From a virus (lineage: Duplodnaviria > Heunggongvirae > Uroviricota > Caudoviricetes): a stretch of 53,323 nucleotides of DNA. Below the pieces are notes generated by a model. It saw nothing but the letters and a program-made list of their open reading frames with translations. It searched no databases and was not told the DNA's origin. Shown here one piece after another: positions 1 to 53,323 of this stretch. The stretch is from IMG/VR virus record IMGVR_UViG_3300042564_003265; one strand, written 5' to 3'. Position 1 is the stretch's first letter. The number at the start of each line of letters is the position of its first letter. The position numbers and the translations under genes are program-made.

Positions 1-2610
1 GTTCATATTACTTAATGAACCCGCGCTACCTGTTGTATTCTGATTAAATGTTGGAACTGACGCAGTAATAGTTGAACTGTCTCCAAGTGTTAATGTAACA
101 GTTGAACTTGTAAAACCTAAAGATGATGGTCTTTTATTATATGCGGTATTCCAATTTGATGCAGAACTAATATATGAATCACCAATTGCAGTTGCTTGCC
201 AAGTACCAACGGTAATCGCACCACTCGCAGTAATTCTTAAACCCTCTACATACCCACTACTTGTGTTACCAAATGAGAAGTAATCATTTGCACCGGCATC
301 ATCCGATACCGAGAAGTACATTATTGCGGTATTCGCATTTTCATAGTGTTTTATATAACCTGGGTCATTAGTTTGTGCGGGGAATGTGATTGTTGAATCT
401 GTTCCTGACTTACCAATTGTAATTGCTGCGAATGTTGGTGAACTACTTGTTAACACCGCTTGGTTTAAATATGAACCGAAACCTGTTGTTGATGATAAGG
501 TTACTTGCGAAGAACCTGAAACTAATCCTGAAGGTACTCCTGAAATAGAACCGAACGCCACTTGTGACGAACCTGAGACCAAACCTGATGGTACACCTGT
601 GATTCCACCAAATGAAATTTGTGCAGAACCTGAAACAACTGAAATACCATTAAAGAATGAACCTGAGTGAATCGTTGTGCCGGCAAGTACTTGTGACGAA
701 CCTGACACTAAACCTGACGGAATACCACTAATACTACCAAAAGTAATCTGTGAAGAACCACTAACAATACCTGAAGGTATCCCTGATACACTTCCATAAG
801 TGATTTGTGATGACCCCGATACTGTACCACTTGGAAGTTGTGCAGAACCTGACCATACTCCACTACCATTCAATACTTGACTTGACCCTGATACAACTCC
901 CGATGGAAGTTGTGCGGAACCTGACCAAATACCTGTTCCACTCAACACTTGAGATGAGCCCGAAACTAATCCTGATGGTATGGAACTAATACTTAAGAAA
1001 GTAATTTGAGAAGAGCCAGATACCAATGTTGGTTTATCTGAAATACCATTAAATGATACTTGAGAACTACCCGATACTGTACCACTTGGAAGTTGTGCTG
1101 AACCTGAAACAACACCTGAAGGTAACTGAGCAGAACCTGACCATACACCTGTGGATGTTAATATTGTTGCCGCACTTATAGAACCTCCTAATGATGTACT
1201 ATTACCTGCAATTGTTATTGAACTATTTGTAAGTGAACCATTTCCAATATTTGATAATGTGTTGGATGCTCCACTAATTGTTTTGTTTGTTAAAGCTTGT
1301 GATGCGGTCTTTAACACCACATCATCTTCTGAACCTAAAGGACCTGCAATCCACTTATCATTCGCAGTATCCCAAAGGAATGAACCCGATGTAAAAGTTG
1401 ATGCGGTTGCGTCTCTTACAACGATACCCGCATTAGTTGCTCCCGTTCCGTTAAGTTGAATAATGTTATCTGATAAACTTATCGTTGTTGATTCAACAGT
1501 TGTTGTTAGTCCTTTAACTAAAAGGTTACCCTTTACCGTAACATTGGAACCTGTAAATTCTAATCCTGTATTAACTGAATTGGTAAATGAGTTCAACGAT
1601 GCAGTTGAAGTGTTCAAAGCATTAATTGTAGTTGTGTTACTACTTGTATATGAATTTAAACTACTTGACGCAGTTTCTAACGCCGTTAATCTACCACTAG
1701 CACTTGAAGTGAATGTGTTGAAGTCTGTTCTAATTGAACCACTCGCGCTCTCCAATGAAGTTAATCTACCACTAGCACTACTTGTAAATGTGTTTAAAGA
1801 ACTTGTAGAAGTATGAATTGCATTAATGTTACTTGTATTTGAACTTGTGTATGAGTTCAAACTACTTGTTGCAGTGTGAATAGCGTTAATGTTTGTTGTG
1901 TTTGAAGACGTGTAAGAATTCAAACTACTTGTTGCAGTTTGTAATGTGCCAATAATTGTATTATTACTACCTGTATATGTGTTTAACGATGCCACTGAAC
2001 CAGTAACTCCTTCAATCGAAGTCAATCTACCATCCGCACTACTTGTAAATGAATTTAACGAAGCAGTTGATGTATGAATCGCATTAATGTTTGTTGTATT
2101 GCTACTTGTATATGAATTAAGACTACTCGTTGCTGTGTGAATAGCGTTAATGTTTGTTGTGTTAGATGAAGTATATGAGTTTAAACTACCGGTTGAAGTT
2201 TCAATAGAATTCAATCTACCGTCCGCACTTGAGGTAAATGTGTTTAAAGAACTTGTGGAAGTTTGTAAAGTACCTATTACAGTATTATTACTACCTGTAT
2301 AGGTGTTTAAACTTGAGATTGAACCGGTTACAGTTTCAATTGAATTTAGTCTACCATTTGCACTTGAAGTGAACGTGTTCAGTGAACTCGTAGAGGTTTC
2401 AATCGACGTGAATTTATTGGAGGTGTCTCCGGTAAATGTGTTAAAACTTGAGGTTAGGGTGTATCTTGGTGCAAATGATGCAGTACTCGCATTTGTGGTT
2501 GTACCACTAATATTTGCATTAATTATTCCAAGAACCGTTAAGTCACCCTGTATTTCCGCCGAAGAGGAAACTGATAGGGAGCCCGATATGTGTGCGTCAA
2601 ATATATTCAT
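1..2610 (-). CDS. Ser/Thr-rich tail-fibre-like protein, 3' partial (runs off the window start); paralog of 44424-48791
   Basis: Not in the ORF track. My translation from ATG at 2610 (MNIFDAHISGSLSVSSSAEIQGDLTV...) stays open to base 1 (870 codons). Contains 21-aa SLNSYTSSNTTNINAIHT repeats, PSGxVSGSSQ repeats and LSSTTGFGSYLNQAVLTSSSPTF, identical to the 44424-48791 protein. Confidence 0.85.
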   Translation of the reverse strand, partial: MNIFDAHISGSLSVSSSAEIQGDLTVLGIINANISGTTTNASTASFAPRYTLTSSFNTFTGDTSNKFTSIETSTSSLNTFTSSANGRLNSIETVTGSISSLNTYTGSNNTVIGTLQTSTSSLNTFTSSADGRLNSIETSTGSLNSYTSSNTTNINAIHTATSSLNSYTSSNTTNINAIHTSTASLNSFTSSADGRLTSIEGVTGSVASLNTYTGSNNTIIGTLQTATSSLNSYTSSNTTNINAIHTATSSLNSYTSSNTSNINAIHTSTSSLNTFTSSASGRLTSLESASGSIRTDFNTFTSSASGRLTALETASSSLNSYTSSNTTTINALNTSTASLNSFTNSVNTGLEFTGSNVTVKGNLLVKGLTTTVESTTISLSDNIIQLNGTGATNAGIVVRDATASTFTSGSFLWDTANDKWIAGPLGSEDDVVLKTASQALTNKTISGASNTLSNIGNGSLTNSSITIAGNSTSLGGSISAATILTSTGVWSGSAQLPSGVVSGSAQLPSGTVSGSSQVSFNGISDKPTLVSGSSQITFLSISSIPSGLVSGSSQVLSGTGIWSGSAQLPSGVVSGSSQVLNGSGVWSGSAQLPSGTVSGSSQITYGSVSGIPSGIVSGSSQITFGSISGIPSGLVSGSSQVLAGTTIHSGSFFNGISVVSGSAQISFGGITGVPSGLVSGSSQVAFGSISGVPSGLVSGSSQVTLSSTTGFGSYLNQAVLTSSSPTFAAITIGKSGTDSTITFPAQTNDPGYIKHYENANTAIMYFSVSDDAGANDYFSFGNTSSGYVEGLRITASGAITVGTWQATAIGDSYISSASNWNTAYNKRPSSLGFTSSTVTLTLGDSSTITASVPTFNQNTTGSAGSLSNMN
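500..1150 (-). repeat. Degenerate coding repeats encoding PSG(V/L/I/T)VSGS(S/A)Q units
   Basis: Recurrent gaacctga / gaacctgacca motifs on the + strand; approximate bounds. Confidence 0.8.
1560..2450 (-). repeat. Degenerate coding repeats with ~21-aa period (SLN(S/T)(Y/F)TSS...IHT)
   Basis: Recurrent aaactacttgt and gcattaatgtt motifs; translated units such as SLNSYTSSNTTNINAIHTATS; approximate bounds. Confidence 0.8.
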
Positions 2611-2631
2611 CTAATATGTTATTATACTTAG

Positions 2632-2638
2632 ATAAATA
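2632..2638 (-). promoter_or_regulatory. TATTTAT motif, candidate late/virion-gene promoter element
   Basis: 21 nt upstream of ATG 2610; the same heptamer precedes ORFs starting at 8905, 48791 and 52139. Confidence 0.4.
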
Positions 2639-2664
2639 CTTTGTTTGTTGGTTATGATTTCCGT

Positions 2665-3438
2665 TTATTTAGGTAAATAATCAGGAAAATTGGATTTGAT
2701 AAACTGAAGTAGTCTTTTGGAGTATTCTTCGTTGTGTTTTGGGGTTGCGTGCTTACCATCGATAGAAAATTCACGGAAATCCCCATATTCACCATCGAAC
2801 CGATATTTGTCCGAATATTCGTTATCCATTAGGAAAGAACCGTTCCATATATATGGAATATTTCTGTTCTCCAAAAAGTTGGTGATTAGTAGGTGGTTTT
2901 TATACCAATTAATCAAATCGTTCTCATCGTGTGTAATTCTGGCAATTGATTTGTATTCCTCCTTACCTTCAGAATCTTCCTTAAAATAACCCCAAGGTGT
3001 CATATGGAATGGTTCCAACTCACCGTTGTATCTGTAGTATTCTTTACGAGATGGGTAGGTATACATTATGTTAACCAAGTTTGGTCTAATCTTCTGTGTA
3101 AGTGTGATGATACACCTTGCAATATAATCGTTACTCCTACCACCGAACCCTAAGTTCAAATCAACCCCATTACTTATCTGTCTTGAGAAATGATGTGGCC
3201 AGGTTTGGTTGTCACTCACCCCAACACCCTCAGTATGGGAACACCCGACTGACATAATTCTAAATCCGTCTGTGTATAAAGAATCTCCTCTAAACCCCAT
3301 TTCATTGTATGTGTAGGTATTTGTTTCCGACGTGTCAGAACCGGATATGTTGAAGGTTTTATTCCTGCGTTCGTCCAATCTCCAAGAATGGTTACCAACC
3401 TCAAACCCCGAACTTGTCCAAAACTTCATTGACTTCAT
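2665..3438 (-). CDS. SGNH/GDSL-fold protein (esterase or acyltransferase-like)
   Basis: GCSHTEG block I, NLGFGGRSN block II, C-terminal DGKH. Confidence 0.7.
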   Translation of the reverse strand: MKSMKFWTSSGFEVGNHSWRLDERRNKTFNISGSDTSETNTYTYNEMGFRGDSLYTDGFRIMSVGCSHTEGVGVSDNQTWPHHFSRQISNGVDLNLGFGGRSNDYIARCIITLTQKIRPNLVNIMYTYPSRKEYYRYNGELEPFHMTPWGYFKEDSEGKEEYKSIARITHDENDLINWYKNHLLITNFLENRNIPYIWNGSFLMDNEYSDKYRFDGEYGDFREFSIDGKHATPKHNEEYSKRLLQFIKSNFPDYLPK

Positions 3439-4133
3439 ATTAATCTTGTGGTTTTTGTGAAAAAACTAACCATATTCTTATCTGACATATGACAGACACC
3501 GTTTATGTCCATATCATCAAAAGATGGGTTATGGTTGAATAGGTAATTTATATCACTAAAGTATAAATTTAAATATTGTTGGTTTAAGGTTATTGGTGGT
3601 ACGTTATTATATTTTACATTAAAGTATTCATAATTCCTATCCAAGATGTCTAAAACATTTTGGTATGTTTCATTTATTCTTTTGTAGTCATTGGTGGCAA
3701 TTATAGAGGTGTTATTCAACTCATCAAAACTTATAGGTTGAGTCGAATATCTTTCATATATTTCATTGAAACTCTCAATTTGACTTTCTGTTAGTGAGTG
3801 TTTATAACATAAATTCAATTTATTATCATCTATGATATTTTGTAGTTTACTAATGTCCTTCACTATTAAGTCATTATCCAAATGTATGAATGGGAACGAT
3901 ATCTCAGACAATACTTTTAATTTTGGGTAGGACCATATTATGTTTTTTTTATATTTTTCATCCACATCAAACTCCACCCATTCATATCCTAAACTTGTGT
4001 CCCTGAAATAATCTTTATCCGAATAAATCATCGGTTTTATATTCTGATTATTTAAATTCTCAATGGAGTACCTTAAATAAATTTCGGTAACTTCTTTGAG
4101 TCTAACCGGTAGATATGTGAACACAATTTTCAT
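3435..4133 (-). CDS. DUF6734-like putative GT-A nucleotide-sugar transferase
   Basis: WSYPKL...PFIHLDNDL motif with DxD, shared with 14485-15423 and 18531-19556. Confidence 0.55.
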   Translation of the reverse strand: MKIVFTYLPVRLKEVTEIYLRYSIENLNNQNIKPMIYSDKDYFRDTSLGYEWVEFDVDEKYKKNIIWSYPKLKVLSEISFPFIHLDNDLIVKDISKLQNIIDDNKLNLCYKHSLTESQIESFNEIYERYSTQPISFDELNNTSIIATNDYKRINETYQNVLDILDRNYEYFNVKYNNVPPITLNQQYLNLYFSDINYLFNHNPSFDDMDINGVCHMSDKNMVSFFTKTTRLI

Positions 4134-5377
4134 TACAACAACGGTCGTTTTGGTATTGGTTCATCCGTAATTGGACCATTTATAATCATATCCAACATTG
4201 TGTTTTCCTTGTGTAACCTTTCAATAAAAATGTTATGACATTCTAAAATCCAATCCTTACATAGTTGGTAATTGTTATCAAAATCACTAATGAAGGTTCT
4301 TATAAAGTCAGCAAATAGTTTGGCATTTCCTTGATACATTTTGGATTCATCATAAAAAGGATGTTTTCGAATACCTGTTAATTCCATTAAACAATCATAA
4401 GGATATGAATGTGTTGAAACGAATGGGACATTGGCAATGATTAACCCCAATGACTTCTCGCTCAAATATTGACTGTGGTAATCGGCGGAATTATGTGCCC
4501 AAGATTCGTCACAGATTTGAATTTTAGACATTGGTAATATTCTTAAAAAATAATCAAGACCAACAGTTATGTTAGTTAATATTCTTAGATTTTGAAAATC
4601 AATATCGGAGTCGTAGTCATTTAGGAACGCACCTTCAATTTTTCTATACTTTGGTTGTACCGAGTCTTTCTCAATCACATTTGTTTGTGAAACAAATATA
4701 TCTTCAATGTGTGTTAGTTCTTCAGCAATTCTTACTCTAAGTGGTTTATGTGCCCTTACCGAATACCCCATTTTATATTTAGGAACAATTACATCACTAA
4801 TGTTTTTATAATCATAAAACCATCTAATACTAATCATCTCATTCCATTGAAAAATGATATTGGTGAATGGGTTATATAAATTTGGGTGTTTACTTAATAC
4901 AATCTTATTTGTGAAGACGTTATCGGTTAATATGTAATGATTAGTCAGTCTAAGGATTTGATTTTCAATCTCCTCAATTTGACTTGTCCCATCTGTCTTT
5001 ACTTTAGCGGTATCATTTTTTATGAATATTTTTTCAGTTCTAAACAAACAAACTATCCAGTTTTTTTTATCTTCAATTAAATCTGCAATTCTTTCTATAA
5101 TTGCAAATGAATCTGAACCTCTGTGTTCTATACCATCAAAATTCCTATCCTGTCCTCTTTGTCTAAGTGCACCAAAAAAATCAATTATATGAATCCCTTC
5201 TTCATCATTTATTTCAGGATTAAAGGTCACCTCAAAATCTTGTCCCCCATATTCAAATGTAATATCTCTAATGGCACCTTCGGTATTATCGATTTCCGAC
5301 ATTACCTTATTTTTCACATTATGAAAAAACTTTTGGAAAAGAATATCTGTGTAATAATGATGAACGTATATTTTCAT
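4133..5377 (-). CDS. Putative glycosyltransferase-like protein (SEK-x-x-(K)P family, divergent member)
   Basis: C-terminal YLSEKSLGLIIANVPFV resembles motifs in 20286-21557, 23768-25042 and 30388-31671. Confidence 0.4.
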   Translation of the reverse strand: MKIYVHHYYTDILFQKFFHNVKNKVMSEIDNTEGAIRDITFEYGGQDFEVTFNPEINDEEGIHIIDFFGALRQRGQDRNFDGIEHRGSDSFAIIERIADLIEDKKNWIVCLFRTEKIFIKNDTAKVKTDGTSQIEEIENQILRLTNHYILTDNVFTNKIVLSKHPNLYNPFTNIIFQWNEMISIRWFYDYKNISDVIVPKYKMGYSVRAHKPLRVRIAEELTHIEDIFVSQTNVIEKDSVQPKYRKIEGAFLNDYDSDIDFQNLRILTNITVGLDYFLRILPMSKIQICDESWAHNSADYHSQYLSEKSLGLIIANVPFVSTHSYPYDCLMELTGIRKHPFYDESKMYQGNAKLFADFIRTFISDFDNNYQLCKDWILECHNIFIERLHKENTMLDMIINGPITDEPIPKRPLL

Positions 5378-5380
5378 TAA

Positions 5381-5872
5381 TTAAATAAGTTTACTTTTAT
5401 CTCTTTTACCTCTTCTCAATCTACCGGTACCATTTGAATCAAAGATGTCTTCGTAGTATGTAATTGGTATATTGAGGTTTACGGACAACTCGTTGATGTC
5501 TTTATTCCATTTTACTATATCGTTATAACACATTTCGAAAATGTCTGAAGGTACATCTTCATATAGATATGGATTGTTTGAATTATAACTTCTTGTTTTT
5601 GAATAGTAAGTTTGAAACGCGTGGGATTCTACACATTCCTTAATGTTTCTTCTGGTTAGTAATATAACCTCATCAAACTCTTGACTCAATTCTAAGTTGT
5701 TCGGATGATGACAAATAATTGTTTTTACAACTACATCTTTTTCTTTATTGTATATAACTCTATCTGTCCCATCGAATGGTTCAAACAATGGTTTAAATCC
5801 TTTCTCATCCGCAATTTTATTCAACAACGATGTTGAACCAGTTCTTGGTAGTGCAATTATCAACACACTCAT
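5381..5872 (-). CDS. Small sulfotransferase-like P-loop protein
   Basis: N-terminal IALPRTGSTSL (PAPS 5'-phosphosulfate loop-like), FEPF, and LLTRRN 3'-phosphate-binding-like motif. Confidence 0.6.
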   Translation of the reverse strand: MSVLIIALPRTGSTSLLNKIADEKGFKPLFEPFDGTDRVIYNKEKDVVVKTIICHHPNNLELSQEFDEVILLTRRNIKECVESHAFQTYYSKTRSYNSNNPYLYEDVPSDIFEMCYNDIVKWNKDINELSVNLNIPITYYEDIFDSNGTGRLRRGKRDKSKLI

Positions 5873-6435
5873 AACAATGTTTTATTAACTTTAACTCTTG
5901 GGTATTCAAAATCAGTTTCAGTCATCCAAATGTTTAGTGCATATCTTTTACCCTTTGTAACCGGTAGCACTCCGTGATATGTCTGAGAACCATTAAATGA
6001 AATACTATCACCTAATTTTAAATCGCATAACGTGAGACCATCCAATGTTTCGAAATGGAACGGGGGATTTTCTTCTTCAGTTAAAACAAATTGACCCCCT
6101 TCAAAATTATCCGATAAGACAATGACTGTAGTTAGTTCACTCGATTTATCTTTATGTAAATTAAGATACCTACCATCATAGTATGATGTCAAACTAATAT
6201 TAAAATTCTTTAGATTAAAAGTGGAGTAATCAAACCATAATTTAAATTCTTCGTTTTTGTAGTTACCTGTTAATTTATCAATTATTTTCTTTTTAAATTC
6301 ATCATCATATATTCTTCGACAATCCCAATGTTCTGTTGGGTTATAAGAAAATGGTTCCCCAAACTCAAGACAAAAATTAATTATGTCTTTAGCCTCTTCC
6401 CTACCGCAGAAATTGTTATTTATGTTATAATTCAT
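5869..6435 (-). CDS. Fe(II)/2-oxoglutarate oxygenase (prolyl-hydroxylase-like)
   Basis: LHKD...FEGGQF...YHGVLPVTKGKRYALNIW. Confidence 0.85.
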   Translation of the reverse strand: MNYNINNNFCGREEAKDIINFCLEFGEPFSYNPTEHWDCRRIYDDEFKKKIIDKLTGNYKNEEFKLWFDYSTFNLKNFNISLTSYYDGRYLNLHKDKSSELTTVIVLSDNFEGGQFVLTEEENPPFHFETLDGLTLCDLKLGDSISFNGSQTYHGVLPVTKGKRYALNIWMTETDFEYPRVKVNKTLL

Positions 6436-7253
6436 ATCAAATACGAATTTTTAGATTTATTTTGTGTTAATAAGTTATTGTCTGTTATGAATTTATATAA
6501 TTCATCTGCAATTAATTTATAACCATTACTATTTGGGTGTTTACCCGCTGTATTTTCAGTCCATTGATTCTCATCTTCCCATACATCCTTTCTTTTTGTG
6601 TCGATTAATAAATCCGCCATTGTTTTGTCTTTATATCCCCAATAATGAGATTCATCAATCAAATTTGTTTTGTCTATACTATCAATAATATCATTATTAA
6701 TCATAGTGTCAAACGCATCACAAAAAACATATCTAATACCCATCTGTTTGAACATAAATTGTAAATAAAGAACGTAGTTTTGATTTACAATATCGTAATA
6801 GGTATCGGTGTATAGATTGGTAATGAAATAATCCCTATAGTCTTTTTCAAACCTACTGAAGTTTGATAGATTTCCTTTACCTCCTCCGAAAATGTGTTTG
6901 AATAAATGGTTTTTACTTTTGTATCGTTTACCCCAAATAAAAAAATCATCTTCATTGGGAAAGAAAGGTAACGAATCTCTCAAAGATGAGGACCACATAA
7001 TAACAACGAAATCATCTTGATTGATGATTCCGTTTTTTAAATTATGATGTATTGTATTAAAAATTGCGTTGTTGGAAAAACCTCCAACACCATCGTTTTG
7101 AAATTCACAATTAAGTAAATCTGATAGGTGTTTCGGCCAACAATATTTGTGTCTTATAATTGTTCTTTCTTCCGGCACGTCAGTCTTCTCCTCCTCACTA
7201 ATGTTACCACCAACTCCTTCAGTCCAACTATCTCCATATGTGAACAATCTCAT
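6432..7253 (-). CDS. SGNH/GDSL-fold protein
   Basis: YGDSWTEG, GVGGFSN, GKHPNSNGYKLIA. Confidence 0.75.
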   Translation of the reverse strand: MRLFTYGDSWTEGVGGNISEEEKTDVPEERTIIRHKYCWPKHLSDLLNCEFQNDGVGGFSNNAIFNTIHHNLKNGIINQDDFVVIMWSSSLRDSLPFFPNEDDFFIWGKRYKSKNHLFKHIFGGGKGNLSNFSRFEKDYRDYFITNLYTDTYYDIVNQNYVLYLQFMFKQMGIRYVFCDAFDTMINNDIIDSIDKTNLIDESHYWGYKDKTMADLLIDTKRKDVWEDENQWTENTAGKHPNSNGYKLIADELYKFITDNNLLTQNKSKNSYLI

Positions 7254-7256
7254 ACA

Positions 7257-7397
7257 TTAACTCAAATGTTTTTCTTTAATCTTATTCACAACCTCTTGAA
7301 ATGCGGTCGCTACTTTAGTTTTTAAATCATTTGATAATGGTGCAACAATTGCCTTAATTGTTTGTGCTGGTCTTTCTACTTTTTCTTTTACTGCCAT
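7257..7397 (-). CDS. 46-aa hypothetical protein (MAVKEKVERPAQTIKAIVAPLSNDLKTKVATAFQEVVNKIKEKHLS)
   Basis: Below the ORF-track cutoff. ATG at 7397, TAA at 7257-7259; fills the gap between two genes almost exactly. Confidence 0.6.
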   Translation of the reverse strand: MAVKEKVERPAQTIKAIVAPLSNDLKTKVATAFQEVVNKIKEKHLS

Positions 7398-7414
7398 ATT
7401 ATGTTTATTTTATT

Positions 7415-8905
7415 TTAAAGTTTAGGTATCGGCGCATTACTACAACCAGGACAATACCAACTGTTACAATAGTGACCACAATAGTTCCAAGGACACCAAC
7501 ACGTGTTGTGCATCACACTAAAATCACCATCACCAATATCCACTAAGAACAAATCTGAAGATTCGAAGTCCAAACTGTATATAGTTTTTTGTGCGTGTTC
7601 CATCTCTAACCCTGTAATTTCAACAGTGGTTAATAGATTTGTGTCGGAGTCTGTAATTACTAATTTATCACCAACGTACATTTTGTTAACTCTTTCAAAT
7701 CTGGTTGCTGTTGAGCCTGATTCTTCAATATAATAAGTTGCTGATGGTGCATCAGTCCAAGTTCTACCATCCGATAATGTTATTCTGATATAAATGGTAT
7801 CAACCTCGGAAGACACCATACTAACTAAGGTTGTACCTGTTTGTATTAAGGTTGAATTATCTTGAGCAACACTACTATCCCAACCAAAAGTATCAATCTT
7901 ACTTTGTTCAAATTTAGATGCGTGGTTATCATTTAAATCCACATAATCGATAGAACGAACATAATCACCTAATTGAATAGTATCGACATCCAATAATGTT
8001 CCATCGTATTTTAAAATAACACTATCATCATCGGTGTGGTAATCATTCTTTGCGTAATTACCCAATTCTTTGGTGATGTATTTGTATCTACTTTTTTGAT
8101 TCAATTTATTTGTTCCTGCAACAAATTCATCCGATGTAAATGTTAACGGTATAATTGTTGATTGTGTGTATCCACCCATATGAATCACATCCAAATCAGA
8201 ACCATAGATAATATCGATACTTCTAATAATAGAATAACGACCCTCAATTAAGTTGTCCTCTGAAAATATAAATTCTTGTACTAAGTGATTCGCGGGTACT
8301 TCATTTTTTAATGTCATTAGTTCAGTGGCATCAGAAACTCTATAAAGAGCAGGATAATCTAAAGGACTGTAAACCGGATTTCTTGGTTTTACTAATGTAT
8401 TTGGATTCGTTGTTGTTTCATAGTCCGCGTCACCTAACGTATCTAAATTTAAAGAATCAGACGTGAAATATGTCTTTGGAACATATGTTGTTCCACTCAT
8501 TAACACAAAAAATTCAAATTTGTCAGCACAATATGTTTCATCAACCAATGCAGTCGTATCGAACGATTGTCTTAATATGAATTTATCGTTAGAATCTTCA
8601 ATATATGGGACAGTAACAGAATTTAACGGTACCATATAGTCCGTAAAAGATATGTTGTTTTCTAAACATTTCTCCTCCAATATTTTCTTGAATCTATATT
8701 GTTCGGTTAATGGTTTGTACGCATCCCCTTCAGTCCAAATAAAATGAAATTCAGTAATGTTATTACTGACTAACATTGTAAATAAAGAAGTGTAATCTAA
8801 CAAATCTGCTCCCTCATTATATATTGTGGTGTTGGTGTTTATTTCTAAGAATTTCACCGACTCACCTGATTGTAGTAAATCACTACCGATTATAGTTGCT
8901 TTCAT
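7415..8905 (-). CDS. Fusion: circularly permuted ATP-grasp-like domain + Hint (intein-like) domain + C-terminal 29-aa Cys/Trp-rich peptide
   Basis: N-terminal GSD...KFLEINTN, then LVKPR and LVQEFI. Hint block A-like SVILKYDGTLLDVDTIQLGDYV, block F-like IYSLDFESSDLFLV, block G VMHN followed by TCWCPWNYCGHYCNSWYCPGCSNAPIPKL. Confidence 0.8.
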   Translation of the reverse strand: MKATIIGSDLLQSGESVKFLEINTNTTIYNEGADLLDYTSLFTMLVSNNITEFHFIWTEGDAYKPLTEQYRFKKILEEKCLENNISFTDYMVPLNSVTVPYIEDSNDKFILRQSFDTTALVDETYCADKFEFFVLMSGTTYVPKTYFTSDSLNLDTLGDADYETTTNPNTLVKPRNPVYSPLDYPALYRVSDATELMTLKNEVPANHLVQEFIFSEDNLIEGRYSIIRSIDIIYGSDLDVIHMGGYTQSTIIPLTFTSDEFVAGTNKLNQKSRYKYITKELGNYAKNDYHTDDDSVILKYDGTLLDVDTIQLGDYVRSIDYVDLNDNHASKFEQSKIDTFGWDSSVAQDNSTLIQTGTTLVSMVSSEVDTIYIRITLSDGRTWTDAPSATYYIEESGSTATRFERVNKMYVGDKLVITDSDTNLLTTVEITGLEMEHAQKTIYSLDFESSDLFLVDIGDGDFSVMHNTCWCPWNYCGHYCNSWYCPGCSNAPIPKL

Positions 8906-8923
8906 AATTTTTTTTTCCTAACA

Positions 8924-8930
8924 ATAAATA
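8924..8930 (-). promoter_or_regulatory. TATTTAT motif, candidate late promoter element
   Basis: 18 nt upstream of ATG 8905. Confidence 0.35.
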
Positions 8931-8993
8931 TATCTATAAAATTATTAATAGAAAAGGATATTTACTATTTTAGATATATATGTATATATTATT

Positions 8994-9281
8994 TTATATT
9001 ATTGTATTCGTATTTTTTTTGGGTTGTGGCTTCATATGTTCCGAGTCAACATCTTTCCAAAACCCCTTAGTACAAGGGTTAAAGTTTTTAGAAAATACTT
9101 TCTTATTTAATGGACATCCGCAATCCCCACAATATGCCGACCACTTCACCCCCTTCAACACTTCTTTCCTATACTCACAACCCATACACACCCCTAATCT
9201 TTTTTGTGCCAATTCTTCCTGTTCAGTCGTTGGGTTAAACGAGGCCTTCCAAGCGTCAAATATTTCTTTATAGTCTATCAT
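8994..9281 (-). CDS. Small Cys-rich metal-binding protein (DUF6171-like)
   Basis: RLGVCMGC...CGDCGCPL.KK...PC..GFW pattern. Confidence 0.6.
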   Translation of the reverse strand: MIDYKEIFDAWKASFNPTTEQEELAQKRLGVCMGCEYRKEVLKGVKWSAYCGDCGCPLNKKVFSKNFNPCTKGFWKDVDSEHMKPQPKKNTNTII

Positions 9282-10069
9282 ATTAAAGTTTTTTGAGACT
9301 TCGGGAAGTCGTAATAATCATAAATAGTATTGTATCTTTTTATGAATTCGTCATCTAATATTAAATTACATTCCATATGTTTACTTGAATTTACGGAGTG
9401 TAGTTTAAATGGTTTACCTAACTTCTCTGATACCCAATCTTCCAATTTATCCATTTCATTAAAATCAAACCAAATTATGTTTGGGTCGTTATTTGTCCAA
9501 TGAGATATTGGAGTTAATAATATATCAATCATATTAACTGCGTAACCTTTTGTGTTTGATTTAAAAAATTCCTCTTCGGATTTATTAAATTTAGAGGTTA
9601 CTGAGATGTCTATTCTTTCGTCTATTATTTTCAAATCAATTAGAAAGTCACATATAACATCCCATCGTTTTTTTTTATTTATCACATCATCTTTGGTGAA
9701 AAAAAATAATTCATCTAAGGTCATTTTAGAGAAAACATCATAGATTCGATGAAACCCCATACGTTGTAAATCAAACAAAACGTGTTTATATAGTGAATAG
9801 AATCTCTCGTGTCTTTGTCTCTTAACCGCAATAACCGGATACTCAACCCCAAATTTATTCTGTAAATCAACTATCGATTCGTGTCCGTGATAGATGTAGT
9901 TCATTAAAGTACTTTTGTCAATTGATTTAAAATCAATGTCAGCATTTGCAGTTTCCCACTCACCATTATGTGTTTGTACATCAACATCGTTAAGAATACA
10001 AGAATAATGAAATGCTGTAGATGCACATCTCGGTAAACTTAAATAAAAAAACTTATTATCAATTAACAT
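9278..10069 (-). CDS. Sulfotransferase family protein
   Basis: FYLSLPRCASTAFH loop, YHGH, and AVKRQRHERFYSLY (RxPxxRxxSxY-like). Confidence 0.65.
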   Translation of the reverse strand: MLIDNKFFYLSLPRCASTAFHYSCILNDVDVQTHNGEWETANADIDFKSIDKSTLMNYIYHGHESIVDLQNKFGVEYPVIAVKRQRHERFYSLYKHVLFDLQRMGFHRIYDVFSKMTLDELFFFTKDDVINKKKRWDVICDFLIDLKIIDERIDISVTSKFNKSEEEFFKSNTKGYAVNMIDILLTPISHWTNNDPNIIWFDFNEMDKLEDWVSEKLGKPFKLHSVNSSKHMECNLILDDEFIKRYNTIYDYYDFPKSQKTLI

Positions 10070-10638
10070 TACAGTAACGACTTTTTAATTGTTTTTGACG
10101 GCCACACGTTTATTGAATATCTTTCTCCGCCGGTTACCTTATCAACTGAATGTACTATATTCGAATCGAATATGAAAACACTACCTTGTTTCTTATTTAC
10201 AACATAATCGATATCATTCATTCTATATTTCACTTCCCCATCTTCATAATCGTCGTTAAGTTGGATGATGTATGTGATGGTTGCCCCATTTAAAATTTCG
10301 TGACTATCGGGGTGCCAGTCTAAAAAGTCCCCAATTCCGTATCTGTTGAATGAATATTTTGGTACTCCGTTGTATATTATATTATTAAACGGGTTCAATT
10401 CATTTGACAAATCGATTATTTTTTTAGAAAGAGATTTAATTGTTGGGTCCTCTAATGATTCATCGGTAAAATAACAACCCATTCGTTTATTACCCTCATA
10501 TTCCAAATTTTCCGCAATAAGTTTACCATTAACAAAACGTGAAGATTTCATTTGGATTAATTCGGTGGAATTACCTATATCAATAATAGATTTACATTCT
10601 TCCTCCGTTAAAAAATTCTCAATGTATTTTGTGAACAT
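10069..10638 (-). CDS. Fe(II)/2-oxoglutarate oxygenase
   Basis: FLDWHPD...LNDDYEDGE...VHSVDKVTGGERYSINVW. Confidence 0.9.
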   Translation of the reverse strand: MFTKYIENFLTEEECKSIIDIGNSTELIQMKSSRFVNGKLIAENLEYEGNKRMGCYFTDESLEDPTIKSLSKKIIDLSNELNPFNNIIYNGVPKYSFNRYGIGDFLDWHPDSHEILNGATITYIIQLNDDYEDGEVKYRMNDIDYVVNKKQGSVFIFDSNIVHSVDKVTGGERYSINVWPSKTIKKSLL

Positions 10639-11291
10639 TATATTAATGATTTTTCTTTTTTAATGAATTCAAAACCAATGTTACCCGCTAAAACTATCCT
10701 ATCAATTGTTGAGTTGGGTGCGTTATTCGGTGAATGTGGCATATCTGCTTCCATTATTATCAAATCATCTTCCTCAGGTCTAATCCAATACTCTTTTTTA
10801 TTCTTACCTCTAAAATATAAAACACCATCTTCACCATTCATCACATCAGGCATTTGTATGTAATAAACATAAGTGTAGTTTGGTGGGAATGACTTCATTT
10901 CCTTATTAATGTCCGTATGAACGTGAAATTTATCAACACCTTTTAGTTCGTTGTGTTTAAATTGTAATTGTACTGGATTTTGTGAACGAACAACGTTAAC
11001 CCAAGCATCGGTATTAATCTTATTGTATGGTATATTTTTTTCTTCGTAAAGTTCTTTACAAAAATTAATACCTTCTTGAATCACTTTATCTAAATTGGTT
11101 TCGATATTAATCTCACCAATAAAATTTAAATTATTGTTCCATTCTTTTTTGTAACCGAATCCATCGGTTTTCACCTCCGGTTGGGATTCTATGATTAAGT
11201 ATGATTCTTTTAAAAAAGATGACTTATCACTAACCTTATTTAATTTGGTTTTCCATATAAAAGTCGTGTCGTCAAAATATAATTTCTCCAT
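10638..11291 (-). CDS. 2OG-Fe(II) oxygenase-like cupin (HxH type)
   Basis: AWVNVVR, FHVH, YVYYIQMP, GVLYF, MPHSP...RIVLAGNI. Confidence 0.65.
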   Translation of the reverse strand: MEKLYFDDTTFIWKTKLNKVSDKSSFLKESYLIIESQPEVKTDGFGYKKEWNNNLNFIGEINIETNLDKVIQEGINFCKELYEEKNIPYNKINTDAWVNVVRSQNPVQLQFKHNELKGVDKFHVHTDINKEMKSFPPNYTYVYYIQMPDVMNGEDGVLYFRGKNKKEYWIRPEEDDLIIMEADMPHSPNNAPNSTIDRIVLAGNIGFEFIKKEKSLI

Positions 11292-11292
11292 A

Positions 11293-12537
11293 CTATATCA
11301 ATTCCTTTTTTAATACTTTTCTATTCTTTCTGAATATGTTTAAGTAATTGTTCACAAAAAAAGTAAGTTCATTTGGTTCAATTCCTTCTAACTCAAATGA
11401 TTCGAGTAACTCCATATCATTTCTAACCGTTATTGAATTGTTTTTATCCAATATTTTTTTCAATTTCGAAGGGATTGGCATTGATGTACAATCTTTCCAA
11501 AATTGGGTATCGTCTCTCTCACACAAATAATGATATCTAATGAAATTTAAATTCTGTTCATTAATTTGATAACACCACATATTATATTTCTCAACATCCC
11601 CTTCGTCAAAATTAATATCAATTAATTTCTTTAACTGCATAATTGTTGTCATCAAAGAAGTTGCTTCTAACGGCTCTATAAAACCATATGATAGACCGAT
11701 GGAAACTGAGTTACCAATCCAACTTCTTTTATAGGTGCCAGGATTAAAATCAAATACTTTTTGTATTGTAACTTCGTGACCCAAATATTTTTCAACCTCA
11801 CTCTTAGCATCTTCTACGGTTATGTATTTGTTATTGAAAACGTAACCACATCCCCATCTGTGTTGTAGCGGGATTTTAAACATCCACCCACAGTCCATCG
11901 ACGTCATTTCAGTATATGTTTTATCATTTACCTGATATTCATTATCTTGTGGTAGGAAAAACGCTAGCGCTTTATTCATCATAAGATAGTCCGAATAACT
12001 GTACCATTTTTCTTTGTGAACCCCCTCAATAATAAGTCTTGCAAACCCACTACAATCAAATACAAAATCTAAATCAATTATATCACCATCTTTTAATTTT
12101 AACTCTGTGATATTTTCATTTTCATTTACAATACTCTCAACCTCACCATCAACCCACTCAACTCCTCTACTCACCGCAATTTCTTTCAAATATTTTGCAA
12201 CCAATCTTGCGTCAAAGTGATATGCATACGATTTGTTTACTTCATTCGGACCATCACCAAAAAACAAATGTTTTGATAATTCATTTTGACCCGTCCAATT
12301 GTATAAATGTAACCCTCCCTTTACTGTGGATTTGGTTCTTTCAAAAAATTCTTTTTGGTTTATATCCAATAGTGATAACATCTTACCGAAGTTAGATGTT
12401 CCACCTTCACCCGCACCTAAAATTCCTATTTTGGAACTTTCAATTAAAGTAACTTTAGTGTTCCCCCAAAATTTATTTACAACCAATGCGGTTAACCATC
12501 CCGCAGTTCCTCCACCTATTATTACTACTTTTTTCAT
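11293..12537 (-). CDS. Flavin-dependent tryptophan-halogenase-family protein
   Basis: IIGGGTAGW (FAD), GAGEG, TVKGG (catalytic-Lys position), YAYHFDA, GWMFKIP (WxWxIP-like), FIEPLEATS. Confidence 0.85.
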   Translation of the reverse strand: MKKVVIIGGGTAGWLTALVVNKFWGNTKVTLIESSKIGILGAGEGGTSNFGKMLSLLDINQKEFFERTKSTVKGGLHLYNWTGQNELSKHLFFGDGPNEVNKSYAYHFDARLVAKYLKEIAVSRGVEWVDGEVESIVNENENITELKLKDGDIIDLDFVFDCSGFARLIIEGVHKEKWYSYSDYLMMNKALAFFLPQDNEYQVNDKTYTEMTSMDCGWMFKIPLQHRWGCGYVFNNKYITVEDAKSEVEKYLGHEVTIQKVFDFNPGTYKRSWIGNSVSIGLSYGFIEPLEATSLMTTIMQLKKLIDINFDEGDVEKYNMWCYQINEQNLNFIRYHYLCERDDTQFWKDCTSMPIPSKLKKILDKNNSITVRNDMELLESFELEGIEPNELTFFVNNYLNIFRKNRKVLKKELI

Positions 12538-12538
12538 A

Positions 12539-12877
12539 TTACGGTATTAAATGTCTCACCAATATTGTTAATGATATACAAATCCATATTGTGTTGAAAG
12601 CAATCAACGTGGGTAAATCTTTTCTCATTGATGCCCAAATCAATAGTGATGATGTTAGTAAGGTTAGAAAATGCATATACCATAATTCAATACCGAACAC
12701 CAATCCAGGTATGAGAATTATAGCTTTAGTAAACCAAGATGCAAATTCTATTGTATTATAATCTGTCCAATATGATTTACTTAAAAACATTTTATATCTA
12801 TCAAATATTCGTTTCCATCCAATGATGGTATATAAAAATGTAATTGCAATTATAAACGATAATACATATTTCATCAT
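12539..12877 (-). CDS. Small multi-pass membrane protein
   Basis: 112 aa with 3-4 hydrophobic segments. Confidence 0.6.
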   Translation of the reverse strand: MMKYVLSFIIAITFLYTIIGWKRIFDRYKMFLSKSYWTDYNTIEFASWFTKAIILIPGLVFGIELWYMHFLTLLTSSLLIWASMRKDLPTLIAFNTIWICISLTILVRHLIP

Positions 12878-13422
12878 ATTAAATTTTGTTGTGAAGAATT
12901 AGTTTTTATTATTGATACCCAATTAACTAATGAGTATCGTACTCCATCTTCAACCGGAGTAACTCTGTGACGTAAATTAGAATCGAAAATATATAAAGTA
13001 CCTACTTTATTGTGAATAGGTACCAATTCCCCTTTTGGGTTTTTTATTTCAAGTACCCCACCAGTGTAATCATCATTTAGTTGGATTACTGTTGAGGTGA
13101 ATCTATCCATAAAAGTAGTTGAGTCTCTGTCGGTGTGCCAACCATAAAATTCTCCGACTTTATATTCGGTAAACTGAAATGGTCCGAGTCCCGTTACTTC
13201 CATTCCATTAATAATGAATGAGTCTTTGAGTATGTCTTTTAGTTTTTGATTAACATCACCTAAGTCGTTAACCCAACCTACCGACGATTTTCTTTCGTTA
13301 GGGTTTCCACCGATAGTACCCGCAACAGATAAACTAATGTCTTCTTTGCACCTATTTAATATGTGAAAACATTCGTCCTTTGTTAAAAAATCCTCAACTA
13401 CTCTGATTTCATTATTTCTCAC
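12874..13422 (-). CDS. Fe(II)/2-oxoglutarate oxygenase (PKHD-type)
   Basis: QFTEY, GWHTD, LNDDYTGG, RHRVTPVEDGVRYSLVNW. Confidence 0.9.
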   Translation of the reverse strand: MRNNEIRVVEDFLTKDECFHILNRCKEDISLSVAGTIGGNPNERKSSVGWVNDLGDVNQKLKDILKDSFIINGMEVTGLGPFQFTEYKVGEFYGWHTDRDSTTFMDRFTSTVIQLNDDYTGGVLEIKNPKGELVPIHNKVGTLYIFDSNLRHRVTPVEDGVRYSLVNWVSIIKTNSSQQNLI

Positions 13423-13633
13423 TTTCCTTTTTTAAACCGTATTTTATGTATTTGTACCAAGTTCTTTCGTGTAGATAATATAATAACATTTTTGTTATAA
13501 CTTCCACCCCACCTATTGCCATACCGATTTTTAAATCTCCGGTTATAATCCAACTTAAAATAATTGTGTCCAATGTACCAACGATTCTCCAAGTTATGGT
13601 TTTAGCTATGTGTCTTTTCTTTTCTACTAACAT
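13412..13633 (-). CDS. DUF2061-like small membrane protein
   Basis: RHIAKTITWRIVGTLDT...KMLLYYLHERTW signature. Confidence 0.75.
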   Translation of the reverse strand: MLVEKKRHIAKTITWRIVGTLDTIILSWIITGDLKIGMAIGGVEVITKMLLYYLHERTWYKYIKYGLKKESEK

Positions 13634-13634
13634 A

Positions 13635-14015
13635 TTAATCTATATTTTCATTATACATTGAAGTCCCGTCGGATTTCATATTACCGGTTCTAATAGCGGT
13701 TCCACTAATTGCTGCAACATCTGCTGGTGGTTCGTGATAGATTACATCGTAACCAACTCCTCTACCATAATTGACGCTATCAATGTCGGGAATTATTGAC
13801 AACAATATCTTATCGAAATTATCATTAAAGAAAGGTTCTTTAATTAAATCTTGAAACACCTCTTGGGCTGTTTTAGGATTGTTTTCATCAACCTCAACAT
13901 CTCTAATTGCGACCCAAACGTTTTTACCTTGGTCTAATTGTTGTCTAATTAACCATTCGTGGCCTTTATGCCAGTTCTGCCATCTTCCGATGTACAATGA
14001 AAATTTTTTACTCAT
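13635..14015 (-). CDS. HxGH nucleotidyltransferase domain, possible minimal ATP sulfurylase
   Basis: IGRWQNWHKGH and ISGTAIR motifs; adjacent to cysC. Confidence 0.65.
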   Translation of the reverse strand: MSKKFSLYIGRWQNWHKGHEWLIRQQLDQGKNVWVAIRDVEVDENNPKTAQEVFQDLIKEPFFNDNFDKILLSIIPDIDSVNYGRGVGYDVIYHEPPADVAAISGTAIRTGNMKSDGTSMYNENID

Positions 14016-14446
14016 AAAAATAATTTATTAATTAATTCGGTGTAAGATTCTATCTCACCTGTATTAGTGGTATCTATTGATATATAATTTTCAGTTGGGG
14101 GTTGGTAATCTTTAACGTGAAAGTCTTCTCTACCTCTAAGGTCTGTTGTATGAATGTAAATCTCAATTACGTCAGATTTACTTTTGAGGTCATCTCTTAA
14201 ATCTTTGTATGGTGACACTAATGACGCCACTACATTATATCCCTTTTCATTTAAGAAGTGAGCAATATCCATTGCTTTTTGGATGTTTGCACGTCTACCA
14301 TTTTCGGAATAATCTTTATTTTTGAAGATGTCTCTCAAATCATCACCATCAATGTGTATGGTATTCCCTACATTTAGATAATCAACTAACTTTTCAGCTA
14401 AAGTTGTTTTACCAGCACCGGGTTGTCCTGTAAACCAATATATCAT
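14012..14446 (-). CDS. cysC: Adenylyl-sulfate (APS) kinase
   Basis: WFTGQPGAGKTT, HIDGDDLR, LVSPY..R, YQPP. Start moved to ATG 14446 (MIYW) because a promoter overlaps the track start. Confidence 0.85.
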   Translation of the reverse strand: MIYWFTGQPGAGKTTLAEKLVDYLNVGNTIHIDGDDLRDIFKNKDYSENGRRANIQKAMDIAHFLNEKGYNVVASLVSPYKDLRDDLKSKSDVIEIYIHTTDLRGREDFHVKDYQPPTENYISIDTTNTGEIESYTELINKLFL

Positions 14447-14453
14447 ATGATAT

Positions 14454-14482
14454 AATATACACAAAAATTAAGGGAAAGTCAA
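14454..14482 (-). promoter_or_regulatory. Sigma70-like promoter TTGACT-N17-TATATT
   Basis: Read directly; the -10 box ends 7 nt before ATG 14446. Confidence 0.65.
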
Positions 14483-14484
14483 AT

Positions 14485-15423
14485 CTAAAATAAATTCAAA
14501 TAGTCTTCGAATCCGTTAGTAGTTACAATGTGTTTCCATTCGTTAATTCTTTCGGTTCTGTATTCCTCATTATTAACGATATGTGATTTTTTTAACCATA
14601 TGTGGTCATATTCAATCTTTGGGGTATTTCTCTCACATCCATCGTATTCCATCCAATCCGAAATGTATCCTTGTTTGTGTCGATTATTGTATGGGTCAGC
14701 AAATTGTATGAAGATTCGGTTCTCAACATCCCCAACCTTTAAATTTAAATCTCTAATGGTGTAACCTAATATGTTTTGGTCCGACATCAACCATAACCAA
14801 TCTAAAACTTTATCGTATGTTTTATTAACAATTCTCATATGAAGTTCTCGATACTTCTTAAGTAATAACTTATTGTTAACAAATAAGAATGATGTGTTTG
14901 GTATTGCCATCCTTTCTTCAAATTCAGGCATATGTAATTTTACGTCTCTCAATTGATAATCGTGTATAAACATATTGCCTCTTAACATTTCCCAATGTGT
15001 GTGAACCACATCGTAATTAAATAACCATTTAGGTAGTGGTGTTTTAATTATTAAATCCAAGTCTAAAAATAAAAACGGGGGTTTCTCGTGACAGATTGAG
15101 AATATCTTACCGCTAGTCCAGAACTGTGCCGGATTCACTAACGTACTATCCAATTTATTTAAAACATCAACATCAACCTCATCAAATAAATCAAGTATAC
15201 CTATTTTTTGGTAATAATCTCGACCTACGGTATCTGTATAAAGTTTAATTGGGACTCCACCGAATTTCTTGGCACTTGTAATTGATGCCAATTGCATATA
15301 TAACTCATACGGTTGTAGGTTATATTCATCTTGATTATCAACGACTGTGATATCTTTTTTATATCCGTTAAACTTATCTCGATGAAAGAATGGTTTAGTC
15401 CAATTTACAAAAATTATCTTCAT
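14485..15423 (-). CDS. DUF6734-like putative GT-A transferase
   Basis: IKLYTD, FWTSGKI...PFLFLDLDL, PNTSFL. Confidence 0.55.
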   Translation of the reverse strand: MKIIFVNWTKPFFHRDKFNGYKKDITVVDNQDEYNLQPYELYMQLASITSAKKFGGVPIKLYTDTVGRDYYQKIGILDLFDEVDVDVLNKLDSTLVNPAQFWTSGKIFSICHEKPPFLFLDLDLIIKTPLPKWLFNYDVVHTHWEMLRGNMFIHDYQLRDVKLHMPEFEERMAIPNTSFLFVNNKLLLKKYRELHMRIVNKTYDKVLDWLWLMSDQNILGYTIRDLNLKVGDVENRIFIQFADPYNNRHKQGYISDWMEYDGCERNTPKIEYDHIWLKKSHIVNNEEYRTERINEWKHIVTTNGFEDYLNLF

Positions 15424-15424
15424 A

Positions 15425-16213
15425 CTATTCGTGAATAAAATATAGATTTTTATTCAATTTGTCAATCGAATACTTATTGAGTTTTATTTGTTTTCCCCAC
15501 ATCTCCAAGTCATCCTTACCCAAACAAACGACCGGTTCAATCTTATCCAAATATTCATCAGTCGTTTCAATAAACCTATTAAAATATATCATAGCACAAA
15601 CCTCCTCAATATTTGATACTATACCATATTGTCTCTGTATAATGTTTAATTCTTTAAAAAAGTCTTTGTTTCTACAATAGATAAATCCGGCGTTTGGAAT
15701 GACTATACCGTTATCGAATTTCCATTTTCCTCTTCTTTGTATTTGATAGAAGAACATATTATAATAGTGGATGTCGTCACTAACGAAGGGACTAATTGTT
15801 TTATAGTCCTTTAAAATTTCATTAGGGTAAAAATATAACGGTATTTGAATGTCCGATTTACCTCTAAGAAGTGTATAGAAATCATCATCCAATGGTTTTT
15901 GAATTTCACAATCCCAGTCAAGGAATAATATCTCATCGTACATTTCCATTGCACGTTCCAAAGCCATTATTTTATGGAAAAAATTAAACTCGACATTTAC
16001 AATACTCTCACCCATATAATGATATGGATAACCTATCTTGTCCAAAAAATCACAATTAACTTTATCCCAAACAAAAACAATCTGATTATTTAGATTATGT
16101 TTTTCATCTAACTCTTTAGTTCTTAAGCATTCGGAATGGTAAGAATTTAAATTCTTTTCAAAAAATTGGTGGTCACTTTTACCCCAAAGACATCTTACTA
16201 TTTTCATATCCAT
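15425..16213 (-). CDS. Putative GT-A nucleotide-diphospho-sugar transferase
   Basis: FHKIMAL...ILFLDWD (DxD), PNAGFIY. Confidence 0.5.
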   Translation of the reverse strand: MDMKIVRCLWGKSDHQFFEKNLNSYHSECLRTKELDEKHNLNNQIVFVWDKVNCDFLDKIGYPYHYMGESIVNVEFNFFHKIMALERAMEMYDEILFLDWDCEIQKPLDDDFYTLLRGKSDIQIPLYFYPNEILKDYKTISPFVSDDIHYYNMFFYQIQRRGKWKFDNGIVIPNAGFIYCRNKDFFKELNIIQRQYGIVSNIEEVCAMIYFNRFIETTDEYLDKIEPVVCLGKDDLEMWGKQIKLNKYSIDKLNKNLYFIHE

Positions 16214-16769
16214 TCGGTGCTAGGTTAGAAGGAAAATGATTTTTTAATTGTTTGAAAAATGGGTCGGTAACAAATTTTAAATTTAAGTTGTTTATCTTAA
16301 CCATTTCCCAATCAAAAGCCTGTGTTATTTTGTTGCTGTCAAAATGATTTAAAATCTTTTTCGTTCCTTCTAAAGATACGAAATATGAATGACAATCGAT
16401 AGTCTTTTTACCATCGGACCCAATATTAAAAACGTCAAAATCATTGAAATTGACATTATTGAAATCAAATTCATTTATCAAATCAACATCATCCTCGAGT
16501 ATTAATATATTGAGGTTTTGTTGATTTGCTGTCCGTATTAAATTTACGTGTGATAACAACGTTGCCATTACGGCTCGTTGATTGACGTTGAATTGATAGT
16601 AATCAACATTACTGAACAGATTACTTATAGTTTCATCTGTAATGTCGTCCGACTCAACAGCATTATAAAACTTAAAATCAAGTCTTAATTTATTCATTAA
16701 ATCATTCATATGGTCTCTTCTCTTTATATCACTTTTTAACGATATGATATAGATAAGATAGTTCTCCAT
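16179..16769 (-). CDS. Glycosyltransferase family 25-like protein
   Basis: YIISL...RR..M, FYNAV, SH, LILEDD, HSYFVS..G..K.L. Confidence 0.75.
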   Translation of the reverse strand: MENYLIYIISLKSDIKRRDHMNDLMNKLRLDFKFYNAVESDDITDETISNLFSNVDYYQFNVNQRAVMATLLSHVNLIRTANQQNLNILILEDDVDLINEFDFNNVNFNDFDVFNIGSDGKKTIDCHSYFVSLEGTKKILNHFDSNKITQAFDWEMVKINNLNLKFVTDPFFKQLKNHFPSNLAPNGYENSKMSLG

Positions 16770-16770
16770 A

Positions 16771-16887
16771 TTAATGTTTATAAATGAATGGGTCTCTTTT
16801 TTTAAGTTCCGCTAATTTCTTTTTGAATTCTCTTTTCTTTTTCCATTCAACCCATTTGTGGGTTAACCATCCGATAAATGTTTTCAT
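16771..16887 (-). CDS. 38-aa basic peptide ending KKRDPFIYKH, coupled to the carbamoyltransferase
   Basis: Not in the track. ATG overlaps the carbamoyltransferase stop (TAATG). Sequence MKTFIGWLTHKWVEWKKKREFKKKLAELKKRDPFIYKH. Confidence 0.7.
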   Translation of the reverse strand: MKTFIGWLTHKWVEWKKKREFKKKLAELKKRDPFIYKH

Positions 16888-18521
16888 TATTTTACTTGTT
16901 TATAAATTATATAATCACCAATTACCAATATATCCATTGCAGTGTCCAAATATGTTAGGATAGCATCTTCAGGTGTTAAGACCATTGTTTTGTCTTTAAC
17001 ATTAAACGATGTGTTTAATAAAATTGGGTAATCAGTTCGTTCTTCAAAATCTTTTAATAGATTATAAATTGGATTGTATGGCGTTACCGATTGAACTCTA
17101 GCAGTTCCATCGACGTGAGTAACCGCAGGTAATTTGTCTCTATATTTTTCTTTCACACTAACCACTTGATTCATATATGGAATGTATTCCGTTGAATCAA
17201 AATATTCACCTTGTTTATCGAAAATAACCATAGGTGCAAATGGTCTAAATCCTTCCCTCTTTTTAATAACCTTATTAATTCTTTCTTGCATATCCGGTAC
17301 CATAGGATTTGCTAATATTGACCTATTACCCAAAGCCCTCGCACCAAATTCAATCTTATCTTGAAACCAACCAACAACCATACCCATACTCAAGTATTGT
17401 GCAGTTCTTTTGTATAATTTTTCAGTAGTGTGTTTTCTATAGAACACCTTGTTACCAAACTTATTAAGTGTTTGAAGTATCTCATTATCACTATAAGATG
17501 GACCTAAAAACGGTGTTGGGTGTAATCTTACTTTTAAATTTTTTATAGATGTGAGGTAATCTAAACAAGAACCAATACAAGACCCAGCATCGGAAGGTGC
17601 TGGTGGTACCCATAGTTTCTTGAATAGTCCACTCTTAACTACTTTACCATTTGCACATCCATTGTACGCACATCCCCCACCAATGCAGAGATTGTCAGAG
17701 TTGTAAAATATCTTTGCGTCTTTAATCAATTTAAAAAATACTTCCTCATATCTTTCTTGAACAGATGCTGCTAAATCCTTGTGGTCTTGTGTTAATTTTT
17801 CGTTAGGTAAACGATTTTCAATTTCTAACAACTCAGCAAGTTTATAATTGAACATAGTATCTTTAGACCTATCCCAATCAAAACAATCCATATTACAATT
17901 TAATTTGTAACCATCGAAATTAATTAGTCTTGCAACATTGTTTCTATATTTCATAGGGTTACCGTAAGCCGCAAGTCCCATAACTTTATATTCACCTTCA
18001 TTTGGTTTGAATCCTAAAAAGGCGGTCATTGCAGAATAGTACAATCCTAATGAATCCGGATATTCAATCGTCTTGATATTGTGTATTTTTCCATTAATAC
18101 CTTTACCGATTGAAACTGTAGAAGTTTCACCTACACCATCTACCGAAACTATTAAAGCCTTATCAAAATTCGATGAAAGGTAAGAATAAGCCATATGTGA
18201 CATATGGTGTGATGTATAGTGTATATTTTTTGATATTTTTCTCAAGTTCCACCAAACCTTTAAGTTGGTTGAAATTGATGTTAAAAATGATTTTTTTCTC
18301 TTAAATCTAAGTTTTGGATTCTCATAATAACACACCGCCTCAATATCTGATTTGGATAGATTATAATGTTTGAAAATATACTCAATGGTTTTTTCAGGAA
18401 ATGAACTATCGTGTTTGATACCGGTGAATTTTTCTTCTTCACAGGCAAAGATTAATTCGTCATCCTTAAAAAGACAAGCAGAAGAATCGTGATAATATGC
18501 GGATACCCCAATTATATACAT
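16887..18521 (-). CDS. O-carbamoyltransferase (NodU/CmcH/TobZ family)
   Basis: HDSSA, EEEKF...KH, HHMSH, DGVGE, KVMGLAAYG, PAPSDAG, EFGARALGNRS, KREGFRPFAP, HVDGTARVQ, NTSFN. Confidence 0.92.
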   Translation of the reverse strand: MYIIGVSAYYHDSSACLFKDDELIFACEEEKFTGIKHDSSFPEKTIEYIFKHYNLSKSDIEAVCYYENPKLRFKRKKSFLTSISTNLKVWWNLRKISKNIHYTSHHMSHMAYSYLSSNFDKALIVSVDGVGETSTVSIGKGINGKIHNIKTIEYPDSLGLYYSAMTAFLGFKPNEGEYKVMGLAAYGNPMKYRNNVARLINFDGYKLNCNMDCFDWDRSKDTMFNYKLAELLEIENRLPNEKLTQDHKDLAASVQERYEEVFFKLIKDAKIFYNSDNLCIGGGCAYNGCANGKVVKSGLFKKLWVPPAPSDAGSCIGSCLDYLTSIKNLKVRLHPTPFLGPSYSDNEILQTLNKFGNKVFYRKHTTEKLYKRTAQYLSMGMVVGWFQDKIEFGARALGNRSILANPMVPDMQERINKVIKKREGFRPFAPMVIFDKQGEYFDSTEYIPYMNQVVSVKEKYRDKLPAVTHVDGTARVQSVTPYNPIYNLLKDFEERTDYPILLNTSFNVKDKTMVLTPEDAILTYLDTAMDILVIGDYIIYKQVK

Positions 18522-18530
18522 CTATAATAA

Positions 18531-19556
18531 TTATTTAGGTTTCATTAATAAACCATTAAGTCTATTTGTCAATGACAATAAGTACTTATAGTACATTAAA
18601 CTAATTTCATCAGATTTTGTCTGTTTAGGGAACATATTATCAATAATTGTGATATAATTTAAACCGTTAAAATCTTCTATTATTCTTTCTTTAATTAGGA
18701 AAATAACCTCCTCAAAATTTTTATATCCGTTAAGATGTAAGAATCCATTAAAATCAAACATCACTCTCTTAAATAAGTTATGGTAATCATCTACCATCAC
18801 CAAATCATCATTGAATCTAAACCCAAAAGGAAAATCCCAATCCTTACCCGGTGTAAATTCAATATAGGTTGGGTTAAAATCAAATATAAATTTGAAGTTA
18901 TTTAAATTGTGGTCATTTTTTAACATCCTCATAGCCGCAGGAATAAATAACTGTTCAATGATACAAGCGTTATAATAGTTAGAATCAAAAAATTCTCTAT
19001 TATCATAATACAACTTTAAACAGTAATCTGACGCCTCTTTAATTAACTCGTGGTTATGTCCACCGAACACTGACATATTTGGTACGTTATTGAATTTAAC
19101 ATACTTTAAAAACTCTTCAGGTAATTTGGACTGCAGTTCAAAACTTCTTTTAACATATGTGGTATAAAATGAAGTATTAGATTTTTCAAAATTTAATATA
19201 TCCCCACTACCTTCAGGAAACGTTGAGTAGATGTTTTCAAAATCGTTAAAGAATAGTTTTTTAAATATGAATGTGTCTAAATCAATATGAATGTATGGTT
19301 CATTTTGATTGGAATAGACAATTAGTTTAGGTATTGAGAATGTTTTAACATTTACCCCTTCTAACAGTTCTGTGTTAATTTCATCATAGGGTAATCCTAT
19401 TTTTTTTACAATGTCACCAACCTCTTTATTAGTATATAAAACAACATAACCATAATGTCTTTTCGCTAACAATAAGGACAGCGACATTAAATAAAAAAGA
19501 TTTTTAGTTAATGGTCCACTATTACCTGTCTGTATGTAGGTGTGTATTATCTTCAT
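18531..19556 (-). CDS. DUF6734-like putative GT-A transferase
   Basis: VVLYTN, FSIPKL...PYIHIDLD, PNMSVFGG, IIEQ. Confidence 0.55.
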   Translation of the reverse strand: MKIIHTYIQTGNSGPLTKNLFYLMSLSLLLAKRHYGYVVLYTNKEVGDIVKKIGLPYDEINTELLEGVNVKTFSIPKLIVYSNQNEPYIHIDLDTFIFKKLFFNDFENIYSTFPEGSGDILNFEKSNTSFYTTYVKRSFELQSKLPEEFLKYVKFNNVPNMSVFGGHNHELIKEASDYCLKLYYDNREFFDSNYYNACIIEQLFIPAAMRMLKNDHNLNNFKFIFDFNPTYIEFTPGKDWDFPFGFRFNDDLVMVDDYHNLFKRVMFDFNGFLHLNGYKNFEEVIFLIKERIIEDFNGLNYITIIDNMFPKQTKSDEISLMYYKYLLSLTNRLNGLLMKPK

Positions 19557-20293
19557 ATGTTTTTAAAATCCGAGAAATTTCTACGTTTCTCAACAATATC
19601 TTTGAAGTTATTATACGTATTTTTTTTGTTATTTTCAACCAAAGACTCCCATTTTTCCGCGTATGTATCCATATCGTTTGTATAATATTCAGGTAAATAA
19701 CTTTTAACCCAATCAAGATGCGTTGTTATAGTTGGGTGCGAGTCAAATTCATCAATAAAATTATATCGTGGTTTATTTTCGTTAAAGTCCATTAAATTAT
19801 GGTGTGATAAGAACTTTTGTAAATCATTACTACATTGTACCATTCTTTTCGGAATGTTCTCTAATGGTCCCTTTTGTGATGAGACATCAAAGGCAGACAT
19901 AAATTTGTACTTACACCCAATTCCATCCAATAACTTCTTCACACTCAATATATTATACCAAGTCATAAAGTAACCGTGTTCTTCCGACCAGTACTTGGTT
20001 ACAAAATCGTGACCGTAAAGTGTTTGATTGTATATGTTACCCGCATTAACCCAATTGGATTCCTTATCAATCATATCATTTCTAAAATATTGACTGAACA
20101 TCACTAATATTGTATCATCCTCAGTAAACTTATTAACTGAATCACATTCATATATTCTTGATGCAATAAAATAGTTACCTGCACCGGCATTTGCCCAATT
20201 TTGATACTCATTAAAATTTAACCCAACGAAATCTGCCCAAGTGGGCCATATGTAACTTGTAAAGCTACAACCAAATGTAAAAAGTCTACCCAT
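19553..20293 (-). CDS. SGNH-fold protein
   Basis: FGCSFT, ANAGAGN, DSHPT. Confidence 0.65.
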   Translation of the reverse strand: MGRLFTFGCSFTSYIWPTWADFVGLNFNEYQNWANAGAGNYFIASRIYECDSVNKFTEDDTILVMFSQYFRNDMIDKESNWVNAGNIYNQTLYGHDFVTKYWSEEHGYFMTWYNILSVKKLLDGIGCKYKFMSAFDVSSQKGPLENIPKRMVQCSNDLQKFLSHHNLMDFNENKPRYNFIDEFDSHPTITTHLDWVKSYLPEYYTNDMDTYAEKWESLVENNKKNTYNNFKDIVEKRRNFSDFKNI

Positions 20294-21557
20294 TCAATTC
20301 GTTCCACATTTCTATTAAAACGTCCCTTATTGTTGATGATTGGTCGCTTTCACTATACTTCTCTTGATAAACTCGATTATAATTTTCTTTATTGTGAATT
20401 AAAACCTCATTAATTTCTTCTCTTATTTTAATTAGTTCTTCTTTCGATTTTTGTTTCAATTTCAATAGTTCACTAACTATCATTTTACTTCTCCGGTCTC
20501 TATGTGGTTCATCATCATAACTCTCATCCCACCACTTATCAAATGTCTTGTAACCTATTGATTTTAAATACTTTAACGACCCTTGATTACCGTATAAAAA
20601 GAATGGATGTCCAACCATAATTGGTTTCCAAATTTTCTCTGAAAAAAATAAGGTTCCATTATCAACTAATGTTTCAGTAACTACAGATACGAATGTTCTT
20701 TCGAAATCTTCGGTAGTGATGTTACACGCAAGATTGAATCTTAGCTCAGGCATACTTTCAATCATAAATGGTGTATTGGTGTGAAAAAAGTGATTCACTT
20801 CAGGTGCAACCGGATAAGGTAATGGATACACTATTTTGTCCAAACTTAATAATCCATCATATATCAACCCATTGTCATATAAATCAATCATAAAACGTAA
20901 TCTATGGTGTCTGGGTTGACGATTATATGAAAGGAATAGGTATTTGTCTTCCGATGGTTTAAAGTCCACCATTGGTCCTTTATATTGGTTCCACGGTTCA
21001 AAGTAATGAATACCTCTTGCTTGGTAACCGAGACCTTTGTTTTTAACAATTTGTTCACTTAATAGATTACCACACACATAGTAAATTGAATTGATTGGGA
21101 AATTCATTTCTAATCTCCACTTTTCAATCATTTCAAAATCGTAGTTACCATCGATTCCTGAATACCCTTCATAAATGAAAAACATCAGTATTTTAGACTT
21201 ACCATTTCTAATATCATCGATATATTCAGGGGATATACACTTTAAACCCAGTTCTTTATTGTGGGTGAAGAAATCGTGACTATACACATTTATGATGTAT
21301 ATGTGTTTGGAATCCCCAATCTCTTCTTTTGGAGTGTATTTTATTAAACTGCTGTGTGTTGGGGTGATTGAGTTCCTCATATGTCCATCTTGGAACATTT
21401 CCCCTTGTTCGGTATAAACATTCCATTGTCCCCACATATGAGGTATTGCCAACTTCTTAAGTTCTTTAATGTACCAGGTCTTCGACGAACCGTTTGGTCT
21501 ATAATAGTTTAGGATACTGTCCCAATCCTCTAAACTGCAAATAATATTTTCTTTCAC
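20286..21557 (-). CDS. Putative glycosyltransferase-like protein (SEK-x-x-KP family)
   Basis: GTG start; FLSYNR.PR.HR, VSVVTET, FSEKIWKPIMVGHPFFLYG, GYKTF..WWDESYD. Confidence 0.5.
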   Translation of the reverse strand: MKENIICSLEDWDSILNYYRPNGSSKTWYIKELKKLAIPHMWGQWNVYTEQGEMFQDGHMRNSITPTHSSLIKYTPKEEIGDSKHIYIINVYSHDFFTHNKELGLKCISPEYIDDIRNGKSKILMFFIYEGYSGIDGNYDFEMIEKWRLEMNFPINSIYYVCGNLLSEQIVKNKGLGYQARGIHYFEPWNQYKGPMVDFKPSEDKYLFLSYNRQPRHHRLRFMIDLYDNGLIYDGLLSLDKIVYPLPYPVAPEVNHFFHTNTPFMIESMPELRFNLACNITTEDFERTFVSVVTETLVDNGTLFFSEKIWKPIMVGHPFFLYGNQGSLKYLKSIGYKTFDKWWDESYDDEPHRDRRSKMIVSELLKLKQKSKEELIKIREEINEVLIHNKENYNRVYQEKYSESDQSSTIRDVLIEMWNELNG

Positions 21558-21596
21558 AGTTTAAATATAGATTTTTTTTTCTTAAATTTAAAGTGG

Positions 21597-21625
21597 TTGA
21601 CTATTAATAAAAAATTACTTAAATT
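21597..21625 (+). promoter_or_regulatory. Sigma70-like promoter TTGACT-N17-TAAATT driving the inverted sugar cassette
   Basis: Read directly; 13 nt upstream of ATG 21639. Confidence 0.6.
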
Positions 21626-21638
21626 AGTAGATATAGAT

Positions 21639-22607
21639 ATGAAAATTTTAATCACAGGAGGTGCAGGTTACTTAGGTTCAGTAATTACCAAAAAATTACT
21701 CGACTTAGGTCATAAGGTAACCGTTATTGACAGTTTGCTGTTCAATCAAATCTCACCATTACAATTCACTTATAATCCCAATTACAATTTTATTTACGGT
21801 GACGTAAGAAACCTTAATTTATTTGAAAGGGAAGTTAAGTCTCACGACGTTATAATTCCTTTAGCAGCAATCGTTGGTTTTCCTGCTTGTAAAAAGGACC
21901 CTGAAATGGCAACACAAATTAACTACGGTCAAATTACTAATTTGATGAGTTATGTGAGTCCAAATCAAATGATTATATATCCAAATACAAATAGCGGATA
22001 TGGCATTGGTAAAGATGATAAATTTTGTACCGAAGAATCACCATTAAATCCAATATCGGTATATGGTGAAACCAAATGTGCGGCGGAAAGAGACTTGTTA
22101 AACTATACAAATTCAATTTGTTTTAGATTGGCAACCGTATTTGGTTCTTCACCAAGAATGAGAACCGATTTGTTGGTTAATGAATTTGTTTATAAGGCGA
22201 TGACCGACAAGTACATTGTTGTATTTGAAAAACATTTCAAACGTAACTTCATTCATATTCAAGACGTTGGTGATGTATTCACATACGCATTGGAGAACTA
22301 TGATACGATGAAAGAGAACGTATATAATGTTGGATTGAGTGATGCGAACTTAAGTAAACAAGAGTTGTTGGAGAAGATACAATTGTATGTTCCTGACTTT
22401 GCAATCACATATTCAGACTATTATGAAGACCCTGACAAAAGGGATTACATAGTTTCAAATGAAAAGATTGAAAAGACCGGTTGGAAACCGAATTGGTCTT
22501 TGGATGATGGTATAAAAGAGTTAATGAAAACCTATCAAGTATTGATACCAAAAATGACCTCGGAATTTAGAAATGGATTCCCATTGGGTTATGCAAACCA
22601 CACATAA
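21639..22607 (+). CDS. NAD-dependent nucleotide-sugar epimerase/dehydratase/reductase (extended SDR)
   Basis: ITGGAGYLGS, YGETK (YxxxK), FRLATVFG, RNFIHIQD. Start reset to ATG 21639. Confidence 0.85.
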   Translation: MKILITGGAGYLGSVITKKLLDLGHKVTVIDSLLFNQISPLQFTYNPNYNFIYGDVRNLNLFEREVKSHDVIIPLAAIVGFPACKKDPEMATQINYGQITNLMSYVSPNQMIIYPNTNSGYGIGKDDKFCTEESPLNPISVYGETKCAAERDLLNYTNSICFRLATVFGSSPRMRTDLLVNEFVYKAMTDKYIVVFEKHFKRNFIHIQDVGDVFTYALENYDTMKENVYNVGLSDANLSKQELLEKIQLYVPDFAITYSDYYEDPDKRDYIVSNEKIEKTGWKPNWSLDDGIKELMKTYQVLIPKMTSEFRNGFPLGYANHT

Positions 22608-22608
22608 T

Positions 22609-23154
22609 ATGAGTAATAAATGGGATGAGTTCAAAGAAACTCCATCAAAAAAATTCGGGTATCAAGTACCTATTTTCACACCCTCAATTTATAGAGAATA
22701 TAGGGGTGAAATATTCACAACATTTCATAGTGAAGAACATCCGGTGATGAGACACATTCATTATGAAAAATCTGAAATTAGTATTCACGGTAGATTTTCA
22801 AAATCATATAAGGGAGTATTAAGAGGATTACATTATGATAACAAAACTTGGAAATTGGTTCAGGCTGCCGTTGGTGACATTTATTTGGTTGTTTTAGATA
22901 TGAGAGAAAAATCACCAACATTTGGTGAGTGGGAATCATTTATGATAACTGAAAAAGATAGAAATCAAGTATTAGTTCCTCCAGGATTTGCAAACGGACA
23001 CTTTGCATTGACTGATTGTATATTCCATTATAACTTATTTTATAAAGATGGTTATGTCGATGCAAATGAACAAGGAGTTGTTAAATGGAATGACCCCGAA
23101 TATCAAATGGAATGGCCGACAAATAACCCAATACTACAAAAAAGAGACAGATGA
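22609..23154 (+). CDS. rfbC: dTDP-4-dehydrorhamnose 3,5-epimerase (RmlC/RfbC)-like cupin
   Basis: EYRG, SKSYKGVLRGLHY, DMREKSPTFGEW, VPPGFANGH, WNDP. Start reset to ATG 22609. Confidence 0.8.
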   Translation: MSNKWDEFKETPSKKFGYQVPIFTPSIYREYRGEIFTTFHSEEHPVMRHIHYEKSEISIHGRFSKSYKGVLRGLHYDNKTWKLVQAAVGDIYLVVLDMREKSPTFGEWESFMITEKDRNQVLVPPGFANGHFALTDCIFHYNLFYKDGYVDANEQGVVKWNDPEYQMEWPTNNPILQKRDR

Positions 23155-23783
23155 TAAAAAATTTAGATGACCACCTACCAATAGTTAGGGAGATGTTATG
23201 GGATAAAGAAGGATTAATCCAATTCGAAAGAAAAATGGCTGACCATTGGGAAGCTGGGAGAGTTCGTGGACCAATACATTTAAGTGGTGGTAATGAAGAT
23301 GAATTAATTGAGATTTTTAAAAGAGTAAAAACATCTGATTGGGTGTTTTCTACTTGGAGGTCTCATTATCACGCATTATTGAAAGGTGTACCTTCAGAAT
23401 GGTTGGAACAAGAAATATTGGAGGGAAGGTCAATAACAATTGTAAACAAGGAAGAAAAGTTTTATTCAACAGCAATTGTTGGTGGAGCAATCCCGATTGC
23501 AGTTGGAGTTGCAATAGCTTTAAAACAACAAGGTAGTAAAGATAAGGTTTGGTGTTTTGTTGGTGATATGGCATTTGAAACGGGTGGTTTTATGGAAAAC
23601 TACAAATATGCTAGAAACTTTGATTTACCAATTCAATTTGTTGTTGAGGATAATGGAGTGTCTACAAACACACCGACAGTAGAAACTTGGAAAGTAAAAA
23701 CCGAAGCACCTGAGGACGTGATTTGGTATAATTATAATAAACAATGGCCTCACTACGGAACCGGAAAATGGGTGATTTTTTAA
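23151..23783 (+). CDS. ThDP-dependent enzyme, E1-alpha-like subunit (short)
   Basis: HLSGGNE, STWRSHYH, AIVGG, GD...EDN ThDP-binding motif. Confidence 0.8.
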   Translation: MIKNLDDHLPIVREMLWDKEGLIQFERKMADHWEAGRVRGPIHLSGGNEDELIEIFKRVKTSDWVFSTWRSHYHALLKGVPSEWLEQEILEGRSITIVNKEEKFYSTAIVGGAIPIAVGVAIALKQQGSKDKVWCFVGDMAFETGGFMENYKYARNFDLPIQFVVEDNGVSTNTPTVETWKVKTEAPEDVIWYNYNKQWPHYGTGKWVIF

Positions 23784-25042
23784 ATTTAGTATACGACGAT
23801 TGGCATCAAAACGCAACACTTCCAGGTATTAACGGGGAGAAGGATTTTGGTGCAAATAACTTCAGAAGAATTGATGGTCTAATGAATTTCTATGAATTTA
23901 AAAACTTTAAAAGATTTAGATTGACAGAAGTTAAAAACTATCCCGATGAAAACTTCTATTACGTTATTGGTCATATTCACGAAATAGGACACGCGTTAAA
24001 AGCACATAACACATTACCATTACCTAACAAGGTAATCAAGCATTTAAAAGAAAATCCGAACCTCTATGTTATTTTTTTAAATGAACACGAAGTAGAAACT
24101 GAAGAAACTGTTATAGGTATTGAAAATTGGGTAATATCAAAAGGTATTGACCCTAAACAGATTTATGTAATTAATAACAATTACAATTTAAAAAAATATA
24201 AGGAAGATAATAATCTTGGTTTAAATGTACATACAATCAAATTCTTACCAATCAAAGTTGCTAAGGAGTTAGATATGCACGATACCGATTTCATTACCGA
24301 CAAACAATCTGAATTTTTTGTTTCACATAATAGAACACCAAAAGTTCATAGATATGCACTTTTAGTTTTACTTAAAAAGAATAAATTACTTCACGAAGTT
24401 GATTGGTCTTTAGTTATGGGATGGAACCATAAAGAAGATATGAGACACTCCACATTAACTACATTTTATCACGAGTTATTTACTGAGAAAGAAGTTCAAA
24501 AAATGAAAAATGAAATTGCGTTTTTTGAAGATATAGATATTAAGAAAAGTAGGTACGAAGAGAATATTGATTGGTTCGATAAGGATTGGGATAGTCACGT
24601 TAAAAGTCTTCCGTTTCATATCGAATGGAACAGAGTATATGAAAAACAAACGTATGAAAATTCATATGTGAATATAACAACTGAATCTTGTTTTAGAAGA
24701 GAAAATGTTGTTCATTTGAGTGAGAAGACCTTCAAACCTTTATTCTTTAACCAATATCCATTATATGTTGCAAGTATGGGTCACGTAAAGACGGTTAAAG
24801 ATGTATATGGGTTTGATATGTTTGAAGATGTTATAGACCACTCATACGATTCGGAACCCGACCAAAGAAAACGTTTATTCAAATTATTCGATGAAGTAAA
24901 AAGAGTATATAAAAACAAAGACAAATTTATTTCAAACTATGTCGATTTAAAGGACAGGTTTGAAAACAATAAAAAGATGGTATTAAACTTATTAAATAAT
25001 AAAGACGATGTTGATTTTTTCACATCATTGATTAACAAATAA
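23768..25042 (+). CDS. Putative glycosyltransferase-like protein (SEK-x-x-KP family)
   Basis: SHNRTPKVHR, VNITTES, LSEKTFKPL, GFDMFEDVIDHSYD. Start reset to ATG 23768. Confidence 0.5.
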   Translation: MGDFLNLVYDDWHQNATLPGINGEKDFGANNFRRIDGLMNFYEFKNFKRFRLTEVKNYPDENFYYVIGHIHEIGHALKAHNTLPLPNKVIKHLKENPNLYVIFLNEHEVETEETVIGIENWVISKGIDPKQIYVINNNYNLKKYKEDNNLGLNVHTIKFLPIKVAKELDMHDTDFITDKQSEFFVSHNRTPKVHRYALLVLLKKNKLLHEVDWSLVMGWNHKEDMRHSTLTTFYHELFTEKEVQKMKNEIAFFEDIDIKKSRYEENIDWFDKDWDSHVKSLPFHIEWNRVYEKQTYENSYVNITTESCFRRENVVHLSEKTFKPLFFNQYPLYVASMGHVKTVKDVYGFDMFEDVIDHSYDSEPDQRKRLFKLFDEVKRVYKNKDKFISNYVDLKDRFENNKKMVLNLLNNKDDVDFFTSLINK

Positions 25043-25044
25043 AA

Positions 25045-26811
25045 ATGAAAAAAATATTAATCACAGGCTGTTCAGGTTTAGTTGGTATCCACTTAGTAAA
25101 AGAGACTATTATGCGTAATCATCTCGTTATAGGTGTTGATATTAGAAAATCTGATGAATTACCCGAATCTGACAGATTCAAATTTTACGAATTAGATTTA
25201 ACTAAGGAAGAGAATGTTAGAAAACTATTTGAGGAAGAAAAACCTGACGCAGTTTTCAATTGTTTTGGTGTTAAGGGGTCACCATTAAAGGCTAAAACAC
25301 AACCGGTGGATTTCCTTTACCCATCTATGAAAATAAACACTGAGATTATCCATCAATGTGCCAAAAACAATGTTTGGTTAGTCTTTGTGAGTTCGGTTGG
25401 TGTATATGCACCGGCAGAAAAGTTTCTTGAAACTGATGTGTGGAAAACATTACCATCGGAGAACGATTGGTTCCCTGCTTGGTCAAAGAGAATTGGTGAA
25501 CTATTAATTGGTTCATATAGAAAACAGTACGGTTATAAAAAATGGACCATTGTTAGACCTGCCAATATTTTTGGTGAGTACGATGACTTTAGTGGTAATG
25601 GAACCGTTATTTCAAGTACTATTAAAAAAGTATATGAAGCAGAAGAAGGTAGTGAAATTGAAGCTTGGGGTGATGGTACACCGGTTAGAGATTTCATTTA
25701 TGCTAATGATGTTGCAGTTGCAATTTTAAATTGTTACAAATATAAAATTAATGACATTGTTAATTTAGGTTCAGGTGAAACGATTACAATTAAATCAATG
25801 ATTGAGGAAGTCATTAAGATTAGTGGTAAGAAGTTAACAATTAAATGGGACACCACAAAACCTAATGGTGATATGCGTAGACAGATGGATACAAGTCTAC
25901 AAAACGGTCATCGTTTACTTCCTTTTGTTGGATTCAAAGAAGCACTTAAAAAAACATATGATTACTATGAGAAACATTATGGAAAACTTGATTTGAATTT
26001 AGATATTGAGGAATTTCTTGAAAAGGGATTCTATAGTGGAAAGGTTAGTGAATTCATTAAAGAACACGAATACGAAGATTATAAAAAGAGACTTAAGAAT
26101 ATTATTAAGAAATCAAAAGATAAGGAAGCATATGGGTATCGTTTTGAATTTAGAGTACCAACAGAAATGTCTGAAGAGGGGTTTGATTACTCTAGAACGA
26201 TACCTGCAGAGGAAATACCTGCAAGATGGGAATTTCAGAAAGAAAAGGGATGGGATGTTGTTCAAACTTGGTGGGAGTTAAGAGACACTAAGAATATCTT
26301 TAATGATGATTTATTTTATTTTAGAGATAAAGTTTGTCGATTCCTTCATAAGTTATATCCTGGCTTAAAAGAATGGAATATTGGACACAATGACGGTTTA
26401 ACAATATATGAAAACGGTGATTTCATTGAACCTCATATTGATGGTCAAAATCCTAATAGATTTTGTGTTGTATTAATTTACTTATCACCTGAAAAAGAAT
26501 ATATTGATGGTGGTGGAAAATTAATATTACAAGATAAAGGATATTATGATGAGGTAATTCCTGTTGACGTAAATTTTGCAATATTAGATTTCTCAAAGAA
26601 TAATCCTAATCACGCAGTTGAGGCAGTAAAAAATGATTTCGTAAGATACACCTATATTAACTTCATCGAAAGAAGAGAATTCGGTCCACCAAAAAGATAT
26701 ATAGGTGATGAAGAAGTAATTGAAAAATGGGAACCCGATACTGATGTAACATATAGTTCACCATTTCAAATAAAAAATGAAACAGAAGAAAAAGTTAAAA
26801 AATTAATATGA
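25045..26811 (+). CDS. Fusion: GDP-fucose-synthase-like SDR + C-terminal Fe(II)/2OG oxygenase domain
   Basis: ITGCSGLVG, RPANIFGEYD, WGDGTPVRDFIY; then IEPHIDG...GGGKL...NHAVEAV...RYT. Confidence 0.8.
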   Translation: MKKILITGCSGLVGIHLVKETIMRNHLVIGVDIRKSDELPESDRFKFYELDLTKEENVRKLFEEEKPDAVFNCFGVKGSPLKAKTQPVDFLYPSMKINTEIIHQCAKNNVWLVFVSSVGVYAPAEKFLETDVWKTLPSENDWFPAWSKRIGELLIGSYRKQYGYKKWTIVRPANIFGEYDDFSGNGTVISSTIKKVYEAEEGSEIEAWGDGTPVRDFIYANDVAVAILNCYKYKINDIVNLGSGETITIKSMIEEVIKISGKKLTIKWDTTKPNGDMRRQMDTSLQNGHRLLPFVGFKEALKKTYDYYEKHYGKLDLNLDIEEFLEKGFYSGKVSEFIKEHEYEDYKKRLKNIIKKSKDKEAYGYRFEFRVPTEMSEEGFDYSRTIPAEEIPARWEFQKEKGWDVVQTWWELRDTKNIFNDDLFYFRDKVCRFLHKLYPGLKEWNIGHNDGLTIYENGDFIEPHIDGQNPNRFCVVLIYLSPEKEYIDGGGKLILQDKGYYDEVIPVDVNFAILDFSKNNPNHAVEAVKNDFVRYTYINFIERREFGPPKRYIGDEEVIEKWEPDTDVTYSSPFQIKNETEEKVKKLI

Positions 26812-27782
26812 TAGATAAAAACGCAAAAATTTTAATTACTGGAGGTTCTGGTTTAGTAGGTCAGAATTTAACCGAAAGATTAGTTAACGAAGGTTATACC
26901 AATATTCGTGTTAACATACATAAAAGAAATGTGAGAAAGATGTTCAACGGAGTTGATTATGTTTATCTTGATTTGGAAACTCGTGGTGGTTGTAACGCTG
27001 CAACAATTGGTGTTGACGTAGTTTTCCATTGTGCAGCTTCTACATCAAATGCTGTAGATACTGTGGTTGACCCGTTAGCTCACGTAACTCCAAATGTCGC
27101 AATGAACAATTTCTTAATTGATGCAGCGTGGAGAAACGAAGTTAAGCACTATATATTCTTATCGTCTAATACTGTTTATCCACCAAAAGGTGATGAACCG
27201 GTTATTGAAACTGATTTCTTATTTGATGAACCTTACCCCGTTTATTTTCCAGTTGGTTGGATGAAACGTTACGCTGAAGTTCAATGTGAACTCTATGCAA
27301 AATACTTACCACGAACAATGAAGTGTACAGTTGTTAGACCAGCGAATTTGTTTGGCCCTCACGATAAGTACGATTTCAATAAGTGTCACGTAACACCGGC
27401 AACAATTCGTAAAGTTGCAGATAAAATGAATCCAATACCTGTATGGGGAGATGGAACTGAATTAAGAGATTTATTATACATTGAGGACTTTGTTGAAGCG
27501 TTACAAGTTGTAATGGAGAAAGAAGAAAATATGTTTGAGGTGTATAATATCGGTTCAAACAAAGTTTATTCAGTTTTAGAAGTGTTAGATATTATGAAGG
27601 GTGTTGCACAATACGATGCACCAACTGAATTTATTTCAGGTAAACCTTCAATGATTCCAACAAGAAAAATTGATTCGAATAAAATTAAAAACCAATTAGG
27701 TTGGGAAGCTAAAACATCACTTGAAGATGGTTTGTTGTTAGCATATAATTGGTATAACGAAAACAAAACCGAATTTAACTAA
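26808..27782 (+). CDS. GDP-L-fucose synthase-like epimerase/reductase
   Basis: ITGGSGLVG, HCAA, RPANLFGPHDKYD...HVTPA.IRK, VWGDGTELRDLLYIED. Confidence 0.8.
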   Translation: MIDKNAKILITGGSGLVGQNLTERLVNEGYTNIRVNIHKRNVRKMFNGVDYVYLDLETRGGCNAATIGVDVVFHCAASTSNAVDTVVDPLAHVTPNVAMNNFLIDAAWRNEVKHYIFLSSNTVYPPKGDEPVIETDFLFDEPYPVYFPVGWMKRYAEVQCELYAKYLPRTMKCTVVRPANLFGPHDKYDFNKCHVTPATIRKVADKMNPIPVWGDGTELRDLLYIEDFVEALQVVMEKEENMFEVYNIGSNKVYSVLEVLDIMKGVAQYDAPTEFISGKPSMIPTRKIDSNKIKNQLGWEAKTSLEDGLLLAYNWYNENKTEFN

Positions 27783-28591
27783 TGAAAAAAGGAATTTTAT
27801 TTGCTGGTTGTTCTTTTACTTGGGGTCAAGGTCTTTATTATTATTCAGGATTAGAAACTCTTAAAGAACCCGCACCTGAACAATTCGATAAGAAATTAAT
27901 TAAAGATGCTCACTTGAGATTTATGTGGACATTAAGATTCCCAAGATTGGTTGCAAATCATTTTGAGACTTTTGAAATCGTTAAAAAAGAAAATGGGGGT
28001 AGTGAGGATGAATCAATAAAATTCATTAATATATGTTTTAATAATGAAAATCCACAAACTCACTTAATCGAAGAGAAGTTTTCTCACGAAGAGATTGGTT
28101 ACATAATATACCAAACAACTCAACCGGGTAGAAGTTGTTTTGAATTTACACACAGAGGGCAAACTCACAGGATGAATTGGATTGGTTCATCACAAGGAAT
28201 TCAAAAAATATTCTTTGAATGGATGGAAGAGAACGGTATTGTTGGATTTCCTGAATGGTATGTTGAGCATTGTAAGCAACAGGTTAAAAGAATCAAAGAA
28301 ACATTTGAACATTATGAAAGTAAGGGTATTAAATGTCTAGTTCTAAATTGGCAGGATGATTATGTGAAATATGTGAAGGAAGACCCTTATATGCACGATA
28401 GAATGATTTATTTAGACTATAACGATACACAATACACCAATATTGATTATATGATGAGACTTAATAATGGTTTAACCGTTAGAGATGATTATCACAATTT
28501 AGGAGAAACTCCACCAAAGGATTCTCATCCGTCAAAAAAATGTCACAGAATAATTGCAGACGCAGTAATTAAAAAAATCGAATCATTATGA
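27782..28591 (+). CDS. SGNH-fold protein
   Basis: FAGCSFTWGQG, NGGS, DSHPS...H..IA. Confidence 0.65.
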   Translation: MKKGILFAGCSFTWGQGLYYYSGLETLKEPAPEQFDKKLIKDAHLRFMWTLRFPRLVANHFETFEIVKKENGGSEDESIKFINICFNNENPQTHLIEEKFSHEEIGYIIYQTTQPGRSCFEFTHRGQTHRMNWIGSSQGIQKIFFEWMEENGIVGFPEWYVEHCKQQVKRIKETFEHYESKGIKCLVLNWQDDYVKYVKEDPYMHDRMIYLDYNDTQYTNIDYMMRLNNGLTVRDDYHNLGETPPKDSHPSKKCHRIIADAVIKKIESL

Positions 28592-29136
28592 GTTCACCAC
28601 AATACACCCCATATAAGGACGCTTTAACCAATTCAATGACTTACCTTGGTTCAAAGGAAGATACTGTCTTTATGGGTCAGCAAATCCTTTGGCACGGTAA
28701 TCCAATGAGTACAACTATCGGTGAGGTTCCAAAAGATAAATTAATTGAACTTCCAGTTATGGAAGAATCACAAATGGGGATGTCATTAGGAATGGCAATG
28801 GCAGGTAAATTCGTAGTAACCTTTTATCCTCGTTGGGACTTTATTATATGTGCAACTAATCAATTGATTAATCACGTTGATAAAATAACGTTAATGAGTA
28901 AGAACAAATGGAATCCTAATATGATTATTCGTTTAGGTAAAGGGTCAGATAAACCATTAGACCCAGGTCACCAACATCGTGGTAACTACATTAATGAGTT
29001 TAAATCTATGTGTCCTAACATTACATTTTACGATTTAAAAAAGTGGGATTTGATTGAAGAGATTTATCAACATTGTTACGAAAATGGAGGTATCAATGTA
29101 ATTGTGGAATATCCTGAGTTATATTACGAAGCATAA
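28588..29136 (+). CDS. ThDP-dependent enzyme, E1-beta-like subunit (pyrimidine-binding domain only)
   Basis: FMGQ, IELPVMEESQMGMSLGMAM, QLINH, DPGHQH. Confidence 0.75.
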   Translation: MSSPQYTPYKDALTNSMTYLGSKEDTVFMGQQILWHGNPMSTTIGEVPKDKLIELPVMEESQMGMSLGMAMAGKFVVTFYPRWDFIICATNQLINHVDKITLMSKNKWNPNMIIRLGKGSDKPLDPGHQHRGNYINEFKSMCPNITFYDLKKWDLIEEIYQHCYENGGINVIVEYPELYYEA

Positions 29137-29162
29137 AAAAAGGGACTATAAGTCCCTTTTTT
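29136..29162. terminator. Bidirectional intrinsic terminator
   Basis: AAAAAAGGGACT-ata-AGTCCCTTTTTT between convergent genes. Confidence 0.85.
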
Positions 29163-29165
29163 ATT

Positions 29166-29942
29166 TTACTCTCCCCAATGTTCTTTACGAAGTTCGTGTA
29201 AATCAATTGGTTCTCTTTTCATATGACCTCCTTGATTGAAGTGTGCACCTTGTTTAAGATATCCACCCAATAAGTTTCTTCTCATTCGTGTAGAGTTATT
29301 AGGTTCAGAACCGTGAACAACGTGTGAGTGTAATAACACCACTTGTCCTTTTCTTAAGAAACCTTCAACCTTACGGAAATCGTGTCCTTCTGGCATCACA
29401 CAAGGTTTACCTCTTTCATTTCTCCAAAACGTTGGATTTGTTTTGGTTCTTTCTTCATCAACCTCAATTGACAATGTCGGTAATCTATGTGAACCTTCGT
29501 AGTTCCATACCGCACCATTTTCAGGGTCGTGATTATCCAACGCAATTGCAGTATTAATAATTTCATTGTGTTTACAACCAGTGTAGAATGCGTTTTGGTG
29601 CATATCTCTACCCAATTGTCCCGGTGGTTTGAAATAACACCAAGTTTGTAAACCAACTGTTTTACCTTCCATTAAAAATTCACAAGCTTCAAGAATTTTT
29701 GGATGACAGAATAATTTCTCAATCATTGGTGAAATTTTATGTGGGTACGCAAATGGGTCCCACTCACCCCACTCTTTACCATCTTCGGTTGTTGTATTAG
29801 ACCTTTCACTTCTTAAACGGTCCAATTCATCATTTACCAAGTCACACTCCTCTTCAGTTAGTAACTCGAGTACTGTCCAACCTTTGTATCTCCAATCAAA
29901 TGTCATTTGTTGGATTTCTAACTCTGTTAAATGTTTAAACAT
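29166..29942 (-). CDS. Phytanoyl-CoA dioxygenase (PhyH/EctD-like) Fe(II)/2OG enzyme
   Basis: YFKPPG, HQN, ENGAV..YEGSH, VHGSEPN...RR. Confidence 0.8.
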   Translation of the reverse strand: MFKHLTELEIQQMTFDWRYKGWTVLELLTEEECDLVNDELDRLRSERSNTTTEDGKEWGEWDPFAYPHKISPMIEKLFCHPKILEACEFLMEGKTVGLQTWCYFKPPGQLGRDMHQNAFYTGCKHNEIINTAIALDNHDPENGAVWNYEGSHRLPTLSIEVDEERTKTNPTFWRNERGKPCVMPEGHDFRKVEGFLRKGQVVLLHSHVVHGSEPNNSTRMRRNLLGGYLKQGAHFNQGGHMKREPIDLHELRKEHWGE

Positions 29943-29955
29943 ACTTTTTTTTTAA

Positions 29956-29984
29956 AATTTAATTATTATTTGTCTATTTGTAAA
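29956..29984 (-). promoter_or_regulatory. Sigma70-like promoter TTTACA-N17-TAAATT
   Basis: Read directly upstream of ATG 29942. Confidence 0.5.
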
Positions 29985-29986
29985 TC

Positions 29987-30391
29987 TTACCAACTAATTT
30001 CCCAGTCCTTAAATTCGGCAGCTAAACAATCAATTTTATAATCTTTTCTACCACCAACAACTTCTTGGATTTTATTTTTAGCGGTATTTCTAATACCATT
30101 CAATCCGTGTGTTAGTTCTAATTGATTACCTTCTTTGATTCCCTTACGATAGTTTGATTCATTGTGCCAAATGTGTAGATTCATTTGAGATAGAACAACA
30201 ATAGCTCTAATAGTTTCGGAGGTAATCTTACCATCATTTTCATTAAGTAATAATTGAATGTCGTGTAAAATGTCGTTAATCTCCTGTGCATATTCTTCCT
30301 TGTGTTCCGTAATAAAAACCTCTTTTAATTGTGAGATACTTAATCTATCAACTAATTCTGCTAATGTTGGCAAATACTTTCTTTCACTCAT
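29987..30391 (-). CDS. Helical hypothetical protein, DUF6165-like
   Basis: TLAELVDRLSISQLKE resembles the ELIDKITILEIK-type motif. Confidence 0.45.
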   Translation of the reverse strand: MSERKYLPTLAELVDRLSISQLKEVFITEHKEEYAQEINDILHDIQLLLNENDGKITSETIRAIVVLSQMNLHIWHNESNYRKGIKEGNQLELTHGLNGIRNTAKNKIQEVVGGRKDYKIDCLAAEFKDWEISW

Positions 30392-31671
30392 ATTAATTTT
30401 TCTTTTATGTTAAAATACTGATTATGATACTTTTGGAATTCAACAAATGAATCAGGTAATCGGTATAGTTTATTCATTAAATTTTTATGGTTATGTTCGA
30501 TAACACTTCTCATTGATTCAAACCATTCCATTTTATCTTTAATACTGATAGTTTTTTTAACGCTACCAATAATTGATTTCATTCGCTCGTGTGTTGGTAA
30601 ACTATCATAGTCTTCGTTCAAGAAATCTGAAAATGTTTTATATCCCATTTTCTTCATCATTGCTAAACTATCTTTGTTTCCCATAACCATCCAAGGATGT
30701 CTACAAGCGATTGGTTTGTATAGTTTTTCACTTAAGAACATTGTTTCATCACTATCACCACAATGTGCTTCACTCACAACACTTAACCAACTATCTAAAC
30801 ATATTTGTTCGTTTAATCTTCTGATATAGTAATTGTCGTCAAGTTCATTGTTAGGTTTGTTATAAATTAATAACGGTAACTTTTCATAAATCTTATCGAC
30901 CAATTCTTCAGTCATAAACTCACCCTCAAAAGGATATTGATGTTTAGGAAATTGATTCATACTAACTAAACCATCTTTCAACACTCCACTCTCAAACATA
31001 TAACGATAAAACCATACTCTGTGCGGTCTAATTCGTTTGTTCAAACAAGAAAATGATTTTACCTTTTTCTTATTTTTCTTTTTATATTCTAAATGTGAAT
31101 CAAAGTCGGGTAATAAACCTTCCCTATCCATATGATAACAAGTCATTCCTACATCAAGTTCGAAGTGTGCATATGGGATAACCTTAAGTTTTTCTTTAAT
31201 TTTATTTTCAACACACCACTTATCATATATCTCGTCAGCAATCATATTACCGGTAACGTATACAATACTCTTAGGTGGTACGTTATATTTTTTACAATGA
31301 GTATGAAAGAAATCCCATAACCATCTTGATTGATATCCTTCGAAACTTTGGTCCAATAACAATAACGCCTTACCACTCCTTAAGTCGTTAAGATATTTGT
31401 CATTAAGGTATAAAAATAAACTTTTAACTTTTGAAGTATATCCAGTCCAATCTTCGGGACTATGATTAACGGCCGCGGATATTACATAATTTTCAACATC
31501 ATTATTGAATTCGATAAATTCCATAAATGAATCAATATGATTAAAACCAAAATACATATTGGTGGCATTAATCAAAGGTGAAAACGTAAATCTTTTAATA
31601 CCTGATGGGTTTACATCAGGACAATCTTTAAAATTGTGTAAGTTTTCAATGTCTTCAAAAACTAATTTCAT
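30388..31671 (-). CDS. Putative glycosyltransferase-like protein (SEK-x-x-KP family)
   Basis: FSCLNKRIRPHR, LSVVSE, LSEKLYKPIACRHPW, GYKTF.DF.NEDYD. Confidence 0.5.
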   Translation of the reverse strand: MKLVFEDIENLHNFKDCPDVNPSGIKRFTFSPLINATNMYFGFNHIDSFMEFIEFNNDVENYVISAAVNHSPEDWTGYTSKVKSLFLYLNDKYLNDLRSGKALLLLDQSFEGYQSRWLWDFFHTHCKKYNVPPKSIVYVTGNMIADEIYDKWCVENKIKEKLKVIPYAHFELDVGMTCYHMDREGLLPDFDSHLEYKKKNKKKVKSFSCLNKRIRPHRVWFYRYMFESGVLKDGLVSMNQFPKHQYPFEGEFMTEELVDKIYEKLPLLIYNKPNNELDDNYYIRRLNEQICLDSWLSVVSEAHCGDSDETMFLSEKLYKPIACRHPWMVMGNKDSLAMMKKMGYKTFSDFLNEDYDSLPTHERMKSIIGSVKKTISIKDKMEWFESMRSVIEHNHKNLMNKLYRLPDSFVEFQKYHNQYFNIKEKLI

Positions 31672-33125
31672 TAGATGATGTTTGGTTTAATATCTGAAAC
31701 GTATTCACCCGGTTCAAAATGTGTTATAGCACCATCGGTAACTTGTACGTCAGGTATTGAATAATCTACCTTAATGGAATCGTACCATTCAATTAATTCA
31801 GGGTCCGTAAAGGTTCCTCTGAAATCTTTATTACGTCTAACGTCGTATTGTTCGTAGAAGCTTTTGAAGTCGTGCCATTGTTTGTCCTTATCCAATTCTG
31901 TTTGGTTATGACCTCTTTCCACTACTTCAATATAGTCGATTAATCTTTCGATTTGTGCCTTCTCGTGAATACTGAACAATGGACTTGACTGATGTACATC
32001 ATACCAATTCTTTAACTTAAGATGTAACTTTGATTTGATATTATCAGGTAATGATAATGGTGACATAAATGAAGGCCATCTTAAAATATTAAAATCAACG
32101 TTAGGTCTGTTTGGACCGTACTTCTCTTTCAATATAATCATATCATCCAAGAACTCGGTGATACTGAATAAACAAAGACTGTTAATTGTCATCATAATGG
32201 TTAATGAACGGAACTTAGCGTTCTCAATAAATTTAACCATATTCGCTCTCCAAATATCATATTTCAAACCATCACGAATGTAATCTGCGTGTGCTCCGAA
32301 TGATTCGTTACTTGTATATAAATCAAATTCTTTAATTGGTAACTCGTGTGAAATACTAATCAACTTAAACAATGTTGCTTCGTTCAAACCAAGATTAGAA
32401 TTCACCGCTAATCTTAAGTTTTCTGATGGGTATTGTTTCATTACTTCAATGAAATTCCAAAAGTTTCTACTTTGTGATGGTTCACCACCGGTAACTCGGA
32501 TTTCTTGTAATGTTTTAGATAGCTCAGGCCACCATTCTAAAAATGCTTGTACGTATGGATTGTTTTCGTTGTGTTTACCAAATTTTTCAGACCAAGAACC
32601 ATCAGCATAATATGCACCGGCACTACTTGTTTGGAATTTTTGATATGCTCCGTTCTCTTTAATATCTTTTGCCCAAGTTGTACTATAACCAGAGTTACAG
32701 TAACTACAAGCAAAATTACAAGTACGGTCAAAACTTACCTCAACTGTCTTTAAGAGAATATCTTCATCCCAAGGAATTTCCTTAAGTGCAGCAATCTCAT
32801 CTTCAGTATAAATCAAACTTTTATACACCCTATCGGAAATATTGTCTCGACCAATATCTTCAATCTTCCAACAATATGAACATTCGGCAGGTCTAACACC
32901 TGTCAACATCATTTTTCTTGCAATTTTCTTGTGTCGAGTATTATGTAAAGCAGAAGGATTCTTTTTAATCTCTTCTAAATCAATCGGGTGTGGTAATGGT
33001 AGGTGACAAGAATTTGTGTATCCGTGTCCTAAGTGTAAACTTGCGTTATACCACTTCGCAGCACAGAAACTTTTACTGATGCAATTTAAATTCTTATTCC
33101 TCCATTCTCTTAGTTCATTGGACAT
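31671..33125 (-). CDS. Radical SAM protein with N-terminal twitch-like auxiliary cluster domain
   Basis: FCAAKW...SCH...C.YCW..E; CNFACSYC (CxxxCxxC); VTGGEP. Confidence 0.9.
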   Translation of the reverse strand: MSNELREWRNKNLNCISKSFCAAKWYNASLHLGHGYTNSCHLPLPHPIDLEEIKKNPSALHNTRHKKIARKMMLTGVRPAECSYCWKIEDIGRDNISDRVYKSLIYTEDEIAALKEIPWDEDILLKTVEVSFDRTCNFACSYCNSGYSTTWAKDIKENGAYQKFQTSSAGAYYADGSWSEKFGKHNENNPYVQAFLEWWPELSKTLQEIRVTGGEPSQSRNFWNFIEVMKQYPSENLRLAVNSNLGLNEATLFKLISISHELPIKEFDLYTSNESFGAHADYIRDGLKYDIWRANMVKFIENAKFRSLTIMMTINSLCLFSITEFLDDMIILKEKYGPNRPNVDFNILRWPSFMSPLSLPDNIKSKLHLKLKNWYDVHQSSPLFSIHEKAQIERLIDYIEVVERGHNQTELDKDKQWHDFKSFYEQYDVRRNKDFRGTFTDPELIEWYDSIKVDYSIPDVQVTDGAITHFEPGEYVSDIKPNII

Positions 33126-33139
33126 ATTTTTGGTTTTTA

Positions 33140-33168
33140 ATTATAATATACGGAAAAAATACTATAAA
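33140..33168 (-). promoter_or_regulatory. Sigma70-like promoter TTTATA-N17-TATAAT
   Basis: Read directly upstream of ATG 33125. Confidence 0.5.
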
Positions 33169-33905
33169 ACGAATTCTTTAGGTACTTTTTCCAAGAAATA
33201 GTTATTCTTTGATTCGTCAAATATAATTCCGAGGTTGTTTACCGTTTTAAAATTATAAAGACAGAAAATATCTTTGTAGAATGTTTTCGATACTAACTTC
33301 TCAACCTCAGTTTCATAAATTGTTTTGGCGACTTTAATATCTGAAGTTCCTCTAACGATTGAGAAGTGGTATATGTCGAACTCACCGTGATGTCTATGTT
33401 CTTCTATTGGTGTTCCAGGATTTGCACAACCTAAGAATAAACCGGTGTATTTGTAATCATCAATTAATTGATTTTTAAATTCTAATTTATTTGAAACTTC
33501 AAAATTCACATATAAAAAGAATGTATTGTTTTTTCTAACAATTGATAACTTTATTGGTCTGTTCAAATCCTTAGGTTCTACCCCATTGAAGGACACAAAA
33601 TTAAAATCGTCCCAATCTTCCTTATCGGATTTACTCCAAAATTCAAACGCCAATGTTTTACTTTCACTATTATATGTTAAACCTAAGTTTTTACCCGGTT
33701 TACCAAATATTGAGAATATATTATCTTTTTTATAAAGGTCCATTAATCTAACCTCACAGGTTATGACATATGCATCCTCATAAAGAAGTGTTCTAATCTC
33801 TTCCACATCTGTTTTATTGAACTTGGTAACATATTGATTTTCGTGGTGAGTATCTAAATCCCACTTATACATAATCCAATACGGTTCTTTATATTTTATT
33901 CTCAT
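33162..33905 (-). CDS. Stand-alone LamG/ConA-like beta-sandwich protein
   Basis: IFSIFGKPG...GLTYN, LYVNFE, LFLG.ANP...HGEFD; resembles the inserts in the two GT7 proteins. Confidence 0.55.
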   Translation of the reverse strand: MRIKYKEPYWIMYKWDLDTHHENQYVTKFNKTDVEEIRTLLYEDAYVITCEVRLMDLYKKDNIFSIFGKPGKNLGLTYNSESKTLAFEFWSKSDKEDWDDFNFVSFNGVEPKDLNRPIKLSIVRKNNTFFLYVNFEVSNKLEFKNQLIDDYKYTGLFLGCANPGTPIEEHRHHGEFDIYHFSIVRGTSDIKVAKTIYETEVEKLVSKTFYKDIFCLYNFKTVNNLGIIFDESKNNYFLEKVPKEFVL

Positions 33906-35307
33906 CTCTGATGGTTTTAATAAAATTAATTAATTCAGGATAGTATTCCTCACAATCCATACCTCTCCTTACTTTATATTCGTCAATGAAATCAACAAAA
34001 TCTCTTTTCTCTTTTTCAAAAGATATATCGGAGTTTGAATCAGTAAGAAATATCTCTTTTATTCTTGTTATTTTTTCAATTTCTTTAGTTGAGAATCCAA
34101 CATCGTCTATTGTTTGTTGCTCGTAAAAATTTAAACTTCTATATGTTGAATTGAACTTCATATACTTTTCACATCTATTAAAGTATTCAACATCTAAGTA
34201 ATCTTTTAACAATCTAAATCCTAAAAACTCAGGGTATCTTAGGTAGGATGTGTCTAATATCAATGCGGAATTCCAATATCTTTCGGTATTGAAATGTTTT
34301 AATTTTAAATCATATACCTTCTTAATCAATAATTCATATGAGAAGATACTGAATATGTTAAATGTCGACATTATGACGACAGTTACTTTTGGTAATGTTG
34401 TCAATATCTTATCGATGTTATTGAATAATCTATCGAATTCTAATCCGTGTCTAACGTATTCTGCTTGTTTTCCATAAGCATCACAAGATGTGAAAATAAT
34501 CACCTCTTTTACTCTCTCTTCACTAATAATCTTATCTAATTTTAGTATTAACTTATCAATCAATTCGTCAGTAACACCTAAGTTACTATTAATTGATAAT
34601 TTTAGATTTCGATTAGGTTCTTCAGTCTCGATTATGTTGTCAAGTACCTTCCAAGTGTCTTTAGATAATAGAGGTTCTCCACCGGTAATTCTAAAGGTAT
34701 CTAAGGTAGTATATAATTCGGGCCACCATTCCCAAAACGCTTCCACATATGGATTCTGTTCTGTTTGTTTGTATGGTCTTGTTTTGTTGATGTCCATCTG
34801 TTTGGTACTATTGTAATCAAACGATAGTTTATATTCACCAAACTGATTAATCTCTTCCATCCACTTAGTAGAATACTCAGGACCACAATATGCACATTTA
34901 AAATTACAAGTGTTGGAGAAATTTACCTCAACATACTTTGGGTTGTAATCTGCTCTCCAATGTAGATTCGATATCTCATCGAAATATGGTTCAGACCAAG
35001 GTTCTGCACTTTTAAACACTCTGTCTGAAAATGAATTTGAATTATCTTCAACATTCCAACAATAACCACATTCTTTTGGTCGTTGTCCATTTAACATTTC
35101 CTTCCTTGCGTACTTTTTAGTGTTACTATTATGTAACGCAGTGTAATTCTTTTCAATCTCTTCTAAAGGTACTTTATGTGGAGAAGGATGGTGACAAGAA
35201 TGTGTTGTACCATTGTGTAAGTGCATAGTAACTTGGGTCCATTTTGCCAAACAGAAACCACAACCAACACCATTTAACTTGTCTTTTGTTATATTAAAAT
35301 CTATCAT
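33889..35307 (-). CDS. Radical SAM protein with N-terminal twitch-like domain (paralog of 31671-33125)
   Basis: FCLAKW...SCHHP...CGYCW; CNFKCAYC; ITGGEPL. Confidence 0.9.
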   Translation of the reverse strand: MIDFNITKDKLNGVGCGFCLAKWTQVTMHLHNGTTHSCHHPSPHKVPLEEIEKNYTALHNSNTKKYARKEMLNGQRPKECGYCWNVEDNSNSFSDRVFKSAEPWSEPYFDEISNLHWRADYNPKYVEVNFSNTCNFKCAYCGPEYSTKWMEEINQFGEYKLSFDYNSTKQMDINKTRPYKQTEQNPYVEAFWEWWPELYTTLDTFRITGGEPLLSKDTWKVLDNIIETEEPNRNLKLSINSNLGVTDELIDKLILKLDKIISEERVKEVIIFTSCDAYGKQAEYVRHGLEFDRLFNNIDKILTTLPKVTVVIMSTFNIFSIFSYELLIKKVYDLKLKHFNTERYWNSALILDTSYLRYPEFLGFRLLKDYLDVEYFNRCEKYMKFNSTYRSLNFYEQQTIDDVGFSTKEIEKITRIKEIFLTDSNSDISFEKEKRDFVDFIDEYKVRRGMDCEEYYPELINFIKTIRDENKI

Positions 35308-36749
35308 TTCATTTTTGTATTAATGAACATAGTATTTGGGTACGATGTCTCATCTATTTCAACAATTTCAGTTACCTCTGTTATCTTGTTTAAACCTTCT
35401 TCCTTATAGTTAATTTTCTTTTGTTGCATTTCTGTAACAAATCTCTTTTCATTTCTTGCGGTGGTCTCACCTTTAGCCCATTTACCATTTATAAATCCTT
35501 CATCAATGTGAGGTAAACAATAAAATTGTCCTTCTTTTCTAAATGGTAAAACATTCTTAATGATTTCAATATCTTCATAACCGATAATAGCATCTTTTAC
35601 ATTTGCCATTGAACCGTTTACTTTATTCTCGAAACCATTTTCAAAATCATAATGTAAAACCAAATCCTCATCTTCAACAGATTCAAATACTTGGTGAATG
35701 TCTTTAGGTTTAATACACTTTTTATAAATTTTAACCTCACCAATTTTACCTTTATAAAATGTTTTTTGGTGTGGGCAACTACCTAAAACAAAAGGTTTAA
35801 CCGCATCTTGTCTAATGAATTCGTACTTAACATCAAAAGGTAATTTTTCTTTAATACCTCTTAAGTTTCTTTCCAACTCATCATTTATATAAAGGTACAG
35901 TTTATTTTCTTCTTGTGAGTACGATACCGTTACCCAAGTCCATAAATTTTCAAATCTCTTAGCCCAAAAATAATGGTGTTGGTGATTTCTGTCAAAGACA
36001 ACCATCGATACCGCTCTTGAGTTATTAAATGAAAGTCCCCAAGTCCAAGCACCTTCTTTTCTTAGTAATGGGTATTCTAAGAATCTATTTTGTTGGTCAC
36101 CAACTAACCATATTGGAACAACGTCTTGTTGTTGTTCTGCATTGAATAAGATTGAAATGGTGTGGTCAGAAGTGAAACAAGAACTTATATCTCTATTTGT
36201 TGGTATCTCAACTGCAGATGTTTTTCCATTAAATCTTGCGAATTTTTTATTCTCATATTTTTTTAAAACTTTACCAGTTGTTAAACCTTCGAAATAACAT
36301 CTCCAAAATAAATCATCATCTTCTTGACCCCAATCCCAATAGTCATTTGAATAACCATTGGTTTGATATGCTTGTTCTTTTGTAAATAATACCACTCCAC
36401 CGAAGTATTGGTCATATCCCATACCATAGTTATATTTTGATAGTCTGGTTGCTATGTGTAATGGATTCTCTTCAGGATATGAGTAATCTGCAATGACCCC
36501 ATCCTTATCGTTCGCCAACATATCCACATCGTGCCAAGCAATGTAATCACAACCGTCATTAAATGCGTAATGAGCTGCAATATTTTTCATTGCACCTCTA
36601 TTAAAAAGTTTATCATCGACCTGATGACCAACATAAAATTTGTGGTCAATATTATGACTCGTTAGATATTTTGATAGATGTGGGATTAATCTATCGATGT
36701 GTTCTTTTCTGTTACGATAAGGTATACAAATTCCTAATTTATGACTCAT
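35304..36749 (-). CDS. GT7 (beta-1,4-galactosyltransferase-like) glycosyltransferase with inserted LamG domain
   Basis: IPYRNR, FNRGAMKN, HDVD, YFGGV, NGYSN.YW.WGQEDDDL; LamG insert; C-terminal LPH...EGL. Confidence 0.8.
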   Translation of the reverse strand: MSHKLGICIPYRNRKEHIDRLIPHLSKYLTSHNIDHKFYVGHQVDDKLFNRGAMKNIAAHYAFNDGCDYIAWHDVDMLANDKDGVIADYSYPEENPLHIATRLSKYNYGMGYDQYFGGVVLFTKEQAYQTNGYSNDYWDWGQEDDDLFWRCYFEGLTTGKVLKKYENKKFARFNGKTSAVEIPTNRDISSCFTSDHTISILFNAEQQQDVVPIWLVGDQQNRFLEYPLLRKEGAWTWGLSFNNSRAVSMVVFDRNHQHHYFWAKRFENLWTWVTVSYSQEENKLYLYINDELERNLRGIKEKLPFDVKYEFIRQDAVKPFVLGSCPHQKTFYKGKIGEVKIYKKCIKPKDIHQVFESVEDEDLVLHYDFENGFENKVNGSMANVKDAIIGYEDIEIIKNVLPFRKEGQFYCLPHIDEGFINGKWAKGETTARNEKRFVTEMQQKKINYKEEGLNKITEVTEIVEIDETSYPNTMFINTKMK

Positions 36750-38161
36750 ATTCCAACATTAATGTGTGTTATATTATTTTCTATAATTTTACCATACTCG
36801 ACAAAATCTAAATCTGTTAACCCATCATTTTCGAGTAGTTCATTATTTTTAGAAACTTCATTATGGAATCTTAATTGATTCCATCTTGTTTCTTGGTGTT
36901 TCCATTTATTTTTATAGAATCCATTTTCTTCGTGTGGTAATGAAATGAAAACAGATTCTCTTCTATGTGGTACTTTAATTTTTCTGGCATTATCCAATTC
37001 TAAATTAACAATTTCACAATTGGTAATCATACCGTAATTTCTTGAACCGGTTAAATCTATTAATCTATAACCATCAATAAATTTAGAATTATAATAAAGT
37101 ACAACGGTATTCTTTTTACCAAATTCCTTCATTATACCTTCATCGTGATGATTTGATATTGTATCAATTTCTTCTTCCGTAAGAACATCATCAAATACAA
37201 CTAACTTATCAAAATGACCTTTGAAAAAATTTGGGGTTTCTTCTCTTTTTGGGTTAGCTGCACCGATATAAAAAGACTTCTCTTTAGGGTATGAATATAT
37301 TTTTTCAAATACATCAGGAGAACCAACATATTTTCCGTCTTGATAGACGTTCACAATTTTCTCTGTTGGGTCAATGGTAACACAAATATTTGTTTGATAA
37401 TTTGATTTGATATTTGAGTTAACATAAAGTGCTCGTTTATCGTTAGTGAATAAACAAACGTTGTACCTTGAGAATGAATTGTATGAGATTGAGAAGTCAT
37501 AACCGGGTATTGAGAATATTGTAAAATCATCGGTATCTTTTTCGTGATTACAAGTTAACTCATCAGGAAAGAATGATACAAAAATTGATAACTTTTGATT
37601 TGTATTAATCAAATTAGGACATTCAACATACGCATCTACTCCGTTGAATTTTAATTTTTGTCCATCAACTCCTACATTCTTTATGATTAAATCATCTAAC
37701 ACAATTCCCTTTTTTCTACATCTTAAAAGTAGGTCAGTATCTTCATAACCCCACCCCCAATATTTGTTTGAGTATCCATTAATCTTTTTGAAATCTTCAA
37801 TTGGAAATAATGTAACTCCTCCAAAATATTCATCAAATACTTCTCTTGGTTTATCTCCCTCATTTTCTTTAAATCCGGTTGCTAAGTGAAGTGGATGATT
37901 TGAATATGTATAATCCACGTGAACAGGAATCATATCGATGTCGTGAAATACCACATAATCACAACCAAGTTTTTCGGCGTATTTGAATCCAATATTGAGA
38001 AGCATACCTCTATTAAACAACTTAGCATCATCTTGATTAACGATGATTAATTCAAAAGGGATATCGTTTCGTTTAAGATAACGAGTTAGTCTCTTTTTGA
38101 ACGTTTCTAATTGTTCAGGTCTATTTCTATATGGTACAATTACACCTAACTTCTTAGCCAT
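36746..38161 (-). CDS. GT7 glycosyltransferase with inserted LamG domain (paralog)
   Basis: VPYRNR, FNRGMLLNIG, HDID, YFGGV, NGYSNKYWGWGYEDTDL; LamG insert; C-terminal LPH...DGL. Confidence 0.8.
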   Translation of the reverse strand: MAKKLGVIVPYRNRPEQLETFKKRLTRYLKRNDIPFELIIVNQDDAKLFNRGMLLNIGFKYAEKLGCDYVVFHDIDMIPVHVDYTYSNHPLHLATGFKENEGDKPREVFDEYFGGVTLFPIEDFKKINGYSNKYWGWGYEDTDLLLRCRKKGIVLDDLIIKNVGVDGQKLKFNGVDAYVECPNLINTNQKLSIFVSFFPDELTCNHEKDTDDFTIFSIPGYDFSISYNSFSRYNVCLFTNDKRALYVNSNIKSNYQTNICVTIDPTEKIVNVYQDGKYVGSPDVFEKIYSYPKEKSFYIGAANPKREETPNFFKGHFDKLVVFDDVLTEEEIDTISNHHDEGIMKEFGKKNTVVLYYNSKFIDGYRLIDLTGSRNYGMITNCEIVNLELDNARKIKVPHRRESVFISLPHEENGFYKNKWKHQETRWNQLRFHNEVSKNNELLENDGLTDLDFVEYGKIIENNITHINVGI

Positions 38162-38366
38162 TTATTGTCGGGTCTTTTGGTTTTGAGATGTCGTGCCATT
38201 CTGACAAATAATACTGAATTCTATTACTCCACTCTTCTTTATCGATTTCTTCAAACCAAAGAGTTAATGCATCAAGTGAGTTTGCAATTTTTTCAAGTGC
38301 CTTCACTTTCTTTTTTTCAAGTTCCAACATTTCTAGTTGGCTGTCTTTTTTTGTTGTTTCGCTCAT
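38154..38366 (-). CDS. 70-aa helical hypothetical protein
   Basis: ORF overlaps both neighbours in frame-coupled fashion. Confidence 0.6.
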   Translation of the reverse strand: MSETTKKDSQLEMLELEKKKVKALEKIANSLDALTLWFEEIDKEEWSNRIQYYLSEWHDISKPKDPTING

Positions 38367-39214
38367 ACTGATATTATTTTTTTTATTAGTTTATTCCAAT
38401 TTCTATATCGTCTAAATTCGGGTTGTGTTAACCCTAACTCAAACTGATATTCTGTTTTTATTAAATCAATTTTAAATCTGTTTTTTCTTAAATTTTCATA
38501 CATCGTTTGGTACTCGTTTGAGTATGCATAATCTTGTCTAATATCGGCAACTGCTTTGATTCTATCAACACAAGATTTATCCCATTTAAAATGATGTACT
38601 TGTACAAATGAATGTGGATTAATCAATGGATGATTCCAACCTTGCCATCTCCAAGTTGTTTGTCCCTCAATCTTCGCATAATGTTGTCCGGATGTTATTT
38701 CAACATAACCTTTCATTACACAAATCTTATTAGGATTGGCATTACTCATTGGGTATCTAAAAAACCCCGCATTTGGAAATTGTTCCCATAATGTTGATTC
38801 TGATGTTATCTCACTGAATTCACCTCCTCTACCAATTCTATCAATGAATCCACCACGAACCATATCCCAACCATATTCATTACAATTTGATATAAGTTTT
38901 TTTAAGTTATCATCAGGATACAAATGAAACTCATCAATATCACAAATAACCCACCAATCATTCGGTTCTTTATTGGTGACGTAATTGTATAGCATCGTTA
39001 CTCGCTCCCAATCAAAAACTCTGTCTTGATGTACCCTTACTACTTTAACGTTTTTATAATCTTTGATAATTTCTTGGACTTCTTCGTTGAGTCTCGGACT
39101 ATTTTCTGTATTGTATACAATGTAGCAAATTTCATCAACATATTTTGAATAGTGATTGATGTGATGCTCAATTAAATTTGTGCCGTGCCCAATAACTGTA
39201 AGTGACCTAATCAT
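38363..39214 (-). CDS. GT2-like glycosyltransferase
   Basis: INHY...VD, W.VICDIDEF (DxDE), HHFKW-like VHHFKW motif. Confidence 0.65.
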   Translation of the reverse strand: MIRSLTVIGHGTNLIEHHINHYSKYVDEICYIVYNTENSPRLNEEVQEIIKDYKNVKVVRVHQDRVFDWERVTMLYNYVTNKEPNDWWVICDIDEFHLYPDDNLKKLISNCNEYGWDMVRGGFIDRIGRGGEFSEITSESTLWEQFPNAGFFRYPMSNANPNKICVMKGYVEITSGQHYAKIEGQTTWRWQGWNHPLINPHSFVQVHHFKWDKSCVDRIKAVADIRQDYAYSNEYQTMYENLRKNRFKIDLIKTEYQFELGLTQPEFRRYRNWNKLIKKIISV

Positions 39215-39948
39215 TTTTTTCGATTTACCAACGTTATCCCACTAGAGGATGGTTTTGTTGATAATATACGAAAATTAAAAAGATTAATCAAGTTCCACTC
39301 GGGATTTTCCTGTAATTCTTTGACTAATTTTGCCGGACCATCGAATCGATAGTGGTCTTTTTTTGCGTCTTCAGAAACTATTAATGTTTCTTCGTAATTA
39401 CTATCTGTATCGTGTATAATGATTATACCATTATCAGATAATATTTTTGAATATAATTCAAAATCTGTTTTAACTCCTTCATATGTGTGGTCACCATCTA
39501 TCCAAAGCACATCTATTTTAATATCCTGTCTAACAAAAAAATCATAATACGCGTCGACAGAAGTCGATTTAATGAACCTCGGATAAAAGTTCTTCCTGTA
39601 GAATGAATCCTCGTCATCCAAATCATTAGGGCCACCGACACCATTACAAGCATCAACAACGTAAGTAGTCCCAATGTCACCCCAATTATAATCTCCATTT
39701 CCTTCAAATATATTTTGTTTATGTAAATCAATTCTTGCCTGTGTCATAATACGTGGAATAAATCCACCACCAGAACCAATACAAACACAGTTCTTTGCCT
39801 TCATATGTTGAATGATTGAATAAACCATAATTCCATCACCCATATGTAAATCAGTTGCACCGTGTGTCCATCGATATGGAACCGGTGTATCATCATTGTT
39901 AGTGATAAATTTTTTTATATAATCATTGTTACTTATCATTTCATCCAA
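39211..39948 (-). CDS. Class I SAM-dependent methyltransferase (Methyltransf_24-like)
   Basis: VCIGSGGG, YVVD, WIDGDHTYEGVKTD, GIIIIHD. Confidence 0.8.
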   Translation of the reverse strand: MDEMISNNDYIKKFITNNDDTPVPYRWTHGATDLHMGDGIMVYSIIQHMKAKNCVCIGSGGGFIPRIMTQARIDLHKQNIFEGNGDYNWGDIGTTYVVDACNGVGGPNDLDDEDSFYRKNFYPRFIKSTSVDAYYDFFVRQDIKIDVLWIDGDHTYEGVKTDFELYSKILSDNGIIIIHDTDSNYEETLIVSEDAKKDHYRFDGPAKLVKELQENPEWNLINLFNFRILSTKPSSSGITLVNRKK

Positions 39949-40676
39949 TCAGGCCAAAGTGGTTTTGGTGTGTATCTTTTACTTACACTTATCATCTTAT
40001 CACTTAACAATTCATATAATGTTAAGTCTCTTTGAATTTGTGTTTCAGATAGTTTAGAACTAATTCTAATTGATATTCCTTCTCCCGCACCATTAACTTC
40101 TTTGTTCATACTCAAGTCACAAAACTCTTTAGCTATTTGTAGTTTCTCATAATAGTTATAAAATCTATCTTGATTAAAACCATCTTTATTAATGACTAAA
40201 AAATATTCCCAAATAGTTTCGTACTCCGTAAAATTAGGACATATTCTATTTGCATACCCATAGTACTTATCCCACTCAGATTTTTCAGGACCAATCAATT
40301 CTTTAATAAATCCTTTTTTTGCTTTGTGATTCAATAAGGTATCAACATACGTGATACCCTTTTCAAAATTATATGTTTTTAAATTTTTTAAGAATGAGAA
40401 ATCTGTGACGTGAGTATCGGCATCAAATAAAATACAAAAATCGTGATTTTTTAAGATGTGTTTTGGTAATATCATCTTATCGGAATATGATTTAAAAACT
40501 CTATCATATTGAATTACGTGAACAGGGTATGTGTATTTTGATGTAAAATTTTCAGGGGTATCCGTTAATATATAACAATGATACCCCTCATTAAGTATGT
40601 GATTTATTTTATCATAAGTACCTTTGTAATAATACTCTTCGCCAAAACAAAAAATTCCAAAACCTATGTTGTTCAT
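39936..40676 (-). CDS. Putative GT-A fold transferase
   Basis: YILTD, YSDKM, CILFDAD (DxD), EG..I. Confidence 0.45.
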   Translation of the reverse strand: MNNIGFGIFCFGEEYYYKGTYDKINHILNEGYHCYILTDTPENFTSKYTYPVHVIQYDRVFKSYSDKMILPKHILKNHDFCILFDADTHVTDFSFLKNLKTYNFEKGITYVDTLLNHKAKKGFIKELIGPEKSEWDKYYGYANRICPNFTEYETIWEYFLVINKDGFNQDRFYNYYEKLQIAKEFCDLSMNKEVNGAGEGISIRISSKLSETQIQRDLTLYELLSDKMISVSKRYTPKPLWPDWMK

Positions 40677-40682
40677 AGGTAA

Positions 40683-40711
40683 AATATAAATAAAAAATTT
40701 AAAATTGTGAA
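40683..40711 (-). promoter_or_regulatory. Sigma70-like promoter TTCACA-N17-TATATT at the head of the enzyme island
   Basis: Read directly upstream of ATG 40676. Confidence 0.5.
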
Positions 40712-40712
40712 A

Positions 40713-40859
40713 TTATATGAATTTTAAATTCAAACTGTATGTAATTGCACTTTCTTCTGTAGTGAACGGTTCACTAACGGTTTCTACTCCGTTTTGTACG
40801 TATTTTACATACCACATCTCACCTTCATTGTAAACTTCTATTTCGTTAATTGTAATCAT
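40713..40859 (-). CDS. 48-aa acidic hypothetical protein (MITINEIEVYNEGEMWYVKYVQNG...)
   Basis: Not in the track. ATG 40859, TAA 40713-40715; overlaps the end of the upstream gene. Confidence 0.55.
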   Translation of the reverse strand: MITINEIEVYNEGEMWYVKYVQNGVETVSEPFTTEESAITYSLNLKFI

Positions 40860-41220
40860 AACCTTCTATTGTTGGTAATTCTTCAACACCCCACTCTTGA
40901 TTATCTTCGTTCCAAATTGTAACCATCCCACTTTCAACTTCAGGTCTTGGAATTGGTGCTTCCCATTCTCCTTTGGTTTCATTAAGAACCCAAGAATTAA
41001 ATGGTTTTGGTGGTAAAAAAATATCTAATTCACTATTGTATGAGTAACCAACTCCTGCAAACATTTTTCTGATATTTCCATTGTAAGATGTTTGAACCCA
41101 TACACCACCTAAACCTAAATCAATCGATAAATAATCGTTACCTCTATGTTGTTGTTCATCAGGTACAACTAAAATTTGTTGTACTATATTATTCTCATCA
41201 ATTTGTGCAAAATGTGCCAT
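40846..41220 (-). CDS. Small acidic phage protein (MAHFAQIDENN...W.QTSYN...R..FAG.GY.Y...D.F..PKP..SW type)
   Basis: Start reset to ATG 41220, immediately after the stop of the Gly-rich gene; I recognise the type as a neighbour of Gly-rich tail proteins. Confidence 0.65.
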   Translation of the reverse strand: MAHFAQIDENNIVQQILVVPDEQQHRGNDYLSIDLGLGGVWVQTSYNGNIRKMFAGVGYSYNSELDIFLPPKPFNSWVLNETKGEWEAPIPRPEVESGMVTIWNEDNQEWGVEELPTIEGYDYN

Positions 41221-41221
41221 C

Positions 41222-42880
41222 TTATTTCTTTTTATATCTAATGATAACGATACCTGAACCACCGTTACCTCCTTTATTATTTGAATTGTAGTGAGCTCCA
41301 CCTCCTCCACCACCTCCGGTGTTAGTTCCTCCATCTCCACCCGGAAGATTAGTCCAACAACCTGTACATCCATTTAATGTATCTCTACCCCACTCAATAC
41401 CATCTCTACCACCGTATGCATAATTATTTGCATAGTTATTAGGTGCACCAGCACCTCCGCCACCTCTTCCACCAGCACCTCCAAATGTGGAATAACCGGC
41501 ACCTCCACCACCGCCTCCCCAATAGAACGGTCTTCCTAAAATTGTATTTAATCTTCCTGAACCTCCATTTGCTATTGATGTTGCATCAGTACCTTGTGCA
41601 TCTGCACCACCACCTCCACCTGAGTAGTATGCTTGTGTTGAGTTTCCGCCTCTATTTCCTTGTCCTGAAGTTCCTGAACCACCGTAGAATGTTCCTGCAT
41701 TGTCATTATAACCACTTGAACCTCCGCCCGAACCTCCATTACCACCAGCAATACCCGGTGAATATCCTCTATATGAACTACCACCAAAACCACCACCAAT
41801 GGATGTTAGTCCATTAAATGATGAATTACCTCCAGCCGTTGCGGGAATAGTATATTGGTGGCCTCCGGGTTGTCCGTTAGTTCCCGCTGCGGGTGCTCCT
41901 GTACCTCCAGCACCAACGGTGATTGTATACGAACCAGGTGTTAATATATGTTTACCCGATAGAACACCTCCACCGCCTCCGCCACCACCCATATCCATAC
42001 CTCCACCACCTCCACCACCTACAATTAGGTATTCCACAGGTAATGAAGAACCAATTAATGATGATAAGGTAAACGTTCCTGAACTATTAAAACGGTGAAT
42101 TCTCCAATCACCAAGTTCTGTGATAACGCCACCAGTTGCAACTACTTTTTGATTTCTGAATGAAGCCCCCTCAGTTGTGATTGATGTGGAATTTAAATTA
42201 TTTCTTGTATTATTTAATAAATCTGTTATTCTTGGTTCAGACCCGTCACATAAATCTACTCTTGGTTCAAAAAATTGTAATCTTGTGGTACTATCACCAC
42301 AATAGTAGTGATATGTTCTATGATTCAATGAAGTTGTACTTGGTCCGAATTTCATATCGTTACCAACATTACAGCCATTAATTCCCGCAACTTTAGAGCC
42401 CCCTGTAGTCCAAAAACCTGTATCTGCGTGTTGATTTGAGTTTGGATATGTGTGTGGAAAAACGTGACCAACAACTAAGTACCATTGGTCTTGGGTCAGT
42501 CCTCCTGTACCACTACAATTCCAATATGGGTTACATTCTTCACCGCCGTCGGATAATCTAATTACACATTGTCCACCTCCATTAGTTCCTAAATAAAATG
42601 TTCCTCCTCCTGAGCTCGAAGTTCTTTTAACCCATACTGACATTCTATATAGTTTAGTGTTATCAACACTAAATGAACTATGGTTCCATCCACCGTCCGC
42701 ACCTCCATCACCCGATGCTCTCGTTTCCCAAACAATCGCACTATTACCCCAAGGGTCAGTACCGATAACTCTTTCATTTTCTCCCGTGTTACCGTTCTGA
42801 CTAAATTCACCAATTCCTCCTGAACCTGCTGTCCAAGAATACGGGTCTAAAATGTTTGTTCTTCTAAAAATTACTGACAT
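41222..42880 (-). CDS. Gly-rich tail-associated protein with N-terminal carbohydrate-binding-like domain
   Basis: VEYLIVGGGGGGG...GGGGGGGV, GGNGGSGIVIIRY C-terminus. Confidence 0.7.
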   Translation of the reverse strand: MSVIFRRTNILDPYSWTAGSGGIGEFSQNGNTGENERVIGTDPWGNSAIVWETRASGDGGADGGWNHSSFSVDNTKLYRMSVWVKRTSSSGGGTFYLGTNGGGQCVIRLSDGGEECNPYWNCSGTGGLTQDQWYLVVGHVFPHTYPNSNQHADTGFWTTGGSKVAGINGCNVGNDMKFGPSTTSLNHRTYHYYCGDSTTRLQFFEPRVDLCDGSEPRITDLLNNTRNNLNSTSITTEGASFRNQKVVATGGVITELGDWRIHRFNSSGTFTLSSLIGSSLPVEYLIVGGGGGGGMDMGGGGGGGGVLSGKHILTPGSYTITVGAGGTGAPAAGTNGQPGGHQYTIPATAGGNSSFNGLTSIGGGFGGSSYRGYSPGIAGGNGGSGGGSSGYNDNAGTFYGGSGTSGQGNRGGNSTQAYYSGGGGGADAQGTDATSIANGGSGRLNTILGRPFYWGGGGGGAGYSTFGGAGGRGGGGAGAPNNYANNYAYGGRDGIEWGRDTLNGCTGCWTNLPGGDGGTNTGGGGGGGAHYNSNNKGGNGGSGIVIIRYKKK

Positions 42881-42883
42881 ATA

Positions 42884-43705
42884 TTATATTCCAAATCTTT
42901 GTCTTCCGTTATTGAAATTTTGTAAAACTTCTGCGGCTGTTAATCCTCTATTATAAATACGCGAAACACCAACACGTCCGTGAAAATTATGTGTTACGTC
43001 TGTTAGTGTTGGTCCGTAGGTTCCTACAACATATGTTGCATCTGGAATTGTTCCTGACTGACTTGCTGACCAAACTTGTACACCGTTAAGATATGCTCTA
43101 CTTGTTGCTCCGTCATATGTTCCCATAATGTGACTCCAAGAGTTATTTGGTACGTTACCATCCCAACTATATATTCTATTAACTGATGTTTGATTTGCCC
43201 AATGTAGTGCAAATGTCGAACCTCCATCTATTGAATCGATTATACCCAAATACATACTGTTCGTAGCTGATACCACACCACCTCTAATCGTACCTGTACC
43301 TACCGATGGTTTATTTGGTCTAATCCAAGCCTCACAACTTATCTGTGATGTAGGTTTACTTATAAACGATGGAATGTTAACGTAATCGTTTACTCCATCA
43401 AAAAGTACCGCACCTCCATTCAAAGAGTAATCAACAGATGGACTATTAACAAATGTACCATCATTACCATACCCACTTATATCAACCCATCTAGAAGTTG
43501 CCGCAGTACAACCAGGATTCGATGCGTAATATTGAAATCCGTATCCACAATCATAATAGAAAGATGAATTAATATAGGAACCAGAATCACCCGCATCTAA
43601 CCATAGGACTAAACCATCTGTTATCACACTTGGTGTTGACGGGGTATCTCCTAATGTATTAAAATTGGTCCCTATTAAATTATTTCCTCCTAATATTATT
43701 CCCAT
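42884..43705 (-). CDS. LamG/ConA-like lectin-domain virion protein
   Basis: ITDGLVLWLDAG, W.DISG.GN.GT, FDGVNDYV, WSHIMGTYDG, YLNG, IYNRGLTAAEVLQNF. Confidence 0.85.
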   Translation of the reverse strand: MGIILGGNNLIGTNFNTLGDTPSTPSVITDGLVLWLDAGDSGSYINSSFYYDCGYGFQYYASNPGCTAATSRWVDISGYGNDGTFVNSPSVDYSLNGGAVLFDGVNDYVNIPSFISKPTSQISCEAWIRPNKPSVGTGTIRGGVVSATNSMYLGIIDSIDGGSTFALHWANQTSVNRIYSWDGNVPNNSWSHIMGTYDGATSRAYLNGVQVWSASQSGTIPDATYVVGTYGPTLTDVTHNFHGRVGVSRIYNRGLTAAEVLQNFNNGRQRFGI

Positions 43706-43714
43706 AAAAATATT

Positions 43715-44422
43715 TTATAAACCTACTCTAGCTCTGTTTGCTTGAAAATTTTCCGCAATTTCATATGAGTGTAACGCTCTGTTATAAACTCTTATTAAAT
43801 ATAAATGTCCTGCGAATGGTTCTGCGGTTCCATTTACGTCAGTACCAATTCTATAATTTTGACTATTACTTACTGATGCCGTTAACATACCTGTGTTTGA
43901 TACGACACCGTTTATATAAGTTGTAGTAAAACCATCGTTATTTCTTGTTGATACCATATGTCTCGTCCCTGTTGCTAATGGTGCTCCTGCAGCATAAACT
44001 GCTCCATTTATGTAAACACCGTATTGACCTGAAAACCATATAGTACCACTAGTGTAACTAGGTCCGTAATTTCCAAATAATTCACCCCCACCACTTGCCG
44101 TCATTGTGTATAATACTTCAATTGTGAATGGTGATAAACCATTTGGTATTATTGTACTGCTGTTGGTTTCGACATAATCATTTGAACCATCAAAAAGTAC
44201 ACTTCCACCATTTGTAGATGTAAAAGAAGCACCATTTGTTAATGTTCCGTTATATCCATTACCACTCAAATCATACCAAGTAGAACCACCACCACCTGTT
44301 GAATCAACATCTGCAGCGTCATAGTATAGTACAATACCATCTCTATTTACTTTTGTTTTAAAAACACCAGCATTAGTAATGTCGTTTGAACTTATTATGT
44401 GATTTTTTACAACTAACGGCAT
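43715..44422 (-). CDS. LamG/ConA-like lectin-domain virion protein
   Basis: GIVLYYDAA, WYDLSGNG.NGTL.NG, FDGSNDYV, YNRAL...EI.ENF. Confidence 0.85.
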   Translation of the reverse strand: MPLVVKNHIISSNDITNAGVFKTKVNRDGIVLYYDAADVDSTGGGGSTWYDLSGNGYNGTLTNGASFTSTNGGSVLFDGSNDYVETNSSTIIPNGLSPFTIEVLYTMTASGGGELFGNYGPSYTSGTIWFSGQYGVYINGAVYAAGAPLATGTRHMVSTRNNDGFTTTYINGVVSNTGMLTASVSNSQNYRIGTDVNGTAEPFAGHLYLIRVYNRALHSYEIAENFQANRARVGL

Positions 44423-44423
44423 A

Positions 44424-47400
44424 TTACTTAATCTCTTCTAAACTAATTTTAAATTTCTTTCCGTTATTATTATTGATAATATACAGATTTTCTGCACCTT
44501 CCTGAATAGTCCAGTTGCCGGAAGTTCCGTCAATATCATTTCCTTCTGGTTTATTCATATTACTTAAGTGTAAGTCGTTCGTATAAACGTTCGCCCAACC
44601 TAATGTTGTAGAGCCTAAATTATAGGTATTGTTAGCGGATGGTTGAACCGTTCCAACAAATTCAAATAAATTTTGACTATCTTTAAAAACTGTTTTTGTT
44701 GTTGTTTTTATAACATTGGAATAATAAGATGAGTTGGATAATCCTCTTCCCGCATATGTTGAACCAGTGTTTTTCGTACCATCCATTCTAACCAATGTAA
44801 TCATTGCATCACCATCACTATACCCAGCGTAACCAGCGTTATTGTAACCACCAACGTGAAAAACAGGTCGGGCGGTAGTTGCTGCATCCCTACCCAATAC
44901 TAAAAATCCATCGTTATTATTATAACAATATAATGCTGTTGCCCATCCTTCACCACTTAAAACTTCCGAAGTACTTCTTAAACTTAAACCAGTGGCGTCC
45001 GCCGTACTTGTTGCCGCGATTTGTGGTGCACTAACAGAAGCGAATGATGGTGAGTTACCTGTACCAACACTTTGATTAATGGTATACGCGGTGATGTTAG
45101 ATGCGGTACCTGTAATGTTTGATGAAGACGTAATGTAACCAGGTCCGTTTGTAAGTTGGTTAAGGTTAGTAAGGTTACCAGCGTGATAAACAGTATTACC
45201 ACCATACGTTAAAGCTCCTGTTGAAGCTCTACCTAATGCGGTGGTGTCACCGGTATCAAAGAATAATTGTGAGTGGTAATCACCAGGATGTGTATCTATC
45301 GTCAATAAAGCACCACCATTATGAACTGATGTTGGTCTATTAGTCCAACCTGATGTTGAACCTCTATATAAACCCGTTGCGTTGAATGAGTTTACGTTAA
45401 TTGTTGCTCTATCTTGATATAATGAATCAGTGATTCCATATCCACTAAGTGTGGTTGGTTTTGATGAGACGCTAGAAAATGCAATACCTGTAATATACCC
45501 ACTATTGTTTGTGAATTGTGATATATTCATTGATGTCAATGCACCTGCCGTAGTTGCGTATGATACAGATTGTGAACCAATATTACCCGTTGTAATTGCG
45601 TCTGTTATTCCGTAACCACTTATAGTTGTTGGTTTTGAGGAAACGTTTGCAAATGATATACCAGTGATATAACCATTTGGGTTTGTTGCATTATATGGTG
45701 TATAACCTAATGCTGTAGTTACGGCACTTGAGTTAATTCCTGTAATGTAACCAGGTCCGTTTGTAAGTTGGTTAAGGTTAGTAAGGTTACCAGCGTGATA
45801 AACAGTATTACCACCATACGTTAAAGCTCCTGTTGAAGCTCTACCTAATGCGGTGGTGTCACCGTTACCAAAAACAATGTATGCGTTAGCCGCATTCTGT
45901 ACCCCTTGTATTCTAAATGTATTAGCTAAGTTAATGTCACCCATCCAAGCATCATCTCCTAACCTAAAGTTTGTACCATTGCCGTTGTTACTTGTAATAA
46001 CTTGGTCAAATGTTGGTGAACTTGATGTTAAGACTGCTTGGTTTAAATAAGAACCAAACCCTGTGGTAGATGATAATGTTATTTGGCTTGAGCCTGATAC
46101 CAATCCTGACGGTACACCTGTTATACTACCAAAAGATATTTGTGAGGAACCCGATACTATACCGCTTGGGATTCCTGATAATGAGCCGTAAGTAATTTGG
46201 GAAGAGCCCGATACCAATCCCGATGGTAAACCTGTTATACTACCAAAAGATATTTGACTAGAACCTGAGACGATACCTGATGGTATACTACTGATTGAAC
46301 CGTATGTGATTTGTGAACTACCTGACACAACACCTGATGGTAATTGTGCCGAACCCGACCACACACCACTTCCGTTTAATACTTGACTAGAACCTGACAC
46401 AACTCCTGATGGAAGTTGAGCAGAGCCTGACCAAATACCTGTACCTGCAAGTACTTGTGAACTACCAGATACTAATCCTGACGGTATTGAACTAATACTT
46501 AAGAAAGTAATTTGTGATGAACCTGAAACGACTCCTGATGGAAGTTGAGCACTACCACTCCATACTCCACTTCCGTTTAATACTTGTGAACTACCAGATA
46601 CTAATCCTGACGGTATTGAACTAATACTTAAGAAAGTAATTTGTGATGAACCTGACACTAATGCAGGTTTGTTTGCAACATTTGAATATTCAACATATGA
46701 CGCGGTTGCTACGGTACCTAATAAATTTGTTGATACTCCACTTCCTAAAGTTGAAATATCTAAGTAGGCACCTCTATTAGGTGAGCCATCTTCCCAAATA
46801 CGAAGTTTATTTTGATAAACATCGATATTAACACCACTACCATTTAATGTTGTATTTGTTACTGCTTTACCTAATAAAATTTCACCACCCTCATCTCCAC
46901 CGACAGTTGCAGCAACTATTTTACCTCCACCACCTACAGTAAATGTGCCCGTAATTTCAGTATTTGAATTGATTGATACTAATGTACCGTTATCGGTAAT
47001 ATTTGAATCATTAAGATGGTCTCCGCCAGCCGATTTTGCAACTCTACCACTTGTTAATGTTAGCTCACTACCTAATGAACCCGAACTTCTCGGACCTGAT
47101 AATAATACACCACCACCATACGATGCTTCACTTGAATTTTGGTATACCCATCTGTTGTTAACTGAGTCCCATAATAATGAACCTGTGGCAATTCCTACAG
47201 AACCTGAATCGTGGACTTCTAATCCACCAAATCGAGAACCTGGACTTGCCGTGTTAACTGTTATTATATTATCTTCAACTCTTAATTGTGAAGATGTCAC
47301 ATATGTTATTGATGATGAACCAAATACTGTTAAATTTTCTGTTATGATAACAGAACCTGATATTGTTTGATTACTTTTAAATGTATTTGAACCTGTAGTT

Positions 47401-48791
47401 GCAAACCCGTAATTTGTTACTTGACTACTACTTGAGACAATACCACTCGGTAATTGTGCTGAACCAGACCAAACTCCACTACCATTTAATACTTGTGAAC
47501 TACCAGATACAGTTCCGGCGGGTAATTGAACACTACCGCTCCAAACTCCGCTTCCATTTAATACTTGTGATGAACCTGATACAGTACCCGTGGGTAATGA
47601 CGCAACTACTTGTATTGAACTTGATATAACACTATCACTATTAAGTTTATTTTTAATTGTTGTGTTAATCGATGATGTAAACGAATTCAAACTACTTGTG
47701 GCGGTATGAATGGCATTTATATTAGTAGTATTGCTACTTGTATATGTGTTTAAACTCGCAGTCGAAGTGTGAATTGCGTTTATCTTACCATCATTAGATG
47801 ATGTATATGAATTTAAACTACCTGTTGCTGTGTGAATAGCATTAATATTAGTTGTGTTACTACTTGTGTAAGAATTTAAACTCGCGGTAGATGTATGAAT
47901 TGCATTTACATTGGTGGTATTTGAAGATGTATAAGAATTTAAACTACTTGAAGCAGTTTGTAATGTTCCTATTACTGTGTTGTTACTACCTGTATATGTG
48001 TTTAAAGATGCTATCGAACCCGTAACACCTTCAATGGATGTTAAACGACTCGACGCACTTGATGTAAAACTATTAATACTACTTGTTGCAGTTTGTAATG
48101 TTCCTATTACGGTATTATTAGAACCTGTATAGGTATTCAATGACGCAATTGAACCACTAATACCTTCGATAGAATCTAATCTACCTCCTGCACTACTTGT
48201 GAATGAATTTAACGAAGCCGTTGAGGTATGAATGGCATTAATATTAGTTGTGTTACTACTTGTATATGAGTTTAAACTACCGGTCGATGTATGAATCGCA
48301 TTAATGTTAGTAGTATTTGAACTTGTGTAAGTGTTTAAACTTCCTGTAGATGTGTGAATTGCATCTATATTCGTAGTGTTAGACGCACTATATGTGTTTA
48401 AACTTCCTGTGGAAGTTTCTATAGATGTTAATCTTAAATTAGTACTTGATGTGTAACCATTAATACTACCCGTGCTTGTCTCAAGATTTGTAATTCTTGT
48501 ATTAGTAGCTCCACTATAAGTACTAAAAGTACTTTCAGCCAATCTACCTGTTTCGACAGGTTGTCCGTTCAGGTCTATTGAACCTGTCATTAATAATGAA
48601 CCGGTGATTTTGTGGGTATCCTCTATTGAGTTACCAAATTGGGTTGAACCTGACTCGAAAAGGACCGAAGAACTAACAATTGAGATGATTAGTTGGTCTG
48701 CGGTTATTGTCCCTCTGACGGTTAAGTCTTGTTCGAAATCGGCTGAGCCAGACACGACAAGACCATTCTTGATTTTGAATTCGTTTGCCAT
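44424..48791 (-). CDS. Long Ser/Thr-rich tail-fibre-like protein (1455 aa)
   Basis: Coiled-coil-like 21-aa repeats, SGSSQ repeats, modular C-terminal half, and YTNDLHLSN...GNWTIQEG..NLY...N..GKKFK C-terminus typical of phage fibres. Confidence 0.8.
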   Translation of the reverse strand: MANEFKIKNGLVVSGSADFEQDLTVRGTITADQLIISIVSSSVLFESGSTQFGNSIEDTHKITGSLLMTGSIDLNGQPVETGRLAESTFSTYSGATNTRITNLETSTGSINGYTSSTNLRLTSIETSTGSLNTYSASNTTNIDAIHTSTGSLNTYTSSNTTNINAIHTSTGSLNSYTSSNTTNINAIHTSTASLNSFTSSAGGRLDSIEGISGSIASLNTYTGSNNTVIGTLQTATSSINSFTSSASSRLTSIEGVTGSIASLNTYTGSNNTVIGTLQTASSSLNSYTSSNTTNVNAIHTSTASLNSYTSSNTTNINAIHTATGSLNSYTSSNDGKINAIHTSTASLNTYTSSNTTNINAIHTATSSLNSFTSSINTTIKNKLNSDSVISSSIQVVASLPTGTVSGSSQVLNGSGVWSGSVQLPAGTVSGSSQVLNGSGVWSGSAQLPSGIVSSSSQVTNYGFATTGSNTFKSNQTISGSVIITENLTVFGSSSITYVTSSQLRVEDNIITVNTASPGSRFGGLEVHDSGSVGIATGSLLWDSVNNRWVYQNSSEASYGGGVLLSGPRSSGSLGSELTLTSGRVAKSAGGDHLNDSNITDNGTLVSINSNTEITGTFTVGGGGKIVAATVGGDEGGEILLGKAVTNTTLNGSGVNIDVYQNKLRIWEDGSPNRGAYLDISTLGSGVSTNLLGTVATASYVEYSNVANKPALVSGSSQITFLSISSIPSGLVSGSSQVLNGSGVWSGSAQLPSGVVSGSSQITFLSISSIPSGLVSGSSQVLAGTGIWSGSAQLPSGVVSGSSQVLNGSGVWSGSAQLPSGVVSGSSQITYGSISSIPSGIVSGSSQISFGSITGLPSGLVSGSSQITYGSLSGIPSGIVSGSSQISFGSITGVPSGLVSGSSQITLSSTTGFGSYLNQAVLTSSSPTFDQVITSNNGNGTNFRLGDDAWMGDINLANTFRIQGVQNAANAYIVFGNGDTTALGRASTGALTYGGNTVYHAGNLTNLNQLTNGPGYITGINSSAVTTALGYTPYNATNPNGYITGISFANVSSKPTTISGYGITDAITTGNIGSQSVSYATTAGALTSMNISQFTNNSGYITGIAFSSVSSKPTTLSGYGITDSLYQDRATINVNSFNATGLYRGSTSGWTNRPTSVHNGGALLTIDTHPGDYHSQLFFDTGDTTALGRASTGALTYGGNTVYHAGNLTNLNQLTNGPGYITSSSNITGTASNITAYTINQSVGTGNSPSFASVSAPQIAATSTADATGLSLRSTSEVLSGEGWATALYCYNNNDGFLVLGRDAATTARPVFHVGGYNNAGYAGYSDGDAMITLVRMDGTKNTGSTYAGRGLSNSSYYSNVIKTTTKTVFKDSQNLFEFVGTVQPSANNTYNLGSTTLGWANVYTNDLHLSNMNKPEGNDIDGTSGNWTIQEGAENLYIINNNNGKKFKISLEEIK
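45130..45864. repeat. 123-bp perfect direct repeat (45130-45252 and 45742-45864)
   Basis: Compared base by base; both copies encode GDTTALGRASTGALTYGGNTVYHAGNLTNLNQLTNGPGYIT. Confidence 0.95.
46452..46655. repeat. 75-bp perfect direct repeat (46452-46526 and 46581-46655)
   Basis: Identical copies encoding SGSSQITFLSISSIPSGLVSGSSQV. Confidence 0.9.
47650..48530 (-). repeat. Degenerate ~21-aa coding repeats (SLN(S/T)YTSSNTTNINAIHT)
   Basis: Seen in the translation; approximate bounds. Confidence 0.8.
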
Positions 48792-48792
48792 A

Positions 48793-48834
48793 ATTTATTA
48801 GTTTCACTGTCCACTAATGTGTTACTAATAAATA
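48793..48834 (-). promoter_or_regulatory. TATTTAT motif (48828-48834) overlapping a 10-bp inverted repeat that reaches to 1 nt before the start codon
   Basis: ATTTATTAGT (48793-48802) and ACTAATAAAT (48824-48833) on the + strand. Confidence 0.45.
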
Positions 48835-48842
48835 CTTACTTT

Positions 48843-51800
48843 TTAACAAGCATATGAATTAATTACATAACCCGATTCATCTATTTGTAAAGTTGTTCCA
48901 TAATCGGCAGTTGAGTTACCATAATACTTGTTATTACCGTTGAATGGTGCTGCGAATCCTGAACTTGTGTAGAATCTGGTAATTTCCAACCAATCAGAAG
49001 CGTTACCATAAACTGTTTGACTTTGTCCAAATAATCCTGAACAATAATCAGGTGCGGTACTTCCTGAACTAATTTGATAACTTGTTGTTACACATTCACC
49101 AGTTTCGACAATTGTACCACTCGAATCTAAACGAACCCAAGTTGGGTCGTAATAGTCTTTATAATAACCTGCAGGGTATGGAGTTGTTAAATTAATACTA
49201 GTGTACCATACCCTTCCGATGTCAAACGAGTTTTCATTAAAATTAAGACAAACATATGGATTGTTTGATGGTGTCATTACATTTGAACAAACATCAGTTA
49301 CATCTGAACCTCCGTAAATGTTAATAAGCATTCCTACAGTACATCCTGTTGATGTTGGTGTAGGGGTTGGAGTTGGGGTCGGGGTTGATGTCACAGTTGG
49401 TGTAGGTGTGGGTGTTGATGTCGGGGTGGGTGGTGTAATTTCACTACAACCTAACGCTCTATAAAGAACCTCAACCGCCCAAGTTCCTGAAGATATATTA
49501 GCATTTAAAACACCCGCATTTGATACACTAAACGTAACATCCGTTGTCGACCCTAAGTCCATTGTAGAACTTTCGTTATATACAGAGTTTGTTCCGTTCC
49601 AAGCTGACATAATTAAACCAGCTCTCATATTGTTACCATTTTTAACAACATAATCAAAATTAGCACCATCAAAAGTACCTAAATCAAAAATTGCAGTGTT
49701 AGATGAAATGGTAACACATTTCGAACCCATTGTTGCAACTCCAATTGTCGTTGTTCCACTAATCGTTTGGTTACCGTAAAAAATATTTGACCCTGTAGTT
49801 GCAAAACCAAAATTTGTAATTTGTTGTGAACCTGATATAATACCACCTTTCCAACGAGGACTATCACCATCTGTTGCAAGTACATATTCAACATAACTTC
49901 CACTTATATATGGTAATCCCCCACCAACAGTTACACTAACTTTACCACTTTGTGCTGACGGGAATGTTACAACTAATGTGTTGTCATTTTGTGCCAATAT
50001 ATCACCAGGTATAACCACATATCCATTAGAATCAAATACCTCAATTGATGGATATCTTTCACCTAAGTTATGTGTTACTGTCCAAGTTGTTGACGCCGAT
50101 GTTTGGTTGTGGATATAAGTTTTTCCTTCACCTCCGCCACCAGCATTTAAAGCAAATGCTGCGGTCACCGCATATGACGCACTTAATACGGTCATTGAAG
50201 CCGTTTCCGATGTTAATACTACACTTGAACTAAATGTATTCAATGAATCAACAGAACCTGTAATGATGTCCATTCTATCATTCAATGATGATGATAGATT
50301 TGTTGTACTGATGTTTAATTCTTTAATGTAACCATTACCATTCGTGTCAGTTACTGAAGTGGTTATTTCAATACCTCCTTGTGGAATGATTTCAAATGCG
50401 TCAGAACCTGTGGCTCTTAACATTGTTGAACCGGAAACAAATATATCTCTGAAGTGTGAACCAATCGATATAAATGCAGTACCTGCAACTGATTCACTTA
50501 CATTTAAACCTGTACTATCGTCAAATTGTAATTTTGAAAACTGTTTGTCATATGTGTTACCATCGACATCAGAACCTGTAATATGAAATGGTACATTTGT
50601 TAAACCTGTGGCGTCACCACTAAGTGAACCTGTTATTGAATTGGCAATTAAACTACCACTAACAGTAATTGTTGAGCCCGTTTCGGAAATGATTGAATCT
50701 CCAATGTGGTCACCACCAATTGATTTTGGTATTCTTCCGTTTGTTAATGTTTGTTCGTCACCTAAAGAACCTGTATTTCTTGGTCCGGCAATAAACATCG
50801 CACCACCATAATATGCTTCCGAACTATTTTGATATATCCATCTATTATTTTGACCATCCCAAAATAATGATGCAGTTACTGAACCATTAGAACCTGAATC
50901 GTGAACTTCAATACCTGCAAATCTTTCGGCAGGATACGAAGCATTTAATATAATTTTATTATCCTCAATAACTAATTGGGATGCTGTTGTATATACGATG
51001 GATGATGACCCAAGTACCGTTAAATTTTGACTAATGGTTAAACTACCGGTAACAACATAATTACCTTCTAACGATTTACCATTTTTCCATACACTACCAC
51101 TTCTAATTAATAAATCACCGTGAGTAATTCCACTACTATAAATCACATCGTGAGCCTCATTTAATTCAATACCGTTATCGATACGAACGTAAATGGAACC
51201 ATTATTTTGTTGTACTCTTAATACCTCTCCGAGACGAACACCGTGATTTGGTGCTGCTGGTGGTGTTGTGGTAAATGTACCATTCGTTCCCAAAAATAAT
51301 AGAGCACCTGCGGTCATTCCGTTAGTATTAACACCCGTCAACACACCTTCAGTAATAATTAAACCAAAACTATCATTTGGTATATTTTCTGTTGCAATAC
51401 CTAAAGTATTTGCTGAATTGTGTTCTGTTGTTGGGTCCGCAATTCCAATTAATGGATTATCACCTGTTGCACCAACAATTCTAACAACGGTGCCCTTGTT
51501 GATTTGTACACCGGTAACGTTTTTACAATACACATCTGTTTGTAATGTTCTGAATGACATTGATGCAGATGGAACTAACTGTGAACTACTATAAGTTTCT
51601 AAGGTATCTAATCTTGAGTCTATTGAACCTGAAACGGTAACTAAATCAGTTACTCCTGATAATGGAATATTATATAATCTACTACCATCACCAATAAATG
51701 AACTTGATATGTTAGATGCAGTTACATCACTTGATAAATTAATTGACCCCGAAACATTTATTGAACCTGTGATTGTTGTGTCTGTATTAACTTCAAACCC

Positions 51801-52139
51801 TCTATCAGGTGAAATTGAAGCACTTACACTACCGCTGACAATTTTAAATAATTCTAAACCTGTAACACCACTCGCAGGAATATCATATAAACCTGAACCA
51901 TTACCTTTAAATGAACCTGTAAATATCGATGCGGTCACATCACCAACTAAATGTATTGAGCCAGTATTAACCGTGTTTGTTGAGATTAATTCCTCAACTG
52001 TTGGTCCGAGAGAACCTGAAACTGCCATATAAACCTTACCGTCTGTAGTGTTTAATGCTAATTCTCCTAATTGTAAATTCGAGTTAGTGGGCTTTTGACC
52101 GGATACACTACTCCTACGCAGTTTTACTATTTGTGCCAT
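48843..52139 (-). CDS. Multi-domain tail/fibre-like protein (1098 aa) with Pro/Thr linker
   Basis: N-terminal KLRRS...GELALNTTDGKVY (Mtd N-terminal-like); internal WTVTHNL module; (PT)n linker; Cys-containing C-terminal region. Confidence 0.75.
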   Translation of the reverse strand: MAQIVKLRRSSVSGQKPTNSNLQLGELALNTTDGKVYMAVSGSLGPTVEELISTNTVNTGSIHLVGDVTASIFTGSFKGNGSGLYDIPASGVTGLELFKIVSGSVSASISPDRGFEVNTDTTITGSINVSGSINLSSDVTASNISSSFIGDGSRLYNIPLSGVTDLVTVSGSIDSRLDTLETYSSSQLVPSASMSFRTLQTDVYCKNVTGVQINKGTVVRIVGATGDNPLIGIADPTTEHNSANTLGIATENIPNDSFGLIITEGVLTGVNTNGMTAGALLFLGTNGTFTTTPPAAPNHGVRLGEVLRVQQNNGSIYVRIDNGIELNEAHDVIYSSGITHGDLLIRSGSVWKNGKSLEGNYVVTGSLTISQNLTVLGSSSIVYTTASQLVIEDNKIILNASYPAERFAGIEVHDSGSNGSVTASLFWDGQNNRWIYQNSSEAYYGGAMFIAGPRNTGSLGDEQTLTNGRIPKSIGGDHIGDSIISETGSTITVSGSLIANSITGSLSGDATGLTNVPFHITGSDVDGNTYDKQFSKLQFDDSTGLNVSESVAGTAFISIGSHFRDIFVSGSTMLRATGSDAFEIIPQGGIEITTSVTDTNGNGYIKELNISTTNLSSSLNDRMDIITGSVDSLNTFSSSVVLTSETASMTVLSASYAVTAAFALNAGGGGEGKTYIHNQTSASTTWTVTHNLGERYPSIEVFDSNGYVVIPGDILAQNDNTLVVTFPSAQSGKVSVTVGGGLPYISGSYVEYVLATDGDSPRWKGGIISGSQQITNFGFATTGSNIFYGNQTISGTTTIGVATMGSKCVTISSNTAIFDLGTFDGANFDYVVKNGNNMRAGLIMSAWNGTNSVYNESSTMDLGSTTDVTFSVSNAGVLNANISSGTWAVEVLYRALGCSEITPPTPTSTPTPTPTVTSTPTPTPTPTPTSTGCTVGMLINIYGGSDVTDVCSNVMTPSNNPYVCLNFNENSFDIGRVWYTSINLTTPYPAGYYKDYYDPTWVRLDSSGTIVETGECVTTSYQISSGSTAPDYCSGLFGQSQTVYGNASDWLEITRFYTSSGFAAPFNGNNKYYGNSTADYGTTLQIDESGYVINSYAC
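49347..49436 (-). repeat. Pro/Thr low-complexity linker TPPTPTSTPTPTPTVTSTPTPTPTPTPTST
   Basis: Read from the translation. Confidence 0.9.
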
Positions 52140-52164
52140 ATATATGGTTCTCTCCTATGTGTTT

Positions 52165-52201
52165 GTGGTATATACCACGGTTAATTAACCTATGTAGGTT
52201 A
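52165..52201. promoter_or_regulatory. Three abutting palindromes in the leader of the 1098-aa gene
   Basis: GTGGTATATACCAC (52165-52178), GGTTAATTAACC (52179-52190), TAACCTA-tg-TAGGTTA (52186-52201). Confidence 0.5.
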
Positions 52202-52205
52202 TACT

Positions 52206-52212
52206 ATAAATA
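52206..52212 (-). promoter_or_regulatory. TATTTAT motif
   Basis: Lies between the upstream terminator and the palindromic leader. Confidence 0.4.
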
Positions 52213-52236
52213 CATAAAATTTTGAATTAAATAAAT

Positions 52237-52263
52237 AAAAAAGGGAAGACTTTTGGTCTTCCC
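52237..52263 (-). terminator. Intrinsic terminator for the 52290-53323 gene
   Basis: Minus strand GGGAAGAC-caaaa-GTCTTCCC followed by a T run. Confidence 0.85.
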
Positions 52264-52289
52264 CTTTATGTAAATTATAAATTTAATTT

Positions 52290-53323
52290 TTAATAAGTTC
52301 CTCCATCAATTACTGTGGAGAATTTCAATGTACCATCTGAATTTTTATAACCTAAAATTCCATCAAGAACGTCTGTACCTTCTGTTGTTGATACATAACC
52401 TAAAACATTTGTACTGTTTTTAAATACGATAGCAGATGTCTTAGTTCCGTTATCAGTTCCACCTGAAAAAGATAGGGTTACATTACCCGCAATTGTTGTA
52501 TCTCCATTAGATGCTGTAACTTGGAATTTGTTTGTGTTATAAGATAATGTTGTTCCATTATCAGTTAACAAACTGTCTCCGATATTGTTTAATCCTGTTG
52601 CTTTTGGTATTGTTCCGCTAGTTAAACTAGTTTCAGAACCATACGCCCCTGCAGTTGTTCCTACTAATTTACTTGAATCTCCACTTGCAGATACAAACAT
52701 CCAATAATCATTCAATGAATCCCAAACTAATGATGCAGATGTGTTTGAAGAACCTGAATCAATTACTTCAAAACCTGCATATCTTTCAAATGGTGAATAT
52801 GCGTTTAATCTGATTATATTATCGTCCAATTCAACTGTTTGTGATTGAATTGTTACATTTGTTGCATTTCCTAAAATTTGTAAATTACCTGACACATATA
52901 AATCATTTTGTAAGTATGTGTCTCCTGTTACTGTTAATACTCCTCCGATGTTAACCGCATCTACAACGTGTAAATCATTTCCAAGGTTTAAAGAACCCGA
53001 TGTTCTAATATCTCCATCAATTGAATCAACTTCAAATTCACCAGCACCAATCTTGAATGCAATACCGTCAAAAGTAAATCCTGAAGTATTTTGTAATTCA
53101 CCATTAGCACCTGCCGTTACGATACCATCCAATACTAAATCTTCGACTGTTGCGTGCGCCATTGTCGCCATACCATCAACATCTAATGTAGATTTAAAAT
53201 ATACAGAACCTGTAACATCTAATGTTGAGTTGATACCCACAGAACCTTTAAGTTCAGAAGTACTATGTGCTTCTAAAGTTCCATAAAGATTTGTTACACC
53301 ACTTACCGATAATCCATTGTGGA
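52290..53323 (-). CDS. Fibre/beta-helix-like structural protein, 5' partial
   Basis: Frame stays open upstream of the track GTG to the window end (...HNGLSVSGVTNLYGTLEAHSTSELKGSVGINSTLDV); carries the DNII...DSGS...WD module; ends IDGGTY. Confidence 0.75.
   Translation of the reverse strand, partial: HNGLSVSGVTNLYGTLEAHSTSELKGSVGINSTLDVTGSVYFKSTLDVDGMATMAHATVEDLVLDGIVTAGANGELQNTSGFTFDGIAFKIGAGEFEVDSIDGDIRTSGSLNLGNDLHVVDAVNIGGVLTVTGDTYLQNDLYVSGNLQILGNATNVTIQSQTVELDDNIIRLNAYSPFERYAGFEVIDSGSSNTSASLVWDSLNDYWMFVSASGDSSKLVGTTAGAYGSETSLTSGTIPKATGLNNIGDSLLTDNGTTLSYNTNKFQVTASNGDTTIAGNVTLSFSGGTDNGTKTSAIVFKNSTNVLGYVSTTEGTDVLDGILGYKNSDGTLKFSTVIDGGTY

Follow-up and report, generated by a model that had tools for sequence, protein, structure and literature searches.

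Within a 53,323-nucleotide stretch of DNA (the window) from a large, uncultured T4-like jumbo phage of lake origin, a gene that joins a ligase-like domain, a Hint domain and a Cys-rich tail lies among candidate tailoring enzymes. Do these enzymes act on the tail, or on something else? A first-pass annotation of the window had proposed a phage-encoded modified-peptide pathway, with the alternative that the enzymes serve virion glycans and lie beside the fusion gene by chance. In our literature search we found no paper describing this combination of fusion gene, small Cys-rich protein and commonly tagged enzymes.

The locus and its candidate tailoring enzymes

The hub of the locus is the fusion gene, here called FUS (7415..8905, minus strand), which encodes 496 amino acids comprising an ATP-grasp ligase domain, a Hint domain and the Cys-rich tail. 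The tailoring genes are closely packed around it, and the whole gene set previously listed was found on the minus strand at 5381-14464, the strand of every gene described in this section apart from the wider island. The two closest neighbours of FUS had been overlooked: c95 (8994..9281), a 95-aa protein with six conserved Cys in the pattern CxxC...CxxCxC...C, and s46 (7257..7397), a 46-aa ORF directly after FUS. Two further features had also been missed, a C-terminal tag shared by c95 and the enzymes, and the extension of the block to 3435-5377, where two more tagged proteins (DUF6734-like, 232 aa, and one of 414 aa; 3435..5377) are encoded outside 5381-14482. The wider island contains many sugar-nucleotide and glycosyltransferase genes, with a carbamoyltransferase, GT25- and GT7-type transferases and epimerases, and big fibre-like genes are close by.

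We found that HAL414 (11293..12537, tagged) is a short flavin-dependent halogenase, as had been claimed. It matches Pfam Trp_halogenase with E 3.5e-92 and aligns to PyrH, PrnA and VirX1 with E 1e-53 to 1e-55. Comparison with 8fov and 9luq showed that GGGTAGW (GxGxxG) is kept and that Lys73 aligns with the catalytic Lys, while the third motif reads W-x-F-x-I-P (family motif WxWxIP). The protein has 414 aa versus 497-554 aa in solved enzymes; the match stops near residue 365, and the C-terminal module for binding free tryptophan is absent. Halogenases from cyanophages and from Pelagibacter phage HTVC008M are 31-35% identical to it.

Oxygenases of family PF13640 are of the prolyl-hydroxylase type, a type active on peptides. 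Three of the four Fe(II)/2OG oxygenases that had been named exceed its cut-off of 27 bits: the P4H-like 2OG188 (5869..6435; 38.3 bits) and the P4H/PKHD-like 2OG189 (10069..10638; 48.8 bits) and 2OG182 (12874..13422; 56.9 bits). The fourth, the divergent 2OG217 (10638..11291), stays sub-threshold at 22.5 bits but has an HxD...H...R pattern. All four are tagged and have a visible HxD...H triad. Furthermore, 2OG189 (E 1e-9) and 2OG182 (E 1e-13) match the NCBIfam Fe2+-dependent dioxygenase family, both under its cut-off.

The two proteins called sulfotransferases, ST263 (9278..10069, C-terminus KTLI) and the short ST163 (5381..5872, C-terminus SKLI), are both tagged, and neither has a Pfam match over threshold; ST163 reached only E 0.21 against Sulfotransfer_3. 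PAPS-dependent sulfotransferases are defined by a 5'-PSB loop and a 3'-PB motif. In both families a P-R-x-x-S-T PSB loop and an Arg...Ser pair (about R-x7/8-S; R84/S92 in ST263) are invariant, and ST163 has an LPRTGSTS loop and an RRN..ES motif. Eight of 58 family members weakly match four sulfotransferase Pfam families (E 5e-5 to 6e-3), and the best PDB matches of the family profile (E 0.014-0.05) include SULT1C2 (E 0.014) and HS2ST (E 0.039). By motifs and weak profile matches only, we tentatively regard both proteins as putative sulfotransferases.

The remaining genes include an untagged putative PAPS-supply triad (13412..14464). Of the CysC and nucleotidyltransferase named earlier, the first is a truncated APS kinase (14012-14464; 62.8 bits), whereas the second, NT126 (13635-14015), has only sub-threshold NMNAT/cytidylyltransferase-like matches and an HxGH motif. 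The third member, one of the two small membrane proteins reported earlier, was confirmed as a DUF2061 membrane protein (13412-13633); the other, the untagged mem112 (12539..12877), was judged hydrophobic from its sequence. The SGNH assignment held for SGNH273 (6432..7253, tagged), an esterase- or acyltransferase-like protein with a GDSW motif and a DUF6071 match of 29.5 bits.

Conservation of the neighbourhood and of a C-terminal tag

To follow the neighbourhood across relatives, as the first-pass annotation had suggested, we collected 85 non-redundant FUS relatives flanked on each side by 5 kb of sequence or more; they fall into three deep clades, with identity down to about 25%. Within 5 kb of FUS, c95 occurs in 82/85 loci (within 150 bp in 59/85), a sulfotransferase-like gene in 81/85 and a P4H-like 2OG oxygenase in 73/85, with the gene order shuffled. 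Conversely, every tabulated c95-anchored locus also carries FUS, and c95 relatives are viral hypothetical proteins only. A 2OG217-like gene is present in 57/85 loci and an SGNH gene in 59/85. The halogenase is an optional add-on, present in only 32/85 loci (0/35 in one clade). The PAPS triad genes are always together, yet their side relative to FUS changes between loci; depending on the gene, 43-51 of the 85 loci have it within 5 kb. Since all loci belong to one broad phage lineage, the synteny is partly inherited.

The tag, ..[K/N]-x-[L/I]-[L/I], ends the tailoring enzymes and c95, and many copies have Ser/Thr at P-2. In the window it was found on 11/14 genes at 3435-13422 versus 3/37 elsewhere (p 2e-6). 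In a complete 335.6-kb relative it was found on 9/10 genes after FUS versus 24/393 elsewhere (p 5e-10), the elsewhere count being of genes that end in [L/I][L/I]. The copies differ in their codons and stop codons, and orthologues in all clades retain the tag, including 39/39 near-clade halogenase orthologues. Among the orthologues compared, the tag is never on FUS, s46, NT126 or the GT25-like gene (16179-16769 in the window) and is very rarely seen on the APS kinase, DUF2061 protein or carbamoyltransferase. FUS is the sole universal protein of the module that lacks it. If the tag singled out those enzymes whose substrate is a macromolecule, cofactor-supply enzymes of the same operon would be expected to go without it, as they do.

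Together, the clustering kept across clades despite rearrangement and the concentration of the tag at the locus speak against the idea that the adjacency is incidental, as do the Hint self-cleavage residues and the hypervariable, even-Cys tail described below.

A conserved cluster might still have another target. The tagged enzymes could build or decorate a glycan (by sulfation, carbamoylation or hydroxylation), a metabolite that becomes halogenated, or a protein of the virion or the host surface, with FUS and c95 forming a chemically separate effector whose peptide is released unmodified. The carbamoyltransferase, the GT25- and GT7-type transferases and the epimerases of the island fit such a role, and the combination of APS kinase, sulfotransferase and carbamoyltransferase is reminiscent of enzymes that tailor glycans. 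A heparan-sulfate 2-O-sulfotransferase is among the best PDB matches of the sulfotransferase family profile, and an epimerase-2OG fusion is also tagged. Cyanophages Syn9, S-PM2 and P-SSM2 carry tandem 2OG dioxygenase arrays with tryptophan halogenases, which have been interpreted as metabolite or capsule/glycan pathways, with no ribosomal substrate proposed (Iyer et al. 2010, PMC2938197; Iyer et al. 2021, PMC7824862). Those arrays resemble the present locus in being found in T4-like phages and in combining several unrelated 2OG oxygenases with a Trp-halogenase homologue and sometimes a carbamoyltransferase; they differ in having no ligase-Hint-tail gene, no c95 and no C-terminal tag on their enzymes. 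Phages HTVC008M and P-SSM2 have no FUS, and their neighbouring halogenase and 2OG proteins were untagged, with only 1/14 neighbouring proteins ending in [L/I][L/I]. The tag is concentrated beside FUS and absent from the same enzyme types in these two phages. Furthermore, the association of FUS, c95, the sulfotransferase-like and the 2OG genes has survived rearrangement in three clades, and the tag is missing from GT25 and almost always from the carbamoyltransferase. We consider another target unlikely.

The fusion protein and its Cys-rich tail

Full-length FUS has no match in Pfam or PHROG. We recovered 574 homologues, all of them viral in the collections searched, and built an AF2 model from a 106-sequence alignment (pLDDT 89, pTM 0.83). 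The N-terminal part (aa 1-285, 8051..8905, minus strand) is predicted to be an ATP-grasp-like amide ligase of the GspS/YgiC/glutathione-synthetase type. A sequence-family search with this domain gave no match. VIA-align of residues 1-281, as modelled within full-length FUS, returned YgiC (Z 10.1) and GspS (Z 9.4) with rmsd 4.0-4.3 A, and Foldseek on the FUS model returned YjfC/YgiC (E about 3e-6). E21, N23, R112, D122 and R228 are invariant in the 106 sequences and K173 is also conserved; the ATP-grasp residues are the best-conserved part of FUS.

The following domain (aa 290-467, 7505..8038, minus strand) is detected by none of the Pfam Hint models, and the FUS model assigns it a Hint fold with Z 16 and rmsd 2.0-2.4 A over 135-148 residues against hedgehog, BIL and mini-inteins. 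It ends in H466 (101/106 sequences) and N467 (105/106). Position 1 (residue 290) is variable, being His, Lys, Leu, Ile or others with no Cys/Ser/Thr nucleophile; the block-B Thr..His motif is lost, the region reading W-x-D; and position +1 is a variable, non-nucleophilic Ala, Pro, Val, Tyr, Ser or Ile. A splicing intein is ruled out, since the position-1 nucleophile and block-B Thr..His are both absent. What the domain has retained is precisely the residue set that C-terminal self-cleavage requires, and the tail is predicted to be released in this way. As in BIL and PT-HINT proteins, a Hint domain stands directly before a variable C-terminal module and ends in His-Asn, so that cleavage rather than splicing is expected. 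Unlike them, FUS has lost the position-1 nucleophile and block-B Thr..His, and its cargo is a Cys-rich peptide of 25-60 residues across the family, not a toxin domain. Some family variants carry an additional self-cleaving module after the tail, either a second canonical Hint domain, a true PT-HINT, or a Peptidase_S74 module.

The tail itself (aa 468-496, 7418..7504, minus strand) is a candidate released core peptide of 29 aa. Its composition is exactly as first reported, with 6 Cys, 3 Trp, 3 Tyr, 1 His and the aromatic-Cys motifs WC, YC, YC and YC; it also has 4 Pro and 1 Lys. Among 150 representatives the tail sequence is hypervariable; leaving the Cys columns aside, its identity is 0.46, compared with 0.68-0.72 in the ligase and Hint domains. 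An even number of Cys is found in 98.7% of tails, and 132/155 tails have exactly one Lys. In near-relative clade tails, 213/350 Cys are paired with an aromatic residue, versus 77.6 +/- 7.1 in shuffles. This fast evolution, the even Cys count and the aromatic-Cys enrichment suggest that the tail behaves like a RiPP core.

Another explanation is that the tail is not released at all. FUS would then be mainly an ATP-grasp enzyme with a metal-binding, regulatory or docking end or a virion tip, and its His-Asn would be structural or serve slow maturation. The strong conservation of the ligase residues accords with this, as do the large fibre-like genes in the vicinity, the homologues that end in the S74 chaperone module typical of phage fibres, and the disorder of the tail in the FUS model. 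We nevertheless judge it improbable: although the 106 sequences are very divergent and other splice residues are gone, His-Asn persists in 101-105 of them, three different self-cleaving contexts flank the tail, and hypervariability combined with a strictly even number of Cys is more in keeping with a free peptide rich in disulfides than with a fixed metal site.

A proposed pathway and its relation to known systems

From the computed folds, conserved residues, co-occurrence and tag distribution we infer the tail as substrate, its chemistry, its release and a role for the tag. The explanation we favour, in which our confidence is evenly balanced, is that the module may be a RiPP-like pathway with the self-released FUS tail as substrate and a disulfide-rich modified peptide as product. 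FUS would be precursor and scaffold at once, combining the ligase, a Hint domain limited to C-terminal Asn cyclisation and a fast-evolving tail with a single Lys. The tag would recruit to it the P4H-like 2OG oxygenases, the sulfotransferase-like and SGNH proteins and, in some lineages, the truncated halogenase. The tail could then be hydroxylated (on Pro or other residues), sulfated (on Tyr or the new hydroxyls) and sometimes halogenated (on Trp or Tyr), with the untagged APS kinase/nucleotidyltransferase pair as probable PAPS source. Hint cleavage would then free the peptide, and the universal six-Cys c95 may assist somehow. The modified-peptide pathway first proposed for this window is favoured by the clustering, the Hint residues, the tail variability and the tag; the mobile PAPS genes, a halogenase in only 32/85 loci and Trp and Tyr positions that vary between homologues count against it. 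Some tails are Trp-rich despite an absent halogenase, and the Trp excess at halogenase-positive loci (2.75 versus 1.23) is clade-confounded and not significant inside one group.

ATP-grasp ligases of this fold type normally bind a peptide C-terminal carboxylate. A reversal of RiPP recognition can be imagined, in which the ATP-grasp domain of FUS reads a ..[S/T]-[L/I]-[L/I]-COOH handle on the enzymes and c95. The tail Lys would possibly be ligated, perhaps to a Zn-ribbon-like c95 acting as a LysW-like carrier, before Hint frees a decorated knotted peptide. This version is speculative, and we hold out little expectation that it is right.

Short hydrophobic C-terminal motifs resemble known sorting or degradation signals. 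Such a signal (capsid packaging, export, compartment or degron), marking co-localisation or co-timing rather than action on FUS, would suit the frequent Ser/Thr at P-2, the tagging of the non-enzyme c95 and the 24 genes elsewhere in the complete relative that end in [L/I][L/I], but is very unlikely given that FUS is the only universal untagged module protein and that cofactor-supply enzymes of the same operon go without the tag.

The favoured pathway has partial parallels. In borosins such as OphMA one gene encodes both the precursor and the enzyme that acts on it, and the C-terminal core peptide is tailored before release. FUS likewise would have its core follow a large enzyme domain, as the C-terminal end of a single gene product. 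In contrast to borosins, its release is predicted to be autocatalytic via Hint, with no need of a separate protease; an ATP-grasp ligase is the enzyme to which the core is fused; and the tag on the FUS-locus enzymes stands in place of a leader on the precursor that they would recognise. Cone-snail venom peptides are short, hypervariable and disulfide-rich, with hydroxyproline, bromotryptophan and sulfotyrosine known. As an analogy only, the phage peptide is also short, variable and disulfide-rich, and those decorations match the encoded enzyme set; the organisms and biosynthesis are unrelated, and the phage decorations are predicted ones. If our reading is correct, lake and related aquatic tailed phages produce heavily decorated disulfide-rich peptides by a new biosynthetic logic of precursor-ligase fusion, self-release by a degenerate intein-like domain and commonly tagged enzymes. 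It would also suggest what the 2OG-oxygenase/halogenase arrays of T4-like phages, unexplained since 2010, may have as their substrate, and would offer, for biocatalysis, a self-releasing peptide scaffold with peptide hydroxylases, sulfotransferases and a compact halogenase. The role to ask about would be that of toxin, signal, anti-defence factor or virion decoration.

Several smaller genes follow the module less strictly. The s46 ORF occurs in 35/85 loci overall, namely in 21/21 near-clade loci and in part of the others, and mem112 is sporadic, in few loci. The tagged pair at 3435..5377 is syntenic in part of the near clade.

The hub protein and its cysteine-rich tail

The gene at the centre of the island encodes FUS (7415-8905, minus strand), a 496-residue protein combining an ATP-grasp-like ligase, a Hint domain and a Cys-rich tail, which had no match in Pfam or PHROG. 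Its homologues numbered 574 in 90% clusters and formed 316 clusters at 50% identity. AlphaFold prediction from a 106-sequence alignment gave a model with pLDDT 89 and pTM 0.83; an earlier model, from a shallow 17-sequence alignment (pLDDT 43), was not used. In the predicted structure, residues 290-467 adopt the Hint fold, matching mini-inteins, BIL domains and the autoprocessing domain of hedgehog at Z 16 with rmsd 2.0-2.4 Å. Residues 1-281 are similar to ligases of the ATP-grasp type, namely YgiC (Z 10.1) and glutathionylspermidine synthetase (Z 9.4), and also to glutathione synthetases.

Next, the catalytic residues of the Hint domain were compared over the 106-sequence set. Of these sequences, 101 have the terminal His and 105 the Asn; position 1 (His, Lys, Leu or another residue) and position +1 (Ala, Pro, Val, Tyr or another residue) are both non-nucleophilic, and block B was without Thr..His. 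Since His-Asn is kept and both the nucleophiles and the block-B Thr..His are missing, the domain has retained only the requirements of C-terminal cleavage by Asn cyclisation. Family variants continue beyond the tail into either a second Hint/PT-HINT domain, of canonical type, or a Peptidase_S74 module, so that the peptide is flanked there on both sides by self-cleaving elements. In four members (P0241, P0253, P0255 and P0264) the Cys-rich tail is missing, and His-Asn is followed instead by canonical Hint/PT-HINT domains, one or two in number.

The candidate released core peptide is the 29-residue tail (residues 468-496, nucleotides 7418-7504), for which we obtained the same composition as the first-pass annotation (6 Cys, 3 Trp, 3 Tyr and 1 His). 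Among relatives, the number of Cys was even in 98.7% of tails (six in 109, eight in 42), and every tail contained at least one Lys, 132 of 155 exactly one. Outside the Cys columns, identity was 0.46 for tails compared with 0.68-0.72 for both FUS domains. Aromatic-Cys pairs were strongly over-represented in the window's clade, involving 213 of 350 Cys versus 77.6 ± 7.1 in shuffles.

Enzymes around the hub gene and their conservation

The stretch 5381-14482 belongs to a run of minus-strand genes whose stops and starts overlap or abut. Family matches bore out most of the gene list in the first-pass annotation: a flavin-dependent halogenase (11293-12537; PF04820, E 3.5e-92), an SGNH/DUF6071 protein (6432-7253), a DUF2061 membrane protein (13412-13633), a truncated APS kinase (14012-14464) and three of four oxygenases, namely the P4H-like 2OG-Fe(II) enzymes at 5869-6435, 10069-10638 and 12874-13422, all above the family threshold. 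The fourth, the divergent 2OG oxygenase-like protein 2OG217 (10638-11291), scored under threshold, and a 126-residue HxGH nucleotidyltransferase (13635-14015) gave sub-threshold matches only. That list had omitted the two nearest neighbours of FUS, c95 (8994-9281), a 95-residue protein with six conserved Cys, and s46 (7257-7397), a 46-residue ORF. A complex prediction for FUS with c95 scored 0.01. The halogenase could be aligned with PyrH, PrnA and the cyanophage enzyme VirX1 and retains GxGxxG and the catalytic Lys; at only 414 residues, it is without the C-terminal module found in free-tryptophan enzymes.

The two claimed sulfotransferases, ST263 and ST163, had no Pfam match, and the assignment stands on motifs and weak family matches. 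Their PSB-loop and Arg...Ser motifs are invariant, and 8 of 58 relatives matched four sulfotransferase families weakly. PDB sequence and profile searches with FUS, ST263 and ST163 returned no significant match, the top matches of the sulfotransferase-like family profile being sulfotransferases at non-significant scores. Nearby PAPS genes were counted as further support. The APS kinase, HxGH nucleotidyltransferase and DUF2061 genes always occurred as one ordered triad, in the window (13412-14464) and in relatives, which suggests that they form a minimal unit for PAPS synthesis in phages, the 126-residue transferase taking the place of ATP sulfurylase.

To follow the neighbourhood across relatives, loci were drawn from IMG/VR with the near clade and three distant FUS sub-families as queries. 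This gave 168 non-redundant loci, 85 with at least 5 kb on either side. ORF labels came from iterative profiles seeded with the proteins of the window, so the following counts within 5 kb of FUS denote homology to those proteins rather than independent Pfam calls: c95 in 82 of 85 loci (59 within 150 bp), sulfotransferase-like genes in 81, P4H-like 2OG oxygenases in 73, SGNH in 59, 2OG217-like genes in 57, DUF2061 in 51, the nucleotidyltransferase in 47, APS kinase in 43, s46 in 35 and the halogenase in 32. Gene order depended on clade (c95 upstream in one, downstream in another; PAPS triad on either side of FUS), indicating that the clustering survives rearrangement. The neighbourhood conservation that the first-pass annotation had put forward as a check was found for sulfotransferase-like and 2OG genes despite the shuffled order. 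All tabulated c95-anchored loci had FUS.

The halogenase, found in 0 of 35 loci of one clade, is an accessory member of the neighbourhood, and Trp-rich tails were found without it. An excess of Trp in tails of halogenase-positive loci (p 4e-5 overall, confounded by clade; p 0.33 within one group) was set aside as support for the pathway.

A shared C-terminal ending and the proposed substrate of the enzymes

We found that the translations of most FUS neighbours end in ..[K/N]-x-[L/I]-[L/I], hereafter the tag. The [L/I][L/I] ending occurs on 14 of the window's 51 genes, and between 3435 and 13422 it marks 11 of 14 genes compared with 3 of 37 elsewhere (p 2e-6). The Leu/Ile codons vary and all three stop codons are used, indicating that the constraint acts on the protein. 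Orthologues in all clades retain the tag (61/62, 46/53 and 38/40 for the ST263 type; 39/39 and 18/23 for the halogenase). Across clades it was never seen on FUS, s46, the nucleotidyltransferase or a GT25-like gene, and almost never on APS kinase, DUF2061 or a carbamoyltransferase. This distribution suggests that the tag divides enzymes that would need contact with a macromolecular substrate from suppliers of cofactors. In a distant clade, one relative has a complete genome (335,630 bp) with a T4-type major capsid gene and one FUS gene; 9 of 10 genes after FUS carry the tag there, versus 24 of 393 elsewhere (p 5e-10). The ending was present on 1 of 14 neighbouring proteins in two phages that carry halogenase and 2OG genes but lack FUS, Pelagibacter phage HTVC008M and Prochlorococcus phage P-SSM2. 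The tag goes with the presence of the FUS gene.

The best reading of these data, to which we give an even chance, is a RiPP-like pathway with the self-released tail as its substrate. The tail would be the core peptide, the tagged enzymes would decorate it with PAPS produced locally, and the Hint domain would release the product. Modification of the tail is something we infer, and three other explanations are possible. The tagged enzymes may act on a separate substrate: the wider island holds many sugar-handling genes, and literature text searches found related cyanophage enzyme arrays that have been interpreted as pathways for metabolites or capsule (PMC2938197, PMC7824862). The same searches returned no description of a ligase-Hint-peptide protein, c95 or the tag. 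Under the RiPP-like reading the Hint domain would free the tail; it is also possible that the tail stays attached. Finally, the tag may be a sorting signal only.

Occurrence, expression and the wider island

Among 50,697 GenBank phage records there was no match to the region by megablast, nor to FUS or c95 by tblastn, and near-clade FUS/c95 patterns were absent from 185,579 prokaryote genomes. The sole prokaryote-genome match, to another clade's pattern, was a 2,044-bp contig in an archaeal MAG (Candidatus Diapherotrites) and is probably phage DNA binned there in error. An atlas search with c95 returned viral hypothetical proteins only. The IMG/VR record closest to the window is a fragment of 62 kb rated 19% complete, and relatives reach 288-336 kb. 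Near-identical DNA was found in lake-water metagenomes from 16 studies, and a marine cyanophage origin was rejected on this ground.

No RNA run was among those listed by a search of sequencing runs of any kind; an RNA-only search found three metatranscriptome libraries, with small shares. Short metatranscriptome contigs were identical or near-identical to parts of FUS (7391-7639, 7384-7605 and 8728-8875). DNA may be present in libraries of this kind, and the FUS gene itself guided the choice of runs, so these contigs are no more than a weak hint of expression. Promoter and terminator counts in 5000-15000 were no higher than in shuffles. An 88-nt AT-rich gap precedes FUS (8906-8993), the largest intergenic gap noted in the abutting run 5381-14464, and relatives have 48-91 nt at the matching position; the precursor may have its own promoter here.

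Further out, the window encodes two paralogous twitch-domain radical SAM proteins (31671-35307; NCBIfam NF033640, 316 and 284 bits), one of them tagged, and relatives have SPASM/radical SAM genes near FUS. A tagged 588-residue protein on the opposite strand (25045-26811) joins an NAD-dependent sugar epimerase/dehydratase to a P4H-like 2OG domain, and two tandem proteins (35304-38161) each combine a GT7-type galactosyltransferase domain with a lectin domain of the LamG/concanavalin-like type. On either side of the island (1-2610 and 44424-52139) stand ORFs of very large size (870+, 1455 and 1098 residues) without family matches, and one relative has a 1543-residue Peptidase_S74 protein at the corresponding side; fibre genes therefore probably adjoin the island.

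Follow-up and report, generated by a model that had tools for sequence, protein, structure and literature searches.

A phage protein combining an ATP-dependent amide ligase with an intein-like domain and a six-cysteine peptide, probably a self-releasing peptide precursor

Why would a phage place an ATP-dependent amide ligase, an intein-like (Hint) domain and a 29-residue peptide with six cysteines in one open reading frame? This is the composition of P0001, a protein of an uncultured freshwater phage, encoded in the 53,323-nucleotide stretch of DNA that was analysed as a whole and is called the window here (coordinates in Table 1). A reading made from the letters of this DNA (the sequence-only reading) had divided the 496-aa frame into these three parts, and translation found all the motifs at the places it had given. 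We conclude that P0001 is probably a self-releasing peptide precursor, and proteins of this kind are widespread in phages.

The frame is not a chance one, since it has 574 homologues at 90% clustering and 261 cluster representatives at 50% identity, with full-length matches down to 24% identity, and pooled dN/dS is between 0.076 and 0.20 over its three parts (Hint domain 0.076, ligase 0.125, tail 0.20). Almost all of the 574 are 492-499 aa long, and because the N-terminus, M[KR]xhhhGxD, is common to all homologues, the permuted order of the ligase is not a truncation artefact. Conservation counts given for 106 homologues refer to an alignment of diverse sequences, down to 21% identity; the AlphaFold model of P0001, from a 106-sequence alignment, had a mean pLDDT of 89.3 and a pTM of 0.84. 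Single-sequence searches of Pfam, PHROGs and the PDB gave no match to P0001, and no relative was found by tblastn/megablast against 50,697 phage records or in a scan of prokaryotes at one genome per species. The family has so far been met solely on viral or metagenomic contigs. Both ends of the gene are matched by short contigs from three river/freshwater metatranscriptome libraries, but these may stem from DNA carry-over and do not amount to proof of expression. A literature search on such combinations as ATP-grasp and Hint or Hint and RiPP did not turn up any description of the family.

Characterised members of the group that includes GspS, YgiC and eukaryotic glutathione synthetase (GS) join a carboxylate, often the C-terminal one of a short peptide, to an amine after phosphorylating it. 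The proposal that the N-terminal part of P0001 is a circularly permuted ATP-grasp of this type was borne out by structure comparison. In VIA-align, residues 1-280 of the ligase model matched residues 94-378 of the YgiC chain (7uka; Z 10.0, 202 aligned), and further matches were GspS (2io7, Z 9.2), homoglutathione synthetase (3kaj, Z 8.7), glutathione synthetases (Z 8.5 and 7.5), Cp1B (9cjn, Z 7.9) and trypanothione synthetase (Z 7.5). Matches of the permuted type thus cover model residues 1-280/282 at Z 7.5-10; with the non-permuted RimK, LysX, ArgX and TTLL11 the alignment starts only at residue 49-51, at Z 6.0-6.7. Foldseek found YgiC/YjfC, which have been named peptidyl-polyamine synthetases (PMC12568646), at E about 1e-5. 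Six residues (D9, E21, N23, R112, D122 and R228) are invariant in 106/106 homologues, and the first three align with the same motif in biotin carboxylase, in Ddl (by profile) and in YgiC (D102/E115/N117). Lys173 is presumed to bind ATP because it lies in the canonical ATP-grasp "vvKP" motif, and LVQEFI occupies residues 208-213. Where YgiC and Cp1B have the arginine of an R-x-D motif (R100 and R139, respectively), P0001 has Gly7, and the invariant R112 and R228 might take its place. Sequence similarity to ATP-grasps is limited to the Mg motif (profile E about 1): when the N-domain was compared with YgiC profile to profile, as single sequence and as family, this motif alone was aligned, and the hhalign E of 0.01 is not significant by itself. 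Pfam families such as GSP_synth and GSH_synth did not match P0001, and sub-threshold matches among the 106 N-domains were sporadic (ATPgrasp_ST in 3, RimK in 2, GSP_synth in 1). Judged by its modelled fold and conserved catalytic motif, the segment 1-285 is a permuted ATP-grasp carboxylate-amine ligase, with ligation itself as its predicted activity.

The second part of the protein has a Hint fold, as had been claimed, with residue 290 at position 1 of inteins and Hedgehog and Asn467 at their terminal Asn. VIA superimposed about 140 residues on BIL2, the NpuDnaB intein, the C. thermocellum BIL and Hedgehog with Z up to 15.9 and rmsd of 1.9-2.1 Å, Foldseek gave target-normalised TM-scores of 0.76-0.78 to Hedgehog and BIL, and a Hint profile matched the KlbA intein at E 1.9e-8. 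The sequence-only reading had also pointed to a His at position 1 (His290 of YHTDDD, nt 8036-8038), a missing block-B His and an intact His-Asn end, and this pattern extends across the 106 homologues. Position 1 is occupied by H, G, K, S, I or L and never by Cys (0/106); block B T-x-x-H is absent, columns 376-395 holding at most 3 His each; and His466 and Asn467 are kept in 101/106 and 105/106, respectively. Block F is likewise conserved (D/H451 in 99/106, F/Y453 in 101/106, E448 in 83/106), while its column 444 has no Cys and the position following Asn467 (+1) holds various residues (A, P, V, G, Y, S and others). Intein classes 1-3 were rejected for lack of Cys1, block-B His and block-F Cys and because of the variable +1 position; type A BIL membership was rejected too, as the terminal His-Asn and the missing +1 nucleophile agree with that type but Cys1 is absent. 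C-terminal cleavage by Asn cyclisation requires no position-1 nucleophile in a Hint domain. With that nucleophile and the block-B His lost, only the C-terminal reaction can remain, and judging from these residues the domain would work like the C-terminal half-reaction of type A BILs, although it lies outside their definition; in type A BILs, both cleavage and ligation proceed in the absence of a +1 nucleophile (PMC4031507). The domain is not a decaying relic, since its dN/dS is the lowest of the gene.

The tail that follows Asn467 contains 6 Cys, in part as CxC and CxxC motifs, 3 Trp and one Lys, at the penultimate position, and a flexible Gly/Pro linker separates the last Cys from the C-terminus. 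It has no Asp or Glu, a feature to which the sequence-only reading had given weight; this holds for the P0001 copy and not for its clade, in which 35/76 close relatives have 1-3 acidic residues. The expectation that the tail would vary among homologues while its cysteines are kept was confirmed. It changes faster than the enzyme, non-Cys positions having 46% identity compared with 69-71% for the domains, and its cysteines are invariant in the P0001 clade. Six Cys are present in 75 of the 76 close relatives and eight in the other one, and all 76 have exactly one Lys, which is penultimate in 71. An even number of Cys and at least one Lys were found in 60/60 diverse representatives having the tail only. 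Both length (21-84 aa) and sequence of the tail are hypervariable when the wider family is considered, but within the close clade a hypervariable, RiPP-core-like tail was rejected, because the Cys framework and a CWCPW..CG motif are conserved there. Tail dN/dS values of 0.2-0.45 indicate relaxed purifying selection and do not support positive selection. Once released, the six-Cys peptide would probably be a three-disulfide mini-protein.

Relatives with other layouts help to define what the tail is. In six representatives a peptide of 27-35 aa with 6 or 8 Cys sits exactly between His-Asn and Cys1 of a second, canonical Hint domain, and in six others the Cys peptide sits between His-Asn and an S74-type self-cleaving chaperone (SD...K motif), the Pfam match of which is weak (E 0.007, below the cutoff). 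PT-HINT profiles match the extra Hint domains of relatives, for example in P0230. The first Hint domain is at the same place in nearly every family member of the searched set. The sequence-only reading had held that homologues without the tail or the His-Asn motif would speak against it, and there are some: eight representatives have tails of 3-7 residues and about 15 have tandem Hints only. Most homologues without a Cys tail nevertheless keep His-Asn, with Tyr-Asn or Tyr-Ser in 3/8 of the short-tailed ones (P0178, P0182, P0221). The Cys peptide is thus a common, non-universal payload, and since members without it keep the ligase and His-Asn, the essential substrate of the ligase may not be the Cys knot.

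P0001 is the middle gene of a three-gene cassette conserved in about 90% of loci; the 95-aa ORF, for which Pfam gave no match, is upstream in 65/71 IMG/VR loci, and the 46-aa ORF is downstream in 64/73 loci. The cassette lies in a block of tailoring-type genes adjoining tail-fibre genes, and the presence of four 2OG oxygenases, a halogenase and radical-SAM-like genes besides the conserved cassette is a context that would suit a RiPP precursor. The tailoring enzymes nearby have in common a tag, Lys-x-Leu-Ile, at their C-termini. In the window, 16/51 ORFs end in [LI][LIF], compared with an internal frequency of 2.9% (P 8.5e-13), and the tag is carried by 688/1516 ORFs around the gene in 75 loci, as well as in the distant loci L003, L004 and L005. 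Tagged modifying enzymes surround the gene even where the fusion protein is ~25-45% identical to P0001. The tag occurs on peptide/protein-modifying enzyme types and on none of the nucleotide-sugar enzymes or structural proteins, and 13 ORFs checked in the cultured phages HTVC008M and P-SSM2 (halogenases, 2OG/PhyH oxygenases and neighbours) lack it. This common enzyme tag, the universal Lys and the bracketing of the peptide by two self-cleaving modules in relatives go beyond what the sequence-only reading had noticed.

Table 1. Features of the fusion gene and its surroundings in the window.
Feature	Position (nt)	Strand	Details and basis
Ligase-Hint-peptide gene P0001	7415..8905	-	496 aa; open frame without internal stop
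Circularly permuted ATP-grasp amide-ligase domain, GspS/YgiC/eukaryotic GS type	8051..8905	-	residues 1-285; structure match and invariant residues
Asp9...Glu21-x-Asn23, ATP-grasp Mg2+/phosphate motif at the N-terminus	8837..8881	-	translation; invariant
Lys173 (LVKPR), presumed ATP-binding lysine	8387..8389	-	conserved 104/106
Hint domain; His at position 1, no block-B His, blocks F/G intact	7505..8038	-	residues 290-467
His466-Asn467, predicted Asn-cyclisation site; scissile bond Asn467-Thr468	7505..7510	-	translation; aligned to intein terminal Asn
29-aa tail: six-Cys knot region (468-488), Gly/Pro-type linker, Lys-Leu-COOH	7418..7504	-	residues 468-496
Upstream partner, 95 aa, six-Cys (CxxC...CxxCGC...C), zinc-ribbon-like, ending in tag ..NTII	8994..9281	-	aligned in window, L001, L003, L004
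Downstream partner, 46 aa, ending ..KHLS	7257..7397	-	aligned in window, L001, L003, L005
Same-strand tailoring-type gene block around the fusion gene	2665..13422	-	Pfam, C-termini
Four 2OG-Fe(II) oxygenases, K-x-[LI]-[LIF]-tagged	5869-6435, 10069-10638, 10638-11291, 12874-13422	-	Pfam, C-termini
Flavin halogenase, tagged	11293-12537	-	Pfam, C-terminus
DUF6071 protein, tagged	6432-7253	-	Pfam, C-terminus
Four tagged ORFs without assigned function	3435-4133, 4133-5377, 5381-5872, 9278-10069	-	C-termini
First block ORF, untagged, ending ..DYLPK	2665-3438	-	C-terminus
SDR-2OG fusion, distant tagged enzyme	25045-26811	+	C-terminus
Distant tagged ORF without assigned function	30388-31671	-	C-terminus
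Radical-SAM-like, distant tagged enzyme	31671-33125	-	C-terminus

How could these parts work together? We lean, with confidence a little above even, toward P0001 being a phage self-processing precursor, consisting of a ligase, a C-terminal-cleaving Hint domain and a peptide, in which the ligase may make one amide bond on the peptide. Cyclisation of Asn467 would break the bond to Thr468, leaving a ligase-Hint protein that ends in a C-terminal succinimide and freeing the 29-mer with a new alpha-amine. The freed peptide would be a six-Cys, probably three-disulfide mini-protein followed by a flexible linker ending in Lys-Leu-COOH. In the least certain step, the fused ligase would form one amide bond on the tethered or just-released peptide, using its C-terminal carboxylate, the one Lys or the N-terminal amine created by cleavage, and the tag-bearing oxygenases, halogenase and radical-SAM enzyme may act on the same peptide or complex. 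Counting against self-processing, the tail has a pLDDT below 50 in the AlphaFold model and is not docked in the ligase, and disulfides are not expected in the bacterial cytoplasm. Gly7 in place of the R-x-D arginine, the restriction of sequence similarity to the Mg motif, the members that have ligase and His-Asn but no Cys peptide, and the relaxed purifying selection on the tail weigh on the same side. As a tentative extension, which we consider to have a modest chance of being right, the leader logic of RiPPs may be reversed here in a new way of making modified peptides, with a dozen or more unrelated tagged enzymes (oxygenases, halogenase, radical-SAM and sulfotransferase-like) recruited to, or acted on by, the precursor. 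The enzymes would then bear the recognition tag and the substrate the receptor, the precursor being its own scaffold, and the product would be a disulfide-knotted peptide released by freshwater and marine phages, finished by the ligase and possibly conjugated or cyclised through its backbone; these two corollaries are to be taken just as tentatively.

The bond made by the ligase may, although we think this unlikely, be a head-to-tail one: phosphorylation of the Leu496 carboxylate would be followed by closure of the backbone, giving a cyclic cystine-knot that is a phage analogue of cyclotides, the cyclic peptides of plants. In the two-Hint relatives the thioester at the second Cys1 would serve as the activated C-terminus, a natural counterpart of SICLOPPS, the engineered peptide cyclisation by split inteins, and to this we give a similarly slim chance. 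Backbone closure accords with the action of GspS, GS and YgiC on peptide C-terminal carboxylates, with the flexible linker after the last Cys and with the similar size and Cys count of cyclotides. The two-Hint variant agrees with the order of His-Asn, peptide and Cys1-Hint in the six representatives described above, and aminolysis of a BIL-type thioester by the freed alpha-amine is a proposed mechanism (PMC4031507). However, cyclisation leaves unexplained the universal, mostly single Lys near the terminus and the members with 3-7-residue tails; moreover, the ligase is kept even where relatives have a thioester-forming Hint, and the lack of tail docking in the predicted structure weighs against cyclisation as well.

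Alternatively, the tag may be what the ligase recognises. It would bind K-x-hydrophobic-COOH ends and either dock the tagged enzymes, of which there are at least 14, or ligate their C-termini to an amine. We doubt this reading, and also, to the same degree, the proposal for its acceptor amine, namely one on the freed peptide (N-terminus or Lys), on a polyamine, or on a protein of the virion or fibre. The abundance of the tag in the window, in the 75 loci and in distant loci argues for such a hub, as do its restriction to peptide/protein-modifying enzyme types, the Lys-Leu/Ile end of the peptide itself, the binding of peptide C-termini by YgiC-type enzymes and the position of the block next to tail-fibre genes. 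Moreover, the phages that lack the tag come from a collection in which searching with P0001 found no ligase-Hint gene, although this association of tag and fusion gene is confounded by phylogeny, as only two tag-free phages were compared. When ligase-Hint (1-467) was modelled in complex with the 95-aa neighbour, the sole such prediction, the score was 0.02, which speaks neither for nor against binding. On the other hand, the tag could be read by a different receptor or have to do with degradation, localisation, packaging or another process.

If nothing were released, P0001 would act as an intact enzyme in which Hint is an inactive structural module and the Cys tail binds Zn or another metal or serves in redox chemistry. 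Position 1 and block B are indeed catalytically dead, the CxC and CxxC motifs would suit such a module, and in a reducing cytoplasm Cys clusters mostly bind metals. However, His-Asn and block F have been kept at 93-99% while the other catalytic positions drifted, Cys counts of 6 and 10 cannot be divided evenly by 4, the tail, hypervariable in both length and sequence, is wholly missing in eight representatives, and relatives bracket the same peptide with a second self-cleaving module; we therefore consider it quite improbable that the peptide stays attached. A selfish intein or BIL insertion, useless to its host gene, would account for the Hint fold and for the tandem extra Hints of some relatives but is highly improbable, because the first Hint has a constant place in nearly every member of the searched set and is under stronger constraint than the rest of the gene, and with neither homing endonuclease nor position-1 or +1 nucleophile it could not splice.

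If both cleavage and ligation by the self-processing precursor are true, the family, with its 261 clusters at 50% identity, is a large natural Hint family in which the Asn-cyclisation half-reaction alone survives and serves to free a small peptide. To our knowledge, no Hint family reduced in this way has been described, nor any other ATP-grasp ligase bound covalently to its presumed substrate by a self-cleaving joint. Large aquatic phages would then spend ~10 kb or more on a decorated cysteine-knot peptide, for which host takeover, competition, virion decoration and metal binding are conceivable roles. Should the enzyme tag be a docking signal, it would be a new way to assemble a biosynthetic complex. 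A compact Hint domain limited to C-terminal cleavage, together with a ligase for peptide ends, would also be attractive in biotechnology for tag removal, peptide release and cyclisation.

Each part of P0001 has relatives among known systems. The ligase has the same permuted fold as GspS (2io7), YgiC/YjfC (7uka/7uk6), eukaryotic GS and the fungal Cp1B, with D...E-x-N placed before the ATP-binding Lys and a motif spacing near that of YgiC; at ~285 aa, however, it is without the first ~90 residues of YgiC, and it differs from the GspS/YgiC group in being fused to a Hint domain and a likely substrate. Type A BIL domains, reportedly described by Amitai in 2003 and by Dassa in 2004, are the nearest counterpart of its Hint domain: those of C. 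thermocellum (2lwy) and Tetrahymena (BIL2, 6y75) have the same fold (Z 15.5-15.9), end in His-Asn and lack a +1 nucleophile, and in this type cleavage outweighs splicing. They have Cys1 and form an N-terminal thioester, though, whereas P0001 has His at this position (relatives have Gly, Lys or Ser) and lacks the block-B His; among the long relatives, it is their second Hint that resembles type A BILs. The PT-HINT domains (PF07591) of polymorphic toxins follow the same logic, with Hint standing just before a variable C-terminal payload that is predicted to be released. In P0001 and its relatives the payload is a Cys-rich peptide of 20-80 residues instead of a toxin enzyme domain, a ligase takes the N-terminal place of the secretion or filament module, the gene belongs to a phage, and PF07591 does not detect the first Hint.

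The self-cleaving Peptidase_S74 chaperone, known from phage tail fibres and endosialidases, directly follows the Cys peptide in some relatives and is absent from P0001. The order of parts in SICLOPPS, IC-peptide-IN, is mirrored by six relatives that have a C-terminal-cleaving Hint, a peptide and a thioester-forming Hint, but their two Hints are separate whole domains and not intein halves, and P0001 has no second Hint. Cyclotides are similar in size to its ~30-aa six-Cys peptide. RiPP pathways such as those of the graspetides/microviridins and of pheganomycin (PGM1) likewise bring together a ribosomal peptide, an ATP-grasp ligase forming amide or ester bonds, and tailoring enzymes encoded nearby. 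The ligases of these pathways are classical, non-permuted ATP-grasps, graspetide chemistry needs the Asp/Glu that most close P0001 tails do not have, and a separate protease removes a short leader, whereas the "leader" of P0001 is a 467-aa enzyme-Hint protein and release would be autocatalytic.

The Hint domain of P0001, the ligase-Hint-peptide fusion protein of the window, retains the residues for Asn cyclisation: the N-terminal Hint chemistry is lost and the C-terminal set is kept. In an AlphaFold model built from 106 diverse homologues (mean pLDDT 89.3, pTM 0.84, values <50 only at residues 474-496), residues 285/290-467 matched BIL2, the NpuDnaB intein, a C. thermocellum BIL and the Hedgehog Hint (Z 15.3-15.9; rmsd 1.9-2.5 A over 136-146 residues). 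Residue 290 superposes on Hint position 1 (Hedgehog Cys258, RecA intein Cys1) and Asn467 on the terminal Asn of the matched structures, and a sequence profile of the family detects the KlbA intein (E 1.9e-8), as well as Hedgehog and BIL. The sequence-only reading had described a position 1 other than Cys, a block B without His and an intact His-Asn, and this holds in the column statistics of the 106 sequences: position 1 is His in 32, Gly in 18, Lys in 16, Ser in 9 and Cys in none, no block-B column contains more than 3 His, and His466 and Asn467 are found in 101 and 105 sequences, respectively. Block F is kept in the same alignment (Tyr443, Asp446, Glu448, Asp/His451 in 99/106 and Phe/Tyr453 in 101/106), its Cys is absent from all 106, and the +1 position after Asn467 is variable in the family. 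The states of position 1, block B, the block-F Cys and the +1 residue thus rule out every known route of splicing (intein classes 1-3). Pooled dN/dS (Nei-Gojobori, 45 unsaturated pairs) was lowest for the Hint domain (0.076), followed by the ligase (0.125), the tail (0.20) and the post-Cys linker (0.45); the Hint domain is therefore under the strongest constraint in the gene and is not a relic.

Features of the fusion gene and of its surroundings in the window
Feature	Position (nt)	Strand	Description
Fusion gene P0001	7415-8905	minus	uninterrupted frame, 496 residues
Asp9...Glu21-x-Asn23	8837-8881	minus	from translation
His466-Asn467	7505-7510	minus	from translation
29-residue tail	7418-7504	minus	6 Cys, 3 Trp, 1 Lys, 0 acidic residues
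95-aa ORF	8994-9281	minus	zinc-ribbon-like, six Cys; upstream in 65/71 IMG/VR loci
46-aa ORF	7257-7397	minus	ends ..KHLS; downstream in 64/73 loci
Flavin halogenase	11293-12537	minus	414 aa
SDR-oxygenase fusion	25045-26811	plus	one 588-aa frame; NAD-dependent sugar epimerase/reductase (SDR) and 2OG-Fe(II) oxygenase domain; ends ..KVKKLI
~480-aa protein	31671-33125	minus	weak radical-SAM match below Pfam cutoff; tag-like end ..KPNII
~480-aa protein	33889-35307	minus	weak radical-SAM match below Pfam cutoff
Glycosyltransferases	35304-38161	minus	two tandem paralogues, GT7-type, LamG/concanavalin-like domain in each
Fibre-like/virion structural genes	1-2610	minus	large; bracket the enzyme block
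Fibre-like/virion structural genes	41222-53240	minus	large; bracket the enzyme block

The tail was compared among 76 close relatives comprising 54 distinct sequences. Six Cys are present in 75 of these and eight in one; all 76 have exactly one Lys, which is penultimate in 71 (KL 36, KI 20, KV 9, KA 5, KR 1), and position +1 is Ser, Thr, Gly, Ala, Pro or Asn. An earlier remark that the tail lacks Asp and Glu is correct for P0001 and for 41 of the 76, and fails for the remaining close tails. Within the close clade both domains are 69-71% identical, compared with 46% at the non-Cys tail positions, so that the predicted pattern of a conserved enzyme and Hint with a more variable tail on a constant Cys framework was borne out. 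Taken together, the Cys and Lys pattern and this variability describe a Cys framework (x-CWCPW-xx-CG-xx-C-xxxx-C-xx-C), a variable-length Gly/Pro linker and a Lys-hydrophobic-COOH end, as expected for an end that has to reach into an active site.

We classified what follows His-Asn in the 106 representatives. A Cys-rich tail alone, 21-84 aa long and hypervariable in sequence, was found in 60, a second canonical Hint (Cys1 ... His-Asn, then K, KK or KKF) in 21, an S74-type chaperone with an SD...K motif in 7 (preceded in six by a Cys peptide, usually Lys-ended), a short tail of only 3-7 residues in 8, and other long extensions in 10. Cys counts in the 60 tail-only members are all even (6 in 31, 8 in 20, 10 in 6, 12 in 2 and 4 in 1); every tail of the wider family has at least one Lys, located <=4 residues from the end in 44 of the 60. 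The PT-HINT and Intein_splicing profiles match the extra Hints, and the S74 assignment has a weak Pfam match (E 0.007). In 6 of the 21 second-Hint members, the interval from the first His-Asn to Cys1 of the second Hint is filled exactly by a Lys-free peptide of 27-35 aa with 6 or 8 Cys. That self-cleaving modules flank the Cys peptide on either side is, of the comparative evidence, the strongest argument that it is a unit meant for excision. The second Hints are type-A-BIL-like and, following the published BIL mechanism (PMC4031507), might cleave, or might ligate the peptide to the terminal Lys through aminolysis. The remaining 15 have linkers of 0-7 residues, with up to three tandem Hints. 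Homologues P0230, P0245, P0247, P0262 and P0264 carry two or three tandem canonical Hints 0-6 residues apart and a His-Asn-Lys end, with no Cys peptide. Members without the Cys peptide retain the ligase, and most retain His-Asn and Lys; three of the eight short-tailed members have Tyr-Asn or Tyr-Ser at the His-Asn position. As the ligase is kept without the peptide, what is conserved in the system may be a core of ligase, one-way Hint and C-terminal Lys, for which the Cys knot is the commonest cargo.

The ligase domain was earlier read as a permuted ATP-grasp of the GspS/eukaryotic GS type, and the model confirms this at the fold level. YgiC aligns over residues 1-280/282 with Z 10.0 (its chain 94-378), as does E. 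coli glutathionylspermidine synthetase with Z 9.2 (chain 310-608); the N-domain also matched the homoglutathione and glutathione synthetases, the fungal ligase Cp1B and trypanothione synthetase at Z 7.5-8.9. The classical ATP-grasps RimK, LysX/ArgX and TTLL11 align only from residue 49-51 onward (Z 6.0-6.7), as would be expected if two Mg-binding strands that are normally C-terminal are now N-terminal. Motif order is the same as in YgiC (D102, E115, N117, then VVKP, then QQF), and hhalign paired D9/E21/N23 exactly with YgiC D102/E115/N117, with a score that by itself is not significant. Asp9, Glu21, Asn23, Arg112, Asp122 and Arg228 are invariant in the 106 sequences (21-84% identical to P0001), and Lys173 is present in 104. 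Translation of 7415-8905 placed all previously noted motifs where they had been reported, including LVKPR (with Lys173), LVQEFI and YHTDDD (with His290).

As a single sequence, P0001 had no match in Pfam, PHROGs or PDB sequences. Its family is widespread in aquatic phages: clustering at 90% identity gives 574 clusters, nearly all with lengths of 492-499 aa, and clustering at 50% leaves 261 representatives, some of which match end to end at identities as low as 24%. IMG/VR contained 240 relatives, and contigs with relatives reach 324-333 kb; none was found among 50,697 phage records or in a scan of one genome per prokaryote species. The window itself is a phage region of low GC (~31%), in which a long stretch of tailoring and sugar enzyme genes lies between ends that carry virion and fibre-like genes. 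Among the bracketing genes are a coiled-coil open frame of 870 aa, one for a Gly-rich-domain protein, and two whose products (1455 and 1098 aa) match virion-structural PHROGs. Near-identical DNA occurs mainly in lake-water/freshwater metagenomes (17 DNA runs, 15 studies). The ends of the fusion gene are matched by short contigs of three metatranscriptome libraries (river, freshwater), the exact matches being two contigs (7391-7639, tail included, and 8728-8875), which may reflect natural transcription or DNA carry-over.

Neither the 95-aa nor the 46-aa neighbour belongs to a Pfam family; both were also found in distant loci, and 2OG-Fe(II) oxygenases accompany the fusion gene in all loci examined. 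At least 14 otherwise unrelated window enzymes (3435-13422, 25045-26811, 30388-33125) share the end Lys-x-[Leu/Ile]-[Ile/Leu/Phe], for example ..KSKLI, ..NKTLL, ..KKELI and ..KVKKLI. C-termini of the form [LI][LIF], mostly with a preceding Lys, occur in 16 of 51 window ORFs against an internal dipeptide frequency of 2.9% (P 8.5e-13), and in 688 of 1516 ORFs <=10 kb from the fusion gene in 75 IMG/VR loci. This C-terminal tag is also present in related loci L003-L005, whose fusion proteins are only ~25-45% identical to P0001. Among the enzymes it is borne by the oxygenases, the halogenase, the SDR-oxygenase fusion and a radical-SAM-like enzyme; the other bearers are the 95-aa protein, a DUF6071 protein and several unknowns. 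It is absent from the window's nucleotide-sugar enzymes, glycosyltransferases and structural proteins, and from 13 checked ORFs (halogenases, 2OG/PhyH oxygenases and neighbours) of HTVC008M and P-SSM2, phages without the fusion gene. The closest cultured relatives of the halogenase are in T4-like Kyanoviridae (pelagiphage HTVC008M 35%, cyanophages ~31%); it aligns to these phage halogenases only to ~residue 350-375, and its last ~40 residues, tag included, are specific to this phage group. The end of P0001 itself, ..PKL, resembles a shortened tag in sequence.

In the mechanism that we propose, Asn467 would cyclise and probably free the 29-mer with a free alpha-amine, and we give even chances to the formation of three disulfides in the freed peptide. 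More tentatively, the ligase may form one amide bond at an end of the peptide or at its Lys. Candidate roles are head-to-tail cyclisation of the peptide, attachment of an amine to the C-terminal carboxylate (a polyamine, as for YgiC and GspS), acylation at the tail Lys or the new N-terminus, and action on tagged C-termini. It is possible, with a likelihood similar to that of the amide bond, that the tagged enzymes work on the same peptide or its complex; the tailoring enzymes could also modify virion proteins.

Full-text literature searches returned no description of a ligase-Hint-peptide family of this type. Both domains of P0001 belong to known kinds, the ATP-grasp being of GspS/GS type and the second domain a Hint. 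In function it comes closest to type-A BIL domains and pre-toxin HINT domains; for the pairing of enzyme and peptide the nearest parallel is with ATP-grasp RiPP ligases. No system among these unites a ligase, a Hint limited to C-terminal cleavage and a Cys peptide in a single chain, and there is a substantial chance that P0001 represents a new biosynthetic logic.
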